Shown here: one piece after another, positions 1 to 64,000 of the stretch
How the letters are laid out: each line of letters starts with the position of its first letter
How positions within the stretch are numbered: position 1 is the first letter of the stretch
Virus record (IMG/VR): IMGVR_UViG_3300046747_000551
Span: 1-64,000 of that record
Source: a virus
DNA: 64,000 nucleotides
Reading direction: 5' to 3' (one strand)
Made by a program: the position numbers and the translations under genes
Notes under the pieces: model-generated
The model's input: the letters and a program-made list of their open reading frames with translations, nothing else
Told to the model about the DNA's origin: nothing
Databases searched by the model: none

Positions 1-595
1 CCTCTTTGACGAACCGCGTGACGTAGTGCAGAGCCTTGAAGCTGAGCGGACCCGTCGGATTGAGCGGAGCGAACTGGACGCCGAGGTCCGTTTCGGTTCC
101 ACCGGTGAACAGCGAGTCGAAGTCGTAGCCGGCAACGGCATTGAATTTCGAGGCACTGCGGAGGTAGAGCTGGGCGCGGATGTCAGAGTTGACATACTGC
201 GTAATCAGCTTGCGGAGCGAGTCTTCGGCCGAGAGGTAGCTCGACTTGAAGGCCGCGTAGCCTTTCTTGACGCAAACGCGGGGACCGCGACCACGCTTGG
301 TTTCCAAGCGAGCCGTGAAGTCAATCGCGTCAGTGAGGTCCTGAATGCCGTTGGTTCCGCAGACCTCAGTATCGCACTGAAAAGTCGGGAGAGCCAGCGA
401 GTCACCAGGAGCCGCCTGCATTTGAACGGGGAAACGGATTTCATCGCTCACGCCGGAGGGGAACACCCCACCGCCGATGACGTTGATGAAAACCGAATTC
501 GCGGCCAACGTTTTGGCCACGGTCCCTACGAGACGGGACACGTCTTTTTGCGCAATCTCAGAAATCTGGTCTGCGCTGTTACATTCACCAGCCAT
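1..595 (-). CDS. probable major capsid protein, N-terminal 198 aa (runs off the window edge)
   Basis: Not in the ORF track. My translation from ATG 595 is MAGECNSADQISEIAQKDVSRLVGTVAKTLAANSVFINVIGGGVFPSGVSDEIRF..., open to base 1. It lies downstream of terminase-portal-scaffold and has its own promoter and long leader. The product call is from position, not from a recognised motif. Confidence 0.6.
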   Translation of the reverse strand, partial: MAGECNSADQISEIAQKDVSRLVGTVAKTLAANSVFINVIGGGVFPSGVSDEIRFPVQMQAAPGDSLALPTFQCDTEVCGTNGIQDLTDAIDFTARLETKRGRGPRVCVKKGYAAFKSSYLSAEDSLRKLITQYVNSDIRAQLYLRSASKFNAVAGYDFDSLFTGGTETDLGVQFAPLNPTGPLSFKALHYVTRFVKE

Positions 596-744
596 AAAAA
601 CCTAGTTGGTTTCTGTCCTCGGGAAATATCCGTCGGACGGTTTTCCTCGCAATTGGGCTGCGAAGTTACCCTGTCAGCGCCGGCCAGCCGCCAGACAGTT
701 TAGGCCGATTGCCCCAGACCAGTAGGGCCGTTAGGTCGTAGGAG

Positions 745-771
745 AAGTGTCCCGAAAATCGAAAAAGTCAA
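745..771 (-). promoter_or_regulatory. class B promoter TTGACT-N16-CACTT upstream of the capsid gene leader
   Basis: Matches the recurrent TTGACA-N16-CACT motif; spacer 750-765 counted as 16 nt. Confidence 0.7.
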
Positions 772-1718
772 GAGGGATTCTGCCCGACGCCGGCCAGCCG
801 CTTCAAATAGCCCTGGTAGGTCTTCTCAAGTCCCTCAGGGAAAGCCACTTTGGGACGCCAGCCCAGGCCGCGGATGAACGAATTGTCCAGCACCTTGCGG
901 GGAACGCCCGTCGGCTTGGAGTCGTCGAAGAAAAGCGTGCCCTCGTAACCGACCACGCGGCGCACCTCGTCGGCAATCGCCTTGATGGTCCATTCGTCGC
1001 TGCTGCCGGTGTTCACGACCTCGCGGCCGTCGTAGGCGTGCATCAGGAAAAGCAGGGCCACCGCGAGGTCGTCCGCATAGAGCAGCTCCCGGCGGGCCGT
1101 CCCGTCTCCCCACACGTCCAGCTCAGGCATGTGCAGCTCTTTGGCCCGGTGCATGCGCGTGACCAGCCCAGGGACGACATGCGACCGGGCGGCGTCAAAC
1201 CGGTCGCCCGGCCCGTAGAGGTTGCACGGCTGGGCGCAGATGAAGTTCTTCCCCTGCTCGTCCCGCAGGTATTGGCACAGCCGGATGCCGGCCACCTTCG
1301 CGATGCCGTAGGCCTCAGTCGTGTCTTCGAAGGCCCCGGTGAGCAGCGCTTCCGGTCGGATGGGCTGCGCGGCGCCGCGCGGGTAGATGCAGGATGACCC
1401 CAGAAAGAGCAGCTTCTTCACGCCATACGCAGCCGCGTTCGTGATTACGTTGGTCTGGATGGCGAGGTTCTTGAGCAGGAATTCCACGCGGTTGGTGTCG
1501 TTGGCCAGGATGCCCCCGACGTGTGCCGCGCACAGAAAAACGTATTCGATGTTGTGGACAGAGAAGAACCAGCGGACGAGGTCCGGCTTGGTGAGGTCCA
1601 TCTCGGCGGAGGTCGCCGTCACGATATTGTGGAAGCCCCGCGCGCGGAGCAGGCGCAGCACAGCGTCTCCGACGAGTCCACGGTGCCCGGCGACATAGAT
1701 TTTGGAATCCAGGTTCAT
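768..1718 (-). CDS. fcl: GDP-L-fucose synthase (GDP-4-keto-6-deoxymannose epimerase/reductase)
   Basis: KIYVAGHRGLVG Rossmann motif, AAHVGGILAN, FLGSSCIYP, catalytic YGIAK, NLYGPGD, VWGDGTARRELLYADDLA and FDDSKPTGVPRK: the full Fcl/WcaG signature set. Confidence 0.95.
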   Translation of the reverse strand: MNLDSKIYVAGHRGLVGDAVLRLLRARGFHNIVTATSAEMDLTKPDLVRWFFSVHNIEYVFLCAAHVGGILANDTNRVEFLLKNLAIQTNVITNAAAYGVKKLLFLGSSCIYPRGAAQPIRPEALLTGAFEDTTEAYGIAKVAGIRLCQYLRDEQGKNFICAQPCNLYGPGDRFDAARSHVVPGLVTRMHRAKELHMPELDVWGDGTARRELLYADDLAVALLFLMHAYDGREVVNTGSSDEWTIKAIADEVRRVVGYEGTLFFDDSKPTGVPRKVLDNSFIRGLGWRPKVAFPEGLEKTYQGYLKRLAGVGQNPS

Positions 1719-2404
1719 GGATGGTTCTTGATGTATTGCTTACGCGCGAATTCGAGCTGCCGCCGAATCGCCGCGTTCTTGATAGAGTGAACGAAGATTT
1801 TCCCGTGGCGCCAGACAGCGTCGGTCATTACCCGCAGTCCGTGGGTGTGCGCGGTCCCGCAGCTGAAGCCGTCGCGGAAATTTTTGTGCGGAATGTTCCC
1901 GCGCACGCAGCACGCCATGAAAAACCAGTCGATGAAAAGCATGCGGGAGTCTGGCTCGACAAGCGGCGCCGCCGCAATCAGCCGTTCCACGAGCCCGCGA
2001 GACAGGAAGTAGGGCGGCTGCATCGCGAACCGGGGCCACGCGTAGGGCGCCGGTAGCTTGTGCATCATGTCGGAGACCTCGTTGCTCCAGACCACGTCCT
2101 CCGCGTAGAGGTATGCCGGCAGCTCCGGCGCCAGACAAAAGCTGTCCGAGTCGTTGCACAGGTAGTGCGTCGCGTCGTAGTCGAGCATGATTTTCCAGTG
2201 CTCGACCTGTCGGGCGAAACTTTTCAGCCCGATATATTCGCGCTGCCCGCCCCAGCGACAGATGTGCGGCCCCATGTTCTCGATGCGGGAGTCCTCGGGC
2301 GTGACGATGACGATGGGCAGGTGGTGGTGCTCATAGCACGGCATCAAATCGCGAATCTGGTGCGCGTCGCCTTCGTAGCCGTGGACTGTCACAATCGTTT
2401 TCAC
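1715..2404 (-). CDS. glycosyltransferase-like protein (GT-A fold, DxD)
   Basis: YLCNDSDSF DxD motif after a hydrophobic strand; C-terminal FVHSIK resembles Fringe/GT31-type H..K. Stop/start overlap with fcl. Confidence 0.55.
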   Translation of the reverse strand: MKTIVTVHGYEGDAHQIRDLMPCYEHHHLPIVIVTPEDSRIENMGPHICRWGGQREYIGLKSFARQVEHWKIMLDYDATHYLCNDSDSFCLAPELPAYLYAEDVVWSNEVSDMMHKLPAPYAWPRFAMQPPYFLSRGLVERLIAAAPLVEPDSRMLFIDWFFMACCVRGNIPHKNFRDGFSCGTAHTHGLRVMTDAVWRHGKIFVHSIKNAAIRRQLEFARKQYIKNHP

Positions 2405-3150
2405 AAGTATTTCTTCCGGACGTGGCTTATCACGTCATCCGTTTTGCAGCCGTGCAGGTAGCACACGCCCTGGTCGAGCAGCGTCGTGTATTGGTCCTCG
2501 GTCACACCGGGGCAGTGCCACCACGACTTCATCTGCGGGCAGTCCGCCCAGCCCATGCGCTTGAACTGCGGGGCCAGAATCCAATCCCAACCCGCGCGCG
2601 GGGTGCATCCGCCCAGTTTGCGGGTGAACCAGTGCAGGAAAAAGTGGTCGCCGGACACCAGACAGTTGCCGTTGATGTGCTGGTTGCCCGCATCCTTTAC
2701 ACCGGCGTCAATGAGCGGCCCAAAGATGCGCACGGGCTTGACCCGCTGCGCCGCATCCCACGAGCGCGAGATTTCCTCTATCCAACCCTTGCGCAGCGGC
2801 GCACCGTCCGCTTCAAGCAGCGCCACAGCCTTGTAAGGCGGGATACGTTTGGCTGCACCGTAAGAATATACGTAGTCGAGTGTGCCGAAAGCGATGTCGT
2901 TACACCCGGCTGGCCAGCCGACCCCACGACGACCGCGGTTGATGTGGGTGTGGACTTTGAATTTGCGTGAGACATACTGGATGGTGTCGGTGTCGTGAGT
3001 GCAGTCAAAGCGCGCGGAGAAAAGCACGTCGGCGGATTCGCACATGCCCGGCTCCAGGTCCGCGATGAGCCGCGCGAGTTTGCACATCTGCGCCTTGTCG
3101 CGCTCCCAGAAGACGAAGGCGAGCAGAAGTTTATTTGACGGGTTTCCCAT
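2401..3150 (-). CDS. putative glycosyltransferase-like protein
   Basis: Likely start MGNPSNK at 3150. Motifs GWPAGCN, LLEADGAPLRKGWI (ExD), HINGNCL, AGWD and C-terminal YLHGCK. Overlaps both neighbours. Confidence 0.5.
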   Translation of the reverse strand: MGNPSNKLLLAFVFWERDKAQMCKLARLIADLEPGMCESADVLFSARFDCTHDTDTIQYVSRKFKVHTHINRGRRGVGWPAGCNDIAFGTLDYVYSYGAAKRIPPYKAVALLEADGAPLRKGWIEEISRSWDAAQRVKPVRIFGPLIDAGVKDAGNQHINGNCLVSGDHFFLHWFTRKLGGCTPRAGWDWILAPQFKRMGWADCPQMKSWWHCPGVTEDQYTTLLDQGVCYLHGCKTDDVISHVRKKYL

Positions 3151-3931
3151 AACAGTAGCTGCCGATGTGGCCGCACAAACAGCCGAGGTCAACGTGGGCT
3201 TGGTGGCCGGCTTGCGTGGCGCGAATGCAAAACTGCACGTCCTCGCCCATCCCCATGCTGGAATTCCGCTTCGAAACCGTGAGCGCATCGCTGATATAAC
3301 GCATGGCCGCGGCCGGGTCCGCCATCGCGATAGCTTTTTCCACGGCGGCGCGCAGGTCGTGCTCGGAGCTGGTGAACCACTGGCCCCCGAGCCCGTTCGC
3401 GCCGCGCGCGAGGTGCGGGAATTTCTTCTCGATGTCCTCGAACACGGACCGGTGAATCAGCTTGCAACCGGTGCCGACCCAGCGGGTCGGCTTGCACACG
3501 TCGTGCGGACCGGACTTCGCATACTTCAGTTCCTGCGGGTCACAACCCTCGCCATACATCGCCTTACCGTGCTCCCAACGACCAATGTATAGTGCGCCAA
3601 CCAGGGTCTTACCGTGGGAGAGAAGGCGGTCAATGACGTGGAGTCCGGCAAAGCGCTCAGGCAGATTGAAATGAGTGAACGAATTAAAAAGTTGAGCATT
3701 GCCAAAGGGGACGACCATGTCGTCGTCGATGGTTAGCATCCACTCCATCTTTGTGCGGAGGAATTGGTCGGCTAGCTTGTTGCGAGAATGGACGATGAAC
3801 GCGTCGCCGAAATCCAGCATCGAGGCCGTCTGTGCCGTCTTCGCCCGACCGAGCAGAGACATCACCGAAAAAGCCATCCGTGGCTCCATCGTTTTATAGC
3901 TCGGGAGACAAATGCAGACCTGCCGGCTCAT
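3131..3931 (-). CDS. glycosyltransferase, family 2-like
   Basis: SRNKLADQFL...WMLTIDDDM (DxD), GTGCKLIHRSVF, GEDVQFC and HVDLGCLCGH, typical of phage GT2-like proteins. Confidence 0.8.
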   Translation of the reverse strand: MSRQVCICLPSYKTMEPRMAFSVMSLLGRAKTAQTASMLDFGDAFIVHSRNKLADQFLRTKMEWMLTIDDDMVVPFGNAQLFNSFTHFNLPERFAGLHVIDRLLSHGKTLVGALYIGRWEHGKAMYGEGCDPQELKYAKSGPHDVCKPTRWVGTGCKLIHRSVFEDIEKKFPHLARGANGLGGQWFTSSEHDLRAAVEKAIAMADPAAAMRYISDALTVSKRNSSMGMGEDVQFCIRATQAGHQAHVDLGCLCGHIGSYCYGKPVK

Positions 3932-5208
3932 TGCTTGGCTTCCACTTCAGCCCGGTGCCGGTCTAGCGCGTCGCCGGGTTTCTCGTTGATGCCGGCACCC
4001 ACCGCGTTCGGCGCGTTGGTCGTGGCCGGCGTCTCGCGCAAGCGATTGGTCGAGCCCTTCTTTACCTTTTCGAGCAGCGCCTTGGCGGCGGTCAGCTCGG
4101 CGGTCAGCTTCTCCACCTCGGCCTTGTGCGAGCTGATGGCGGACGTATAGTCCACACGCAGCTTCATCAGCTGGGCCAGACCAACGGCGAGGAACGACCG
4201 CATCTCGGGGCTGTCGTCTTCCATCGCTTCCTTGATGGCTTCCTTGGTGTCGTTGAGCATTTTATTGTGCTCCACGATGGACGCCTTCTCCGCCTCGGTG
4301 GATTTGTCCGTGGGTTTCTTCTCCACGAACCAGTCCATCTTCGGAAGCATCGAGTCCAGCGACTTCGAGGCCTGCGCGCGAAAAACCTGCTTGCTCTGCT
4401 CACCGGCCTGGGCGCGCTGGCTCAAAAACTCTTCAGAGTTTTTCTTGGCGGCGGCGACGGCCGCGGCTTTCTTGTCCCGCAGGTCTTCGAGCTGGGTCAG
4501 CTTCACTTCGATGAAGCGCCGCGCCTGCGACGGAATTTTTTCGAGGATGGGGTCCCACTGCACCTTGAAGACGCCGCCCATGCCCTTGATTTTCTCGATG
4601 GTCGTTTCGGCCACGCCCACCGCCTTCAGCCGTCCGTAGATGGACTCGGCGTTCGAGTTGTGCTCGTCGTCGAATTTCTTGAACTCCGGGTCCGCCTCCA
4701 CGTCCAGCTTGCGCCGGAATTCACGAAGCTCCTTCAGCTCCTGCTCGACCTTCGGGTCCACGCGGCCGGCTTTCTCGGACAGCTCCTTGTATTTCTTGTC
4801 CAGCTCGTCGCGCTCCGCCTGGAGCGTGGCGACCTTTTCCTTGGCGAGCCGCTTGACGTTCTCGAACGCCTCCGCGGCCTTGGGCTTGAGGTTCGCGGGC
4901 GGGGCCACGTCGAACGGGTCCACGGGCGGGGCCGGGTCCGGCTTCGGCTCGGGCGCCGGGTCCGGCTTGGGCTCGGTTGAAGGGGCCGGCGGCACGACAG
5001 CTGCCGGCTCGGCGGGCTTCAAAAACTTGCCATCGGGTCCGCGCGCGGGCGTCGGCGTGGGGTCGGGTTTGGCCAGCGGCGTGGACTGGTTGTCGTCCTG
5101 CTGTTGCTTCAACAAGTCGTCCAGCGCGCTCGATGTCTCGGCGGAGATGGACGGCATGTTCGCGCTGAGGTCGGCGCCGGGTGCGTTGGGGTTCGTGGGA
5201 GCGGGCAT
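3928..5208 (-). CDS. probable capsid scaffolding protein
   Basis: Pro-rich N-terminus (PARGPDGKF, PEPKPDPA repeats) followed by long charged coiled coils; located between portal and capsid genes. Confidence 0.55.
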   Translation of the reverse strand: MPAPTNPNAPGADLSANMPSISAETSSALDDLLKQQQDDNQSTPLAKPDPTPTPARGPDGKFLKPAEPAAVVPPAPSTEPKPDPAPEPKPDPAPPVDPFDVAPPANLKPKAAEAFENVKRLAKEKVATLQAERDELDKKYKELSEKAGRVDPKVEQELKELREFRRKLDVEADPEFKKFDDEHNSNAESIYGRLKAVGVAETTIEKIKGMGGVFKVQWDPILEKIPSQARRFIEVKLTQLEDLRDKKAAAVAAAKKNSEEFLSQRAQAGEQSKQVFRAQASKSLDSMLPKMDWFVEKKPTDKSTEAEKASIVEHNKMLNDTKEAIKEAMEDDSPEMRSFLAVGLAQLMKLRVDYTSAISSHKAEVEKLTAELTAAKALLEKVKKGSTNRLRETPATTNAPNAVGAGINEKPGDALDRHRAEVEAKQ

Positions 5209-5211
5209 AGG

Positions 5212-5529
5212 TTACTCTGTAGGGTTTTCGTCCTCGGGAAGCTGAAGTTCCTTCGGCCAATTTTCATTCGTGTCGAGGTCCGGGTATCGGCTCTCGGGTT
5301 CCGGCTGCGGCGGCTGGTGCGATTGCAGGTCCAGAAAAGTTTGCACTGCGCGTTGGTAGCCCTCGCGCAGAAGGGTTGACACAAGCAACGTGTGAGGCGT
5401 GCTGGGGTCGAAAGGTGGAAGCTGGTAGAGCGTGGACGCCAGGGCCGCGGCCCCAGTGTTCGAGGCGATGAAGTCCTTGAGAATTTTCGCGTTGGTGCTA
5501 TCCCATGCGATGGGTTCGTTTGCGTTCAT
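5212..5529 (-). CDS. hypothetical protein between portal and scaffold
   Basis: Likely start MNANEPIAWD at 5529; the upstream part of the tracked ORF overlaps the portal gene. Confidence 0.6.
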   Translation of the reverse strand: MNANEPIAWDSTNAKILKDFIASNTGAAALASTLYQLPPFDPSTPHTLLVSTLLREGYQRAVQTFLDLQSHQPPQPEPESRYPDLDTNENWPKELQLPEDENPTE

Positions 5530-5548
5530 GGTCTGTAGGGGGACCGAA

Positions 5549-7747
5549 TTAGGCGGCTGGTGCTGGGGCGGCTTCGGGCGGCATGGGTTGTTCTTCAGGC
5601 GCGGGAGCGGGCGCCGGCGCGGGCTCAGGCGCCGCGGGGGACACCCCGGGGATTGGTTGGCCGTTTTCGTCGAGGGGGCCGGGAGGAGCGCCCGCCTGAA
5701 GTTCGGCGTGGCGCTGCTCGGCCGCGGCCTGTTGCTGAGCCGCCTCGGCGAGCTTCGGCATTTCGGCCGCAAGTTTGTTGATGATGTCCGAGAAGGGGGC
5801 CATGTCCTGCTTGCTCACGCCCACTTGCAGGCCGGCCTGCTCGTGCATCTTCGCGTGCTTTAGGATTGCCATCAGCGTCGGCAACGCATGCGGGTCCTGG
5901 ACGACGTGCTGCGCGGTCGTTTCCAGCGCCGGCATCAAAACGCCGAGGTGGATGAGGTGGCCGTCGCGCGGTGACACCGGCACGTCCGCGTTTTGCGGGA
6001 TGATGATAGAGGCCAGCTCCAGCATTTGCTGCCGGGCCTGCTCCGCCTGCTCCGTCGGGTCGTTGTCGGGCAAAAGCACGGCGTCGGCGAATTCCTCGTC
6101 GATGAGCGCGGTGAGTTTGCGCCGCTCCATCTCTTTTCCGTTGTAGAGCGGGTTGCCGCGGGCTTCCTGCGCGATGATGACGATTTGCTGGCGCTCGATT
6201 TCGGTGTAGTCCTTCACCGTCTCGGCCGAAGGCATGTTCGCGAGCATGTCCAGCTCCTCGCGCTTCATAATTTTCAGGAGACGCTCCTGCATCGCCTTCG
6301 CATCGTCCTCGGAAGTGTTCGGGTCGCACATGCGCTTCTGCATGGGCGTCACCATCGCGGAAAATTGCGTGAGGAACCGCGAGATGATGTTGTCCTTGGT
6401 CTCTTCCTCACGCGAGGCGAGAAAATCCACCGCGGCCTTGGTCACCCGCTCGCCTTCGAGCGCTTTGGGCGTCGTGGCGCCGGCCATCTGGTCCAAAAGG
6501 TTCGTCAGGAACTGGTCCAGCTGGATAAACGGCTCTACGGCGGCGTCCAGCTTGCGTTCCGACACGCTATAGCCCTGCGCGATGAGGATTGCGTTGCCGA
6601 CGACCGACATTCGGAAGCGCTTGAGGACTTTTTCGTCCGCTTGGATGATAACTTTGCCGGAAAGGTTGAGCCGGTCCACCACTTCGTTGCGCGAACGGTC
6701 GATGATGCCGGCGATGGAGTAAAGTTCGCGGCCGATTCCCTTCGAGCCGTGAATTGTTCCGTTGCCCTGCTGGAAAGTGAAGAAGTGGGCCGCATCCCAC
6801 ATGCTTTCGTATTGGTCCTCGCTCGTGAACAGCTCGGTGAACGTCTTTTCCTCGAAAATGTAGTGGGAAACCTTGCCGTCAATCTCCGTCGCGAGCAAAT
6901 GCCACACGACGACGACCCGCGCGCCGGATTCGTGGCTCAGCCCGAGGTTCGACTCGCGAATCAGGTCCTCGTAAACACGTTCCCACGCCGAATACTGCGA
7001 GCGTCGGTCCTGGGGCATCGATGCGTTGAGCATCATCACCGCGTTTTCGATGTTCCAGCCGCGCGCGATGGCGGATTCCTTGTCGCGAATGAGGTCGAAC
7101 AGCTCATGGAGCAGAAAAACTTCCTTCAGGCCGACGACCTGCGCCTTGCCGGGCGTCGGTTTCGTGCCGGTGGGAATCGCCATGAAGTCCTGGCGGAAAA
7201 ATTTCGGGAACCAACTGAATTCGTCGAGGTGCGCGACGGCCGCGAACCCGAAAAGTGCGTTCTCCTGCGCCAAGTCACCGAGAAAATCTCGCCAGCCCGG
7301 TCGGTTGCGCGCGGTCGAGGTGATTTCGCGACGGAAGGCCTCGGTTTTTTCGGCCGCGCCCTCAATGTCCTCGGGCAACGAGGAGTTGGTGATGTATTTC
7401 GTGGCCTCGACCGCCTGCACGAAGCGCGGCGCGACCTTTTCGACGAGCATCGCGAGCACCTTAGTGCTGAAGTTTGCTTTCCAAGCCAGCCCTTCGTTCT
7501 CCAGCGAGTCCGTGCGATGGGGCTTCTCCGAATTCACTTTGGCTTGGATTCTTGCGTTTTTTATGTTGCGCTCGCGCGAGGCAGCGAGCAGCGTCATTAT
7601 GATGTTTTTCGCCTGGATGGCATCCCGAATCGCCCGGTTGCCGGGCTTCAGGTTCTTGCCCAGGTCGGGCGGCGACACCGCTCCCTTGAAATCGCCCGGT
7701 GGCGTGTTGCCGTAGGCGGGCTCTGGCATCGATGGAGTGAGAGGCAT
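5549..7747 (-). CDS. probable portal protein
   Basis: 732 aa, mainly helical, near the terminase and upstream of the scaffold. Gln/Pro-rich C-terminal tail as in P22-like portals. Own promoter at 7757-7783. Confidence 0.7.
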   Translation of the reverse strand: MPLTPSMPEPAYGNTPPGDFKGAVSPPDLGKNLKPGNRAIRDAIQAKNIIMTLLAASRERNIKNARIQAKVNSEKPHRTDSLENEGLAWKANFSTKVLAMLVEKVAPRFVQAVEATKYITNSSLPEDIEGAAEKTEAFRREITSTARNRPGWRDFLGDLAQENALFGFAAVAHLDEFSWFPKFFRQDFMAIPTGTKPTPGKAQVVGLKEVFLLHELFDLIRDKESAIARGWNIENAVMMLNASMPQDRRSQYSAWERVYEDLIRESNLGLSHESGARVVVVWHLLATEIDGKVSHYIFEEKTFTELFTSEDQYESMWDAAHFFTFQQGNGTIHGSKGIGRELYSIAGIIDRSRNEVVDRLNLSGKVIIQADEKVLKRFRMSVVGNAILIAQGYSVSERKLDAAVEPFIQLDQFLTNLLDQMAGATTPKALEGERVTKAAVDFLASREEETKDNIISRFLTQFSAMVTPMQKRMCDPNTSEDDAKAMQERLLKIMKREELDMLANMPSAETVKDYTEIERQQIVIIAQEARGNPLYNGKEMERRKLTALIDEEFADAVLLPDNDPTEQAEQARQQMLELASIIIPQNADVPVSPRDGHLIHLGVLMPALETTAQHVVQDPHALPTLMAILKHAKMHEQAGLQVGVSKQDMAPFSDIINKLAAEMPKLAEAAQQQAAAEQRHAELQAGAPPGPLDENGQPIPGVSPAAPEPAPAPAPAPEEQPMPPEAAPAPAA

Positions 7748-7756
7748 CTTCTTCTT

Positions 7757-7783
7757 AAGTGCAGATTTTCAGACGTTTGTCAA
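7757..7783 (-). promoter_or_regulatory. class B promoter TTGACA-N16-CACTTA, about 10 nt from the portal ATG
   Basis: Exact motif; spacer 7762-7777. Confidence 0.75.
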
Positions 7784-8020
7784 GGGCCAGCGATGGTCGG
7801 GGCATTTCTCGGTGGCGAGCTTGGCTTTCGCGGCCACGAAGCAGCCGCACAGCTCGCACTGCTTGGTCTTCGGCAGGAAGTGCGGGCACCGGTGGCAGGC
7901 GTCCAGGCGCTGCCCCTCGATTTTTTCGCCCACGAAAACCTTGGAGCCGGTGGCGACCGCAACCACCACGCGCTTAAGGGCTTTTACCGCGTTTTTCGCT
8001 TCTTTCCGCATGATGTGCAT
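7769..8020 (-). CDS. small Cys-rich (zinc-binding) protein
   Basis: RLDACHRCPHF...QCELCGCFVAAKAKLATEKCPDHRW. Start at 8020 or 8011. Confidence 0.65.
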   Translation of the reverse strand: MHIMRKEAKNAVKALKRVVVAVATGSKVFVGEKIEGQRLDACHRCPHFLPKTKQCELCGCFVAAKAKLATEKCPDHRWPLTNV

Positions 8021-8274
8021 CCGACGTTCTGTTGTGGCATAACTCGTTTCGGCCGAGACGTTTGCGTGCTCCGGCAGTAGCCAGGGAAGTTCCTGCACAG
8101 CTGGGCGTTGACCTCCTCGGCGGGGTCACCAACCGCTAAGTGATTGATGACACGATAGTTAATCACGCGCGCGATGAGCTGGGCCTTGGACGCGCCGCGG
8201 TGCTTAACCTCCTGGGCATCAACGAATACCCAGCCGCCGGGCGGGTGCAGTCCCGGGTTGAATTTCGCGCTCAT
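7984..8274 (-). CDS. small Cys-containing hypothetical protein
   Basis: PPGGWVF...LCRNFPGYC...GCTSCG; ATG overlaps the terminase stop. Confidence 0.6.
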   Translation of the reverse strand: MSAKFNPGLHPPGGWVFVDAQEVKHRGASKAQLIARVINYRVINHLAVGDPAEEVNAQLCRNFPGYCRSTQTSRPKRVMPQQNVGCTSCGKKRKTR

Positions 8275-10205
8275 AATTCGAGGTCGTCCACCGCGGTGTC
8301 GAGGTCTTCGAACCGGTTAATCCGGTCGCAGCCGATGTCCCGCTCGTGCGGGTTCCATTCGTCGGACTGGGTCTCAACCGGCTCCACGTCCGTGTCGCCG
8401 GCCATGCTCGGAGTGAACCCGAACCCCTTGCGACAGGCCTGGAGGAAAAGCGTGAAGGCGTCCGCGTTGTCCGGGGACTTGCCGCCGTGCCGCGACTTGT
8501 ATTCCTTCTTGGACTCGACGTGCGACTTCTTGCCCACCATCCGGAACAGCCGGTCCGTCAGCTCGGGATACAGCTCCCCGGAGTCCAGCTCGAACGCGAC
8601 GAACAGATACTTGAACTCCAACCACCGGCGCAGCGCGAACCACAACTCCGAGTTGACGCGGTCGTAGAGTTCCTTGGCGGTGTCCTCGTCTTCGAGGAAC
8701 ACCCGCACGTCCGAGGCGCCCTCGTAGAAGTTCACGCCGATGACCATGGGCGACCACCGCGCGCGCATGTAGTCATAGACGCCCTGGCCGTTGCCGGTCC
8801 GGTCCACCGCGAGGTGCTCCGGCCGAATCTTCAGCGCGCGGCACAGGCGCATGATTTCGTCGCCGACCGCGAAGGTGTCCCCGTTGGCGATGGGGAAAAT
8901 CTTTTCGGCGAGCGCCAGATACTTCGGCGCCTTGTGCCCGTTGCGGTCCGTGAACCAAATAGTCTCGCCCTCGGGGTGCTTCAGACTCGGCCCCAGCTTC
9001 ACGCCGGCGGCGCGACCGAAAAGGCCCTTGCACAGCCGGCACGCGTCGCCGCCTTCGAGCGCGAGGTCCGCCCCCGCCACCGGCGTCGGCGTGTCATACC
9101 AGATGACGCTGCACTTCAGGTTGAGCGTGAGCCCGGTCGGGATGACCGCGAGCGCCACGCCGATGGGCGGGTAGCAGCCGCGCACCATCGTCCAGTAGCC
9201 GGGCGAGTCCAGCCCGCCGGCGTTGGCCACGATTTGCAGCATGCCCTCGTAGGTCTGCATGCCGGGGAAAACTTCGCGCTTCTCCTTGATGTTCTCCGAC
9301 TGCATCGCGTCCAGGCGCACCACGAACCAGCCGCGCGTGGACATCCACTCGAAGTGCAGCTCGGGGTCGAACGAGCCCCAGCCGAAGGTCGGCTCGGTGC
9401 GGATGCCCACGTCGTTGTTCCGGTCGTCGGGGTTGAACGCGCCATAGACCTTCAGCCCGCCGCGCTTCGACGTGTTCGAAAGCAGGTTGTCGATGTCGTG
9501 CCAGAGTCCCTTGGGCAGGTTGCTGATTTCGTCCACGAACACGAACAGCCGCGAGGTCTCACCAAACTCGGGGTGGGCTTCTTTGCGCCGGAAGCGGGCG
9601 ACACCTTGCAGCCGGCCGGCGGCTTTCTTGCCCTGGGGAATCACCACGCCGCTGATGGACCCGCGCCGCTTGCGCAGGTCGAGGCCGATGAACAGCTTTC
9701 CGATTTCGCCCGGGAGCGGGATGGCGGACTCCCGGTGCAGCGTGACTAGGTGCGAAAAAAGGTTGGCCTCAAGATGGTCCTCGCTCGGGCCGAGGACGCG
9801 CACCGAAGTGTATTCGGGGTCGCGCAACCACTCCAGGAAAAACCGAATCGCCATGCTGAACGATTTCGATTGCTTGCCGGCGCCCATGAGGAGACCGAAG
9901 TCGTGCTCGTCAACGGCGGACCAGACGCGCTTGGTGTGGTTGGGTCGGGGGTCGAACTGGTTGGGAGTCCAGAGAAGTTGTGCGGCTTCCTCGAACGCAC
10001 CGTTGGACAGCGCCCAGTGGAGGAGAATGTTGAGGAGTTCAAACGCTTTGGCCTTGGTGTCCACCGACTGCTTGGCGACCGATGGCGTCGTCTGCGCCGC
10101 CCAGGCGCGCACGAGCCGGGCCGCATCGAAAATCTCGCCGGCATGCACCAGCTTCGCGGTCTCGCGAAGCAAACCTTTGGCCGGGTGTGAATCGGGGAGC
10201 GCCAC
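8271..10205 (-). CDS. terL: terminase large subunit
   Basis: Deviant Walker A (MGAGKQSKS), Walker B (LFVFVDE), motif III (GAFNP), and an RNase H-like nuclease domain (GADLA, AVDRTGNG, KSPDNADA). Confidence 0.85.
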   Translation of the reverse strand: MALPDSHPAKGLLRETAKLVHAGEIFDAARLVRAWAAQTTPSVAKQSVDTKAKAFELLNILLHWALSNGAFEEAAQLLWTPNQFDPRPNHTKRVWSAVDEHDFGLLMGAGKQSKSFSMAIRFFLEWLRDPEYTSVRVLGPSEDHLEANLFSHLVTLHRESAIPLPGEIGKLFIGLDLRKRRGSISGVVIPQGKKAAGRLQGVARFRRKEAHPEFGETSRLFVFVDEISNLPKGLWHDIDNLLSNTSKRGGLKVYGAFNPDDRNNDVGIRTEPTFGWGSFDPELHFEWMSTRGWFVVRLDAMQSENIKEKREVFPGMQTYEGMLQIVANAGGLDSPGYWTMVRGCYPPIGVALAVIPTGLTLNLKCSVIWYDTPTPVAGADLALEGGDACRLCKGLFGRAAGVKLGPSLKHPEGETIWFTDRNGHKAPKYLALAEKIFPIANGDTFAVGDEIMRLCRALKIRPEHLAVDRTGNGQGVYDYMRARWSPMVIGVNFYEGASDVRVFLEDEDTAKELYDRVNSELWFALRRWLEFKYLFVAFELDSGELYPELTDRLFRMVGKKSHVESKKEYKSRHGGKSPDNADAFTLFLQACRKGFGFTPSMAGDTDVEPVETQSDEWNPHERDIGCDRINRFEDLDTAVDDLEL

Positions 10206-10208
10206 GGG

Positions 10209-10379
10209 TCACCGGATTTTCTTCAGCGCGCGGGCCAGCCGAAAATAGCAGTGGCCCAGCGCGGCGAGGTAGCCGTTGCGCGGCCGGCGCCGCAGGGCCA
10301 GCCAGACCTCGCCCAGGGCGACGACGGTCGGCATCACCGTGAGGAGGAACCACAGCTTCAGGTTGTCCAACCCGTGCAT
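10209..10379 (-). CDS. small membrane protein (holin-like candidate)
   Basis: Not in the track (56 aa): MHGLDNLKLWFLLTVMPTVVALGEVWLALRRRPRNGYLAALGHCYFRLARALKKIR; one hydrophobic helix followed by a basic tail. Confidence 0.4.
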   Translation of the reverse strand: MHGLDNLKLWFLLTVMPTVVALGEVWLALRRRPRNGYLAALGHCYFRLARALKKIR

Positions 10380-10660
10380 AAATTGTGGGGCGCGTTGTTT
10401 AAGCCGTTAACGCCGGCTGCCACGAGTGACGGGCTGCGGACGTTGCCCGCTGTCACCATTTACCCGCTGACAGGCCAGCCACTGGGCGCCCCACGCCGGA
10501 ACATTTAGTTGCTCGGCCAAAACGGGCTGTCCTGTCAAATTGGTGGAGACTTTCCTTGGCTGGAATGCGGTGCCCCTGACCGCCTGCCCCGTTACCGAGT
10601 CCTGGGGGCAGGACCTTCGACGACCAGCGTTAGCTGGGGGCTCGGCGAAATTGTTCATGG

Positions 10661-10936
10661 TCAGGTAACCGTTACGGTTACAGTTCCCTGTCCCGGTGCG
10701 GAAGGCAGCGTGGGACCCAGGATGACCGGACTGTCCGGACCCAGGCCGACGAAGTTCTCGGCGCGGACCTTCCAGTTGTAAACCGCTGGAGTTGGATTGA
10801 AAATGTCCAGGCTCGCAACGGGCGTGTTGGCCTTGAAGTTGAACGGACCGCCGTTCTGGCTTTCATAGACCTTGTAGTTCGTAACTTGTTCTCCCGCGGG
10901 GTTCGCGGGCCATTCTAAGTGCAACGTGGTTGGCAT
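10661..10936 (-). CDS. fibronectin type III / Ig-like single-domain protein (possible virion decoration)
   Basis: LEWPANP...VTNYKVY...YNWKVRAENFVGLGPDS, the FN3 pattern. Preceded by a class B promoter. Confidence 0.75.
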   Translation of the reverse strand: MPTTLHLEWPANPAGEQVTNYKVYESQNGGPFNFKANTPVASLDIFNPTPAVYNWKVRAENFVGLGPDSPVILGPTLPSAPGQGTVTVTVT

Positions 10937-10941
10937 GTCAC

Positions 10942-11634
10942 CTAAGAAGTGGGCGGTTCCGGCGTTTTGTCAAGCCGCATCACGGTGCTGGAGTGCCAAA
11001 AAGTTTGGCCCGACGGCGCCCGGTGCCCGAGCTGGCGCAGCCGCTCCGCAATGACCTGATATGTCATCCCCCGCCGGCGCAGGTCGCGGATGACGACGAG
11101 GATATGCCGCTCGTCCGCGTTCTCAGCCGGGTCCGGGTTGTCCCCGAACCGCCGCGGCCCGCCGCAGGGCCGGCCGGTCTTCGCCGCCGTGCGCCGCCGG
11201 CCGTCTTGCAGCTTCTTAACAATGACGGCCTTCTCCCACTGCGCCAGCGCGCCGAGCAGTTGCCGCAGCAACACGCGCGTCGGGTCGCCGTCCTTGCAGG
11301 TCAGTTCCTGGCCGGTGTCCGCGGCGAATACCTTGACGTTTTGCTCCTGGCACTTCACGAAAAAAAGTTCCTGGGCCATGAGGTCGCGCGCCACGCGGTC
11401 CGCGCGCTCGACGATGATGGCGCCCACGTCGCAGGCCACCGCGAGTTCCAACATCTCAATGAGCATGAGGCGGTCCTCGAACGCCGCGCCGCCGGACTGT
11501 TGCTCCTCGAACGTGCGCGCGATGGTGAACCCGACGTGGTCCGCATACGCGTGCACCGCGTCGCGCTGGCGCTCCAGCCCGTTCATGTCGAGCTGTTCCT
11601 TGGTGCTGACGCGCAGGTATGCGAAAGTTCTCAT
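10942..11634 (-). CDS. serine recombinase (resolvase catalytic domain plus recombinase DNA-binding domain)
   Basis: AYLRVST (catalytic Ser), DRVARD, QLLGALAQWEK and C-terminal IAERL...G..W..STV. Confidence 0.9.
   Translation of the reverse strand: MRTFAYLRVSTKEQLDMNGLERQRDAVHAYADHVGFTIARTFEEQQSGGAAFEDRLMLIEMLELAVACDVGAIIVERADRVARDLMAQELFFVKCQEQNVKVFAADTGQELTCKDGDPTRVLLRQLLGALAQWEKAVIVKKLQDGRRRTAAKTGRPCGGPRRFGDNPDPAENADERHILVVIRDLRRRGMTYQVIAERLRQLGHRAPSGQTFWHSSTVMRLDKTPEPPTS
10947..10973 (-). promoter_or_regulatory. class B promoter TTGACA-N16-CACTTC
   Basis: Exact motif inside the 3' end of the recombinase gene, upstream of the FN3 gene ATG at 10936. Confidence 0.7.
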
Positions 11635-11804
11635 GTAGCGGCGGAAATTAAAATAGCCGGCGGGCTTCCGGTAAACACGACAGTCGATTCTACGTCGGTG
11701 ACCCCGGCGGCGGTCCCGACGTTCACCCAGGTCATCACCTGCTCGTGTCCGTGCCCGGCCAGCCGCAGGTCATCCAGCTGCCTTGCAAATTCGTCGAGTG
11801 TCAT
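11631..11804 (-). CDS. hypothetical protein
   Basis: 57 aa, MTLDEFARQLDDLRLAGHG..., overlapping both neighbours by 4 nt; not in the track. Confidence 0.55.
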   Translation of the reverse strand: MTLDEFARQLDDLRLAGHGHEQVMTWVNVGTAAGVTDVESTVVFTGSPPAILISAAT

Positions 11805-11995
11805 TGGAAATGTTCGCTCAGTTTCTTCTCCGGGTCAAGGCCCTGCTCGCGACAAATTTCACGGGCGGAGGTGCTGCCCACGCCGCACAGGTCCATGACC
11901 GCGACCCACGCCGGCGCAATTCGGAAGTTAGTCCCGGCCAGGATGCGGAGCGCGCTTCGCAATAACCACGCGCGGTCGATTTTTTCCAGGGTCAT
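11801..11995 (-). CDS. hypothetical protein
   Basis: WVAVMDLCGVGSTSAREICREQGLDPE, possibly HTH-like; coupled overlaps. Confidence 0.6.
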   Translation of the reverse strand: MTLEKIDRAWLLRSALRILAGTNFRIAPAWVAVMDLCGVGSTSAREICREQGLDPEKKLSEHFQ

Positions 11996-12327
11996 AATTT
12001 TGCGATGTCGTCTAGCTCAGTATTCCACCGCGCCAGCACTCTGTCAAGGTTGTCCGCATCGGCGGCATTCCGAAGCTGGCTACGCAGGTCCGGGAGCTGT
12101 TCCAAAATGGCTTTGGCAAAAGCCCGGTAGCGAAACTCCCGGCGGATGTGCCCCTGCATTTTGTCCGTGAATTTCTTCAGCGCGTCAGAATAGTCGAACT
12201 GCGCGGTGTGGAGGTCCCCCGTCCAAAGGTCCCCCGTCCAAAAATATGGCTTATAGGGTTTCACTGGGCACGCACAAACATACCGCCCGCACGTCGGGCA
12301 ACAGTCATCAAGGGGGTCGCTTCTCAT
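11992..12327 (-). CDS. hypothetical protein with N-terminal Cys cluster
   Basis: CCPTCGRYVCAC; coupled overlaps. Confidence 0.5.
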   Translation of the reverse strand: MRSDPLDDCCPTCGRYVCACPVKPYKPYFWTGDLWTGDLHTAQFDYSDALKKFTDKMQGHIRREFRYRAFAKAILEQLPDLRSQLRNAADADNLDRVLARWNTELDDIAKL

Positions 12328-12697
12328 TCGTCATCTCCCCGTTTCCCCCGTAGGCGTCCCACACGTCCCGCGCATCCGGATAATTCGCAGTGTCCTGAAT
12401 GGCGAGCAGCCGCCGCGATATCTCGCGCGACATGGCCACGCACACCTCCTGCATCCGCGTGATGCGCCGTGTCACTAGCTCACGGGCGTTTATCAGGTGG
12501 TTGATTTCCATGTCGCGAAGAGACACCACCTCGCCGGCCTTGGTGCGCCAGTGCGTGAGATGGGAAACCTTCCCGCTGCCGCCACCACCCCCGCCGCCGA
12601 TGATGTGGACGTGGACCTCCTTCGCGGTCGCGGGCAGGGCGGTGGCCAGCTTGCGCTTGATGCGCCGGCGCAGTTTCTTCTTGGTCGTCTTTTTCAT
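12308..12697 (-). CDS. hypothetical protein
   Basis: Basic N-terminus, poly-Gly, WRTKAGEVVSLRDMEINHLINA (a recurrent small phage domain). Confidence 0.6.
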   Translation of the reverse strand: MKKTTKKKLRRRIKRKLATALPATAKEVHVHIIGGGGGGGSGKVSHLTHWRTKAGEVVSLRDMEINHLINARELVTRRITRMQEVCVAMSREISRRLLAIQDTANYPDARDVWDAYGGNGEMTNEKRPP

Positions 12698-12848
12698 CAG
12701 GCCTTTCCCGTCCGGGTTTTCTCGGCGGCGGCGCGGGCTTCCGCGGTGGCCTTGACGGTTTTCTTGCGGGCGTTCGTCGCCTTGGCGAGCTTCCGCTGCT
12801 TGGCGGATTCGATGGCGTTGTTGATTCGTTGGATTGTGGCTAGGTCGT

Positions 12849-13070
12849 TCATAAAATGTTGTTGTAGGGTCCGCTCCACATCGGCGGGGCAGTTTGTTCA
12901 GCCGCGGTCTTCAGCGCCCGGCGAAACATGCGCGCGTGGTGCCGGGCTTCGTCGTTAGTAAACCACGCCGTCCCGATGTCGAACGTCTGGTTGCCGACCT
13001 TGAACCGCACTTGAAAAGTGTCGTCGGAACGGTCGCCGCCAAGGTGAAGAACGTAAACTCGTGGCTTCAT
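12849..13070 (-). CDS. hypothetical protein
   Basis: Coupled to the upstream gene in a tightly packed minus-strand run. Confidence 0.5.
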   Translation of the reverse strand: MKPRVYVLHLGGDRSDDTFQVRFKVGNQTFDIGTAWFTNDEARHHARMFRRALKTAAEQTAPPMWSGPYNNIL

Positions 13071-13438
13071 TAGTCCTCGCAGTCGGGCGCCTCGGGCCAG
13101 GAGATTTCCACACCGGTGGCATCACCAAAAGTTTTGCCGACGGCCTTGAAGCCGCGGCCCTCGAAATGCGCAATGACCCGCGCCCGCGCGCCGGCCAGCG
13201 CCTCGGGGTATTCCTGTTCGGGCTTCGTGAGCGAATTGGCGAACACCGACACACTCTTCATCGGCGCGGGCGTGGAGTGCGCCCACATTATCCGCTCGTC
13301 CAAGGCCGCTATCCAGCGCTCCGTGAGGTATTCCGTCCGCTGGACGATGCTCGCCTCGCGGATAGCAGCCTGCCGGCGGAAGCGCTCGCGCATCTGCTCG
13401 ACGGTCGGCGGCGGTGGATTAAATGGTTCGGTCTTCAT
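13070..13438 (-). CDS. hypothetical protein
   Basis: ATG lies 13 nt downstream of class B promoter 13451-13478. Confidence 0.6.
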   Translation of the reverse strand: MKTEPFNPPPPTVEQMRERFRRQAAIREASIVQRTEYLTERWIAALDERIMWAHSTPAPMKSVSVFANSLTKPEQEYPEALAGARARVIAHFEGRGFKAVGKTFGDATGVEISWPEAPDCED

Positions 13439-13647
13439 ATTCTATCCTTACCAGTGCCATAGATTGGCGGGATGTCAAGGGTTGCTCGATGGTTTGAGAT
13501 GAATTGTGCGATTTGGTCCGCGGTGCCCGTAACGATGATTTCCGAGCCGACGCGGTCGATGATGGTGAGCCCGGCGTCCGTCAACTCGGAAATGAGCGCG
13601 GTGGCCCGGGCTTCGTGGCCGGCGTAAACGTGATAGTGGTTGTTCAT
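13435..13647 (-). CDS. hypothetical protein
   Basis: Start MNNHYHV at 13647, with GAGGA and class B promoter 13658-13685 upstream. Confidence 0.55.
   Translation of the reverse strand: MNNHYHVYAGHEARATALISELTDAGLTIIDRVGSEIIVTGTADQIAQFISNHRATLDIPPIYGTGKDRI
13451..13478 (-). promoter_or_regulatory. class B promoter TTGACA-N16-CACTGG
   Basis: Exact motif; spacer 13457-13472. Confidence 0.7.
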
Positions 13648-13657
13648 ATCGTCCTCT

Positions 13658-13685
13658 ACAGTGCCAGATTCCCCGCCGTTGTCAA
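13658..13685 (-). promoter_or_regulatory. class B promoter TTGACA-N16-CACTGT
   Basis: Exact motif; spacer 13664-13679. Confidence 0.7.
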
Positions 13686-13876
13686 GCCCCAGCGCAGCTC
13701 CCCATCCAACCAAAAAGCGGTGAAGGGTTCGCTGGTCATGTGAGAACCGTCCACCCACAAGTCCTGGACATAGACTTGCCGCTCGACCACGGGCCTGGGC
13801 ATCAGGTCCTCCGCAGGGCGGTTACAGGCGAACCGCAGCGGCCCGCAGTGCTCCAGTTCCTCTCGGGTGTAGGGTT

Positions 13877-14377
13877 TCACGCGGGGCAGGTCAAAAGGTT
13901 GGTGGTGCGGACGGGCACGACCTTCCAGGCCTTGAAAACCCGGCGCCGCCGGCCGGGCGCTTTCTTCGCGGGCATCGGCACGCGGACCTGATTGTCCACG
14001 AAGGTGCGCCCGTGGACCACGACGTAGTGGCGGGTCACGTTCACGATGACCGGCGCCGCGGCGATGTCCTTGCGGTGCTCCCGCAAAAAGCGGGCGAGGG
14101 TCGGAACCGGGTTCTGGATACGCAGGGGTATTCCCCATTGCGTTTCGTAGCGGTGGTCTTCCGTCCAGCTGTAGATTAGCTCTAGCTTGAACCCAAGCTC
14201 GTTGGCCACGTGCCCGAGCACGAGGTTCGTCACGCCTTTGACCCGGCGCTTGCCGGTGCGGGCGAGGATGTGTTTGTGGATGACGCTGGTGGGCTGCCCG
14301 GTCGTGATGGACAGCGCCGCCGGCCCGCACCAGAGGGTGCCCGGCAGGTCGTGTTTGATTGGGTGTAGTTTACTCAT
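13877..14377 (-). CDS. papain-fold (peptidase C39-like) protein, paralog A
   Basis: Start MSKLHPIKHDL. LWCGPAALS...TRHYVVV..TFVDN gives Cys-His-Asp order; clearly paralogous to 26468-26905. Confidence 0.6.
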   Translation of the reverse strand: MSKLHPIKHDLPGTLWCGPAALSITTGQPTSVIHKHILARTGKRRVKGVTNLVLGHVANELGFKLELIYSWTEDHRYETQWGIPLRIQNPVPTLARFLREHRKDIAAAPVIVNVTRHYVVVHGRTFVDNQVRVPMPAKKAPGRRRRVFKAWKVVPVRTTNLLTCPA

Positions 14378-14628
14378 TGTGGATTGATGATTGGGGCCGT
14401 CCCATAGGGGAACACGAAATACATCTCGCGGCCCACGAAGTCGTTCAACGACTTGGGGGCTGGGGTGGTGTAAAAATAGCGGGTGAGCCCCACGTCGAAA
14501 AAGTAGAGCGGCATGCCCGGCGCCGCCAGCATGTCGAGCATCATCCGCCGGGTCAGCAGCTGCCGGCCGGGGGCTTTGGGATGTTCGTCGTGCATCACCC
14601 CGTAACTTCGCACACGGACCTCGGGCTG

Positions 14629-14820
14629 TCAAGCCGAGGACTTCGAAATCACGTCCCAGGCCGGCCAGTAAAAGCCGTGCGCCTGATAGACGAGCCCCTT
14701 GCCAAGTAACTCGACCAACGCACTGGGGTCTTTGACCTTGGTGACGGGGAGCGGCTCGCCCAGCATCACGGCTTGGAGTTGCTCCAGTTCGGGGTCCGAG
14801 AGCCGGTCACGAAGTTTCAT
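14629..14820 (-). CDS. small winged-helix-like hypothetical protein
   Basis: ALVELLGKGLVYQAHGFYW pattern. Confidence 0.45.
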   Translation of the reverse strand: MKLRDRLSDPELEQLQAVMLGEPLPVTKVKDPSALVELLGKGLVYQAHGFYWPAWDVISKSSA

Positions 14821-14944
14821 GGTGTGTCAAAAAGTCGCGCGCGAGGATTTTCCTCAAATCGCGCTCGGTTGTCTGAGCGCCGCCGGCCGGCCCCGCCTCC
14901 CCCCGTGCCGGCACCCCGACTTCGCGCCGCGGGCTGGCACGATT

Positions 14945-15180
14945 CTTGCTTTAGCACGCAAGCCCTTGGACCGCAGCACATTGACCGAGTGTCTAGGACC
15001 TGGGCACGGGGACCGAGGGGCTCGGCAATAAGTGCCGAGTGACCCGGTTCGTGTCCCGTTGCGAGTCTAGGCCGTTGCAGAGCAGCTAAGGTGCTGAGGG
15101 CCAAGGACCTCCAGGCCGCGCTTCGGAGGGATTGGCGGGTCGTCCCAATATCGGGACAAGTGAGTGAGCACTTACTTACC
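14945..15180 (+). ncRNA. candidate structured non-coding RNA (long rod hairpin plus small hairpins)
   Basis: Intergenic. Nested complementarity CCTTGGACCGCAGCAC/GTGCTGAGGGCCAAGG, GGGCACG/CGTGTCC, CTCGGCA/TGCCGAG and AAGTGAGTG/CACTTACTT; G-U pairs favour the + strand. Confidence 0.4.
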
Positions 15181-15825
15181 ATGCGTTGGCGGGGTCGGGT
15201 CGGGCGGCGCGACCTCGGTTCGCTCAGCCGGGGCTACAGGGGCGACAGCTTGGCACACGGCATCGGCCAACTCCCGCACAATCTGGTCCGCGGGCTTGGT
15301 CGCCGTGCCGACCGAGTTAAGTGATTGGATGACAGCAGCATGCAACGCAGACACATTCATCTGGTCTGGCTCGTCGTCGCGCTTCGTGCGCTCGCCAACG
15401 GTGTCACCAAGTGCGGCGTAACACATTGCGCTGGCCTTCTCTGCCGCCGCGGCGAGGTCCACAAAATAGCGGGCCGAGAGGATTCTGGCACCGTTCTTGC
15501 CTACGTTCGACACTTGGTCGCAAATCTCCTCGGGCGACATGCCCTCAAAGCGACGGATGACGCTGTCCAGGAGCGTGCGAATGCGGTGGCCTTGCACGAA
15601 TGCAAGCGCCTTGTTCTGAGCACGTTCGAAATCTCCAGGCTTGCCAGAAGTGGACAAAAGGGTGACGCGCTGAATCTTCGCCTGCCAGCCCTCGGCATCG
15701 GCCAGGGCTTGAACGACCGCCGGCTCCAAATTCAGCGCCTCGGCGGTGCGTGCGACGTCGCCGCACAGTGCCACGTAGGTGAGCAGAATCTGCGAGACGT
15801 CTAACTTGTTCTTGTTGAGCAACAT
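15172..15825 (-). CDS. HTH protein, possible terminase small subunit
   Basis: N-terminal TYVALCGDVARTAEALNLEPAVV...EGW (HTH plus Trp), helical middle, flexible C-terminus; near the head of the leftward unit that contains terL. Confidence 0.45.
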   Translation of the reverse strand: MLLNKNKLDVSQILLTYVALCGDVARTAEALNLEPAVVQALADAEGWQAKIQRVTLLSTSGKPGDFERAQNKALAFVQGHRIRTLLDSVIRRFEGMSPEEICDQVSNVGKNGARILSARYFVDLAAAAEKASAMCYAALGDTVGERTKRDDEPDQMNVSALHAAVIQSLNSVGTATKPADQIVRELADAVCQAVAPVAPAERTEVAPPDPTPPTHGK

Positions 15826-15828
15826 AGG

Positions 15829-15990
15829 TTAGCTGCCGAGGGGTTTCTTCGCGCGGTCGGTCGCATGCACGCGCCACCACTGCTCCCGTTTTTGTTTTCG
15901 GATGAGTTTCTTCGCCTCGGTGTGCAACTTCTGTGCCGCGTGAGGCGCCGCCTTGAAAAGTTCCCGTTCGATGTCTTTGGGGTCTTGCAT
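15829..15990 (-). CDS. small basic hypothetical protein
   Basis: 53 aa, MQDPKDIERELFKAAPHAAQKLHTEAKKLIRKQKREQWW..., just downstream of promoter 16002-16028; not in the track. Confidence 0.5.
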   Translation of the reverse strand: MQDPKDIERELFKAAPHAAQKLHTEAKKLIRKQKREQWWRVHATDRAKKPLGS

Positions 15991-16001
15991 GTCCGTTTAA
16001 G

Positions 16002-16028
16002 AGGTGCGGCCCAGGCGCGAAATGTCAA
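16002..16028 (-). promoter_or_regulatory. leftward promoter TTGACA-N16-CACCT (class B variant)
   Basis: Spacer 16007-16022; divergent partner of 16234-16261. Confidence 0.6.
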
Positions 16029-16066
16029 GGCATGCACTTTGCACGCCTGAAAAGGTAGCCGTGAGG

Positions 16067-16236
16067 CAAGGTGGAGTGGACGGTCATAACCTGTCTGCTG
16101 GGGGGCTATCCTACTCCTATCCTCTTCTAATTCAATAATTTAAGAAGAAGAAGAGGGTATAGTCAACGTGTTTACCTGAAAATGAGAACCCCCGAAAATG
16201 CCCAGCAGACAGGTTATGACCGTCCACTCCACCTTG
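16067..16236. repeat. perfect 36-bp inverted repeat (16067-16102 / 16201-16236) around a 98-bp AT-rich spacer
   Basis: CAAGGTGGAGTGGACGGTCATAACCTGTCTGCTGGG and its exact reverse complement; inner 8-bp IR CCTCTTCT/AGAAGAGG. Confidence 0.95.
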
Positions 16237-16261
16237 ACAAACCCGGAAAAGGCCACACTGG
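16234..16261 (+). promoter_or_regulatory. rightward class B promoter TTGACA-N16-CACTGG
   Basis: The -35 box overlaps the right arm of the inverted repeat; ATG at 16272. Confidence 0.75.
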
Positions 16262-16271
16262 GAAGGGTGAC

Positions 16272-17030
16272 ATGATATCGAGCCGCACAGTTCTGCACGA
16301 GGCAATACGTCGCCTGCACCAAGTCTGGAAGCGCTGGGACCTTTTCAACCGGGATGGAGTGCCCATGGCCGAGGCCGAGGCTGCCCGGCTCCGGGATATG
16401 AAGGCCGACCTGCTGGCGCGCATTGGTCTGTCGCGCATTCGCAACAAGGCCGCGTGGTATGAACGCGTCGAGAGTGCTTGTTCGGCACCACCGGTCAAGG
16501 TCGCCTCGTCCGTGCCGGCGTGCGTCCGCGACTTCGAGCAGCCGCACGACTGCCCGACGTGGCGCGGCCTGGACAGTGCGGAACCCGAGCGCAAGGTGGT
16601 GGGGCTGGTCTGGTGCCGACGCGTGGGGCGCTGGGCTATTCGCATCCAGTGCCGGCGCATCCAGGGCCAGCGTGCGGAGTATCTCAACACCGAGACGCAC
16701 GGCATGTCCTGGGGCCACCTCGCCGTGGCCATCGACCATCTCAAGTGCGTCCTCATTTTTCGCGGGCACCTCAGCTTGCCGGTGTTCGGCACCCGCACTT
16801 CTGCATGGAATGCCTGGAGTTTTGCCAAGGAGAAAATGGACTGTGGCGACGTGGAACTAGACCTGGACAACCCGCTGCATGCACACCTCGCGCAATGGCT
16901 CTCGCGCCAGGAGAAGCTGACCGAGGACCGCATCAAGTATCCGGATGCCACGCTGCGCGACTACCCCAAAGAGACCGCGGCCGAGGCGCGCTATATCAAT
17001 GACGCGTTTGGGAGCAACGTGGCCTCTTGA
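16272..17030 (+). CDS. hypothetical protein (first gene of the rightward arm)
   Basis: Start MISSRTVLHE at 16272, directly after the promoter. Confidence 0.65.
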   Translation: MISSRTVLHEAIRRLHQVWKRWDLFNRDGVPMAEAEAARLRDMKADLLARIGLSRIRNKAAWYERVESACSAPPVKVASSVPACVRDFEQPHDCPTWRGLDSAEPERKVVGLVWCRRVGRWAIRIQCRRIQGQRAEYLNTETHGMSWGHLAVAIDHLKCVLIFRGHLSLPVFGTRTSAWNAWSFAKEKMDCGDVELDLDNPLHAHLAQWLSRQEKLTEDRIKYPDATLRDYPKETAAEARYINDAFGSNVAS

Positions 17031-17062
17031 CATTTTTCGAAAAGTCCACACTGGGATAGGTA
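17027..17062 (+). promoter_or_regulatory. class B promoter TTGACA-N16-CACTGGGATAGGTA
   Basis: Nearly identical to 27109-27146; similar to the copies at 30972 and 34332. Confidence 0.8.
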
Positions 17063-17065
17063 GAG

Positions 17066-17263
17066 ATGAACAAGAAGCAATGGCAATCACTGGTCGCGGC
17101 GTTCCGAGACGCGCGCACCGCGGCCCTGGTCGCAGACGACTACGTAATTGGCGGCACGCACCAAGTCTTGGTGGACACTATAGTCCGTCGCGTGGCCGAG
17201 AGGTGCGAAGACCCTGAGCTGTTTATTCTCGTGTGCGGCGCGACGGTTCTCAAACCCAAATGA
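17066..17263 (+). CDS. hypothetical protein
   Basis: Follows the promoter; ATGA-coupled to the next gene. Confidence 0.6.
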   Translation: MNKKQWQSLVAAFRDARTAALVADDYVIGGTHQVLVDTIVRRVAERCEDPELFILVCGATVLKPK

Positions 17264-17649
17264 AAACGAAACCCTTCAACATCGACGAAGCCAAACGAAC
17301 CCTGCGCGCGGTCACGCTGGCCGGAGAACCGGTGCGCCTTTTCGCGTTCGACCTCAAGGGCGCGTATCCAATCCTTGGGGCCATTAGCGTGGACGGCGGC
17401 AAGAACGAATACACGGCACGCTGGACGCTGGCCGGGCGCTCCACACTGGGCGGCAGCAGCGCCGAGGACTGCTCGTCTGACCTGCGGTCGCCGGTCGAGA
17501 CGGTCACGCGCTATATCAATATCTACCGGCGCGCCGACTCTGTTGAGCTGCGGACCGGCCCCGGCGTTTTCGTCACGCACAAGGACGCCGAAGACTGCGC
17601 GGGCCATTCCCAGTTCGCCGTCGTGGAAATCAAAATCGAGTTGCCATGA
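17260..17649 (+). CDS. hypothetical protein, tandem paralog 1
   Basis: MKTKPFNIDEAKRTLRAVT...VETVTRYINIYR...VEIKIELP. Confidence 0.75.
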   Translation: MKTKPFNIDEAKRTLRAVTLAGEPVRLFAFDLKGAYPILGAISVDGGKNEYTARWTLAGRSTLGGSSAEDCSSDLRSPVETVTRYINIYRRADSVELRTGPGVFVTHKDAEDCAGHSQFAVVEIKIELP

Positions 17650-18014
17650 AAACGAAGCCCTTCAACATTGACGAAGCCAAACGAACCCTGCGTGCGGTCA
17701 CCCGCAGCGGACAAGCGGTGCGCCTCTTCGTGTTCGACCTTGGCAAGAGCAACGACATCGCGGGCGCCAGGATGACCGAACATGGGGAAACGCTCACCGG
17801 CTGGTATTCCAACGGCCGTTTCTTCACGGACCGCGAGCACGGCAACGACCTGCTCACGCCCGTGGAAACCGTCACGCGCTACCTCAACCTTTACCGGAAG
17901 GGCACGGGTGAAGTGTATCCGGGCGCGGGGGTTTTCGTCACGCGCGAAGACGCCGAAGAGGGCGCGGGGCGTTCCTGCTTCGCCACCGTGGAAATCCAAT
18001 TCGAATTGCCGTAA
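17646..18014 (+). CDS. hypothetical protein, tandem paralog 2
   Basis: MKTKPFNIDEAKRTLRAVT...VETVTRYLNLYR...VEIQFELP; the first 56 nt differ from paralog 1 at three synonymous sites. Confidence 0.75.
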   Translation: MKTKPFNIDEAKRTLRAVTRSGQAVRLFVFDLGKSNDIAGARMTEHGETLTGWYSNGRFFTDREHGNDLLTPVETVTRYLNLYRKGTGEVYPGAGVFVTREDAEEGAGRSCFATVEIQFELP

Positions 18015-18017
18015 TGT

Positions 18018-18782
18018 ATGAGCCGACAGGAAGACATCAAGGCGCCGCCGCCGGGACCTATTCAGCCCATCTTCAACGACAGCCTGACGCAGATAGAACG
18101 CGAGCGGCGGATGTTGCGCTATCGTGCGCAGGGCCTGACCAGTCCGGAAGCGACGGAGAACGTGAAGGGAGCCGCCGCCGCGTTCGGCCAGCAATACGGG
18201 AAAATCCCGGGCGCAGCGCTGAAGCGAGCGCCGCAACCGAAAGGCCGGCAGCTCGGGTTATCGCCTACCAAAAGTGCGGCGACTCCACAGACGCCGATTG
18301 GCGCCCAGTTTTTGAAACACCAACCACAACCGAAACCAATGAGCAAAAATCTAATCGTCCCCGTAAACGCGCAGGGCGCACCAGTGGCTGATACCCGGCC
18401 CGAGGCCGCGCGTCCCAAGCTGTCCTTTTCGCCGGCACCCGACGGCACGTTTTGCAAAATCGCAGACCGTCCGCGCCCGGCCAATCACCCGCTGCACCTG
18501 CCGTGGACCCAGAAATATCTGGCCACGCATGATAGCCAGCCTTTCGCTATCGCGATGGATGAGGCTGTTGCGAACCTCCTATCCAATGCGCTCAACACCT
18601 ATTTTCAGGCGGTGATGCAACACCAAGCCGAGCAGGAAGCGCGCAAAGCGGCCGAAGCAGCCGCAGCCAATGACGCGGACGCGTTCGGCGCGCCGCTGGT
18701 CGAAGAGACCGACGCCATCACGGGCGTGCCCGCGAGTGCGGTCGGCGAGCCGAGTGAAATCGAACAGCTGCCCAGCCTATGA
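18018..18782 (+). CDS. hypothetical protein (an internal start at 18339, MSKNLIVPV, is possible)
   Basis: Fills the gap; ATGA-coupled to the MazG-like gene. Confidence 0.55.
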   Translation: MSRQEDIKAPPPGPIQPIFNDSLTQIERERRMLRYRAQGLTSPEATENVKGAAAAFGQQYGKIPGAALKRAPQPKGRQLGLSPTKSAATPQTPIGAQFLKHQPQPKPMSKNLIVPVNAQGAPVADTRPEAARPKLSFSPAPDGTFCKIADRPRPANHPLHLPWTQKYLATHDSQPFAIAMDEAVANLLSNALNTYFQAVMQHQAEQEARKAAEAAAANDADAFGAPLVEETDAITGVPASAVGEPSEIEQLPSL

Positions 18783-19093
18783 GCAACACCATCTACACTG
18801 CCGAGAGTGTGAGCCTCGTGCAATCGTGCGCCGTGGCCGCGGTCCTCGACGAGCGCGCGCGGCAAGACGCCAAGTGGGGCACGCAGAACCACACGCCCAT
18901 CGTGTGGTCGGCTATCCTCACTGAGGAGTGCGGCGAGTTTGCGAAGGAAGCGCTGGAGTTTCACTTCTCGGTGAAGCCGCCCCAGCCGAACCTGCGGTAT
19001 GAAGCCGTCCAGGTCGCGGCCGTCGCGCTGGCCATCATCGAATGCATAGACCGCCATGCCGAGGCCAACGCCGGAGAAAACTCACCCTTATGA
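18779..19093 (+). CDS. MazG-like nucleotide pyrophosphohydrolase
   Basis: ERARQDAKWG.QNH...ILTEECGEFAKE...LRYEAVQVAAVALAIIE (EExxE ... ExxQ pattern). Confidence 0.8.
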   Translation: MSNTIYTAESVSLVQSCAVAAVLDERARQDAKWGTQNHTPIVWSAILTEECGEFAKEALEFHFSVKPPQPNLRYEAVQVAAVALAIIECIDRHAEANAGENSPL

Positions 19094-19357
19094 GTAAACA
19101 CACCGCGGAGACCATCCAGTGGGCGCTCTACTTCGCGTTCTTACTGGGCGTGTCCTACCTGCTACTGCGATGAAGACGCCGCAAGAATGGATGGACGCGC
19201 ACGGCTACGACAAAAGCGTTTGCTGTGGCCACGGTGAATACTGGGACCTGCCCAAGCGCATCGACCTCGACATCATCGCGCGCATTCAAGCCGACGCGCA
19301 GGCCGGGCGGGAGCCCGTGAAGGTGTGGTGTCGTGTGCAAGGAAAGTGGGTGACGCC

Positions 19358-19684
19358 ATGAACCCCAACATCAAATCCGCGGCAGGCGGCAACCGCAGCT
19401 TCGGCCTGCATGGTGCGGGCAAGGGCGACGCGGACCGCACAAGCGATGTAACCGCGTATAACGAGCGACTAATGGACATTGAATTCCCGCGGGTTCATCC
19501 CTCGTTAGATGAAGCGTTCACCAAGTCGCGCCGGGGCTACAAAAAAGTTTATGGAGCAACACCTGACAAACACGCATCGGCTCTCGCCGCTACTTTTCCG
19601 CTGGTCGTGGGGCCGGCACCACTTTCAAGTGCGGCGTCTGAACTGGCGGTGGAGATGCGCACACTACGTGACGAAATCGTATGA
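19358..19684 (+). CDS. hypothetical protein
   Basis: GAGKGDADRTSDVTAYNERLMDI resembles a recurrent small phage GKGD-R motif. Confidence 0.55.
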   Translation: MNPNIKSAAGGNRSFGLHGAGKGDADRTSDVTAYNERLMDIEFPRVHPSLDEAFTKSRRGYKKVYGATPDKHASALAATFPLVVGPAPLSSAASELAVEMRTLRDEIV

Positions 19685-20141
19685 CATCGCCTACCGCGTC
19701 TGGTGGTTCTGCCCGCTGTGCGTGACCTGCATATCGATGCCCAAATGAAGCCCTTCAAACTTTTTGAGTGCGGCACGTATCGCTGGATACACAGCCCCTG
19801 GGAATTCTGCCTCTCGTGCGGCTACCCTGGCCACTGCGCACAAGCGCGCTCGCGCACCATCTATCTGACGCTCTACCACCGCACGTTCTGGTTTAAATTT
19901 TCCTGGCCCACGAAGCCTGAGAGAATCAATGGGGTGCCGCTGTGAACCCGCCGACATGGAAACCGTCCCGGTTTGAGCTGGTGGACGAGCCATATCAATG
20001 CATCATCCGCGACGTGGAGAACCAGCTCAACTTTGCTTTCATCGCGGAGAGCGGCCATGGGCTGCACTCGCATGACCGCGCGCTCGCGGAACGGGTGGTT
20101 CAATTTCTCAACAGGCTCCTGCCCATGGAGCGCACGCGCCC

Positions 20142-20327
20142 ATGAATTCACATCTCAAGCGTCTGCTTCGCGGGCTCTACGCCCTCGGCATCGTGGCCGG
20201 CACCATAGGCGCGGCGGTTTTTCTCGCGTGGGCTTGGCCCTGGGTTTTGGTTGCCGTATGCGTGTTGGTGCTGGCGTATGGCATTGGCGGCATGGGACCC
20301 GATGACGGTGGGAGCGACATGCCATGA
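20142..20327 (+). CDS. small membrane protein (two hydrophobic helices)
   Basis: LYALGIVAGTIGAAVFLAWAWPWVLVAVCVLVLAYGIG. Confidence 0.6.
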   Translation: MNSHLKRLLRGLYALGIVAGTIGAAVFLAWAWPWVLVAVCVLVLAYGIGGMGPDDGGSDMP

Positions 20328-20393
20328 GCAACACCTTCGTCCTCTGCGCTCTCGCCGTGGCGCTCCTCATGTTCATCCTCTGGAGGAGTAAAG

Positions 20394-20744
20394 GTGTCTG
20401 ACGTCGCCGGCAACCTGGGTCCCAACGTCGTCCAGGCCATCATTCCAACCGAACGGCGCATGGATGTTTTTGTGTGCCCGGGCGTGCCCGAGGAAGCGCT
20501 CGCGCGCTGGCTGACGCAAGGCGGCGCGTCAAACTTCCACCATGACGCCGCGAGTGCGCCGACGTGCGGCATCGCCCTCTTTGTGCTCGGCCCCTACGGG
20601 TTTGCCTCTGCGGCGACCGCGGCCATGCTGGCACCGTTTTACGCGCAGGCCGGCAACGAGGCCAACTGTTTTCAGTGGTGCGGAATTGAGAAAAACTTCA
20701 CGCGTCGCGACCCGGAGTGGTTGCAGGCGCGGACAGCTTCGTAA
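20394..20744 (+). CDS. hypothetical protein
   Basis: GTG start preceded by GGAGGAG. Confidence 0.55.
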   Translation: MSDVAGNLGPNVVQAIIPTERRMDVFVCPGVPEEALARWLTQGGASNFHHDAASAPTCGIALFVLGPYGFASAATAAMLAPFYAQAGNEANCFQWCGIEKNFTRRDPEWLQARTAS

Positions 20745-20755
20745 CATTCCCGTCA

Positions 20756-20795
20756 CACAATCGTAACTTGCGGCTGGGGCCTGCCGTGGTATCTT
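20756..20795 (+). promoter_or_regulatory. promoter with conserved upstream box CACAATCGTAACTTGCG ... GGTATCTT, copy 1
   Basis: 17-bp exact repeat with 22356-22372 and the same spacing to TATCTT; ATG at 20802. Confidence 0.7.
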
Positions 20796-20801
20796 CACAC
20801 C

Positions 20802-21005
20802 ATGAAGATTCTGAGGCTCTCCACCACCAACAGCGACGGAAGCGTAATTAGCTACTCCGCCCGCATCGTGCGCACCAATCCAGACAACACCATCTGGGTC
20901 GAAATTCCGGCGCGCGTTCGCGCGCTCCCCTTTCCTCCCTACGGTGGCAAGCGATATGCCCAGTTTGACCTCGCGGTCGTGGGCGCCCAGGTCGTCACCC
21001 GTTAA
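20802..21005 (+). CDS. hypothetical protein
   Basis: Directly follows the promoter. Confidence 0.6.
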   Translation: MKILRLSTTNSDGSVISYSARIVRTNPDNTIWVEIPARVRALPFPPYGGKRYAQFDLAVVGAQVVTR

Positions 21006-21025
21006 CCCTCAACCACCCCAATACC

Positions 21026-21235
21026 ATGAGCCGAAAACACTTCGAAGCCCTCGCCGCGGAAATCCGCGCCGAATACACCTGCGCCCGCACCTACGACAAT
21101 TTTCCCGCCGCCGAGGCAATCGCCCGGCTGGCCGGACGCATCGCCCGCGTCTGCGCGGACAGCAACCCCAACTTTTCCGACGCGCGCTTCATCAAAGCGT
21201 GCGGCATCGGTTCCACCGAAGTCATTGGAGCCTAA
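21026..21235 (+). CDS. hypothetical protein (recurrent small phage early family)
   Basis: MSRKHFEALAAEI...NPNFSDARFIKAC pattern. Confidence 0.7.
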   Translation: MSRKHFEALAAEIRAEYTCARTYDNFPAAEAIARLAGRIARVCADSNPNFSDARFIKACGIGSTEVIGA

Positions 21236-21239
21236 CTAT

Positions 21240-21665
21240 ATGGCCACCCTCAAACGAAACGGCACGGAGCTGGCGCGGTTCGAATACGAATCGGGCACCC
21301 TCGTGGTAATGTCCAACGGCCGCGTTTTGCGCAACCGAGGCGACGGCTGGGAGCGCTACCGGCACGCCAAGCCGGGCGTGGCCGCTGAGACCATCGCGGC
21401 CGAGCGGCGGGCGCGCTTCGAAGCCCGGCGCGCGGCCTGCCCGACCTGGGCGGAGTATATCGAGGCGCTGTGCGACGCGGTCGCGCTGCGGCACCGTAGC
21501 GTGCTGGCGACGGCCATTGCGATGATGCCGACGGACGCGGACGGCGTCTGGTCCACAATGGACGACTACGGCATGGGCCTGGACCTGGACGACGTGGTCC
21601 GGCTGTGCGACCTGCGCACGCGCGGCGAGGCCGAGCTTCGCGCCTTCAAACAGGCGAAAGAATAA
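21240..21665 (+). CDS. hypothetical protein
   Basis: Start MATLKRNGTEL. Confidence 0.6.
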   Translation: MATLKRNGTELARFEYESGTLVVMSNGRVLRNRGDGWERYRHAKPGVAAETIAAERRARFEARRAACPTWAEYIEALCDAVALRHRSVLATAIAMMPTDADGVWSTMDDYGMGLDLDDVVRLCDLRTRGEAELRAFKQAKE

Positions 21666-21666
21666 T

Positions 21667-21695
21667 TTGACAACCCGCCCGACCTGGGCGACATT
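21667..21695 (+). promoter_or_regulatory. class A (host sigma70-like) promoter TTGACA-N17-GACATT
   Basis: ATG at 21701, about 6 nt after the -10 box, implying a near-leaderless transcript. Confidence 0.6.
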
Positions 21696-21700
21696 CCTGC

Positions 21701-21946
21701 ATGAAAGAAACCAAGTTCAGTATCGGCGACGCGGTGGTTTTCCGCGCGTTCAACGGTGACAGCGTCTCGGCCACGATTCTCGCGGTGCTTCCGGACGCGG
21801 TCCGCGTGGGCTACTGCTCCGGCAGCCGCATCATCAACGGCCGCATGGAGCCGAAAATGGAGCGCGTGCTGGTCAAGCGCGCAGACTACGGGCGCATCAC
21901 GGCCTTCCCCAAGGACAGCAAGTTCCTCGTGCTCGAAACCCTCTAA
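21701..21946 (+). CDS. hypothetical protein (SH3/KOW-like N-terminus)
   Basis: KFSIGDAVVF pattern. Confidence 0.55.
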   Translation: MKETKFSIGDAVVFRAFNGDSVSATILAVLPDAVRVGYCSGSRIINGRMEPKMERVLVKRADYGRITAFPKDSKFLVLETL

Positions 21947-21957
21947 GCCTCACCACT

Positions 21958-22353
21958 ATGCACAAAGTCACCATCTCGTTCCCGTCCCTGGAGGACGCGG
22001 AGTTTTTCACCTACCTCGCGCGCAAGTCTGCCGAGAACCATCTCCGCCTGACCGGCGGTCCGGCCGGCATCATGCAGGACGCGCTCACCCGCGCCGCCGC
22101 CGTGGTTGGCCCGGGCGATGCCAACCCGTTCCTCGTGGCGGTCGCGTCGTCGGTGCCGCCCCGGACGGACGCGGTGCCGGACGACCACCTGCCGCCGCTG
22201 GTGCCGAACTGGTGGCACCTCGAATGCCAGTTTTCCTGGGGCTGGGAGCGCAGCGGCTCTTATGATAGGAGCTACCCCACGCGCGCCGAGGCGCTGTCGG
22301 TTCTCAAAACCATCAAGAGCGGGCTGAAGTATCGTGTCTGCCGTTCCAAGTAA
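21958..22353 (+). CDS. hypothetical protein
   Basis: Fits the early gene packing. Confidence 0.55.
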   Translation: MHKVTISFPSLEDAEFFTYLARKSAENHLRLTGGPAGIMQDALTRAAAVVGPGDANPFLVAVASSVPPRTDAVPDDHLPPLVPNWWHLECQFSWGWERSGSYDRSYPTRAEALSVLKTIKSGLKYRVCRSK

Positions 22354-22355
22354 TT

Positions 22356-22395
22356 CACAATCGTAACTTGCGAACCGCCCGCGCCGCGGTATCTT
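22356..22395 (+). promoter_or_regulatory. promoter with conserved upstream box, copy 2
   Basis: CACAATCGTAACTTGCG ... GGTATCTT; ATG at 22401. Confidence 0.7.
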
Positions 22396-22400
22396 TCCCC

Positions 22401-22652
22401 ATGAACAACACCGATTTTACCGCGGCCTCCGCGAAACTTTTCCGCGACATCGTGACCGACCTGCCGAACTGGACGGGCGTCACGCCCTGTTTCAACCACA
22501 TCACCAGCGCCCTCCGCGGGAACCTCACCGACCTGAAAAAACGCGGGCTGATTACGACCTTCCGCAGCGACGGCGAGGAATGGATTGAACTGACCGCTGC
22601 CGGCGAGGAATTTGCCCGCACGGTGGGCATGGGCAAATTCCTTCCAAGCTGA
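22401..22652 (+). CDS. winged-helix-like small protein
   Basis: LRGNLTDLKKRGLITT...WIELTAAG, a MarR-like wing motif. Confidence 0.6.
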   Translation: MNNTDFTAASAKLFRDIVTDLPNWTGVTPCFNHITSALRGNLTDLKKRGLITTFRSDGEEWIELTAAGEEFARTVGMGKFLPS

Positions 22653-22653
22653 T

Positions 22654-22682
22654 TTGACAAACCGGCCCGCCCGGGCTACCTT
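22654..22682 (+). promoter_or_regulatory. class A promoter TTGACA-N17-TACCTT
   Basis: ATG at 22688 opens a 56-aa ORF, MSNETKNEPS... Confidence 0.6.
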
Positions 22683-22877
22683 ACGCCATGAGCAACGAAA
22701 CAAAGAACGAGCCGAGCGCGGTGCGGGTGCCCGCGCCCGAGCTGACTTCCCAGGAGTGGGAACTGCGTCGCAAGGAGCGCGTCGCGAAGCAGTGGGCCGA
22801 CCGCCGCGCGCGGTGGGCAGCCTACAAAAAAGCACAAAACCACTTGCGCGGGTCCTGAACCCGTGCGACCTTACGCC

Positions 22878-23114
22878 ATGAATTATTCGATTATCTGGAA
22901 ACTCCGCGAGGGCGGGCTGGTCACGTTCCGCTTTGAAGTGGAGAACGTGCCCACCCTCGCGGACGCGCTCGCGGCCTTCCGGCACGCCGAGCCGAACGGC
23001 TACCTCGTGCGGGCCTATGCGCACGAACCCATTGACCCCGCTCTGCTCGCGGGCCTGATGGACACCCTGGAGCAGAAAATTGTGGCGGACGGCTGGCGTT
23101 CGCTGGGGGACTAA
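22878..23114 (+). CDS. hypothetical protein
   Basis: Start MNYSIIWKL, preceded by the CCTTACGCCATG context also seen at 22688. Confidence 0.55.
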   Translation: MNYSIIWKLREGGLVTFRFEVENVPTLADALAAFRHAEPNGYLVRAYAHEPIDPALLAGLMDTLEQKIVADGWRSLGD

Positions 23115-23118
23115 TTTT

Positions 23119-23355
23119 ATGAGCGAACCCTGGTTTTCCCAAATCCTGTGGCCCGTCCTCCGCTCCGCGGATGGCGAAGCCGGTCTTACTCCCGAGGTAG
23201 TGCTGCAAGCGGTGCGCGCCTGGGACCAGCAACAAATGTGGGAGCGTGGCCGCAGCGTAATGCCGACGGACCTGCGCGACGCCGTGTATGCGGTGCTCAG
23301 CCCCGCCGGGCGCCGCGCCGCGGACTTGGCGGCATTGTCATCCCTGAAGGGCTAA
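23119..23355 (+). CDS. hypothetical protein
   Basis: Start MSEPWFSQ. Confidence 0.5.
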   Translation: MSEPWFSQILWPVLRSADGEAGLTPEVVLQAVRAWDQQQMWERGRSVMPTDLRDAVYAVLSPAGRRAADLAALSSLKG

Positions 23356-23359
23356 CCCG

Positions 23360-23725
23360 ATGCGCCTAGACTTCCATCGCGACATCTACCTGCCGGCGGA
23401 CCTAATCGCCCAGGTCCGCGCCGTGAACTATTCCCGGCTGGATTACAGCATGCACGCCGTCCGAGAGGCCGCGGCAGACGGCCTGCGCGCGCACGAGCTG
23501 CCCCGGGCGCTGTCTTTGGACGACTGGGGCATCATTCACGTAGAGACGTGGTCCGGTCGCGCCACGGGCGTCCTGGTGCGTCGCACGCTGTTGTCCCGCC
23601 CGGGCTGGGACCTCGTGCTGGCGGTATCGGTGCCCGACTGCCGGGTCAAAACGGTCTGGCTGAACGAAACGACGGACCGCCACCGCAGTTTGGACCGGAA
23701 AAGATATGTTGCGAAACCCGCTTGA
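23360..23725 (+). CDS. hypothetical protein, possible RelE/DUF4258-like RNase fold
   Basis: LDYSMHAVREA ... VKTVWLN ... HRSLDRKRY; a YSxHA N-terminal motif with a terminal V.TVW strand. Confidence 0.45.
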   Translation: MRLDFHRDIYLPADLIAQVRAVNYSRLDYSMHAVREAAADGLRAHELPRALSLDDWGIIHVETWSGRATGVLVRRTLLSRPGWDLVLAVSVPDCRVKTVWLNETTDRHRSLDRKRYVAKPA

Positions 23726-23750
23726 CGGGCGGGGGGACGTGTGGCACTTT
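23722..23750 (+). promoter_or_regulatory. promoter TTGACG-N17-CACTTT for the tRNA-like RNA
   Basis: The predicted start site (~23756-23757) coincides with the 5' strand of the acceptor-like stem. Confidence 0.6.
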
Positions 23751-23755
23751 ACTTA

Positions 23756-23937
23756 TGACGCGGGAACAGTGGACAGGACGCGAGACAACAGGTGGCGAAG
23801 GGCCGGGTTTGTCCCCGGAGCAAAGCGCCTGCGCGGTCTGAAAGCTGGTGGGCTGCCGGGGTTTAATCCCCCGGATTGGTCCGGAAGGGGCGGTTCGCGA
23901 GCTGCCTCAGAGGTTCGATTCCTCCCCGTCGTCACCA
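23756..23937 (+). ncRNA. oversized tRNA-like RNA (~180 nt)
   Basis: 3' GAGG-TTCGATT-CCTC T-arm and encoded ACCA end. 5' TGACGCGGG pairs with CCCG(T)CGTCA. Internal hairpins CCGGGG-TTTAATC-CCCCGG and GGGGCGGTT-CGCG-AGCTGCCTC. Confidence 0.65.
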
Positions 23938-24106
23938 TTTTTGTGAACGCTTTCAACGAAAACCTCCTGGCCACCGATGAGTCTGGCTTAACGGAATCCT
24001 GCGACGTCTGCAACCGCGTCATCCTGAACTGGACGACGGTGGGGGACGCCGCCACCCTGGCCGAGGACGGCCAGACGATTCTGTGCCGGCATTGCGCCGA
24101 TTTAAT

Positions 24107-24135
24107 TTGACATCCCGGCCCGCCGGTGCGACATT
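24107..24135 (+). promoter_or_regulatory. class A promoter TTGACA-N17-GACATT
   Basis: Upstream of the helicase ATG at 24143. Confidence 0.6.
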
Positions 24136-24142
24136 CCACGCC

Positions 24143-26149
24143 ATGAGCGACATCAAAGAGATTTCAATCGAAACCCTGCTCCCCTGGGGCGCGCCCAAGC
24201 GGGTGCGCCTTCAGGACGGGAGCGAACGCATCCTCCGCACGTCCTTTACCGTGCCGGCGGCGTTCTGGGATGCCTGGAAGCAGAACAAGGCCACGCTGCA
24301 AGCGGCCGGCATTTCCCCCAAGCGCCAGCCGAACGGCTCGTGGATTGTGAACCACTGGGCTGCGGTTGACCCCGTCGCCGCCAAGGCCGAGCAGGCGCGC
24401 CGGTTCGTCGTGGCCGAGGCATCGCGCGCGACCGACGCGAACGTGGACCTTCCCCGCCCGGCCGGGCTGGATTATCTCCCCTATCAGAAGGCGGGCGTCG
24501 CGTTCGGGCTGGAGTGCTGGGCCGCGAAGCGTGGCGTTCTTATCGGCGACGAAATGGGCCTGGGCAAAACCATCCAAGCCATCGGCCTGATGAACTGCAC
24601 CGCCGACATCAAGTCGGTCATCATCGTTTGCCCGAACACGCTTAAGCTGAACTGGGCACGCGAGCTGAAGAAGTGGCTGACCCGCCCCATGTCGGTCGAG
24701 GTCCAATACTCGAACAAACCGTTTTCCCGCGCGGACATCGTCATCGTGAATTTTGACATCGTCCACAAGTTCCTCCCCGCGTTGAATGACCGGACGTGGG
24801 ACCTGCGCATTGTGGACGAGAGCCAATACATCAAGAACCCCAAGGCGCGCCGCACGAAGTCCACGCTGGCCATCCGCGCCGCGCGCAAGGTCGCGCTCAC
24901 CGGCACGCCGATAGAGAACCGCCCCATTGAACTGTGGCCCGTCCTGAACGACCTGGACCCGTCCGCGTGGCCGAAGGGAAACTTTTTCCAATACGCGCGC
25001 CGCTACTGCGCGGCGAAGCAGAACGGCTTCGGCTGGGACTTTTCCGGCCACTCGAACGAGGCCGAGCTGCAACACAAATTGCGTTCTTCCATCATGGTGC
25101 GCCGCCTGAAAAAGGACGTCCTGAAAGAGTTACCGCCGAAACAGCGGCAGGTCATCGAGCTGGACGCCGCGGGCTGCAAGGAGCTGTTGGAGCTGGAGGC
25201 GCACATGGTGGAGGAACGCGAGGCCGCGCTGGTCGAGCTGCGCGCGAGGGTGGAGCTGGCCCGTGCCGGCGAGAGCCGCGAGGACTACGCGGAAGCGGTC
25301 CACGCGCTGCGCCAGGGACAAGGCGCGGCGTTTGAAGACATGGCCGAGCTGCGGCACAAGGTCGCCGCCGCCAAGCTGCCGCAGTGCCTCGCGTTCATCG
25401 AGGACGCCATGGAATCCGGCAAGGTGCTCGTGTTCGCGCACCACCTGGACATCGTCGCCGCCATCGTCGCGAGGTTCCCCCAGGCCGCAGTCATCACGGG
25501 CAACACGCCCGCGCCGAAACGGATGGAGCAGGTGGACCGCTTCCAGACGGACGCGGACTGCAACATTTTTGTGGGCAACCTTGCCGCGGCCGAGGGGCTG
25601 ACGCTCACCGCCGGCACGCACGTCATCTTCATCGAGCTGCAATGGGTGCCCGGCAAGCACGCGCAGATGGAGGACCGCGCGCACCGCATCGGGCAAAAGG
25701 ACAGCGTGCTGTGCAGCTACCTCGTGCTTGAGGGCAGCCTGGACTCCCACATGGCGCGCACGAACGTGGACAAGCTGAACACCATCGACTCGTGCTTGGA
25801 CCGCGTTACCGACTGGACCGAGGCCGAGGTGGAAGAAGTGGAACCCGTGACCAAGGTCCGCCTCACGTTCGAGCGCGTCGCCGCCGAAGCGCGGCTGGTG
25901 TCGGACCGCTGCGTGGAGCTGGTCCATCAGGGAATGAAGATGCTTGCCGGCGTGTGCGACGGGGCCGTCAAGCGGGACGACGTGGGCTTCTCCGGGGTTG
26001 ATGTTCGCATCGGCCACGCACTCGCGCACCGCACGAGCATCACGCAGAAGCAGGCCGCGCTGGGCTGGAGAATCCTCTGCAAGTATCATCGCCAACTCGG
26101 TGACGCGTTCATCGCGGAGCTGAAGGCCGCGGCAGCTACGAAAGAATAA
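24143..26149 (+). CDS. SNF2-family (SMARCAL1-like) helicase/translocase
   Basis: LPYQKAGV, GDEMGLGKT (Walker A), IVDESQ, ALTGTPIEN, MVRRLKKDVL, AEGLTLT and QMEDRAHRIGQ. Confidence 0.93.
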   Translation: MSDIKEISIETLLPWGAPKRVRLQDGSERILRTSFTVPAAFWDAWKQNKATLQAAGISPKRQPNGSWIVNHWAAVDPVAAKAEQARRFVVAEASRATDANVDLPRPAGLDYLPYQKAGVAFGLECWAAKRGVLIGDEMGLGKTIQAIGLMNCTADIKSVIIVCPNTLKLNWARELKKWLTRPMSVEVQYSNKPFSRADIVIVNFDIVHKFLPALNDRTWDLRIVDESQYIKNPKARRTKSTLAIRAARKVALTGTPIENRPIELWPVLNDLDPSAWPKGNFFQYARRYCAAKQNGFGWDFSGHSNEAELQHKLRSSIMVRRLKKDVLKELPPKQRQVIELDAAGCKELLELEAHMVEEREAALVELRARVELARAGESREDYAEAVHALRQGQGAAFEDMAELRHKVAAAKLPQCLAFIEDAMESGKVLVFAHHLDIVAAIVARFPQAAVITGNTPAPKRMEQVDRFQTDADCNIFVGNLAAAEGLTLTAGTHVIFIELQWVPGKHAQMEDRAHRIGQKDSVLCSYLVLEGSLDSHMARTNVDKLNTIDSCLDRVTDWTEAEVEEVEPVTKVRLTFERVAAEARLVSDRCVELVHQGMKMLAGVCDGAVKRDDVGFSGVDVRIGHALAHRTSITQKQAALGWRILCKYHRQLGDAFIAELKAAAATKE

Positions 26150-26467
26150 TGAGCTACATCATCACGACGGTGGACAAGGCCACGGGGCACAGCTGGGTGG
26201 AAATCACCCCGCATTTTGAGCGGGCAGAAGAGGCGCTGGAGCTGGCAACCGAGGACCAGTGGGTTTTTGTAAACGAAGCCGAATAATTATGCACACCATC
26301 TATCACGACGGGACCTGGAGCGAAGAGGAGCTGCGGCAAATGGCGGCGGGAAAATTTGTGGACCGCAACGGCAAGCGCTACGGCATCTGCCGCGGCTGCC
26401 GCAAAGTCATTCGCATCGACCATCCACTTTTTGGCTCGGTCCATTTGTGCGCGATGCCGGAGTAAAT

Positions 26468-26905
26468 ATGCACACCGTCAAACACGACCTGCGCGGCAGC
26501 AAACTCTGGTGCGGCCCCGCGGCCATCAGCGCCATCACCGGCCGCGGCACGCGCGATATTGCACTTATAGTGCGGCATCTGCGAAGCGACGCAGAACCGG
26601 TGTCGAGCATGAAGCCCAGCGAGGTGTTACAGGTCTTGCGGTTTATGGACTACGGGTTCCAAACGATATGGGACCATGAGGTGTCGGAGTATGCCAAGCC
26701 CACCCTGTGCCAGCTCGCGCGCTGGGACGCTGTAGGGCTGTGGAGCACGCCGACGCTGGTCGCGCTCACCGGGCACTTCGTCGTCCTGCAAGGGGACCTC
26801 TTCGTGGACTCCTGGACCAAGACGCCCGTGCCTTTTTCTGACGCACCAAAACAATTCCGACGCCGCCGCGTGGCTTACGCGTGGCGAATTTTTCAACGCA
26901 CATGA
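26468..26905 (+). CDS. papain-fold (peptidase C39-like) protein, paralog B
   Basis: MHTVKHDLRGSKLWCGPAAISAITG...TGHFVVLQGDLFVDS...RRRRVAYAW. Confidence 0.6.
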   Translation: MHTVKHDLRGSKLWCGPAAISAITGRGTRDIALIVRHLRSDAEPVSSMKPSEVLQVLRFMDYGFQTIWDHEVSEYAKPTLCQLARWDAVGLWSTPTLVALTGHFVVLQGDLFVDSWTKTPVPFSDAPKQFRRRRVAYAWRIFQRT

Positions 26906-27141
26906 AACTCAACAAACTCGAAAAAGAACTAGACGCCCGGTTCGCGGACATCGGCTTCCCGAGCCACGACGACCCAACCATCCCGCCCGCCATGCGGATA
27001 CAGCTGGCGCACTGCATCGCGCGCTTTTACAGCGGCGAGGTGCTCGTCGTGGACCGCCGCGGGAACGCGCTGCGCATCTACGCTCGCGCGAATCCTAATC
27101 CCGGGGGGTTGACATTTCCGAAAAAGTCCACACTGGGATAG
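26902..27141 (+). CDS. hypothetical protein
   Basis: ATGA overlap with the previous gene. Confidence 0.5.
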   Translation: MKLNKLEKELDARFADIGFPSHDDPTIPPAMRIQLAHCIARFYSGEVLVVDRRGNALRIYARANPNPGGLTFPKKSTLG

Positions 27142-27146
27142 GTAGA
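27109..27146 (+). promoter_or_regulatory. class B promoter TTGACA-N16-CACTGGGATAGGTAGA
   Basis: Exact motif; ATG at 27147. Confidence 0.8.
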
Positions 27147-27635
27147 ATGAGTAACAACGTCATCGTCGGTGAATTTCTGGTTGACGGCGCGCCCTGCACC
27201 GTTGAGGTCCCTTGCAACGCCGTCGGGGCAGCCGCAAAGGAGGTCTATAACGACCTGCTGCGCGAAGTGCGCAAGCTGCACCCGGACGCGAAACAGGTCG
27301 CGCGCGTGGGCAGCAAAATCGAGAAGCGCGACAAGGGGCTAATCCGCCTGACCGACGGGCAGACCGTCCGGCAGCTGTTCCCGCGCGAGGGCGATGCCTC
27401 TCCCGTGCTGGACGTGGGGCAAGTGTTCTTCCACGGGGCCGCGTGCGTCATCATGCTTCGCTTCAGCCGCGGCCAGGACCGCGCCCACATCACCCTGCGC
27501 GACCGCCTGCGGGGCACGCCCGTGAACATCACCGGCGGATACATCCTGGGCGGCGCGCTGGCGGCGAACCTCGCGCAGTCCATTGCCGGCCTGCTGGGCA
27601 ACACCGCGCGCGACCTTAAGCTGCGCATCGAATGA
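27147..27635 (+). CDS. hypothetical protein
   Basis: Follows the promoter. Confidence 0.65.
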   Translation: MSNNVIVGEFLVDGAPCTVEVPCNAVGAAAKEVYNDLLREVRKLHPDAKQVARVGSKIEKRDKGLIRLTDGQTVRQLFPREGDASPVLDVGQVFFHGAACVIMLRFSRGQDRAHITLRDRLRGTPVNITGGYILGGALAANLAQSIAGLLGNTARDLKLRIE

Positions 27636-27964
27636 AGTTTTGTTACAACCGACTTTGCCGTTGGCATATCGAGTGTGACCCGACTTGCAACCGGCTGAAG
27701 TTTTTGACGACGGCCCGGCCCGTCTCGTATTTCGCGGACGCCGAGGCCACGCTTGCGACCGCCGCCGCGGACCTGGAAGTGCGGCGCGTCGTCATAAAAG
27801 ATTCGGTCACCGGGGCGATGTATCACTTTTGTGAGATATGCGCCAACGCGGTGGCCATGGCCAACACACAAAAGAACGATGAACACGAAGCACAACGAAG
27901 AACGAATCCCGAGCCTGCGCCTGACGCGCCAGCAACACCGCGCGACAGCACGCAAGGCGGCTAA
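27632..27964 (+). CDS. Cys-rich hypothetical protein
   Basis: FCYNRLCRWH...FCEIC. Confidence 0.55.
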   Translation: MKFCYNRLCRWHIECDPTCNRLKFLTTARPVSYFADAEATLATAAADLEVRRVVIKDSVTGAMYHFCEICANAVAMANTQKNDEHEAQRRTNPEPAPDAPATPRDSTQGG

Positions 27965-28274
27965 GCGGACGCCGCGATATCTGCTCCCCTCGCGCTACAC
28001 CGAGACCGCTTTTCTCGCGCGCCTGGAAGCCCGGCCGCTGTCCTACCTGGGACGGCAACAAACGCACCTCAAGCGGCTCCTGGCAAATTGTGACCGTCTC
28101 ATTGCGGAACACGGCGGCGCCGGGTCGGTCATCGACCAAGCAGTTGCCCGCGACCGCGCGACCTGGGAACGGCAACTGGCTCTGGTTCAAGGGCTTATCG
28201 TGAAACGGACCCGGACGCCGGCCAAAAGGGACACCCGCACGGCCCGCCTGCGCCGGCTGCAAAAAGTCGGTTAA
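27879..28274 (+). CDS. basic hypothetical protein
   Basis: Arg-rich ORF that fills otherwise empty space. Confidence 0.45.
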   Translation: MNTKHNEERIPSLRLTRQQHRATARKAAKRTPRYLLPSRYTETAFLARLEARPLSYLGRQQTHLKRLLANCDRLIAEHGGAGSVIDQAVARDRATWERQLALVQGLIVKRTRTPAKRDTRTARLRRLQKVG

Positions 28275-28495
28275 TGGAATTTGAAACGGACCCAATTCAA
28301 ACCCAAAATGAACCGAGAATTCTATCGTGAGCTGCGCAGAATTATCTCTGAAGCCAAGGGGGCCGAACGCGCGCGTGCGCTGGCCCGCCCCAGTTTTTCC
28401 GCCCTCGAACCGACCGTGGCGCCTTCGGACTATGACCGTCCCCGGGGCGATGAACCAAATTCCCTCAATGAAATCGTCGGACCAACCCACTGAAC

Positions 28496-29440
28496 ATGAG
28501 CATCGAAGACATCGCACAAACGAAGAATGGCCCGCAGACTTTTGCGGAGCTGCATCGAATCATCCAACAGGTCAAGGCAACGTGTGGCGTCGCGCCGGCC
28601 ACGCCGACTGGACCCACACCGAGTGGTTCTATGAGTGGCAACGACTCGCTGGAGCTTCCGCCGACAGTGAACCCCAAGCGCATTTACATCCTTGGGCCGA
28701 TGCGGGGCTTTGACAAATATAACTTCCCCGCGTTCTACGGCATGGCCGAGAACCTGCGCGACGCCGGTTTCGAACCGGTGAACCCGGCCGAGCTGGACCG
28801 CGAAGACGGCTTCGAAATTGAATCGCTGGAGCCCGGGCACGACTTCACCACGTATCCCGCCGGCATGGACGCGGAACAGGTGGTGCGGCGCGACCTGAAG
28901 GCCATCATGTCGTGTGCCGGCTACGTCGCGCTCCCGGGCTACGAAAAGTCCAAGGGGGCAACCGCGGAGAAGGCGGTGTTCGACTGGCGCGGCGCGAAGC
29001 GGCTGGAGTATTTTTCCGTCCACGCGGGCAACGGACCGTTCCTGCAAATTGCGAACGATACTGCGCCGGCAGTGATGGTCGGCACGAACCCCAAGGATGT
29101 GCTCGGCATGAAGAAGCCGCCAATGACGCTCATCCCTACCGCGTCGCTGGTCTATCTGTCGCGTGTCATGGAGCTGGGCGCTAGGAAATACTCCGCCTTT
29201 AATTGGCGCAATCCCGCGACGCCGGTGAAGCTGACGGTCTATCTGTCCGCGGCTTGGCGGCACCTTCTGCAAATCCTCGACGGCGAGGACAACGACTCGG
29301 AGAGCAACCAGCCGCACGCCGCCCACGCCATGGCCTGCTTCGCCATCATCCTGGACGCGCACGCGTGCGGGACGCTGGTGGACGACCGACCGATAAAAGG
29401 TGCGGCCACGAAAGTCATCAACGAACTGACCACCAAGTAA
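28496..29440 (+). CDS. fusion: DUF4406 (nucleoside deoxyribosyltransferase-like) plus dATP/dGTP diphosphohydrolase-like (DUF5664) domain
   Basis: RIYILGPMRG..YNFPAF...VNPAELD...LPGYEKSKGATAE, then NPKD..GMKKPPMTLIP...GARKYSAFNWR...AAWRHL...DSES..PHAAHA...DDRP. Confidence 0.8.
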   Translation: MSIEDIAQTKNGPQTFAELHRIIQQVKATCGVAPATPTGPTPSGSMSGNDSLELPPTVNPKRIYILGPMRGFDKYNFPAFYGMAENLRDAGFEPVNPAELDREDGFEIESLEPGHDFTTYPAGMDAEQVVRRDLKAIMSCAGYVALPGYEKSKGATAEKAVFDWRGAKRLEYFSVHAGNGPFLQIANDTAPAVMVGTNPKDVLGMKKPPMTLIPTASLVYLSRVMELGARKYSAFNWRNPATPVKLTVYLSAAWRHLLQILDGEDNDSESNQPHAAHAMACFAIILDAHACGTLVDDRPIKGAATKVINELTTK

Positions 29441-29441
29441 C

Positions 29442-29858
29442 ATGTTCTCCTGGCTCAAATCCAAGTTCAAGTCACGCGCACAGCGGGACCGCGAGCGCGG
29501 CTACTACGACCGCCTGCCGCGCATCGGTAGCGCGCACAAGTCGCCCGCGGACCAGCTCGACGAGCTGCTGGCCGAGGCGAACCGGACCGACCGCCGCCGG
29601 GTGTCCCTGGTCCGGCGCCCGAACAAGACGGGCGTGCTGGCGCGGTTCAAGGAATTCCGCGCGGCCTTCGGCTGGCCCAACCCCAAGGAAATCCTCGCGC
29701 TGCTTTTTCCGTCGGAGTGGCTGATGGAAAAGCTGTGGCCCAAGTGGGACCCCGAGGACCGCAACGCGCGCATCGCACCGCCGGCCGGTTACTACGACGC
29801 CGACAGCGGCCGACTCTACGACCACAAGCACCGTTATGTCCGCACCATCCGACGCTGA
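29442..29858 (+). CDS. hypothetical protein
   Basis: In-operon ORF. Confidence 0.5.
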   Translation: MFSWLKSKFKSRAQRDRERGYYDRLPRIGSAHKSPADQLDELLAEANRTDRRRVSLVRRPNKTGVLARFKEFRAAFGWPNPKEILALLFPSEWLMEKLWPKWDPEDRNARIAPPAGYYDADSGRLYDHKHRYVRTIRR

Positions 29859-30180
29859 GCTGTGGCATTATGTAAGTCGCAAGCTGCGCGCGTATGCGCG
29901 ATTCTTCCACTTACCGCTGCGCGAGGTCAAGCTGATGGCGCCGCACAAGAATTTTTACGGCGACTGCTCCAGCGACGGGCGCATTCGCATTCAGCTTCGG
30001 CGAAACGGGGACCGGCCCATCGCCTACCAAATCATCGACACCATGGCGCACGAGCTGGCGCACCTGGAATACCAGAATCACAAGCCGCCCTGGTTCCGGC
30101 TGCACATGGGCCTTCTCGTCCGCATGATGGACGACGGCGTATATGACGACCTCCGCCGGCTCTGCAAAAAAGCCCGTTGA
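29836..30180 (+). CDS. zinc metalloprotease-like protein (WLM/SprT/YgjP type)
   Basis: G.C...G.IRIQLR...DTMAHELAHL...H: HExxH with a downstream His. Confidence 0.75.
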   Translation: MSAPSDAELWHYVSRKLRAYARFFHLPLREVKLMAPHKNFYGDCSSDGRIRIQLRRNGDRPIAYQIIDTMAHELAHLEYQNHKPPWFRLHMGLLVRMMDDGVYDDLRRLCKKAR

Positions 30181-30204
30181 CAAATCGAATTGCCTCACCA
30201 CTTC
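30177..30204 (+). promoter_or_regulatory. class B promoter TTGACA-N16-CACTTC
   Basis: Exact motif; supports a GTG start at 30217. Confidence 0.7.
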
Positions 30205-30216
30205 TTATGGAAGAAC

Positions 30217-30768
30217 GTGAAATTGATAGCAATTCTCCTGCTGGCGGCGGCGACAATCTTCGCCGACGAAAACCCTCCCCAAACCCCCGAAGTCGTGGAT
30301 GCCCTGGACGCCGTCGCCGCCATCTCGGCGCGGATGCACTTCGAGCCGGACTCGCCTTACACCGGTCCCGAGGACGGGCTCTATGTCGCGCCCACCCAGG
30401 CGATGATAGAGGACTTCCTTCGCTTCTACGAGGCGAAGCGGGAACAAATCCCCTGGCTGCCCGAGGTGTTCGACTGCGACGACAAGGCGACCGAGATGAA
30501 ATATCTCGCGGCGGTCTGGAGCGTGCGCAAGTGGCACGGCGAGGCGCCCGGCGTGCTCATTGGGAAGGCCTACGTGAAAATCGACGGCGACTACTCCGCG
30601 CTGGCCCCCGCGTCAGCGGGCAAGTGGGCGCACGGGTATCACGTCCTGAATTTTGTGGTGCGGAGCGACGGGGAGGTTTTTTTTATCGAACCGCAGACGG
30701 GCTGCGTGGCCGAGGTGTCCGCGTTCATCTATGAAGGGTCGATAGAGATTCTCCGATTGGAGTATTGA
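30217..30768 (+). CDS. exported transglutaminase/papain-like protein (MOA lectin C-terminal protease-like)
   Basis: Signal peptide MKLIAILLLAAATIFA; FDCDDKA...HVLNFVV...FIEPQTG (Cys-His-Glu triad). Confidence 0.7.
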   Translation: MKLIAILLLAAATIFADENPPQTPEVVDALDAVAAISARMHFEPDSPYTGPEDGLYVAPTQAMIEDFLRFYEAKREQIPWLPEVFDCDDKATEMKYLAAVWSVRKWHGEAPGVLIGKAYVKIDGDYSALAPASAGKWAHGYHVLNFVVRSDGEVFFIEPQTGCVAEVSAFIYEGSIEILRLEY

Positions 30769-30781
30769 GGGGGTGATTTAG

Positions 30782-30967
30782 ATGCCAGTAAAAACCAAAA
30801 AGACCAAGTGCGGCTACAGCAACAGCACGCCCGGCGGAAGCAAAGGGAAGTGCATGACCAAGAAAAACGCTGCGGCCCAGAAGCGACTGCTGAATGCCGT
30901 GGACCACGGCTATGTGCCGACCGGCAACAAGCACGAGGCCATGAAAAAGCGCGTCATGGGGGAGTGA
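30782..30967 (+). CDS. small basic hypothetical protein
   Basis: TKKNAAAQKRLLNAVDHGYVPTG, a recurrent small phage protein pattern. Confidence 0.6.
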   Translation: MPVKTKKTKCGYSNSTPGGSKGKCMTKKNAAAQKRLLNAVDHGYVPTGNKHEAMKKRVMGE

Positions 30968-30971
30968 CCCC

Positions 30972-31004
30972 TTGACAATTCCAGAAAACCCTACACTGGG
31001 ATAG
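30972..31004 (+). promoter_or_regulatory. class B promoter TTGACA-N16-CACTGGGATAG
   Basis: Exact motif; ATG at 31010. Confidence 0.8.
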
Positions 31005-31009
31005 ATGTA

Positions 31010-32203
31010 ATGAGCAACGCAGCAACCCGAGTCCATCACCCCTACTCTCCGAGCACGCTACAGGCTCGGGAGGCCTGCCCGTGTTGGACCCCGTCTGGGG
31101 GCACCAACGAGGCGGCGGAGGCGGGCACGCTGCAACACGACGCGGCGGAAAAAGGTCTGGACGACCCGCGGTTGTCTGATGCCCAGGCAGCCGCGGTCGC
31201 CCAGTGCAAGGCCTTCTGTGACGACCTCGCCAGCAAGTTCCCGGGCGCCACGGTTCTCAACGAGCAATACCTCCCGGTGGACGATGAAGTAATCGCGGTG
31301 CAGGACCCGCCGCCGCTTCGCTCCCGCAGCATTTTCGTGGGGACCACCGCTGGCTTCATGGACTGGGGTCTGGTCACCGCGGACGGCCTGCACGGCGAGC
31401 TGGTGGACTACAAGTTCGGCCAGCACGCGGTCGAAGACACCGACAACAATCTCCAGGGCATTTCCTACGCGCTCGGGCTGTTCAAGAAATACCCGACGCT
31501 GCGCGACGTGACGGTGACCTTCCTACTCCCGTATCGCGACGAGGTGGACCAACACACCTTCGATATGAGCAACGCGGCCGCACTCCTCTTGCGCATCAAA
31601 ACCGTTGTGCATAGGGCGATAGAAGCCAAGCGTGCGGGAGACTTTTTGACGGCACGCCCGAGCGTCTCCGCGTGTTCGTTCTGCGGTGAGCTGGGCCGCT
31701 GCCCGAAAGTCGCGGAGCTGGCGCTGCACGTCGGCCGCAAGTATCGGCCCATCGACGTGCCGAAAAGTTTGACGCCCTCGATGATGCTCGACCCGAAAGA
31801 TGTGGGCCTCGGGCTGCAACTGGCGCAGGTGCTGAAGGCCTGGGCCGAGGCATACCGCGCGCAGGCGACCCAGAAGACCATCCTGGACGACCACTTTGTT
31901 CCGGACGGCTACAAGCTGGTGTCGTCCGTCAAGCGACACGTCCTGCCCGGCAAGGCCCGGGAGCTGGCGAACATCGCCAAAGAATTTTTGCCTGAGGAGC
32001 AGCACGACATGGTCGAGGCCCTTTTCGACATCTCGCTCGGCCCCCTGGAAAAACTAATCTCCGCCGCCGCACCGCGCGGCAGCAAAGAAGAGGCGGTCGA
32101 AACCTTCGGGGAGTGTATCCTCGAAGCCGGCGCAGTGGAGGAAGGCGAACCCTATGCCTACCTGCGCATGGACACGACCGGAAAACCGAAAACCAAGACC
32201 TAA
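31010..32203 (+). CDS. Cas4-like PD-(D/E)XK exonuclease (DUF2800 type)
   Basis: HHPYSPS...CP, AAEAGTLQH, GFMD...VDYKFG, NLQGISYA, ACSFC...CP (four Cys); sits in a standard exonuclease-SSB-PolA module. Confidence 0.85.
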   Translation: MSNAATRVHHPYSPSTLQAREACPCWTPSGGTNEAAEAGTLQHDAAEKGLDDPRLSDAQAAAVAQCKAFCDDLASKFPGATVLNEQYLPVDDEVIAVQDPPPLRSRSIFVGTTAGFMDWGLVTADGLHGELVDYKFGQHAVEDTDNNLQGISYALGLFKKYPTLRDVTVTFLLPYRDEVDQHTFDMSNAAALLLRIKTVVHRAIEAKRAGDFLTARPSVSACSFCGELGRCPKVAELALHVGRKYRPIDVPKSLTPSMMLDPKDVGLGLQLAQVLKAWAEAYRAQATQKTILDDHFVPDGYKLVSSVKRHVLPGKARELANIAKEFLPEEQHDMVEALFDISLGPLEKLISAAAPRGSKEEAVETFGECILEAGAVEEGEPYAYLRMDTTGKPKTKT

Positions 32204-32208
32204 AAACC

Positions 32209-33015
32209 ATGAACATGAGTTTTGTCAAAGAAGGCGTGGAAGATACCACGACGCCGGTTCCGCCGGCACCCGAGACGCCGGCCGCGTCAACCGAAGTCGC
32301 CACCCGCGAAGCCACCCCCGGCTTTTTCGACGAGGACAACATTCGCTACGAAGACATCGTCTTCCCGCGAATCAACATCGTCCAGTTCGTCGGCAAGCTG
32401 GCCACCGAGCAGGGCTTCGACCCCGGGTCCATCCTGTTGGCGTCGCAAAACGTCATCCACACGCCCGAGAGCAAGACGGACAAGGGCACGCCCCCGCTCA
32501 ACCTCACGGTCATCGGCTTTCGTCCGCTGCAATACGCGGAGAAGCTGCCCGGCGGCAAGCAGGGCCTGCTTGTCAACAGCGAGTCCGAAGTGGTCAAGCA
32601 CAACGGCACGCTGAGCTGGAAGGAATGGGACGCCTCGAAGAACAGCGGGAGCCCGCTGCGCTACTTCCAGACCTTGGCTACTGCCCTGCTCCTCGTGGAG
32701 AAGCCGGACTTCTACGCGGACCCAGACCAGCTGGACTTCCCGTATGTGTTCGAGGTCGAGGGGCAGCCTTCGCGCTACTTCACGCTCGCGCTCTGGGGCA
32801 TGAAGGGCTCGGCCTACACCAAGGGTGCCAAGGCCATCCGCACGCAGAAGAAAATCGGTTCCCTTCGGAAGGGATACCTCACGCACTCCTGGACGCTGAC
32901 CACGACCAAGCAGTCCAAGGACGACAACTACTACTTCGAACCGAAGCTCCGCGCCTCGACGAAGAATGGTGACCTCTTCCAAGAGTTCATCAAAGCAATC
33001 ATCGGCGCGCAGTAA
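32209..33015 (+). CDS. probable single-stranded DNA-binding / annealing protein
   Basis: EDIVFPRINIVQ motif; located between exonuclease and polymerase and followed by a terminator. Confidence 0.55.
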   Translation: MNMSFVKEGVEDTTTPVPPAPETPAASTEVATREATPGFFDEDNIRYEDIVFPRINIVQFVGKLATEQGFDPGSILLASQNVIHTPESKTDKGTPPLNLTVIGFRPLQYAEKLPGGKQGLLVNSESEVVKHNGTLSWKEWDASKNSGSPLRYFQTLATALLLVEKPDFYADPDQLDFPYVFEVEGQPSRYFTLALWGMKGSAYTKGAKAIRTQKKIGSLRKGYLTHSWTLTTTKQSKDDNYYFEPKLRASTKNGDLFQEFIKAIIGAQ

Positions 33016-33030
33016 AGCGCCGCTCGCCAC

Positions 33031-33073
33031 GGGCGGGCCGGGGGTTCACGTTCTTCCCCTCGGCCCGCTTTTT
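33031..33073 (+). terminator. rho-independent terminator
   Basis: GCGGGCCGGGGG...CCCCTCGGCCCGC stem followed by a T run. Confidence 0.7.
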
Positions 33074-33084
33074 CGTGTCCGGAT

Positions 33085-33113
33085 TTGACAGGAGGACGGC
33101 GGCGTGCTAGACT
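33085..33113 (+). promoter_or_regulatory. class A promoter TTGACA-N17-TAGACT
   Basis: Near-consensus sigma70 promoter immediately after the terminator. Confidence 0.7.
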
Positions 33114-33413
33114 GCGGGCGTGAAGAAAGCCCGCAAACCAAAGATTCGACGAACCTGGGGCACGATGTCCCCGGTCACCAAAGTGAAACCCTCGGCACGG
33201 CGCTACAGCCGCGCTGAAAACAAAAGGAACGAACGTGGCGAATAAGAACACCCTCCGCAAGAACGCGGCCCGCCTGAAGGCCTACGCCCGCTACAAGCGC
33301 GGTCGCGACACTTTTCCCGCCGGCATGGCGCCGTTTGGGGAAGAGGCCTGTCGGCCCAAAGACAACAAACCCAAGGTCGCCGCAAGTGGTGGCCGCAAAA
33401 CCCCTGGACTCCG

Positions 33414-33857
33414 ATGAACATTTTTCAAAAATTCAAGCGCTGGCTGATGGACACCTCGCCCGAGCCGGACCCCATTGAATACGCGCAATGGGAAACTGAA
33501 GGCGGCACAACGCCTGAACAGAACGAGGCGCACTTCGCCGCGACCGGCCCCAAACCGACCGGTCCCGGTCCGCGCCCTTATGGTTGGTCAACCGGTCCGC
33601 ACTACGCGGGAGGCTACCGCACCGCGCCTGTGGTTGCCGTGGACGACACCAGCGACTGCCTCACGGTCGCCGCGTCTGCCGCGGTCGCTGCGATGCTGGC
33701 CGAATCTACCCCGCCAGCCTGCCCCTACTGCGAGACCGCCATCCCGCCGGCAGCCATGCCGTCCACCGACGTGCCGCTCGAATCGCCCTCGCCGTCATCG
33801 GACACCCCGGACTGCGGCGGGTCTTCCTGCGACTGCTCCTGCGGAGGTGACCAATGA
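33414..33857 (+). CDS. hypothetical protein with Ser/Gly/Cys low-complexity tail
   Basis: ATGA-coupled; ends DCGGSSCDCSCGGDQ. Confidence 0.55.
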   Translation: MNIFQKFKRWLMDTSPEPDPIEYAQWETEGGTTPEQNEAHFAATGPKPTGPGPRPYGWSTGPHYAGGYRTAPVVAVDDTSDCLTVAASAAVAAMLAESTPPACPYCETAIPPAAMPSTDVPLESPSPSSDTPDCGGSSCDCSCGGDQ

Positions 33858-33979
33858 ACGTCGCGCGCGTTGCAGTGGGCGTGCTTATCGGCCTGGGCCT
33901 CGTGCTCTGGGCAGTCAATCAGGTCGCCCTGGCGGCGGCTTGTTTCATCTTCGTCATCCTCCTGTGGAGGCCGTCGTGA
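33854..33979 (+). CDS. 41-aa membrane peptide
   Basis: MNVARVAVGVLIGLGLVLWAVNQVALAAACFIFVILLWRPS; overlaps both neighbours by 4 nt; not in the track. Confidence 0.55.
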   Translation: MNVARVAVGVLIGLGLVLWAVNQVALAAACFIFVILLWRPS

Positions 33980-34326
33980 GCGACGCCTTCACAGTGAAGT
34001 CCAACGTCCGGGACTACGCGCTGGTGTGCTCCAAAGCCAATCGCGCCGGCAAATTCAAGCGCGTTAGCGAGGACTTCCTGACGGACATCGAAACGGCCGT
34101 GGACTGTTTGATACGGCAAATCGAAACGAAGGTCGGCGAGCCGCTGCACCCGCTGCCGAAGGACCCGCAGAAGACGGCCATTTTCGGGGGCACCGAACCG
34201 GTCGAGCGCCTGCGGCTGGTGACGGGCTTCGCGAGCGAACGGGCGCACGCGCGCCTGGAAGCGGCCATCCGAAAAATCATCGCAAACAAAGTGCAAGGCA
34301 CGCCAACGTGCGGCCAGACACTTTGA
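33976..34326 (+). CDS. histone-fold-like protein
   Basis: GTG start with GGAGG upstream; VKSNVRDYAL...FKRVSEDFLTDIETAVDCLIRQI...GQTL. Confidence 0.45.
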   Translation: MSDAFTVKSNVRDYALVCSKANRAGKFKRVSEDFLTDIETAVDCLIRQIETKVGEPLHPLPKDPQKTAIFGGTEPVERLRLVTGFASERAHARLEAAIRKIIANKVQGTPTCGQTL

Positions 34327-34331
34327 GGGGG

Positions 34332-34363
34332 TTGACATTTTCGGGAAACTCCACACTGGGATA
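34332..34363 (+). promoter_or_regulatory. class B promoter TTGACA-N16-CACTGGGATA
   Basis: Exact motif, directly upstream of the polymerase start. Confidence 0.8.
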
Positions 34364-34367
34364 AGTG

Positions 34368-35435
34368 ATGATAACGCACCTCGGCTTCGACTACGAGACC
34401 TATTACGACACGAAGCTGAAGTATGACATACAGCACCTGGGGGCCGAGCGCTACGTCCGAGACGAGCGTTTCGACCCCTACTTGTTGTCGGTGAGTGACG
34501 GCGCGAATTCCTGGGCCGGCCCACCAAAAAATTTCAACTGGGACATGCTGGACGGGATGACCGTCGTGGCGCACAACGCCGCGTTCGACCAGACCGTTTA
34601 CAACGAGATGGTCCGGCGTGGCATGGCGCCGCTGAAGCGCATCAAGGCGTGGCACTGCACGGCGAACCTCTCGTCCTACCTCTGCAATCGGCGCGCGCTG
34701 GATGACGCGTGTGCGTTCCTGCTCGACATCACGGTGGACAAGTCCACCCGCAGCGAGGCCAACGGCAAAACGTCCGAGGAGCTGAAGGCCGACAAGCTGG
34801 GCTGGGACCGCATGCTCGACTACGGGCGCGGCGATGCTTTTCGGTGCTGGACGCTCTGGGACAAGTTCGGCGCGGAGTGGCCGGAGTCGGAGCGCGAGCT
34901 GTCCCGTATCACCATCGACCAGTGCCTGCGCGGCGTGCAAATCGATGTCGAGCTGCTGAACGAATACATCCGCGTGGCCGAGACGCTGGTCATCACTTGC
35001 CAATACGCGCTGCCCTGGACGTCCCGCGGCGCGCCGCCCACGTCGCCCAAGGCCATGGCCGAGGAATGCCGCAAGTGCAACATCCCCTGCCCGCCGGTGA
35101 AGTCCCGGGACGGCGTGGACGCGTTCGATGCCTGGGAGGCGCAGTATTCTCCCGCGCACCCGTGGATAAAAGCTGTGGGCGACTGGCGGCAGGTCAATAA
35201 GCTGCTGGCCACGCTGAAGACCTTCAAAATCCGCGTGCGTGAGGACGGCACGATGCCCTTCGGCCTGAAGTATTTTGGCGCGCATACTGGCCGCTGGTCC
35301 GGCGACGCCGGCCTGAATTTTCAAAACTTCCGCAAGGTGCCCCTGTTCGTCACCGCCGCCGGCGCGCTTACCGAGGACAAAAAAGCTGCGGCCACTGTCC
35401 TCGACATCCGCAAGTTAATCATCGCCCGCCCATGA
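34368..35435 (+). CDS. polA: family A DNA polymerase, N-terminal part (3'-5' exonuclease, thumb, first palm strands)
   Basis: GFDYET (ExoI), AHNAAFD (ExoII), YGRGD (ExoIII), RGVQID, GAHTGRWSG..LNFQNF; stops at IRKLIIARP. Confidence 0.9.
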   Translation: MITHLGFDYETYYDTKLKYDIQHLGAERYVRDERFDPYLLSVSDGANSWAGPPKNFNWDMLDGMTVVAHNAAFDQTVYNEMVRRGMAPLKRIKAWHCTANLSSYLCNRRALDDACAFLLDITVDKSTRSEANGKTSEELKADKLGWDRMLDYGRGDAFRCWTLWDKFGAEWPESERELSRITIDQCLRGVQIDVELLNEYIRVAETLVITCQYALPWTSRGAPPTSPKAMAEECRKCNIPCPPVKSRDGVDAFDAWEAQYSPAHPWIKAVGDWRQVNKLLATLKTFKIRVREDGTMPFGLKYFGAHTGRWSGDAGLNFQNFRKVPLFVTAAGALTEDKKAAATVLDIRKLIIARP

Positions 35436-36331
35436 AACTAATCGTCTCCGACCTCGCGCAAATCGAGCCGCGCGTGCTGGCGTGGCTGGTCAACGACAAG
35501 GTGGCCCTGGACGCGATGGCAGCCGGCGACTCGCCGTATGTCGCGCACGCCAAGGCATCCATGGAGTGGACCCCGTCACACACGGACTGGGTCCTGGGCG
35601 ACCTGAAAAAAGAGTCCGCCAACATTTATTCGCTGGCCAAAGTCCGTGTCCTCGGGCTGGGCTACGGCGCCGGCTGGCTGAAGTTCATCACGATGGCCAA
35701 AACGATGGCTGGCCTGGACATCACCAAGGGCGACCCGGAGACCGAGCAAAAGCTGACCCGCGACGGGGAACTATGTTGGAACGCCGACGGCACGCCGAAG
35801 ATGGTGTCCGGCTACGGCAAGAATTCCCGGCGCATCGTGAAAGACTTTCGCGACTCGAACCCTGGCATCGTGAACCTCTGGCGGCAGCTTGACGAGGGCT
35901 TCCGGAACGCCTGCGGCGGCGACTTCCGCATGCAGCTGCCCTCCGGCCGCTTCATGGTTTATCGGGACGTGCGGTCCGAATGGCGGCTGGTGCCCGAGAC
36001 GGACGAGAGCGGCGAGGCCACGGGCGGCATGAAGCGCAAGCTGGTCTATACCGCCGACGTGGGCGGTGTGCGCAGCGTTTTCTACGGCGGGCTGCTGTGC
36101 GAAAACTTGGTGCAGGCCACCGCGCGCGACGTGTTCGGGTTCCACATGCTTTTGCTCGACAAGACGCCGGGCATTCGTATCCTGTTCACCTGCCACGACG
36201 AGGCAGTTTGTGAATGCGAGGACCACATCACCGCCGAGCAGGTGCAAGACACAATGTCGGTATGCCCGCCCTGGCTGCGCGGCTGCCCTCTCGCCGCCGA
36301 AGCCAAGGAAGTCCCCTGCTACTGCAAATGA
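35432..36331 (+). CDS. polA: family A DNA polymerase, C-terminal part (motifs A, B, C)
   Basis: LIVSDLAQIEPRVLAW (A), AKVRVLGLGYGAG (B), ENLVQATARD, TCHDEAVCE (C). Confidence 0.9.
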   Translation: MKLIVSDLAQIEPRVLAWLVNDKVALDAMAAGDSPYVAHAKASMEWTPSHTDWVLGDLKKESANIYSLAKVRVLGLGYGAGWLKFITMAKTMAGLDITKGDPETEQKLTRDGELCWNADGTPKMVSGYGKNSRRIVKDFRDSNPGIVNLWRQLDEGFRNACGGDFRMQLPSGRFMVYRDVRSEWRLVPETDESGEATGGMKRKLVYTADVGGVRSVFYGGLLCENLVQATARDVFGFHMLLLDKTPGIRILFTCHDEAVCECEDHITAEQVQDTMSVCPPWLRGCPLAAEAKEVPCYCK

Positions 36332-38553
36332 AACTTTTCTGCCTGCGCAACCTCAGCTCGCACGAGGTCACCACCTGTGTCCCGTGGGAATTCGGTCCGG
36401 AAAATCTGGGAGCGGTTCCCCCGGAGGCCTTCTCGGATAAGACGGTCCGAGACACCTGGGCCAATCGCCCCGGCACGGTGCATCAAATGTATTCGTGCTA
36501 CCAGGGGTCCAACCCGAACCTGCGCATCAGCAAAGAGAATCCGCCACACGACGCACGCGCCGCGGCCATCGACGTGGACGTGAAGCTGACGCGGCCCGAG
36601 CTGGACGGCGCGCTGGAGCGAATGGGCGACCGCAAGCCGAACTATATCGAGACCACTTTTTCCGGCCACTTCCGGCTCGTCTGGCTGTTCGCGGTGCCCA
36701 TCGGTTTTCTCGGCGACATGACTTTCGCAAAGTTCGTCCTTGAGCATCTGCATGAGCTGCTGCCGTATCGCCAGTGTCCGGGAATTGATGAGGGCGCCGT
36801 CTCGCGTGGCACGCAATACTACACTAACGGTTGTCGCTGGGAAAAAATTCACGACACCCCCATTCCGGCGGACCTGCTCATTGGCTGGCAAATGGCCATC
36901 TCCAAAAAATTCAACTGGGCGGATACCAAGGACGCGGTGAAAATCCCGCTCGACGTGGTCGAGGCGAAGCTGCGCGAAATGTTTCCTCGGTTCGTGACTG
37001 AGTGGAAATCGGAGTTCAAGAAGGATGCGCAGGGGCCGACCTTCTGGGAACCGGAATCGACGAGCCCGAATTCGGCAATCGTGAACGACCACGGTATCCG
37101 GTCCTTTGCGGACCACGCCTCACACAAGCCGTTTATGACCTGGGCCGACTTTTTCGGCGCGCAGTTCGTGGCCGAGTATCAGCTGAAGCTGCTGGGCAAC
37201 GCGGTCGAGGGCATCTACTACGACGGCCGGCAGTTCATCCGAAAACAGTCTGAGGGCAAGTGGCTGTTCGGCGGCGCGGACGACCTGTCGCGTCACCTGC
37301 GCTGCGAGCGCGGGCTCTCCGACCGCCGGCCCAAGGGCCGCAACGCTTCGCCCGTGGACGAGGCCATCTCCTTCATCCAAAACAAAGGCCACATCACGTC
37401 GGCCGGGAGTTTCTCCTTCTACCCCAAAGGCATCATGGAACGTTACGGCAAAACATTTCTCAACATCCACAACCGCGACGTGCTGACCCCGGCACCGGGC
37501 ACCCAGAAGTGGGGCGACAAGTTCCCCTTCATCGCCAAGTTTTACGACGGCTGGCTGACTTCCGAAGCCGCGCTCACGGCGTATCTGTCGCACCTGTCGT
37601 ATGCGTTTCGCTGCGCGTTCAATCGCGCCCCGCAGCCCGGGCAAGTGTCCGTCTTCGTCGGTCCGCCGAGCTGCGGAAAAACGCTCAACACGCGCTACAT
37701 CATCGGCGCGCTGTTCAATGGCTACGCGGAGTGCCAGGACTGGATGATGGGCCGCGACCAGTTCAACAGCGAGTTGTTCGAGGTCTTCAATTGGGCCATC
37801 GACGACAACACAATGGGGCTTGACGCGCGCTCGCATCGTATCTACACTGAGATGCTGAAAAGATGCTGTGCCAATCAAGCGTTCCGTTCCAACGAGAAGT
37901 TCCGCGCGGCCGGGCTGCTCGACTGGGCCGGCCGAATCTGGGTGTCGCTCAACAACGACGCGGCCAGCCTGCGGCACTTGCCGGAGCTGGGCATGTCGAA
38001 CATGGACAAGCTGAACCTTTACTGCTGCACGGTCCTCCGGACGGACGGGTTCGTTTTTCCTGCGCGCGAGGAAATCGCCCGCACGCTGGTCCAGGAACTG
38101 CCCTACTTCGGGAAGTTCCTGTTGGACTACGAAATCCCGGCGCACCGCATGGGCACGGAAAAGCGCTTCGGCCCCATTCATTACCACGACACGTCTTTGG
38201 TCATCGAGGCCAACCAATCGTCGCTGAGCGCCAGCATCGGCGAGCAGGTGGACGAGTGGATGCGCCAGTATTTTGTCGAGAAGCACCCTGAGCACGACTG
38301 CTGGGAAGGCACCGCCTACCAGCTCTACCAATCGATGGCCATCGACTGCCAGATGCGCGAGGCCATGGGCCGCACGACGGCGGACACGCTGAGCAAGACG
38401 CTCCCTGAGCTGGCGCAAAAAGGTTTCGACATCGAAATCCTGGGCGGCGAGTTCCGCCGCACGTTCCGAATTTGCCGGGGCAACCGTTACCCGAAGGGAC
38501 CGGTCGCCAAGACAATCAAGCAGACCCCCAACAACCCCTACGAAAAACAATGA
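36328..38553 (+). CDS. primase-helicase (primase-like N-terminus, P-loop NTPase C-terminus)
   Basis: AIDVD...TFSGHFRLVW (AEP-like DxD and SG..R), FVGPPSCGKT (Walker A), WAIDD (Walker B). Confidence 0.75.
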   Translation: MKLFCLRNLSSHEVTTCVPWEFGPENLGAVPPEAFSDKTVRDTWANRPGTVHQMYSCYQGSNPNLRISKENPPHDARAAAIDVDVKLTRPELDGALERMGDRKPNYIETTFSGHFRLVWLFAVPIGFLGDMTFAKFVLEHLHELLPYRQCPGIDEGAVSRGTQYYTNGCRWEKIHDTPIPADLLIGWQMAISKKFNWADTKDAVKIPLDVVEAKLREMFPRFVTEWKSEFKKDAQGPTFWEPESTSPNSAIVNDHGIRSFADHASHKPFMTWADFFGAQFVAEYQLKLLGNAVEGIYYDGRQFIRKQSEGKWLFGGADDLSRHLRCERGLSDRRPKGRNASPVDEAISFIQNKGHITSAGSFSFYPKGIMERYGKTFLNIHNRDVLTPAPGTQKWGDKFPFIAKFYDGWLTSEAALTAYLSHLSYAFRCAFNRAPQPGQVSVFVGPPSCGKTLNTRYIIGALFNGYAECQDWMMGRDQFNSELFEVFNWAIDDNTMGLDARSHRIYTEMLKRCCANQAFRSNEKFRAAGLLDWAGRIWVSLNNDAASLRHLPELGMSNMDKLNLYCCTVLRTDGFVFPAREEIARTLVQELPYFGKFLLDYEIPAHRMGTEKRFGPIHYHDTSLVIEANQSSLSASIGEQVDEWMRQYFVEKHPEHDCWEGTAYQLYQSMAIDCQMREAMGRTTADTLSKTLPELAQKGFDIEILGGEFRRTFRICRGNRYPKGPVAKTIKQTPNNPYEKQ

Positions 38554-39329
38554 AGAACCTAGTCGTGGGCTACGCGCACCATCAAGACACCAAACGCGGC
38601 GAGGAATACCTCTCCCGCTTCGGTAACTGGATGCCCTTGCACCCCCACTATTTCAATATGAGCGACAACCAAAGCTACTACGCCCCCGGGACGGACCTGA
38701 AGTTCACCCTCCTCTCTGCCGAAGAAGAGACACGCCTGTTCACCGTCGCCCGCGGCGGTCGATATACGGCGACCGAGGTGAACGCCGCGCGCGACTACAT
38801 CATCACCAACCATCTGCTTTTCGCGGCGACTTACGCGAGGCGAATCGTGAAGGGCAAGCTGCCCGACAACGAGGTCGTCAGCGCCGCGAATTTCGGCCTG
38901 ATGAAGGCGTTCGAGGCGTTTGACCACAAGCGCGGGAAACGTTTCTCGTGCTACGCGAAGCCCTACATCCGGTCCGAAATCGCCACGCTCTGGCGCTCCA
39001 AGGACATCGTGGACTACCACGGCAATTTTCCGGACGTGACCGAGGACAACGTCGCGATGCTCGACCCCGACTGCGGCGTCGTCATGCCGGACAACGAGGG
39101 CGACAGCCGCGAGCTGGTGTTGAAGTGCCTGGAGGAATCCAAGTCCGTGCTCAACGCCAAGGAAGCGAAAATCCTGCGCATGCACTACGAGCAGGGACTG
39201 AACATGCGGGAAATCGCGGACACGTTCGACATCACGCGCGAGCGCATTCGACAAATCCACGACGTGGCCATCGCCAAGCTGGCCCGGGCCTTCAAGCGTG
39301 CCGGCGTGAACGCACAGGGGGAAGTATGA
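38550..39329 (+). CDS. phage-encoded RNA polymerase sigma-70 family factor
   Basis: LLSAEEETRL (region 1.2), GLMKAFEAFDHKRGKRFSCYA (region 2), MREIADTFDITRERIRQI...AIAKL (region 4.2). Confidence 0.92.
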   Translation: MKNLVVGYAHHQDTKRGEEYLSRFGNWMPLHPHYFNMSDNQSYYAPGTDLKFTLLSAEEETRLFTVARGGRYTATEVNAARDYIITNHLLFAATYARRIVKGKLPDNEVVSAANFGLMKAFEAFDHKRGKRFSCYAKPYIRSEIATLWRSKDIVDYHGNFPDVTEDNVAMLDPDCGVVMPDNEGDSRELVLKCLEESKSVLNAKEAKILRMHYEQGLNMREIADTFDITRERIRQIHDVAIAKLARAFKRAGVNAQGEV

Positions 39330-39532
39330 GCGAGTCCGTCAAGTGCCCCGTGTGCGGGCTGACCGACGTGGAGGTGTGCTGCGACGAGGTGGACAACGAG
39401 GTCGGCATCCAGCGTTTCGTCTGGGGCTACGTCTGCAAGAAGTGTGGCGAGATACCCGTGTGCCCGGACTGCGGGGCCTGCATCGCCTCGCCGGGGGACC
39501 ACATGGTCTGGTGTGAGAGGGACAAAGAATGA
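39326..39532 (+). CDS. zinc-ribbon protein
   Basis: CPVCG, CKKCG, CPDCG. Confidence 0.6.
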   Translation: MSESVKCPVCGLTDVEVCCDEVDNEVGIQRFVWGYVCKKCGEIPVCPDCGACIASPGDHMVWCERDKE

Positions 39533-40017
39533 ACATCCTTGCGCTAGACCTCGGGACGAACACCGGCTGGGCGCGCCGCCTGGACGGGAAAGTAGTGTCT
39601 GGCACTTGGTCATTGCCGCCGAAAAAGAAGGGCGCGGACTGCTGCGTCATCGACCCGCGGCTCATTCTTTTCCGGCAGCGCCTGCGGGACAACACCGACG
39701 TGGATGCGTTGGTTTATGAGGACGTGAAGTTCGTGCGGTCCCAAGCGCAGGCCCACCTCTGGGCCGGCTTCCGCGCCGTGCTTTGGCTTTTTGCACACGA
39801 CTTCAGCATCCCGACCTTTTGCTGCCCGGTGCAGACCTTGAAAAAGTTCGCGACCGGCAGCGGGGCGGCGGACAAGGATGCGATGGCGCTGGCCTACTAT
39901 GAAAAGGTGGGCCTGAATCCGCGGTTCGCGGCGCTAGATGACAACGCCATCGACGCGTGGCATCTACTGCATTGGGCAGAAGCGACCTTGACGAAACCGG
40001 AAATTGGCACACCTTAA
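39529..40017 (+). CDS. RuvC-like Holliday junction resolvase
   Basis: ILALDLGTNTGWA, LVYE, TLKKFATGSGAADKDAM, DDNAIDA. Confidence 0.85.
   Translation: MNILALDLGTNTGWARRLDGKVVSGTWSLPPKKKGADCCVIDPRLILFRQRLRDNTDVDALVYEDVKFVRSQAQAHLWAGFRAVLWLFAHDFSIPTFCCPVQTLKKFATGSGAADKDAMALAYYEKVGLNPRFAALDDNAIDAWHLLHWAEATLTKPEIGTP
39988..40015 (+). promoter_or_regulatory. promoter TTGACG-N16-CACCTT (class B variant)
   Basis: Same spacing; ATG at 40024. Confidence 0.55.
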
Positions 40018-40023
40018 CTAGGA

Positions 40024-40587
40024 ATGAGCAACGACTACCAGATGCTGGTCCCGGGCCGCGAGCGCGTCAACGCGGAACAAATCACGACCCTCCTGCACGT
40101 CACCAACGCGCTTCAGGTTTACCTGCTTGCCCCGCACCGCGCCTTCGACTCCGAGAACCCGCACCCGGAGCTGGACGGCGGCGCCCTGGCGGCGGCGACG
40201 GTGACCTTCGGCAAGGCCTGCGAGCAGCTGAACAACATCCTGTCGGACGCATCGCGTTGGAGCCTGGACAAGGTGACGGACCTGAACAAGGAAATCGTCA
40301 AGACCCAGCAAGCCCAACAGGGGCTCCTCGCTGCGCAGACCAAGCTGGCGGAGAACGCGCTGCTGCCGCACGCGCAACTCAAGCCCCTGGTCGTGCATCA
40401 CGGCGGGATGTTCCTCGCCATCCACGGCGACCCGGCCACGCCGGCCGCACACATCGTCGGCCGCGGCTTCACGCCCGAGGCCGCGCTCTACGACTTCGAC
40501 CTCGCTTTTAAACGGCTGGCCAACGACCAATACCAAATCGAGGTCGAGCAACAGCCCCAACCCAAAAACAAGAAGAACGACAAATGA
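40024..40587 (+). CDS. hypothetical protein
   Basis: C-terminal VGRGFTPEAALYDFD resembles a HicB-like G.T.EEA motif. Confidence 0.6.
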   Translation: MSNDYQMLVPGRERVNAEQITTLLHVTNALQVYLLAPHRAFDSENPHPELDGGALAAATVTFGKACEQLNNILSDASRWSLDKVTDLNKEIVKTQQAQQGLLAAQTKLAENALLPHAQLKPLVVHHGGMFLAIHGDPATPAAHIVGRGFTPEAALYDFDLAFKRLANDQYQIEVEQQPQPKNKKNDK

Positions 40588-41876
40588 AGTGGACCCACAA
40601 GCAAATCGAACAGTTTCGCGACTGCGTGAAGGCGGGCGCGAGCGACACGTTGCTCGCCTCAATTTTCCAGGTGACTGAGCCCGCCATCCGGCGCGCTCGC
40701 CAGCGGTTCGCTCCGTTTAGCGTGAAGTTCCGCACCCAGGTGCATCCCGACTTCAAGACCGCGGAACCTTTTCCCCAGGCGCCCAAGCAGCCGACCACGT
40801 TCGAGCAGGACAAGGAAGCCAAGTCCGGCGAATTCTGGAAGCGTGAGTATCAGGTCCTCGAAAAGAAATACGAGCAGGCCGTCACCCAGGCTTCCATCTC
40901 CGAGCAGCTCGTGGAGCTGGCCAAAGAGGTGGCCCCCACTTCGTATGACCCGTGCCCGGCGCAGATACCGAGCAAGCAATCCCACAGCGACTGCGCGCAG
41001 TCCGCGGTGCTGCTGCTGAGCGACACGCACGTCGGGCAGGTTATTACGCCAGACCAAACTTTAGGTTTTGGCGGCTACGACCTGGAAATTTTCCTGGCGC
41101 GCCTCAAGACCGTGGAGTCCGCCATCACGTCCATCGTCACGCGGCACACGACCACCGTCGTGGACGAGCTGGTCGTCTGTTTCGGGGGCGACCTCATCCA
41201 CGGTGCGTTGAACCACGGCGCCGAGGCCGCGCAGAAAATGACGCTGTTCGACCAGACGTATGCCGCCGGCCACGCCTTCGCGCAGTTCCTTCGCAATCTC
41301 GCGCCGCTGTTCCCGCAGGTCCGGGTCTTCGGCACGGTCGGCAACCATCCGCGGTTCGCGAACCAAAAGCGCATGCCGACGGAAAACCGCTACAGCAACC
41401 TCGACCAGTTTTGCCTGAGCTACACGCGGGCGCTGACCGAACGGCTCGAAAACGTTCACTGGACCCTGAACCGGCAGCCGACGGCGTTGTTCAAGGTGCA
41501 GGGCTTCGGGTTCGAGCTGCTCCACGGCGACACGCTGCGCGGCGGGGACCGTGCGCTGGGCATCCCGAACCACGCAGTGGGGCGCCACATTTCGGGGCGC
41601 GCGCAACTCTTCGCCAAGCACGGGCAGCAATCGCCCGACTACTATCTGTGCGGGCACCTGCACCGGGACATTGTTTTGCCGCACGCCAAGGGCCGCTTCA
41701 TTGTCAACGGGGGGTTCCCCGGCATCGACGGCTATGCGCTGGCGGAAAACTTTTCGCCGGTGGACCCCACGCAGACCTTCTTCTTGATGCACCCTAAATA
41801 CGGGCAAACCGCGAGCTACAGCATTTCCCTGAAGTTCGCGAAGGTAGAAGCCGAGCGGCCCTACGACCTTCCCTAA
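40584..41876 (+). CDS. calcineurin-like metallophosphoesterase with N-terminal HTH
   Basis: LLSDTHVG, GGDLIHG, VGNH, LHGD, GHLH. Confidence 0.85.
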   Translation: MKWTHKQIEQFRDCVKAGASDTLLASIFQVTEPAIRRARQRFAPFSVKFRTQVHPDFKTAEPFPQAPKQPTTFEQDKEAKSGEFWKREYQVLEKKYEQAVTQASISEQLVELAKEVAPTSYDPCPAQIPSKQSHSDCAQSAVLLLSDTHVGQVITPDQTLGFGGYDLEIFLARLKTVESAITSIVTRHTTTVVDELVVCFGGDLIHGALNHGAEAAQKMTLFDQTYAAGHAFAQFLRNLAPLFPQVRVFGTVGNHPRFANQKRMPTENRYSNLDQFCLSYTRALTERLENVHWTLNRQPTALFKVQGFGFELLHGDTLRGGDRALGIPNHAVGRHISGRAQLFAKHGQQSPDYYLCGHLHRDIVLPHAKGRFIVNGGFPGIDGYALAENFSPVDPTQTFFLMHPKYGQTASYSISLKFAKVEAERPYDLP

Positions 41877-41877
41877 T

Positions 41878-41906
41878 TTGACAGGACGAACCCCCTGTTG
41901 TAACCT
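41878..41906 (+). promoter_or_regulatory. class A promoter TTGACA-N17-TAACCT
   Basis: ATG at 41915. Confidence 0.65.
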
Positions 41907-41914
41907 ACAGACAC

Positions 41915-42364
41915 ATGAGACACATCATCGCACTACTGGCGCTGCTCGGACTTGCAGCGGTTATCCCCTCGGCCACGGCGGGCACGAAAATCATCGGCGA
42001 AGTGAACGGCTTGAAGCTGGTCCGCGTGAAAACGGTGGGCATCTTCTGTCCAAGCACCACGACGGTCATCGCGTATGACCCCGCCAAGCCCGGCACCATC
42101 GAAGGCGTCATCAATCACGCGGGCGGTCCTGGCGTGTTGCAGAGCGTCGCCCAACCGGCGTCCATCGCCGCGGGTGCCTATCTGCTCAAGCCGGACTCCA
42201 CGCGCGTGACCCAGAGCGGCAGCGGCAACGCAGCGGCTACCTCGACCAGCGGCGCGACGGCTGCCGGCGGCAACGCCACGGGTGGCAACGGTGGCGCGGG
42301 CGGAGCCGGTGGCTCGGCTGGCGGGCCTCCCGGGCTCGTGAACAACCCCGGTCACAGCAACTAA
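41915..42364 (+). CDS. exported protein with Gly-rich C-terminus
   Basis: Signal peptide MRHIIALLALLGLAAVIPSATA. Confidence 0.7.
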   Translation: MRHIIALLALLGLAAVIPSATAGTKIIGEVNGLKLVRVKTVGIFCPSTTTVIAYDPAKPGTIEGVINHAGGPGVLQSVAQPASIAAGAYLLKPDSTRVTQSGSGNAAATSTSGATAAGGNATGGNGGAGGAGGSAGGPPGLVNNPGHSN

Positions 42365-42400
42365 CCTTCGCCTTGGGGCCACGGACGGCCCCCGAGATTT

Positions 42401-42814
42401 ATGAAACACCTCGTCCTAATTTGGCTCGCCTGCGTCGCGCTCGCCTGGACCGCCCTCAGCGCACCGCTGCCCGACTTCCGCGTGCTGCCCGACTACATGG
42501 TGGAGAACCATTGCAACCCCTTCAGCAAGTCGGCCGTCGCGATGCTGAAAGCGAAGGGCATCCCGGCAGTGCGCATCACCTTTTGCTGGTCGCGCTTTGG
42601 CGTGGGCCACGGATATCACGCCGCGGTGCTTTTCAAGCAGGGCGACAAGTTCTACTACATGGATAACAACCGAATGGGCGCGCGGCCGGTCGCCGGCACG
42701 ACGGACCTTGGTTGCGTGCGCCACATTGACGGGACCCACGACACGATGCTGTGGATGACCGATGAACAAATGAAGCGGGTCGAGCCGCACAAGCTGGAGG
42801 AACTGTTCCGATGA
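42401..42814 (+). CDS. exported transglutaminase/papain-like protein
   Basis: Signal peptide; ENHCNPFS...GIPA...GYHAAVLF...YYMDN (Cys-His-Asp). Confidence 0.65.
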   Translation: MKHLVLIWLACVALAWTALSAPLPDFRVLPDYMVENHCNPFSKSAVAMLKAKGIPAVRITFCWSRFGVGHGYHAAVLFKQGDKFYYMDNNRMGARPVAGTTDLGCVRHIDGTHDTMLWMTDEQMKRVEPHKLEELFR

Positions 42815-43047
42815 CTGACATGCGACGAGTCGTTTTCGACGCGGTAGTGGCCCGCTACACGCGCAAGCATCGCCCGCTGGATGAAGTGGCCTACGACGCA
42901 GACACGCTCGCGGAGTCGCACAAGGGAGTGCTTCGGTTGCGCTACCTGCGTGCCGGCGACATCTCCATCGAAGAATACCTCACCCCCCTAACGAACGAGC
43001 AGCTGCTCGACGTTTTCCAATCCCAATGCTGTCAGGACTACCGATGA
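42811..43047 (+). CDS. hypothetical protein
   Basis: ATGA-coupled. Confidence 0.55.
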   Translation: MTDMRRVVFDAVVARYTRKHRPLDEVAYDADTLAESHKGVLRLRYLRAGDISIEEYLTPLTNEQLLDVFQSQCCQDYR

Positions 43048-43286
43048 ACGCCAAAGTCGAAAAAGCAATCAAGCTGTCCCGCGCCTACTACAACATGCCG
43101 GGCAACGGGGCTGGAGGTTCGCTGCACATCGTCCTGGATGACGGGAACATTGAAGTGGACCACGTCCGGTTCTGTCTGGAGTGGGCGGCGGACCGGAACG
43201 ACAAGCCGGGCGTGAAGCTGGCGGAGTTTCTCCTCACCCTTACGGAAGACGAGCGCCAGGAAGTTTACCAAGCCCTTTACCCATGA
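43044..43286 (+). CDS. hypothetical protein (recurrent phage motif GGSLHIVLDDGN)
   Basis: ATGA-coupled. Confidence 0.65.
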   Translation: MNAKVEKAIKLSRAYYNMPGNGAGGSLHIVLDDGNIEVDHVRFCLEWAADRNDKPGVKLAEFLLTLTEDERQEVYQALYP

Positions 43287-43621
43287 AATATCCTCCCCTA
43301 ACCCTCGACCAGTTCATCGACATCCTGCTGGACTTCCAGCGCCGCGGCGGTGGCGACTTGCCCGTCAGCTTCAATGCCGACGAGCGCTATGCCGTGGACC
43401 GGGTAATCGTCCACGCAAATCCTGAAGGGAAGCCTTACGTGGAAATCTACGGCGACGCGCCGTTCGACGACGGCCGGCCGAAGCCGATGACGCTGGAGCA
43501 GGAGCGCTTCGCTGACCAGATAGCCAAGGCCCTGGAGAAGACCTCGCCGTTCTTGGACATCCTCACGCGCGGCAAGTTCCCCGAGAAGGCCGGCGAGGAG
43601 AAGCGGGAGGGCACATGTTAA
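43283..43621 (+). CDS. hypothetical protein
   Basis: ATGA-coupled. Confidence 0.55.
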   Translation: MKYPPLTLDQFIDILLDFQRRGGGDLPVSFNADERYAVDRVIVHANPEGKPYVEIYGDAPFDDGRPKPMTLEQERFADQIAKALEKTSPFLDILTRGKFPEKAGEEKREGTC

Positions 43622-43827
43622 TTTTAGCTGCCGCCATCATGGCCGTCGCGATAGTTCAGGCCGTTCAGAATGCCCGCCTGCAACGACAAATCGACCGACT
43701 CACGCGCGAAGGTTGGGACTACCCGACCTATGACTATACTTCCGGACGGCTTAACGCTTTATGGGCCGAGTCGAATCGCCATCGCGAGCGGCTGGAAAAG
43801 CTGGAAGCCAAACGAAAACGCCAATGA
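43615..43827 (+). CDS. small membrane-anchored coiled-coil protein
   Basis: Hydrophobic N-terminus followed by a coiled coil. Confidence 0.5.
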   Translation: MLILAAAIMAVAIVQAVQNARLQRQIDRLTREGWDYPTYDYTSGRLNALWAESNRHRERLEKLEAKRKRQ

Positions 43828-44066
43828 AACTTTTCTGGTCCTGGCACAAATACTACAGCGGCACCCGCTGGTTCCGCCTGGAGTTTTGCCCGGCTCGCCG
43901 CCGTTGGTCGTTCCAGGTCTGGAGACTTTTCATCTCGCTATGGCTGCGTCCGCTATGAACCCGACCTACGAGAAAAACACGACCGGCTGGACGTGGTGGT
44001 GCCGCACGCACCATCGCGAAGCCACCCACCTGTTGAAACGCGAGGGCTGCTCGCCCGTCGCCACCT

Positions 44067-45194
44067 GTGACCCCGCCTTGGGCGGAATCCTATTACCCTG
44101 TGACTGCGTCTGTAAAAACTGGCTCCTCGTCGTCGAAGCTAAGACTCCACCTGCTGGGTCTTCCTAACGCGCCCGTCAACCTGGACTACTCGCTCGACGG
44201 CTTCGCCGCGGCGACGTATAGGTTCGCGCAGATGATGTTCCACATGGGACATCATGTCATCCTCTACGGGGCCGAGAAGTCCAACGCGCCATGCAACGAG
44301 TTCGTGCAAATCATTTCCGAGCGCGACCGCACCGCCCTCTGCAAAGGGTTCGAATATCAGCACGCCATAATGGACGAGCGCTACCCGCTGTGGCAGCTCA
44401 GCAACGCCATCGCCTCGGCTGAGGTGTCCTCGCGCAAGCAACCGCGGGACCTGCTGCTCACCATCGGGGGCTCGTCACAGCGGCCGGTGTTTCAGTTCAA
44501 CCCGGAACTGTTGGACGTGGAGTGGAGCATCGGCTACGAGGGTAACTTCTGCAATCACCGTGTGTTCGAGTCCTACGCGCACATGCACAAAATCTACGGG
44601 CAGCAAAACGTCGTGGACGGCCGTTTCTATGACACGGTTATCCCGCTGCCGTTCGACCCGGACCACTTCAAGTTCCGTCCCAACCCGGAGGACTATTTCC
44701 TTTTCGTGGGCCGGCTCATTGAACGCAAGGGCCTTTGCATCGCGTGCCAAGCCGCCACGGCTGCTGGCGTGAAGCTGAAAATCATCGGCCACGGCGGCGA
44801 CCGCCGGCTAATCACTGGAGGGCACGAGTATCTCGGTGCGGTGGACTGGAAAACTCGCAACGAGGTCATGTCCAAAGCGCGGGCCGTTTTCACGCCGACC
44901 ATCTACCTGGAGCCCTTCAACTGCGTCGCGGTGGAGGCCCAGATGTGCGGCACGCCGGTCATCTCAACCGACTGGGGCGGCTTCACCGAGACGGTGGAGC
45001 AAGGCGTGTCCGGCTTTCGGTGTTCCTACCTGAAGGAATTCGTGGAGGCAACGAAAAAGGTGGAGACGCTCAGCCGGGAACGCATCGCCATACGCGCCGC
45101 GCGCAAGTATTCCATGTGGAACCTCTGCCACGACTATCAGCGCTATTTCGAGCGCCTTATGACCCGCTGGGGAGCGGGCTGGAACACTTTATGA
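44067..45194 (+). CDS. glycosyltransferase family 4 (GT-B); start may be GTG 44100
   Basis: LHLLGLP, YFLFVGRLIERKG, EPFNCVAVEAQMCGTPVISTDWGGFTETV (EX7E). Confidence 0.9.
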   Translation: MTPPWAESYYPVTASVKTGSSSSKLRLHLLGLPNAPVNLDYSLDGFAAATYRFAQMMFHMGHHVILYGAEKSNAPCNEFVQIISERDRTALCKGFEYQHAIMDERYPLWQLSNAIASAEVSSRKQPRDLLLTIGGSSQRPVFQFNPELLDVEWSIGYEGNFCNHRVFESYAHMHKIYGQQNVVDGRFYDTVIPLPFDPDHFKFRPNPEDYFLFVGRLIERKGLCIACQAATAAGVKLKIIGHGGDRRLITGGHEYLGAVDWKTRNEVMSKARAVFTPTIYLEPFNCVAVEAQMCGTPVISTDWGGFTETVEQGVSGFRCSYLKEFVEATKKVETLSRERIAIRAARKYSMWNLCHDYQRYFERLMTRWGAGWNTL

Positions 45195-45362
45195 CCTACA
45201 GACCAAACGCAAAATACGGTCCCGCGTGGCGGGCACAATTGGGGTGGTTCGTGTTCGAATACTGTTGTCCCCGGCATTTCTTCGACCGGGACCCGGCGCG
45301 AGACCGGCGGTGGAAGTGTTGGGGCTTCCATCGGTGGGAATACGGGGTTCGCTTGCTGGGCT

Positions 45363-45605
45363 TCAGCGTGGAGTTACCGCGCTACTGAAGGTCAGCGCGG
45401 GCTCTTTCCGCAACAGCTTCATCACCGTCGGGGCGTGCTCGTCCCGATTTTCGCTCGGCCCGGTGCAGACGGGTTCATACGGGTCGTCGTAGCGAAACCG
45501 TTTCCGGCACACCGGGCATTCGTAGAGATACACGCCGCGCGTGACGAGGTGTGACCCCGGCACGACGCGCGTGTAACTTTGGAATGGCGGCTTAGGCGAA
45601 CTCAT
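45363..45605 (-). CDS. zinc-ribbon-like small protein
   Basis: YECPVC...PVCTG...H; last gene of the minus-strand tail unit. Confidence 0.5.
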   Translation of the reverse strand: MSSPKPPFQSYTRVVPGSHLVTRGVYLYECPVCRKRFRYDDPYEPVCTGPSENRDEHAPTVMKLLRKEPALTFSSAVTPR

Positions 45606-45915
45606 AGCCCCACGCACCGAAGTTCGGCACGTTGGTCGCGATGGAATCCGCTTTGACCTGGAGGATACCCGCACTCGGGATGACCCACCAACCGTTTGCC
45701 GTGAGCGGCACGCCGGGCGTGATGACTTGATTTTCCACAATCACGGTGCCTTCGCCGCCCGCTTCGCGCGAGAGGAAAGCGTTGTGAGTCGTGGTGAGCA
45801 CGTTGAATACGTAAGTCCGCATGATGCCCGTTACTGCGGTCGCCGTGTAAACCGTCGCGTAAGACGCCGTGATGGCGGTCGGAGCGCGGAGTTCTTTTGG
45901 AGTGTATGTCGCCAT
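45592..45915 (-). CDS. small beta-rich tail fibre-associated protein
   Basis: About 100 aa, beta-strand pattern, directly after the fibre gene. Confidence 0.55.
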   Translation of the reverse strand: MATYTPKELRAPTAITASYATVYTATAVTGIMRTYVFNVLTTTHNAFLSREAGGEGTVIVENQVITPGVPLTANGWWVIPSAGILQVKADSIATNVPNFGAWGYEFA

Positions 45916-45921
45916 AAGTTT

Positions 45922-48820
<2,899 letters not shown>

Positions 48821-48821
48821 T

Positions 48822-49469
48822 TTATACCACCGACTTTGAAATCGCGTTCAGGACCCGGCCGCGGCCGGGCATAGCACCGCTCGTCGGCGACCCTGGCATG
48901 AGATTTGCTACCCGGGCGCTCAGGAGGCGTTTCTGGGCACCGGCCGGCGCGGGGGCACCGACAGGCACCGGAGCGGCGGCGGCTTGCCCAGCGGGCGCTG
49001 GGGCTGCGGGCGCCCCCTCCCCGGCGGCTTCCGCGGGAACGGCGTCCTTGCGGGCGCTCTCGAAACTCTTGGTCAGCTGGTCGAACGGGACGGCCATGGA
49101 ATCGAGCTGGCCGGCCTTGTCGGCCTGCATAACCTCGTCTGGCTTAACGATTAACCCGTTGAAAAGCACGAAGTTCCCGGGCAACGATTCGGACTCGAAC
49201 GCGGCGAAGCCGGCCTTCTTCAGGTCCTCGGCATGCTTGGTAAGTGTCTTGATTTCAGGGATTTTCGACTTGAGCGGCGCGTAGGTGGCCGGCGGCGACC
49301 CATTCAAAAGCGCGGCCATGGCGGGAATCTTCAGGACCTCCTCGGGCAGCGAAGACTCGGCCGGCAGGTCTTCCTGGGCGCCCGCGGGGGCGGGCGCGGC
49401 GTCTGGGGCGACAGGCGCCGGCGCGGCGGCGTCGGCTACGGGCTGGACATCGGACGGTAAAACGGGCAT
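48822..49469 (-). CDS. hypothetical virion-module protein (Pro/Ala-rich ends)
   Basis: Follows class B promoter 49481-49507. Confidence 0.65.
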   Translation of the reverse strand: MPVLPSDVQPVADAAAPAPVAPDAAPAPAGAQEDLPAESSLPEEVLKIPAMAALLNGSPPATYAPLKSKIPEIKTLTKHAEDLKKAGFAAFESESLPGNFVLFNGLIVKPDEVMQADKAGQLDSMAVPFDQLTKSFESARKDAVPAEAAGEGAPAAPAPAGQAAAAPVPVGAPAPAGAQKRLLSARVANLMPGSPTSGAMPGRGRVLNAISKSVV

Positions 49470-49480
49470 GGCTTAGGTAG

Positions 49481-49507
49481 AAGTGGGGGGTTTCTCCGGT
49501 TTGTCAA
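49481..49507 (-). promoter_or_regulatory. class B promoter TTGACA-N16-CACTT
   Basis: Spacer 49486-49501. Confidence 0.75.
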
Positions 49508-49643
49508 CCCCGGAGTCGGGCGTCCGGTCCACCGGCTCGTGGTCCGGGACCATCAGGCGCTGGAACATGGACACGACGAGCTTCATCTCGTCGGGCGTGA
49601 GGTTAAAGTCTTCGACAGCAATTTCTTTCATGGCACCTACAAC

Positions 49644-52600
49644 TTACTGCGACTCGACGATTTTCGCAACCTTGGACTTGACCTTTTTCGGGGGCTTGGG
49701 CGGCGTGAACTCCAGCTTGCCCTCGGGGGTCTTCGTCGTGTGCTCCAAGAGCCCTTGGTAGGTGGCCCCGTGCTGCGCACCCGCGCGTGCCCAGCCGTTT
49801 TCCTCCCAGAGCCGTTGCTCGTTCACCCAGAGGATTGCCTGGAGCGCGTCGGGCTTGATGCCGATTCGGTCCGCGGCTTCCTGGAAGGCCTTTTCGCCGG
49901 CGAAGTATTCGGGGTTCGAGATGCCCGTCTCGGCTTGGTGGATGATTCGCCAGGGCTGCCCCTCAGAGCTGAGGCGCGTCATCGTCCGCATCGCCCACTT
50001 GTCCACGATTCCCTTGAACCATAGACCAATCAGGTTGCCCGTGAACGACGGCGTCTTGGGACCCTCAACGGATTCCATCCACGTTCCGTCCAGCACCTTC
50101 ATCACCGCGCGCGAGTTCATCCCGTATTTCGCGCCGTTCGCTTTTTTCGGCACGAGGTCGTGCTTGTCGGCCCACCAATACAGGAAGTCACTGAGCTGTC
50201 CGGATTTCACGGCTGACGCACTCGCTTCCTTTTGGAAGTCCGCCATCGCTTCCGGGTCCTTGGCGGCAAACTTCGCTTTGCCCTCGCGATACTTCGCGAC
50301 CATGTCATCGTAGGCGCCGGACTTGATTTGATTGAACGCGGCGACCGCATCGGAAAAGTTCGGGGCCACCTTCTGCTGCGGGGACGTCGCCCCGAGCAGC
50401 TCGCCGAAAAGTTTGATGTCTTCGGGCGTCTTCAGCACCTCGCGCAGTTTGGTCCGGCACAGTTCATACCACTGCTCCGCGCCCTTCAGCTCGGGGCGGT
50501 CCTTGATGGAATTGTATTCCTCTTCCATCTTTTTCGACAGGTCCGTCGTGAAGGCATCCACTGACCCGGACTTTTTCGCGAGCGGCGTGTTGAAAAGGTC
50601 CCACTCCTGCGCGGCGAAAAGGGGCTCCCCGTCCCACGCGGCGCGGACGTTGCCGGCCTTGTCCCGGCGCAGCTCGGGCGCCAGCACCTCGGGGAACGAC
50701 TTGGCTTTTGCCACCAAACTCTCGGCGTAGTCGTTGAAGCCGGGGGTTCCCTGCGGCGGGATGTTCTCGGGCAGGTAGCCCCCGCGGCTGCGCGCGATTT
50801 GAATGCCAGAGGGACCGCCCTTTCGGGCCTGGGCCTCGGGCTTCACCCGGTCGAGCATGTCCATCGCCGCGCCACGCGGGTCTTCGGCATCGAAAAGCCG
50901 GGCGGCGACTTGGTCCACTACCTGTCCGTCGTCGTTGAGCAGATTGATTTGCGCACGGTCCAGATTTTCGGCGTGGTCCGTGAGCAGGGTTTCGATTGCC
51001 TGTTTCGCTTTGCCCTTGAAAAATTTCTGGTTCGCTTCGACGGTCAGGTTGCCGTTATACTCGCGCGCGCGGATGAAGCCCTTATTGATGGCGTCCTGCC
51101 GGTCTTGAATGTTCGCGGTGTCGCTGAAGCTGGTGCCGAACTGTTTGTTGAGCTGGTCCGCGTTCTCGCCGAGCCACGTCTGGTGGTAATCCGTGTCGAG
51201 CGGAACATACTCCCCGTTCGGCAGCACCCAGCCCGTGGGCTTGTCGCCCTTCGGTTTCTGGCTCGCCGGCACGTTGTATTTTTCGTAGGGATTAGGTTCT
51301 TCCTCTTTGGGCGCGCGCTTCTTCGGCAGATATCCCCCGCGCTCGCCGGGCTTCACCTCGTCCACGCTGATAAGTTTGCCCGTCTTGAGAACCAACTTTT
51401 TGACGGCCTCGTCGGCGGTGGCGCCCTCGATGGTTTGACTGAAGGTATCCTTGCTCGTCTCACCGGGTTTCCAGGTCACTTTCCACTGGCGTGGTTCGCC
51501 GGTGGGCCGCACATCGGATTCCGTGGGTCCGCCAAAGTCTTCTTCGCGTTCGACAGGCTTGAGGGTGTCCAGGGCTCCGTTTTCTCGAAGCTGGCGAACG
51601 ATGCTATCGTAGGTGCCGATGCGGCGAAAAGCCTTCATGGCCACCCGCTCTTTGTTAGCGGGGGAATCCACTTCAATGACGGTCAGATATTCCGGCTTCG
51701 CTTTTCGGACACTCTCTTCAAAGTCGCGGCTGAAAATAGCTTCTCGGAGCTGTTGCTTAGTCCCCTCCAGGATATCCATTCCGCCGTAGTTCTCGACTTT
51801 GACCGCGGGGGCCTTCGAGAATTCTTCCCCAAAGGGGTCCGTCAAAAAGCGGGCGACCTTACCGCGGTCCGCGGGCCAGGGCAGCGACGTGGAGGCGAGA
51901 ACATTGCCGTTCAGGTCATGCACGTCGGCGTGGAACATCGAGTAATAGGGCTCGCCTTCCAGCGCCACTTGGTCGAGCGAACTGAGGATTACGTTCTTCT
52001 GTGCGGAGGTCGGCTTGCGGGAGAACGACACGTTCATCGCCGAGTTGCCAAACTCTTCAACCGCGCGGGGCGAGTCTGCATTCGTGACACGCAGGGAACC
52101 CGTCTGGTGCTGGAATTCCAGCGTCGGCGATTCGCCGAGGCCCGTCATTTGCGACATCTTAGTTGCCGCGTCGTCGTGGTAATACGCGCTCTCCACGGAC
52201 TTCCATTTTCCGTTCGGCAATACCCAAGCGGCGCCAACGACTTCACCATCGTGCAATTCTTTTTCGTCCACGGTCGGCTTCTTCGGGGCCGGCTCCTTGA
52301 AGTCAGCCGGCGCGGGCAAATAACCCGCGCGGCGCATGCCCGGGGCATAGACCGGCTCCGTGCTGACGATGTGCGCGCCTTCAGGCACGCCGGCCTTTTG
52401 CTGGGCTTCTTCGGCACTGGCAGCGTGGACCGTTTGACGGAGGGTCGTCTTGCCTTCGGCCCGGGGCTTCCAGACGACGTGCCACCGGTCGTCCAGCGGC
52501 TTCACGTCCGCCTCGCCGGGCGTCAGCGGGTTCTCGCCGCGAGCCAACGCTTCCGCTGCCTTCGCCACTTCGGCCGGAGACTTCAGCACAGCTTCACCGT

Positions 52601-55600
52601 TGCCGCCGGTTGCCACAGACTCCTGCGCGGATAGGTCGTAGATGCCTTCCTGGCCGTTCGCTTTGGCAAACGCTGCGGAGTTGTCGCGGTGTTCCTGGTC
52701 CACCAGCGCGTTGATGTCCACGCTATATTGCTGCTTGCCTTCGGCGTCAGGCGTGGCCAGTCGGAAAACGCCGGCCTTGATGTTCTCGTTCTTGAGCGTC
52801 TCCTTGAAGGGTTCTAAAGCCTTGGCTACGCCGGCCGCGGTGAACTGGTCCGCGGGCAGATTGATGCTGGTCAGCGGGACAACGTCCAGCTTCGCGTCCG
52901 TCGGCGGCACGAACACCGAACCATCCGCGTTGAAGGTCTCGCCGTCCTTTTCTCCGTTTCGGATTGGTTCGAGCGCGGTCTCGGAAAGAAACCCGCCCTT
53001 CTTTTTGGCCAGCTCATTGCCGCGGTCCATCGCCTTCTGCGCCACCTCTGGCCCGTAGCGGCCGGCGAGGCGGTTCTGGACCTGCTCCATTGCCTTGTCG
53101 AAAGGAACGAAGTCGCCGGGATGGTTTTTCTGGTGCCAGTTGCGGATGGCGTTCTGAATGATGGGCCATTCCGACGCCGGAATGGACGAGTAGATGGTGT
53201 CCAGGTCTTCCGTCCCGAGGCGTGCCAACACTCGCTTCACCGCATCCGTTCCGCCGGCCTTCTGGAAACGCTCGATGGGCATGTTCTCCACGACCTTGGC
53301 CACCGTCTCCGGCGAAGTCCATTCGGACTTGGGAACGGTGTCGAGTTCCTTGGACAGCTCGTCGTTGTAAATGCCGGCCGCGCGTTTTCCGAGCGACGTG
53401 AATTCTTTCGGGGCCACGCCGGTCGCGGGCACGCCCTGGTGGCGGGGGCTGAACTCTTTGAACTCGCTCGCCAGACCACGCGCGCGTTGGTTCTTTTCGA
53501 TGTAGTCCGCGATGTCGTAAACGACCTTCTGGTCGGTGTAGGGCATGTTCCGAAACTGCTCGGTCGTGAGGCCTTGGTCCATCTGGCGCATGACCTGGGC
53601 ATAGTCGAATTTCTGTGTCATGCCGCGAACCAGCCCCGCGTTCTGCATGTCGCCAAGCAGCGATTCGTAGGACCCCTTTTCGGGCGGGGCCTCGGGCGTC
53701 AGGAACGCCTTGGGCTCCCCACCTCCCGCGAACGGCGGCTTTGCGTCCGGGTGCGACTTACGCCAGCCGGACTCGCCAGCCGCGGAACCCTTGTCCGTCG
53801 CGGCCTCGATGGCTTCACGGAAAAATTGTGCCTTGGTCGCGTCCGCCGATGCCTTGTCCAACGCATCGAAGTTCCCGCCGCGGACTTCGGCCATCGTCGC
53901 TTGTGCGGTCTTGGATGCCGCATCCTGGGCAGCCATGAGCGTGTCCAGGTCGGCCCGGTCCTTGAGCCCGAGGCCGAGGTCATACGCGGAGCGCGTGAGC
54001 GAGCCCTGCGGCCCGAAAAATTTCTGCCACTGCTCGGGCGTGGCATCCGTGACGTCCTTGACGGTTTCGCCCACGGGCTTTTCCGGCAGATAGCCAGCGC
54101 GCGCGATGTCGGTCTGTCCGCCCTTGCCTTGCAGCTCCGGCGCGGGTTCCGCCTTCACGATGTCTGCGGCGTTGAGGCGTTCCACAACCGTGTGCAGGTC
54201 GCCCACCGGCATGCCGGCGGCGCGGAGACGATTGCGCAGCGGGTTGGTCTCTTTGACTTCCACCGGACCCCGTCCCTGGGTCGCCTTCTCGGGGTAAATA
54301 GGAATGTTGGTGCCCGGCGCGATGCGCTCAGACACGTCGCCCTGCGCGGCGCGGATTTCCTGGGCCTTGATGTTGGCCGGGAGCTGGCCCTTGACGGTGC
54401 GGGCGGTCTGGGGCGGTCCCACATCTTTGCCCTGAAGCAGATTGAGCCACTGCTCTTTCTCGGTGCCCAACTGCGTTCCTTCGCCCTTTTCGGCCGGGAT
54501 GGAGACGTTGACGCCTTCGGGGCGCACGAGTTTGCCGCCACCGCCGCGGAAGCCGCGGTCCTGGTTGTCCCAGTAGGTGCGCTGGTCCGCCAAAAGCTGG
54601 TTGAGCCCTGCCGCGGTCAGCGCGCCGTTCGCATCGGTCTCCCACGGGACGGTCTCGCCGGCCGCTTTTCCCCACTGCACGGCGCGGTCGATGTTGGAGA
54701 CGACCTTGTCCACGCTGCGGGCGATGACCTGGGGTTCGCCGGTCTTGGTCTGCTCCGCGCGCGTCAAAAACTTTTCCCCGGTATGGACCTCGCGTTGGTC
54801 GGGCGGCAAGCCGCGGCCTTCCTCGACCTCGGCCGCGCGCTCGGGCTCGGTCGGTTCGTAGGTGACCTTGGGCGCCCCGGCGTGTTCCATCCGGACCCCG
54901 ATGCCTTGGTCCATGGCCTGGGCCACGGTGTTCACCGCAGCCTCGTTGTCCTTGCCCTTGGACCACGACGTGAGGATACCCGTGTTCGTGACCGCGGCAC
55001 GTTTAGCAGAAGGAGCAGCCGGCGGAGTAGCTTCAGCCGGGGCCGGCGCGGGAGGGGACGCGGGCGGCGTGGCTTCGGCCGGTGCCGACGGCTGCTCAAA
55101 AAGTGGAAGTTCGCCCTGGGCGGTCGGTTCCGCGGCCGGCTTGACCGGGACCTCTACGGGCGCGGCGGGTGCCGGTGCGGGTTCGGCTGGCTGCACGGGC
55201 GGGGCAGCGGTGGCTTGCTGGGCGGCACGTTGGTCGCGTTCGGCCAGGATTTCCCCCGTGGCGTTGGCCAGCGCTTTGCGCAGGCTATACGACGGCTTCA
55301 GGTTCAACCCAGGCGTCTTGCGGCCGGCGGTCATGTCGAGCCCGAGCGCATTGCCCATGCTCACCGCGGCGTCCAGAAACTTTTGCCGGAAGGTGGTCTT
55401 CGCCTCAGGCAGCCCCAAGGATTCCATCGGGGTGTTGTAAAGCAGGTTCGCCCAGTTGTCCGCGATGAACTCGCTGCGGACTTCCTCGGGCGTGAACGGC
55501 CGGCCGAATTGCTGTTCGTAGTGCGCCTTGAGCGCATCGAGTTCCTCGGGCGTGTAGGCCTCGCGCACGGCATCGTGCAGGGCTTCCCGCGCCTCGGGCG

Positions 55601-57527
55601 CCATGACGGACTCCAGGACGTGGGAAAATTCGTGCGGCGCGTCCGCGGACGACTTCACCAGGGTCACGCTCTCCACGTTCCCCTTGTCGTCGGCCACGTT
55701 GATTTTCGACACGCCGCGAGAGCGGGCTTCCTGCGCGACGGCCGCTTGCTGCTCTGGTGTGAGCGGCTGGCCACCGTTGGCGCGGATGGTGTCCTGTTCG
55801 ATGGCCTTCTGGTAAGACGCATCATCCACCAAGAAAAGTTTCTTGCCGAACGGGCGCAGCGTCTCGCGCAGGCTGTCCACCATGTTGCGCGCGTTCTCCG
55901 GCGTTGAGGCGGAGACGGCCTCGTGTGCAGCGTTCAGGGCCGGGAAGCCCTCGTAACCGGGCGAGGGCGTTTTCTCCCAGTTAATTTGCCCGGGGTCGAA
56001 ATAGCGTTTCGCGCCGGCCTCAGCGACTGCGCCCTTGACGCCGGTCACCGCGCCGTGAACAGCTCCGCCCACCGCGCCGACACCGAGCAGCCCGCCTTGG
56101 GGCTCATCGGTGGCGAACGCGAGTGGAGCGGTTGTCGCTGCACCTTCCAGTGCGCCTACCACGGGCGGTTTGACAAAAGCTGCCGCGGTCTTCGCCGCGT
56201 TGAGGACCTTGGCTCCGGTCGTGGACTCCAGGCCGAGCGAGAGTTGCCCGGCCGGGGCCGCGCCGCCGGCTTCGCCGACTTCGCGAATGAATTGTCCGGT
56301 CTTGCTGATAACCGGTGCGGCCAGACGCGCGGCGACCAAGGCTTTGGTGGGCACGCCGAACATGTGCAGGAACGCCCCCGTGCCGATGCCATGCGCCGAG
56401 CTGGGGAGCAGGTTCTTGATGCCCTGGCCGGTGGCCTCGATACCTTGCCCGACAACCTGGGCGGTCTTCGCGGCTGCCGTTCCGGCCGCGCGCCCGAGAT
56501 AACTCAGGGCCGCGTCTGCGCCGGCTTGATTGGCTGCCGTGAAAAGGATGCGCCCGCCGGTAGAAACCGCTTTGAGCCCGACGCCCGTGCCGACGAGCGT
56601 GATGGGGTCCGTCAAGCTGAGGAGCTTGATGTTCTCCGGGTTGAGCTGCACGCCTTCGCTGACGAGATTTTTGACGCCCTCACCGCGGGAGAGTTCCTCG
56701 ACCGTTTGCTTCCAGCCGAGGTCCTTGAAAAATTCGTTCTTGAGTTCCTCGTCCGATATGGTCCGCCAGTCCTTTTTCCCGTGCAAATCAAAGGCCGGTC
56801 CGACGGCTTTGCGCGCACCCTGGCGCACCATGTCCTGGAGCGAGCCCACGGCGGTCTGCGTGCCGGCGGTGGCCTCCGCAATGGCGGCTTCCTTATTGTC
56901 CTCCGACATGGTTTCCCACTGCTTGCGCAGCTCGGGGTCGCCGCCCTCACCGCGCAGCGTCATCGTGATGGTGTTAACCAGCTTGCCGATGCCGCCGATT
57001 TCTCCGAGGTTCTCCAGCCGCGCCGGGATGGACTTCAGGATGTCCTTCAACAGCGGGACGGTGTCCTTCTTGACGGACTCCACGGTCTTATGGAGCGTGG
57101 CTCCCTGGGCCTGCTGCTCGCGATAAGTGTCGAGCGCCTTTTGATAGCGCTTCGGGTCCTTGAAAACGTCGGGATTCTGCGAGACGAAGTCGTGGATTTT
57201 GAAGTTCGGGTCCGCCGCCAAGTCCTGGGGTGTGCGTTCATCCAGGGCGTCGGCCTTGCGCTCCCCGGCAAAAGGGTCGTGGACCTGTTGCTCGCCGTGG
57301 AAGGGGTCAACCTGCTTCTCTCCGGCAAACGGGTCCGCCGGCTTGACGGCTTCTTTTTCCCCAGGCGCGAGCGGCGGCGGTTCGATGCCCTTCGCAGCGA
57401 AAGCCGCGCGCATCTTTGCGTGTTCCGCGGCCAGCGCTTCGGGCGTTAGAACGCCCGGCTGTTCCGCTGGAGTGAGTGGGATGTCCGTGAACGGCTGCCC
57501 CTCCGACAGGTCTTGGACGACTGGCAT
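49644..57527 (-). CDS. giant internal virion / DNA-ejection polyvalent protein (2627 aa)
   Basis: N-terminal DPFAGE repeats, Gly/Ala-rich hydrophobic helices, zincin motif PHEFSH...EFIAD, duplicated modules, and a C-terminal HhH-GPD-like domain. Last of a run of ejection-type genes. Confidence 0.75.
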   Translation of the reverse strand: MPVVQDLSEGQPFTDIPLTPAEQPGVLTPEALAAEHAKMRAAFAAKGIEPPPLAPGEKEAVKPADPFAGEKQVDPFHGEQQVHDPFAGERKADALDERTPQDLAADPNFKIHDFVSQNPDVFKDPKRYQKALDTYREQQAQGATLHKTVESVKKDTVPLLKDILKSIPARLENLGEIGGIGKLVNTITMTLRGEGGDPELRKQWETMSEDNKEAAIAEATAGTQTAVGSLQDMVRQGARKAVGPAFDLHGKKDWRTISDEELKNEFFKDLGWKQTVEELSRGEGVKNLVSEGVQLNPENIKLLSLTDPITLVGTGVGLKAVSTGGRILFTAANQAGADAALSYLGRAAGTAAAKTAQVVGQGIEATGQGIKNLLPSSAHGIGTGAFLHMFGVPTKALVAARLAAPVISKTGQFIREVGEAGGAAPAGQLSLGLESTTGAKVLNAAKTAAAFVKPPVVGALEGAATTAPLAFATDEPQGGLLGVGAVGGAVHGAVTGVKGAVAEAGAKRYFDPGQINWEKTPSPGYEGFPALNAAHEAVSASTPENARNMVDSLRETLRPFGKKLFLVDDASYQKAIEQDTIRANGGQPLTPEQQAAVAQEARSRGVSKINVADDKGNVESVTLVKSSADAPHEFSHVLESVMAPEAREALHDAVREAYTPEELDALKAHYEQQFGRPFTPEEVRSEFIADNWANLLYNTPMESLGLPEAKTTFRQKFLDAAVSMGNALGLDMTAGRKTPGLNLKPSYSLRKALANATGEILAERDQRAAQQATAAPPVQPAEPAPAPAAPVEVPVKPAAEPTAQGELPLFEQPSAPAEATPPASPPAPAPAEATPPAAPSAKRAAVTNTGILTSWSKGKDNEAAVNTVAQAMDQGIGVRMEHAGAPKVTYEPTEPERAAEVEEGRGLPPDQREVHTGEKFLTRAEQTKTGEPQVIARSVDKVVSNIDRAVQWGKAAGETVPWETDANGALTAAGLNQLLADQRTYWDNQDRGFRGGGGKLVRPEGVNVSIPAEKGEGTQLGTEKEQWLNLLQGKDVGPPQTARTVKGQLPANIKAQEIRAAQGDVSERIAPGTNIPIYPEKATQGRGPVEVKETNPLRNRLRAAGMPVGDLHTVVERLNAADIVKAEPAPELQGKGGQTDIARAGYLPEKPVGETVKDVTDATPEQWQKFFGPQGSLTRSAYDLGLGLKDRADLDTLMAAQDAASKTAQATMAEVRGGNFDALDKASADATKAQFFREAIEAATDKGSAAGESGWRKSHPDAKPPFAGGGEPKAFLTPEAPPEKGSYESLLGDMQNAGLVRGMTQKFDYAQVMRQMDQGLTTEQFRNMPYTDQKVVYDIADYIEKNQRARGLASEFKEFSPRHQGVPATGVAPKEFTSLGKRAAGIYNDELSKELDTVPKSEWTSPETVAKVVENMPIERFQKAGGTDAVKRVLARLGTEDLDTIYSSIPASEWPIIQNAIRNWHQKNHPGDFVPFDKAMEQVQNRLAGRYGPEVAQKAMDRGNELAKKKGGFLSETALEPIRNGEKDGETFNADGSVFVPPTDAKLDVVPLTSINLPADQFTAAGVAKALEPFKETLKNENIKAGVFRLATPDAEGKQQYSVDINALVDQEHRDNSAAFAKANGQEGIYDLSAQESVATGGNGEAVLKSPAEVAKAAEALARGENPLTPGEADVKPLDDRWHVVWKPRAEGKTTLRQTVHAASAEEAQQKAGVPEGAHIVSTEPVYAPGMRRAGYLPAPADFKEPAPKKPTVDEKELHDGEVVGAAWVLPNGKWKSVESAYYHDDAATKMSQMTGLGESPTLEFQHQTGSLRVTNADSPRAVEEFGNSAMNVSFSRKPTSAQKNVILSSLDQVALEGEPYYSMFHADVHDLNGNVLASTSLPWPADRGKVARFLTDPFGEEFSKAPAVKVENYGGMDILEGTKQQLREAIFSRDFEESVRKAKPEYLTVIEVDSPANKERVAMKAFRRIGTYDSIVRQLRENGALDTLKPVEREEDFGGPTESDVRPTGEPRQWKVTWKPGETSKDTFSQTIEGATADEAVKKLVLKTGKLISVDEVKPGERGGYLPKKRAPKEEEPNPYEKYNVPASQKPKGDKPTGWVLPNGEYVPLDTDYHQTWLGENADQLNKQFGTSFSDTANIQDRQDAINKGFIRAREYNGNLTVEANQKFFKGKAKQAIETLLTDHAENLDRAQINLLNDDGQVVDQVAARLFDAEDPRGAAMDMLDRVKPEAQARKGGPSGIQIARSRGGYLPENIPPQGTPGFNDYAESLVAKAKSFPEVLAPELRRDKAGNVRAAWDGEPLFAAQEWDLFNTPLAKKSGSVDAFTTDLSKKMEEEYNSIKDRPELKGAEQWYELCRTKLREVLKTPEDIKLFGELLGATSPQQKVAPNFSDAVAAFNQIKSGAYDDMVAKYREGKAKFAAKDPEAMADFQKEASASAVKSGQLSDFLYWWADKHDLVPKKANGAKYGMNSRAVMKVLDGTWMESVEGPKTPSFTGNLIGLWFKGIVDKWAMRTMTRLSSEGQPWRIIHQAETGISNPEYFAGEKAFQEAADRIGIKPDALQAILWVNEQRLWEENGWARAGAQHGATYQGLLEHTTKTPEGKLEFTPPKPPKKVKSKVAKIVESQ

Positions 57528-57530
57528 AAA

Positions 57531-58880
57531 TTAGCGGGCTTCGACTGGCAACACCGGGATATCGGCTTCTGATGGGGCGGGCGCCGGCTCCGCAGCGGGA
57601 GCCGGAGCGGCAGGCAGGTTGCCCTTGTATTTTCGGTTCACGAATTTGCGACCGTCCGGCGACATGTAAAACTCTGCGTCGTCGGGGGCCTCGGCCGGCG
57701 AGTTGACGACCGGGATTTGCTTCACGAGAGACGCCCCCGTGCCAGCTGCGGGCGCGGTGGCTGCGGGAGTCGCCGTCGGCGTCGCCGCGGTGAGGACCGC
57801 CGGAGCCGGGGGGACTGTGGCAGCCCCCGGGCGCTTGGTCACTGCATCTCGGTTTGGAAGCTGAACAAAGTTTTTCCCGTTGAGCACGTTCATTTCCTCA
57901 TCCGTGAGGACCTCGTCCAGGTCGTTTCCGATATTCTGTTTCTCGGCGCGCTTCTGGATGAATTTGTAGTGGTCGCGGGAATCCTCGGACACGGCTTGGT
58001 TGTATTGCTGAAAAGCCTGCGCCATCTGGCGACGGTCGTTCTCCGTGAGAATTGCGCCGGCGGGAAGCTGGTCCCGGTTCGGCAGCGTCATAAAGTTGTC
58101 CAGCTTTTTCTTGAGCTGCTCGGCGAACGGCGTTTGCTTCTGCACGAAGTCAATCATCGATGGACGAATGACGGCCGAGGGATTCGCGGCCTTCAAAAAG
58201 GAATCGATGAGCAGTCCGTCCTCGGCGTTTGACGGCGTGGGATTCGACAGCACGTTGCGCGCGACGCGGAGCGCACCGAGAGCGGTATCAAGCCCGCGCT
58301 CGTGATTCTTCTTGTCCTTCTGCTGGACCAGTTCATCAATCGCCTTGGGCGCATTCGGCGCGGCGGATTCTACCGTGCGGACGGGGCCGACCGCGCGCCC
58401 TTCCTTGGTCATCATCTGACCCGTGATGGTTTTCTGGCCAGAGGGAAGGACCGTCGTCGTGGTGTGCTCGGTCGCGCTAAGCGACATCGCGCGCGCATGT
58501 TCGCGCTCCTCCTTGGCCTGGGTCGCGAGCAAAATGTTCTTGAGCGCTGCGGGGCGGTCAACCGTGCCGTCCGGCTTCGTGGGCAGCTCGTAGCCTTCGT
58601 GCGCGGCGACCTGGGCATGCACCTTGGCCACTTCTTCGTTGGAGCCGCCACTGAGCAGGTTAGTATATTCCTGGCGGGCCTTCAACGCAGCGTTGCGTTG
58701 CAGGGCGGGAGACAGCTTGCGCTCGTCCAGCGCCTTTTGCGCCTGCAACTCGTGAATCAAGTCCTCCGCGTCCCATGAATTGAGCAACTGATGCGTGGGC
58801 ATCTTCGCATACTTCGCCCGGGCCTGCTCGTAGTAGGCCTTGTATTGCGGGTCGTTTCGGTCCACATGCGTCGTCGGCAT
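57531..58880 (-). CDS. probable internal virion (ejection) protein
   Basis: Start MPTTHVD at 58880; D..LIDSFLKAANPSAVIR resembles a motif seen in phage ejection proteins; position in the ejection run. Confidence 0.55.
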   Translation of the reverse strand: MPTTHVDRNDPQYKAYYEQARAKYAKMPTHQLLNSWDAEDLIHELQAQKALDERKLSPALQRNAALKARQEYTNLLSGGSNEEVAKVHAQVAAHEGYELPTKPDGTVDRPAALKNILLATQAKEEREHARAMSLSATEHTTTTVLPSGQKTITGQMMTKEGRAVGPVRTVESAAPNAPKAIDELVQQKDKKNHERGLDTALGALRVARNVLSNPTPSNAEDGLLIDSFLKAANPSAVIRPSMIDFVQKQTPFAEQLKKKLDNFMTLPNRDQLPAGAILTENDRRQMAQAFQQYNQAVSEDSRDHYKFIQKRAEKQNIGNDLDEVLTDEEMNVLNGKNFVQLPNRDAVTKRPGAATVPPAPAVLTAATPTATPAATAPAAGTGASLVKQIPVVNSPAEAPDDAEFYMSPDGRKFVNRKYKGNLPAAPAPAAEPAPAPSEADIPVLPVEAR

Positions 58881-58884
58881 AAAA

Positions 58885-59328
58885 TCAGTCACCAGTGTCC
58901 ACCAGATAAATCTCGCCGGTGCTTGGCGGGGCAATCGCGGTAGGAATCGCGTTCCCGTATTGGTCCGTCGTGCCAGTGATTCCGCTCACCCCGCCGCCGG
59001 GCGGGGGTCCGAAGTTCGGGCCACCGAGTCCACCACCGGAAGCAGCGGGCGTGACGGGTGCGCCGGAGCTGTCGCGCGGGAGGGATTCCTCTTCGGAGCT
59101 GTTGTTGTTGAACAAATTTCGGTCGCGGGATTCCTTGGTCCGCGCGTCTTTGTCCGCTTGGTCCTTCAGGGCTTTTTGGCGCTTCTGTTCGTCCGTGTTT
59201 TGCTGCGTCTGGGCACCCCCGCCCGCCTGCGCGAGGTGCATGTTGTTAATCGCCTGCGTCAGCGACATCGCGGCGAAAGTCTTCGCGTCGGAATTAACTG
59301 GGACGATTGGAATATCGAGGGCAGCCAT
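58885..59328 (-). CDS. hypothetical internal virion protein
   Basis: Low-complexity sequence between ejection-type genes. Confidence 0.5.
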   Translation of the reverse strand: MAALDIPIVPVNSDAKTFAAMSLTQAINNMHLAQAGGGAQTQQNTDEQKRQKALKDQADKDARTKESRDRNLFNNNSSEEESLPRDSSGAPVTPAASGGGLGGPNFGPPPGGGVSGITGTTDQYGNAIPTAIAPPSTGEIYLVDTGD

Positions 59329-59329
59329 A

Positions 59330-60586
59330 TTACGCGGTCGCAGTTTTCATCTGTTTGATTTGACGGACCAGCGCCTTCACACTGGCGAGCGCGACGCCAA
59401 TCGCGTCCACGATGGGAATCGTTTTCGCGTCGCCCTGGCCGCTGCCAAAAAGCACGTCCCAGTCCTGGGCCATGGGTCCGGTGTGTCGGCCCGCCGGCAC
59501 GCCTTCGATGTCCTTCTTGTATTCCCAGTTCGAGACCGGGAGCCGGGACACCTTGTCGAGAATTTTCTCGTCGTCCACTTCGTGGATGTTTTCCTTGGCG
59601 TTTTTGTCGGAGAGCATCGACATGATGCCGCCCATGGCGCCCTGGGACGCTTGGCTTCCGCCACCGCCGCCCGTGCCGCCTGCGCCGCCGTAGGCACCCG
59701 AGGCGGTGCCGCCCCAGTTGCCAACCGACTGGTTCAACGCCGTGTCGCGGATGCGCGCGAATTCGAGCGCCTTCCACGAGTTCAGGTTGGCCTTCTGCAT
59801 CGCGATGTCGCGCTGCGCCGTGCGGCCGGAGAGGTCGAGGTTCAACGTCTCGCGACCGGTGAGGCCCGTGCCCGTCCCGGCTTCGGTCGAGTTGGCCAAC
59901 TGGAAAATGCCCGCGGCCCGGCCGAGGTTGGACTGCTCCGAGGATTGAATCGTCGGGAAAATCGAGCCGAGAATCTTCGCCCGGGACTCGGTCATCGCCT
60001 GCGCGGTGCCGGCCAGCTGAGACGCCTCCAGGTTGCGGGCCTGCCGCAGCTTTTCGCCCGCGCTGCCGAGCACGTTCGAAACTACGCCGCCCACGGACCG
60101 CTCACCCGGCTTTATGCCCGCTTGCGCGGCCGCTCCCACACCGGCGCGGACCAGCTCGGCCTGATACTCCGGCGGCAGACTGCCGCCCAGCTGGAGAAGG
60201 TCGTTCGCTTTCTGGATGACGGTGTCCTTGAGTTTCTTCAACTCCGGATTTTGGTCGATGTTCTCGCTGAAAAGCTGCTTGGCGACCCGCGTGGATTCGA
60301 GCGAGGAGGCCGGCGTCTGGGCCTGCGCGAGGAGGTCCTTGCGCGCCTGCTGCCCGGCCGCATACATCTCCGGCTCGTATTGCTTCTGTAGCGCGACGCG
60401 GCGGTCCAGGTAGCCCTTGTCGTATTGCTGGACGAGGTTGGTGATGCGCTCGATGTTGTAGTCCTGCGACAGCGCGTCGCGCTGGGCATTGAGGCCATTA
60501 CGCTGTGCCGCGTAAGCCTCGTTCATCGCCTTTTCGTCGGTGAATCTTTCAGCGATACTTGCGGCAGTTCCTAATACAGCTCCCAT
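59330..60586 (-). CDS. internal virion protein with C-terminal intramolecular chaperone (peptidase S74) domain
   Basis: Gln/Ala/Gly-rich helical body, then LSDKNAKENI...LPVSNWEYK...HTGPMAQD...IGVALASVKAL. Confidence 0.75.
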   Translation of the reverse strand: MGAVLGTAASIAERFTDEKAMNEAYAAQRNGLNAQRDALSQDYNIERITNLVQQYDKGYLDRRVALQKQYEPEMYAAGQQARKDLLAQAQTPASSLESTRVAKQLFSENIDQNPELKKLKDTVIQKANDLLQLGGSLPPEYQAELVRAGVGAAAQAGIKPGERSVGGVVSNVLGSAGEKLRQARNLEASQLAGTAQAMTESRAKILGSIFPTIQSSEQSNLGRAAGIFQLANSTEAGTGTGLTGRETLNLDLSGRTAQRDIAMQKANLNSWKALEFARIRDTALNQSVGNWGGTASGAYGGAGGTGGGGGSQASQGAMGGIMSMLSDKNAKENIHEVDDEKILDKVSRLPVSNWEYKKDIEGVPAGRHTGPMAQDWDVLFGSGQGDAKTIPIVDAIGVALASVKALVRQIKQMKTATA

Positions 60587-60589
60587 AAA

Positions 60590-61066
60590 TTAAAGTCGTT
60601 TCCGAAAACCTAGCTCGGCCACTTCGTAGCCGCGCTTTTCAAAGATTGCTTTCCCGCCGTCCTCATCGATGGTGAACATGTGACCATGGACAATGGAAGT
60701 GCAGCCGTGCTGCCGGGCGTCTTCCTCCGCGAAGTCCAGCAAGGTCCGGCCGATTCCCCGTCCCCGGGCCTCCGGAACCACGTAGAGAAAAGTCATGGTG
60801 GCGGTCATCTCACCGTTGAACGTGTCTGGGCAGTAGTTCGTCCCCACAAGCCCCTCAGGTCCACCTGAGCCGATGAACCAGTTCGCCGCCGTTATGGTCC
60901 CGGCGTTTTTCGAGATGAGCGAAGACCAGAGGCGGGACAGCGTTCGCATGTCCAGCTGACCGGGGTATTTCACCTCGTCGAAATAGCGCTGGAACAGCGG
61001 GCGGAGCAGGTAGAGCCCTTCCGGGATTACCTTCACCAAAGTCGTCACTTTTTCAGTTGCGGTCAT
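60590..61066 (-). CDS. GNAT-family acetyltransferase
   Basis: LYVVPEARGRGIGRTLL acetyl-CoA-binding motif A; IFEKRGY. Confidence 0.88.
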   Translation of the reverse strand: MTATEKVTTLVKVIPEGLYLLRPLFQRYFDEVKYPGQLDMRTLSRLWSSLISKNAGTITAANWFIGSGGPEGLVGTNYCPDTFNGEMTATMTFLYVVPEARGRGIGRTLLDFAEEDARQHGCTSIVHGHMFTIDEDGGKAIFEKRGYEVAELGFRKRL

Positions 61067-61074
61067 CTACTATT

Positions 61075-61101
61075 AAGTGTTCCGAATCAGTCCTTTGTCA
61101 A
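61075..61101 (-). promoter_or_regulatory. class B promoter TTGACA-N16-CACTT
   Basis: Spacer 61080-61095; ATG at 61066. Confidence 0.75.
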
Positions 61102-62166
61102 GTGCCAAAGGAACACCGTTGGCTGGATGGTATTGTGACCGACAGCCGCCGCGGTGTAGTGCGGGGCCTTCTCCAGGGTGAACTGCCGGCTGGTCATCAG
61201 CTGCGTGCCGGTCGGGCCGAGGGTCACCCCCGTCTGGCTGCCGTTCGGCGCGGAGTGCCCCGTGCGGGCGGTCTGGCTGTTCGGGGGCGTCGGCACCGGG
61301 ATGCCCGCCGTCTGGATTTCCGTGTCGGCGTCTTCCACCCGGAAGAAAACGACGTTCGCCTGGGTCGAGTTCAGGAGCGACGCGTGCCCAATCATGTGCG
61401 AGTGCTGCTCAATTTCGAGCGAGGACAGCACATGGTTCTCTTCGCCGAAGGTGTCGCCAGCTCCGCGCTGGGTGATGCCGGACGGCACGGACACCGCCGA
61501 TTCTGGCGAGCCGCCGGAATCCTTGGCTGCCTGGGCAATGGTCCGGCCGCGCCGGGACTCGTCGTTCTCATAGAGGAGCGACCAGCCCGGGTTGCGGGTG
61601 AGAACGGTCGTCAGCACGTCGCCCGTGACGGCCTTGACGTCGCCCGGCGAGCCCGATACCGTGCGCCACGCGCTGCGTTCCCAATGAATCAGACAGTTGA
61701 TGTCCGAGTCGAAATACTGCTCCAGGTCCAACGGGTCCGTCGGCCGGTTGGTCGTTCCGCCGTTGTTCGGCACGCTGGGCGCCGGCTCCCACGAGTTTCC
61801 GTCCCAGCCATACCAGCCGATGGGCCGGTTGCCGACGGACCGGAACCAGATGAGCGGGTCGTTCGTGCCCGGCTGGCCCGGGTCGTTCGGCCCGATGAAC
61901 GCGAACGCGCTCAGCGAGTCGGAGATGTCCAGCGGGACGTAGTGCCCAACGTTGATGTCGAACACGTAGAGCTTCGTGCCGTTTTTGAACCACGGGCCGG
62001 AGTTGCTCGCGGGCTCCACGTCGCCGATGACGAAAAAGTTCGTGCCGACCGGGGACTGGATGTCCTGCCGTTCGAGCATGGCGGCAAATAGCTCCTGCGG
62101 CGTGCCCTCGAAGTCCGGCGGCAGCTGCGACGCGACGATGACGAGATTGGTTTTCTGAAGGGGCAT
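61087..62166 (-). CDS. tail fibre/baseplate protein with collar-like domain
   Basis: RGRTI, TFGEENHVLSSLEIEQHSH, HNTIQPTVFLWHLTK: a tail-collar-type C-terminus. Confidence 0.7.
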   Translation of the reverse strand: MPLQKTNLVIVASQLPPDFEGTPQELFAAMLERQDIQSPVGTNFFVIGDVEPASNSGPWFKNGTKLYVFDINVGHYVPLDISDSLSAFAFIGPNDPGQPGTNDPLIWFRSVGNRPIGWYGWDGNSWEPAPSVPNNGGTTNRPTDPLDLEQYFDSDINCLIHWERSAWRTVSGSPGDVKAVTGDVLTTVLTRNPGWSLLYENDESRRGRTIAQAAKDSGGSPESAVSVPSGITQRGAGDTFGEENHVLSSLEIEQHSHMIGHASLLNSTQANVVFFRVEDADTEIQTAGIPVPTPPNSQTARTGHSAPNGSQTGVTLGPTGTQLMTSRQFTLEKAPHYTAAAVGHNTIQPTVFLWHLTKD

Positions 62167-62169
62167 AAA

Positions 62170-62451
62170 TTAGTGGCGTTCCAGCGCCTTGACGCGCTCA
62201 TTCAACGCGAACACCAGCGCGAGCAAAAGCTGGCTAGGATTTTCCAGGTAGTTGGCCAGCGCGTCCGCGTTGCCGGCGTCCACGAGGTCATTGAAGTCCT
62301 TGATGACGTCCGTCACGATGGTAAACTTGCGACCGTCGCCTCGGGTGAATTCCTGTGTGAATGCGGCTTCCAACTTGTTCAGCGCCGCACGCGCGTCTTG
62401 CGCGTTGGTTTTTCCACCGCCACGACCGGGGTTTGCTTTGGGCTTCGCCAT
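62170..62451 (-). CDS. hypothetical protein (C-terminal coiled coil LNERVKALE)
   Basis: Tight packing in the tail operon. Confidence 0.55.
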   Translation of the reverse strand: MAKPKANPGRGGGKTNAQDARAALNKLEAAFTQEFTRGDGRKFTIVTDVIKDFNDLVDAGNADALANYLENPSQLLLALVFALNERVKALERH

Positions 62452-62455
62452 AAAA

Positions 62456-62875
62456 TTATTCGCACGCTGGGACTTTTACTGTCAAAACTGCCGACGGGTC
62501 CGTGACTCCGAAGTCCCCGAACGCGCTCACCTGATAGAAGTAGGTGGCGTCCGCCACGACCTCTTCCATGAACACCGGGTCGTCAACCGACAGCACGTAA
62601 ACAAACGGGCCGTCTGCGCTGTCCGACACAAAAATGTTGTAGCCGATGGCCCCCGACAGGGGTGTCCACGTCAGCGTCACCACGCGCGGGCAATCGCTCA
62701 CCAGCGCCGACAAGCCGACCGGACCATCCAGCGTGAGGATGGGCAGGAACGCCGGGATGGAGGTGCTCGAACCGCTGCCGCTCTCCGACGGACCCGGCTG
62801 ACAAATCAACGGCGAGCGATAGTTGATTCGCAACTCGCGCCGCGTGATTCCGCGCAATGAATCAAATTGCATCAT
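62456..62875 (-). CDS. FN3-domain structural protein
   Basis: VTLTWTPLSGAIGYNIF...TYFYQVSAF. Confidence 0.75.
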   Translation of the reverse strand: MMQFDSLRGITRRELRINYRSPLICQPGPSESGSGSSTSIPAFLPILTLDGPVGLSALVSDCPRVVTLTWTPLSGAIGYNIFVSDSADGPFVYVLSVDDPVFMEEVVADATYFYQVSAFGDFGVTDPSAVLTVKVPACE

Positions 62876-64000
62876 AGCCCGGTTCCCGTCGAGATGATGA
62901 TGGGCAGCGCCAGCTCCAGCTGCCGGGCCGCTTTTCGCCGTGCCGTCGTGGTCGCGATTTTGTCGGCGTCCTGCTGGCTGATGACCGATTCGCCGTAGCC
63001 GGTGCCCACTTCCGTGATGCCCTGCTCCGTAATAGTCACCGTCTGGTTGCTCGTAAACAGCGGGATGCTCGCGTTCAGTTCTTCGATGCTATCCGAAGAT
63101 GCCCCGTCGAATCGGACGAAGTTTTGCTCTGGCCCTTCATCGACTTCGCAGCGTCCAGAGAGTTCTTTGTTCGGGCTGACCGAGCCCGGGGTCCCCGGTG
63201 CAGGCTCCATATAAATGCGGACTCCGCGCACTGCACCAGGACCAGAGACCACAATGAGAAGCTGAAAAGATTCATCGAGAAAATCGAGTTTGAACGACTC
63301 CACGTCGCACGACGACAGGTCCTCGGCCGAGGCGAGTTCCTTGGCGTCCTGCGTGCGCAGGGGCCGCGTTTGTTTCTTGAACGCGAACATTTTTTCGCTG
63401 CTCTTGATTTTGTGTCCCTGACGAATGGAGCCACGCGGCGCCTCAATTCGTTTCGTCATCAGCCGTTTGTAGCGGCCCCTATACGGTCCGGCCCAGAAGA
63501 CCGCAATGTCCACAGTGCCCGATAACTCGGACAAAAAGATGTCAGCGTAGCGCACGGTTTTATCCCGAAGCGGCACGTCCGCCGAGAACGCGCGCGTCTC
63601 GCCATACCACGTAATCGGGCAGCCGTCGTCCAGGCGGTCGGGGATGAACGCCTCCCACAACCGGTTCTGGCCGTCAAAATCAGCGCTGGCGAAAAAGATT
63701 CGGTTCGAGCCGGCGAACACTCCGTAGAGCCACTCCACCGGGCGCGTCCCCGTCCACACGGAGTTCCAGGCGAAGGGCGATTTCTGGTCCTTCTTCTGCC
63801 ACGTCGCGCCGTCCAGGCACCACGTATGCGTGTTCAGCTTGTCGCAGTAGGGCACCGACAGGAGCAGGTAGTTTTCGAAAAAGCCCGCGGCGATGCCGCT
63901 GAGGTCGCCCCCGAGCCGGGATTTGCTGTCCGCCATCTCGTTGTCTTCGTAGGGCGTGACGGACGTTTGACGGGTGACCTCGGCCGCGTTGATGTTGGTC
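62872..64000 (-). CDS. probable tail tubular / DNA-stabilisation protein (P22 gp10 / T7 gp12-like), C-terminal part
   Basis: The frame stays open to the window edge. Beta-propeller-like pattern (FENYLLLSVP, AWNSVWTG) and position upstream of the GNAT and ejection genes. Confidence 0.55.
   Translation of the reverse strand, partial: TNINAAEVTRQTSVTPYEDNEMADSKSRLGGDLSGIAAGFFENYLLLSVPYCDKLNTHTWCLDGATWQKKDQKSPFAWNSVWTGTRPVEWLYGVFAGSNRIFFASADFDGQNRLWEAFIPDRLDDGCPITWYGETRAFSADVPLRDKTVRYADIFLSELSGTVDIAVFWAGPYRGRYKRLMTKRIEAPRGSIRQGHKIKSSEKMFAFKKQTRPLRTQDAKELASAEDLSSCDVESFKLDFLDESFQLLIVVSGPGAVRGVRIYMEPAPGTPGSVSPNKELSGRCEVDEGPEQNFVRFDGASSDSIEELNASIPLFTSNQTVTITEQGITEVGTGYGESVISQQDADKIATTTARRKAARQLELALPIIISTGTGL

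Follow-up and report, generated by a model that had tools for sequence, protein, structure and literature searches.

The phage genome analysed here encodes a sigma factor that probably has its own class of promoters, TTGACA-N16-CACT. This reading is well supported, and all of its support is computational. The motif is conserved and directed at genes, and it resembles a promoter. Judged from its sequence, the product of nucleotides 38550-39329 belongs to the sigma-70 family and has regions 2 and 4; it is predicted to bind core polymerase. Both halves of the pair, a minimal two-domain sigma factor and a rigid promoter class, can thus be read from the sequence. That phages can carry sigma factors with private promoters is textbook knowledge; to our knowledge, few phage sigma/promoter pairs have been defined, and almost none of them come from uncultivated phages. 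A full-text literature search found no paper on this phage group or motif, which is no proof of absence.

A rigidly spaced motif at the heads of genes

The window, the whole stretch of DNA that was analysed, covers positions 1-64000 of the 73,178-bp virus record of an uncultivated phage (about 73 kb). It contains 13 matches to TTGACW-N16-CACT, compared with a mean of 0.11 in dinucleotide shuffles, none of which (0 of 100) reached 13. The full 73,178-bp record contains 14 copies of TTGAC(A/T)-N16-CACT, the fourteenth of which is located past the window at 66347-66372 on the minus strand. Scanning spacers of 10-23 nt recovered 14 matches at N16 and none at any other length (shuffle means 0.08-0.32), so that the comparison of spacer-length counts with shuffled sequence places the enrichment at N16 alone. 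The shuffles and the spacer scan therefore agree with the first-pass annotation, which had described 13 sites in the window with a fixed 16-nt spacer. In an unbiased enumeration of 5-mer/gap/4-mer pairs over the genome, TGACA-N16-CACT was the top-ranked dyad, and no other over-represented dyad able to serve the phage sigma factor was found by the enumeration in this genome.

A weight matrix derived from 43 sites in four genomes and applied with a threshold of ≥12 bits detected 16 sites in the genome, 14 exact and two CACC variants, and none in five shuffles. The two CACC variants had already been noticed in the first reading of the sequence, and the matrix recovered both. The sites are the same as those listed then, except that a few of the starts had been placed one or two bases off (746-771, not 745-771). 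The sub-flavours of the CACT site that had been described earlier are also present: across the four genomes, 16 sites read CACTGG(G/T)A and 27 read CACTT. Class A sites have a T-rich or palindromic spacer and CACTGGkA, and occur in the central and replication region. Class B sites have a spacer with an A-rich start and CACTTcTTA, and are located mostly in the structural arms. The two classes probably differ in timing or strength. The sites and the leader that follows the first of them are:

746-771, minus strand: class B promoter-like site, TTGACT-N16-CACT, with a 150-nt conserved leader downstream
593-745, minus strand: conserved leader, between the site at 746-771 and the ATG at 595
7758-7783, minus strand: class B site, 10 nt 5' of the ATG of a highly conserved 732-aa gene; orthologous site retained in relatives
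10948-10973, minus strand: class B site, 11 nt 5' of the ATG of a 91-aa gene
13453-13478, minus strand: class A site (CACTGG), ATG 14 nt downstream
13660-13685, minus strand: class A-like site (CACTG), ATG 12 nt downstream; 16.8 bits, the lowest matrix score of the exact-CACT set
16003-16028, minus strand: CACC variant, class B-like, CACCTCTTA, in the divergent control region; 20.7 bits
16234-16259, plus strand: class A site that opens the plus-strand arm; the ATG of a 252-aa gene follows 12 nt downstream
17027-17052, plus strand: class A site, CACTGGGATAGG, the spacer of which contains a TTTTCGAAAA palindrome
27109-27134, plus strand: class A site, 12 nt 5' of the ATG of a 162-aa gene
30177-30202, plus strand: class B site within the replication arm
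30972-30997, plus strand: class A site 5' of the exonuclease gene 31010-32203
34332-34357, plus strand: class A site 5' of the DNA polymerase, primase-like and sigma genes
39988-40013, plus strand: weak CACC variant, TTGACG-N16-CACC, 5' of the gene at 40024; 13.9 bits
49482-49507, minus strand: class B site 5' of a 215-aa gene
61076-61101, minus strand: class B site, 9 nt 5' of the ATG of an acetyltransferase-like gene
66347-66372, minus strand: exact CACT site from the scan of the whole record

An open reading frame of at least 50 codons starts 3-20 nt downstream of 13 of the 14 exact sites, compared with 21% of random positions. The earlier statement that all sites point into an adjacent gene therefore holds with one exception, the minus-strand site at 746-771, where the conserved 150-nt leader precedes a 426-codon gene. 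A core of about 90 nt of this leader is nearly invariant in four genomes; Rfam returned no family match in the window, the leader included. Four whole genomes gave a similar placement, with 37 of 43 sites located 3-20 nt 5' of an open reading frame of at least 50 codons (random positions, 18-21%). Of the 14 exact sites, 13 have their start codon 7-14 nt past CACT; for both CACC variants the distance is 10-11 nt.

Shine-Dalgarno (SD) cores precede 11 of 60 ATG-start genes, compared with 6 of 60 control windows. The bases past CACT were considered as SD sequences, a reading that was rejected because the genome barely uses SD. An extended -10 element (TGnTAAGAG) for class A was rejected as well, since its spacer would be 22 nt and its distance to the ATG varies between 2 and 8 nt.

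The functions given to the downstream genes in the first-pass annotation were borne out in part. PHROG supports the polymerase (after 34332) and the exonuclease (after 30972), whereas capsid, portal and ejection operon found no support; the sole capsid lead is an Atlas neighbour cluster with Phage_capsid_3 in 11% of its members. Proteins of 732, 644, 655 and 2627 residues had no family, PHROG or PDB match. Among other genes, the only match of an epimerase (31%) was in one MAG, and the nearest clusters of a glycosyltransferase are viral. No tRNA genes were found in the phage genome.

The phage sigma factor

The candidate reader of the motif is encoded by a single gene, identified from Pfam matches, an orthologue and a structural model:

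38550-39329, plus strand: phage sigma gene, 259 aa from the ATG at 38550

The ATG overlaps the stop codon of the 779-aa primase-like gene upstream. Pfam places Sigma70_r2 (PF04542) at residues 85-152 with 37.1 bits (cut-off 24), and Sigma70_r4 (PF04545) at residues 200-244 with 50 bits (cut-off 24.1). Region 3 (PF04539) had no Pfam match in the 259-aa protein, whereas many weaker homologues carry it. A 259-aa orthologue with 97% identity spans the full length. In the AlphaFold model, a disordered linker (154-186) joins a sigma2 domain (residues 57-150) to a sigma4 domain (183-251); the folds that match the model best are those of sigma factors in initiation complexes. The N-terminal extension of about 55 residues contains a conserved YY..G.DL.F. 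The protein passes the generic model TIGR02937 (71.9 bits, cut-off 42.9, residues 80-247); because this is a superfamily model, no specific ECF group was assigned. It misses the equivalog cut-offs of RpoH (TIGR02392, 70.9 against 323.1 bits; NF005143, 72.6 against 241).

The HMMER alignment with RpoD pairs FSCYAKPYIRSEIA with FSTYATWWIRQAIT, and FDITRERIRQIHDVAIAKL with FDVTRERIRQIEAKALRKL. It confirms two features read from the sequence earlier: region 4.2 is TRERIRQI, identical to the recognition helix of RpoD, and region 2.3-2.4 is altered where RpoD has WW and Q. No anti-sigma gene turned up among the genes annotated. A 68-aa Cys-rich open reading frame overlapping the sigma stop codon was considered as a partner and rejected, since it is conserved only in relative G001.

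The sigma gene is present in at least 15 records of a family of uncultivated phages of about 70-75 kb. A DNA search of the phage collection gave no near match, and a protein search of it gave only three hits, unannotated and of 26% identity. When further genomes were reached via another protein, 8 of 10 contained an orthologue of the sigma gene; the two that did not are 82% and 85% complete.

Relatives, canonical promoters and alternative readers of the motif

The CACT motif is present in five related records (13, 9, 7, 3 and 8 copies), the sigma factors of which are 65-97% identical to that of this phage. In more distant lineages the sigma factor and the tetramer both change. The sigma factors of this clade carry IRSEI, and the tetramer is CACT. 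Genome G010 combines IRGRI with GACC at 13 sites (shuffle mean 0.82, maximum 3), G008 combines IRGAI with AACT at 6 sites (0.2 in shuffles), and G006 combines IRGEI with CATC at 6 sites (0.7 in shuffles). CACT, GACC, AACT and CATC thus share one TTGAC-N16 frame in four sigma lineages, with enrichment only at N16. The orthologous promoter 5' of the conserved 732-aa gene retains the frame and carries a lineage-specific tetramer, and the sites orthologous to 49482-49507 read CATC, CATT or GACC in other lineages.

The co-variation of region 2.4 with the -10 motif, suggested as a check in the first-pass annotation, thus mostly favours the proposal, with four tetramers in four lineages, but it has exceptions. 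Two orthologous sites of G006 read GACT and GACC, alongside its CATC sites, the tetramers of G007 are mixed (GTCT, GACC and CTCT), and no clear private tetramer was found in G009, G011, G012 and G013. The strongest dyad of G006 was rejected as a promoter because it is a 12-bp tandem repeat, and dyad statistics on loci of 10-20 kb are underpowered. The hosts of the lineages may differ too, which would confound the co-variation. The choice of the -35 box had been attributed to TRERIRQI. The identity of the helix stands, but the sigma factors of G002 and G003 have TRARVHQI in its place and TTGACA is still used. The choice of the -35 box must therefore rest on something other than an identical 4.2 helix, and the host sigma factor would read TTGACA just as well.

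We tentatively suggest, as a possibility that we consider doubtful, that the lineages represent a series of natural orthogonal sigma/promoter pairs on a TTGAC-N16-tetramer frame, in which one region-2.4 residue would largely determine the first base of the tetramer and most messages would be leaderless or nearly so. The deciding residue in such a series would follow the S/G aligned with the Q of RpoD, with Glu specifying C, Arg specifying G and Ala specifying A. If true, these pairs would constitute a readable, evolvable code for the recognition of the upstream edge of the -10 element by a minimal sigma factor.

It is unlikely that the sites are instead promoters read by an alternative sigma factor of the host, heat-shock-type or two-domain stress, while the phage sigma factor serves another small set. 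The tetramer shifts with the lineage of the phage sigma factor on a constant frame, and the dyad enumeration left no second motif for the phage protein in this genome. Nearly all operons under a stress sigma factor, with a phage sigma factor idle beside it, would also be less economical. The idea draws on the RpoH-type models that score best for the phage protein, since a host sigma factor of a similar type could share its specificity, on the exceptions to the relation between residue and base, and on the C before the conserved A and the 16-nt spacer, which are known for non-primary host sigma factors too.

The first-pass annotation had also described a separate set of sites with an ordinary spacer. 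TTGACn-N16-18-TAnnnT occurs 6 times in the genome (shuffle mean 1.4, maximum 5), a bare count weakly above chance; nevertheless, three of the six have a start codon 5-8 nt past the hexamer, and one of these is conserved:

22654-22682, plus strand: canonical site, TTGACA-N17-TACCTT, with an ATG 5 nt past the hexamer in leaderless geometry
33085-33113, plus strand: canonical promoter-like site, TTGACA-N17-TAGACT, 10/12 matches, TG before the second hexamer
41878-41906, plus strand: canonical site, TTGACA-N17-TAACCT, conserved in G001, G002 and G003

The site at 33085-33113 is followed by a GTG 6 nt past the hexamer; it is located upstream of the operon that contains the sigma gene, 1.2 kb from the CACT site of that operon. 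In distant lineages, a canonical promoter of the primase-sigma operon lies directly 5' of it. Terminator-like sites near the sigma operon are at chance level (18, with 17.4 expected). TTGACn-N16-18-TAnnnT with a start codon 4-7 nt past the hexamer is present in 12 of 12 genomes, with 1-4 copies in each genome of this clade and 5-9 in each of the rest (shuffle means 0.13-0.37 in the seven genomes shuffled). Therefore, the host-type -10 element is ordinary and invariant with lineage, and the lineage-varying tetramers beside such canonical promoters point to the phage sigma factor, not the main sigma factor of the host, as their reader.

The canonical sites also bear on a reading that we regard as quite improbable, in which the primary sigma factor of the host uses TTGACA despite a poor -10 element, CACT and its flanks serve as binding or discriminator signals for another phage factor, whether activator, repressor or appropriator, and the role of the phage sigma factor is accessory. 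Such an arrangement would fit the retention of TTGACA, the primary-sigma consensus, even where the phage 4.2 helix differs, the operator-like TTTTC-n-GAAAA inverted repeats in class A spacers, and the conserved blocks past CACT (GGTAAG.GTG or TCTTA), which outreach a normal -10 element. However, no TAnnnT is located at a usable distance from TTGACA at the CACT sites, whereas genuine canonical sites, correctly spaced at 17 nt, occur elsewhere in the same genomes, and one protein holding both elements would be expected to keep TTGACA and the tetramer exactly 16 nt apart, as they are in four lineages.

A non-promoter signal (replication, packaging or translation) or the promoter of an unrecognised phage RNA polymerase is highly improbable, because a perfect -35 box and the tetramer make up a two-part element with a rigid 16-nt spacer, which always has the orientation of the downstream gene and is accompanied by a sigma gene in every complete relative examined, and because SD sequences are hardly used genome-wide, even if SD-like fragments (TAAG, AGGT) lie between CACT and some start codons and the four large proteins without matches leave room for such a polymerase. 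A promoter of a T7-like single-subunit polymerase, considered for its likeness to CACT, was rejected: no such polymerase was recognised, and the motif has two parts, one of them a -35 box.

Predicted transcription programme and comparison with known systems

The motif, the protein and the co-variation, all of them computational evidence, support the earlier proposal of a phage sigma factor with a host-type -35 specificity and a new CACT -10 element, and a transcription programme can be proposed from it. The 259-aa two-domain sigma factor (sigma2 and sigma4) would bind the core RNA polymerase of the host and direct it to the phage-private class TTGACA-N16-CACT. Region 4.2 would read the TTGACA box, and the altered region 2.3-2.4 would read the -10 element, in which the A would be the flipped base and the first base, C in this phage, would be lineage-specific. 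The sixteen sites would head almost every transcription unit in both arms of the genome. The distance from CACT to the start codon is short and the genes lack SD sequences; therefore, the transcripts are predicted to be leaderless or to have leaders of a few bases. On the geometry of the canonical class, many class A leaders would be 2-8 nt long, neither leaderless nor SD-led.

The main sigma factor of the host presumably reads the few canonical TTGACA-N17-TAnnnT promoters. The one at 33085, which precedes the polymerase-primase-sigma operon, could, given read-through, provide the initial sigma protein; transcription from the CACT site at 34332 would then feed back positively on the sigma factor. 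We infer the form of the polymerase that reads the sites, the transcription start sites, this bootstrap route and the timing. If confirmed, the system would supply small orthogonal sigma/promoter parts and exemplify a phage programme built wholly on leaderless or near-leaderless messages, and the GACC, AACT and CATC relatives with variant region 2.4 would be a natural experiment in upstream-edge recognition of the -10 element.

Among cellular sigma factors, the phage protein resembles RpoH (sigma-32), the models of which are its best-scoring NCBIfam rows; the RpoH chain 8hkc_E, from a solved structure, aligns to residues 53-145. RpoH promoters have a TTGA-type -35 box, and a C precedes the conserved A in their -10 element. 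Unlike RpoH, the protein scores far under the family cut-offs, has no detected region 3 or region 1.2 domain, and is phage-borne. It shares the sigma2-linker-sigma4 build with group 4 (ECF) sigma factors, whose generic model it passes. ECF promoters have a 16-17-nt spacer, a short -10 element with an invariant C and an AAC-type -35 box, whereas here the -35 box and the 4.2 helix are of the primary-sigma type and the protein has the N-terminal extension of about 55 residues.

The classical phage sigma factors, T4 gp55 and SPO1 gp28 and gp33/34, bring about a temporal switch by replacing the host sigma factor, and we know of no host-like -35 box in their promoters. By these descriptions they differ from the present system, in which the TTGACA-N16-CACT sites keep a host-like -35 box.

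The closest parallel is provided by phages phiEco32 and 7-11. According to the published description, these phages have two classes of phage-sigma promoters, for middle and late genes, and a sigma gene located behind host-type and phage-type promoters, which gives feedback (PMC4331800). As in that account, the phage sigma factor predicted here would redirect the host core polymerase to an over-represented, phage-only motif with two classes (PMC4331800). The promoters of phiEco32 and 7-11 are described in the same source as a single -10-like element without a -35 box, whereas those of the present phage are bipartite, with a host-consensus -35 box, N16 and a new tetramer; the distinction is one of promoter descriptions, not of sigma sequence (PMC4331800). 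The TTGACA-N16-CACT pair is a new variation on the known takeover of transcription by phages.

Distribution of the N16-CACT motif

The window contains 13 copies of the motif TTGACW-N16-CACT, compared to a mean of 0.11 in dinucleotide-shuffled sequences, and none of the 100 shuffles reached 13. The first-pass annotation, which proposed that these 13 sites form a promoter class private to a phage sigma factor, had placed them correctly to within one or two bases. The whole record contains 14 sites and a single match to the reversed pattern. A scan of spacers from 10 to 23 nucleotides placed all 14 at N16 and none at any other length, in agreement with the invariant spacer previously claimed. When all 5-mer/gap/4-mer pairs were enumerated with no prior motif, TGACA-N16-CACT ranked first. 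A weight matrix built from 43 sites in this genome and three complete close relatives recovered the 14 exact sites of this genome plus both CACC variants noted previously, 16 in total, and none in five shuffles.

The record, of which the window covers bases 1–64,000, is 73,178 bp long with a G+C content of about 62%, and is classed as having direct terminal repeats and as 100% complete. The genes are organized in two arms that diverge from near 16.1 kb:
16.2–45.2 kb (+), arm encoding helicase, exonuclease, DNA polymerase, a primase-like protein, sigma, RuvC-like resolvase, a second exonuclease and glycosyltransferase.
16.0 kb to 45.6 kb by way of the record ends (−), arm encoding tail-fibre proteins, a 2627-aa protein and many proteins without a family match.

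N16-CACT sites head nearly all transcription units of both arms. An ORF of 50 or more codons starts 3–20 nt downstream on the same strand at 37 of the 43 sites (13/14 in this genome; 11/13, 7/9 and 6/7 in the relatives), whereas this is the case for 18–21% of random positions. The element thus behaves like a promoter. The claim that every site points into an adjacent gene is valid for 13 of the 14 sites in this genome; the exception is the site at 746–771 (−), which is followed by an ORF only after a 150-nt leader:
593–745 (−), leader separating the CACT site from a 426-codon gene, 142–157 nt long across orthologues.
L017:7749–7893, L021:1637–1784 and L025:18972–19131, orthologous leaders in relatives.

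The leader core of about 90 nt is almost invariant in the four genomes, whose proteins at this locus differ by 12–35%. RNAalifold predicted several stem-loops with little covariation (compensatory changes in 3 of 34 pairs), and no Rfam family matched the leader. It could act as a structured 5′ UTR or as a regulatory RNA of a very highly expressed gene, perhaps that of the capsid. The 426-codon gene spans the record ends (window 1–595 (−) and genome 72366–73178 (−)), and the 127-bp terminal repeat, found by script, is located inside it. Deletion of one repeat copy closes the ORF at 426 codons, suggesting that the assembly is circular or permuted with overlapping ends and that the repeat is not a physical genome end.

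The two sub-flavours of sites described previously were recovered. Class A (16 of 43 sites) contains TTGACA, a T-rich spacer, often TTTTC-n-GAAAA, and CACTGG(T/G)A(A/T)G.GT, and is found near the divergent region and the replication genes, at 13.4–34.4 kb. Class B (27 of 43) reads TTGACAA…CACTT(C/A)TTA and belongs mostly to the structural arm. The inverted repeat TTTTC-n-GAAAA is present in about half of the class A spacers, at 17033–17048, 27115–27130 and 34338–34353 (+) and also in class A sites of the close relative G001, and could serve either as the operator of a phage regulator or to shape the spacer.

Assuming that the flipped −11 base corresponds to the A of CACT, transcription would start roughly nine bases downstream of the tetramer. 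In this phage and its close relatives, class B start codons are positioned 8–12 nt after CACT, and those following the site before a 215-aa gene in other lineages 7–9 nt after the tetramer. Many class B transcripts would thus be leaderless or nearly so. The start codons of class A are 10–16 nt after CACT, so that these transcripts would carry leaders of a few bases.

The sigma factor and the lineage-specific tetramer

The ATG at 38550 opens a 259-aa protein, which is matched end to end by a 259-aa orthologue with 97% identity. Pfam detected Sigma70_r2 and Sigma70_r4 above cut-off and no region 3 domain. Of the NCBIfam models, only that for generic small sigmas was above cut-off, and scores for RpoH, FliA and RpoS were far below theirs. 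HMMER alignment to solved RpoD chains pairs FSCYAKPYIRSEIA with FSTYATWWIRQAIT and FDITRERIRQIHDVAIAKL with FDVTRERIRQIEAKALRKL, which agrees with the earlier reading that the region 4.2 helix is that of RpoD and that region 2.3–2.4 is altered. The replaced positions correspond to W433, W434 and Q437 (E. coli numbering), and the equivalent of Y430, the aromatic residue stacking on the flipped A, is retained. The AlphaFold model (21 homologues, mean pLDDT 67.8) contains helical sigma2 (57–150) and sigma4 (183–251), with a disordered linker and N-terminus, and its best Foldseek matches are sigma factors in initiation complexes. Judged from its sequence and predicted fold, this is a two-domain sigma whose 4.2 helix is of the primary type. 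The ORF at 39326–39532 (+), which is 68 aa long, Cys-rich and zinc-ribbon-like, is translationally coupled by an ATGA overlap to sigma, and also to the downstream RuvC-like gene. As a neighbour of sigma, this ORF is conserved in G001 alone (57% identity) and not in G002, G003 or G006–G008.

Searches with the sigma and with its alignment identified close (65–97% identity) and distant (30–43%) relatives, all on phage contigs, of which the complete ones are about 70–75 kb long. The close relatives all retain AKPYI(R/Q)SEI and the CACT motif (13, 9, 7, 3 and 8 sites). Region 4.2 reads TRARVHQI in the close relatives G002 and G003, which still use TTGACA; therefore, identity to the RpoD helix is not required for this box. 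The exact CACT motif is nearly absent from distant genomes (1, 1 and 0 sites), several of which have another tetramer in the same TTGAC frame, enriched at N16 only:
G010, sigma 42% identical, IRGRI in region 2.4 and TRERIRQI in region 4.2; TTGACn-N16-GACC at 13 sites (shuffle mean 0.82, maximum 3).
G008, sigma 34% identical, IRGAI; AACT at 6 sites versus 0.2.
G006, sigma 42% identical, IRGEI; CATC at 6 sites versus 0.7.

Of 66 loci identified for the most conserved gene (732 aa here), 51 yielded the upstream region for comparison. Those with a TTGAC box retain the N16 frame and a T-rich stretch downstream of the tetramer, and the tetramer differs by lineage (CACT, GACT, GACC, GACA, AACT, GTCT and others). 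The residue following the S/G that aligns with the RpoD Q is Glu with C-first, Arg with G-first and Ala with A-first tetramers. These data mostly favour the suggested covariation of region 2.4 with the −10 element, in that the tetramer tracks lineage in G010, G008 and G006, but G006 has GACT and GACC at two sites, G007 is mixed, and G009, G011, G012 and G013 have no clear private tetramer. The 732-aa protein led to ten further genomes, eight of which encode a sigma orthologue; the remaining two are 82% and 85% complete. G006 also contains about ten tandem copies of a 12-bp unit beside a TTGACA box (about 30780–30900), possibly the iterons of an origin.

Canonical promoters and a possible source of the first sigma

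All 12 genomes tallied contain TTGACn-N17(±1)-TAnnnT with a start codon 4–7 nt after the hexamer. There are 2, 4, 1 and 1 such sites in the CACT clade and 5–9 in distant genomes, compared to shuffle means of 0.13–0.37 in seven of the genomes. Since the A of the ATG then coincides with the usual start position, the transcripts would be leaderless. Many sites with the start codon 5–6 nt after the hexamer are present in G006–G013, and those of this genome are:
22654–22682 (+).
33085–33113 (+), 10 of 12 consensus matches.
41878–41906 (+), conserved in G001–G003.

As a bare count, the separate set with a 17-nt spacer reported in the first-pass annotation is only weakly above chance in this genome (6 versus a shuffle mean of 1.4, maximum 5). 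Shine-Dalgarno sequences precede 11 of 60 ATG-start genes and occur in 6 of 60 control windows, and gene junctions often read TAA-n-ATG. The leaderless canonical geometry and the scarcity of Shine-Dalgarno sequences are a clue that the host may translate leaderless and Shine-Dalgarno-less messages. The 8-mer GTGTAAAC, usually inside cGTGTAAACg, has 16 copies on both strands of G007, four of them in spacers of canonical promoters; G006 has 10 copies, G008 six and this genome only one.

The canonical class is taken to be that of the host primary sigma. Its constancy between lineages argues that the phage sigma, which varies, is what reads the varying tetramer. The primase-sigma operon of distant lineages is directly preceded by a canonical site. 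Here, the site at 33085 is upstream of the CACT site at 34332, which heads polymerase-primase-sigma, and putative read-through from 33085 into these genes would supply the first sigma.

Other genes and relation to known systems

No phage RNA polymerase was recognized among the proteins, several large ones of which have no match, and no tRNA genes were found in the phage. The 890-aa ORF at 45922–48594 (−) accounts for a stretch of odd codon-position G+C. It contains long collagen-like GPT/GAT triplet repeats, its C-terminal third is rich in glycine, and it probably encodes a tail fibre. The 2627-aa protein (49644–57527 (−)), with a single weak match at its C-terminus to a PHROG of unknown function, may be an internal or ejection protein. 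A serine recombinase/invertase-like gene at 10942–11634 (−) (PHROG integrase/invertase, E about 1e-26 to 1e-23) stands in a genome otherwise lytic in look.

The available computational evidence supports the interpretation that the phage encodes a sigma factor with its own promoter class, which we consider likely. Should the residue-to-base relation turn out to be a usable code, the finding would be of wider interest. DNA and protein comparison identified no near relative among deposited phages, and a full-text literature search found no published work on this phage group or the N16-CACT motif. The closest functional precedent is provided by phiEco32 and phage 7-11 (PMC4331800), for which over-represented motifs led to the inference of two classes of phage-sigma promoters; host-type and phage-type promoters both precede the sigma gene. 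Phage promoters in these systems are described there as lacking a −35 box. In contrast to what that text describes, the promoter here is bipartite, in that a fixed 16-nt spacer separates a host-consensus −35 from a rewritten −10, the sigma is of two-domain build, and the tetramer forms a family-wide series of variants.
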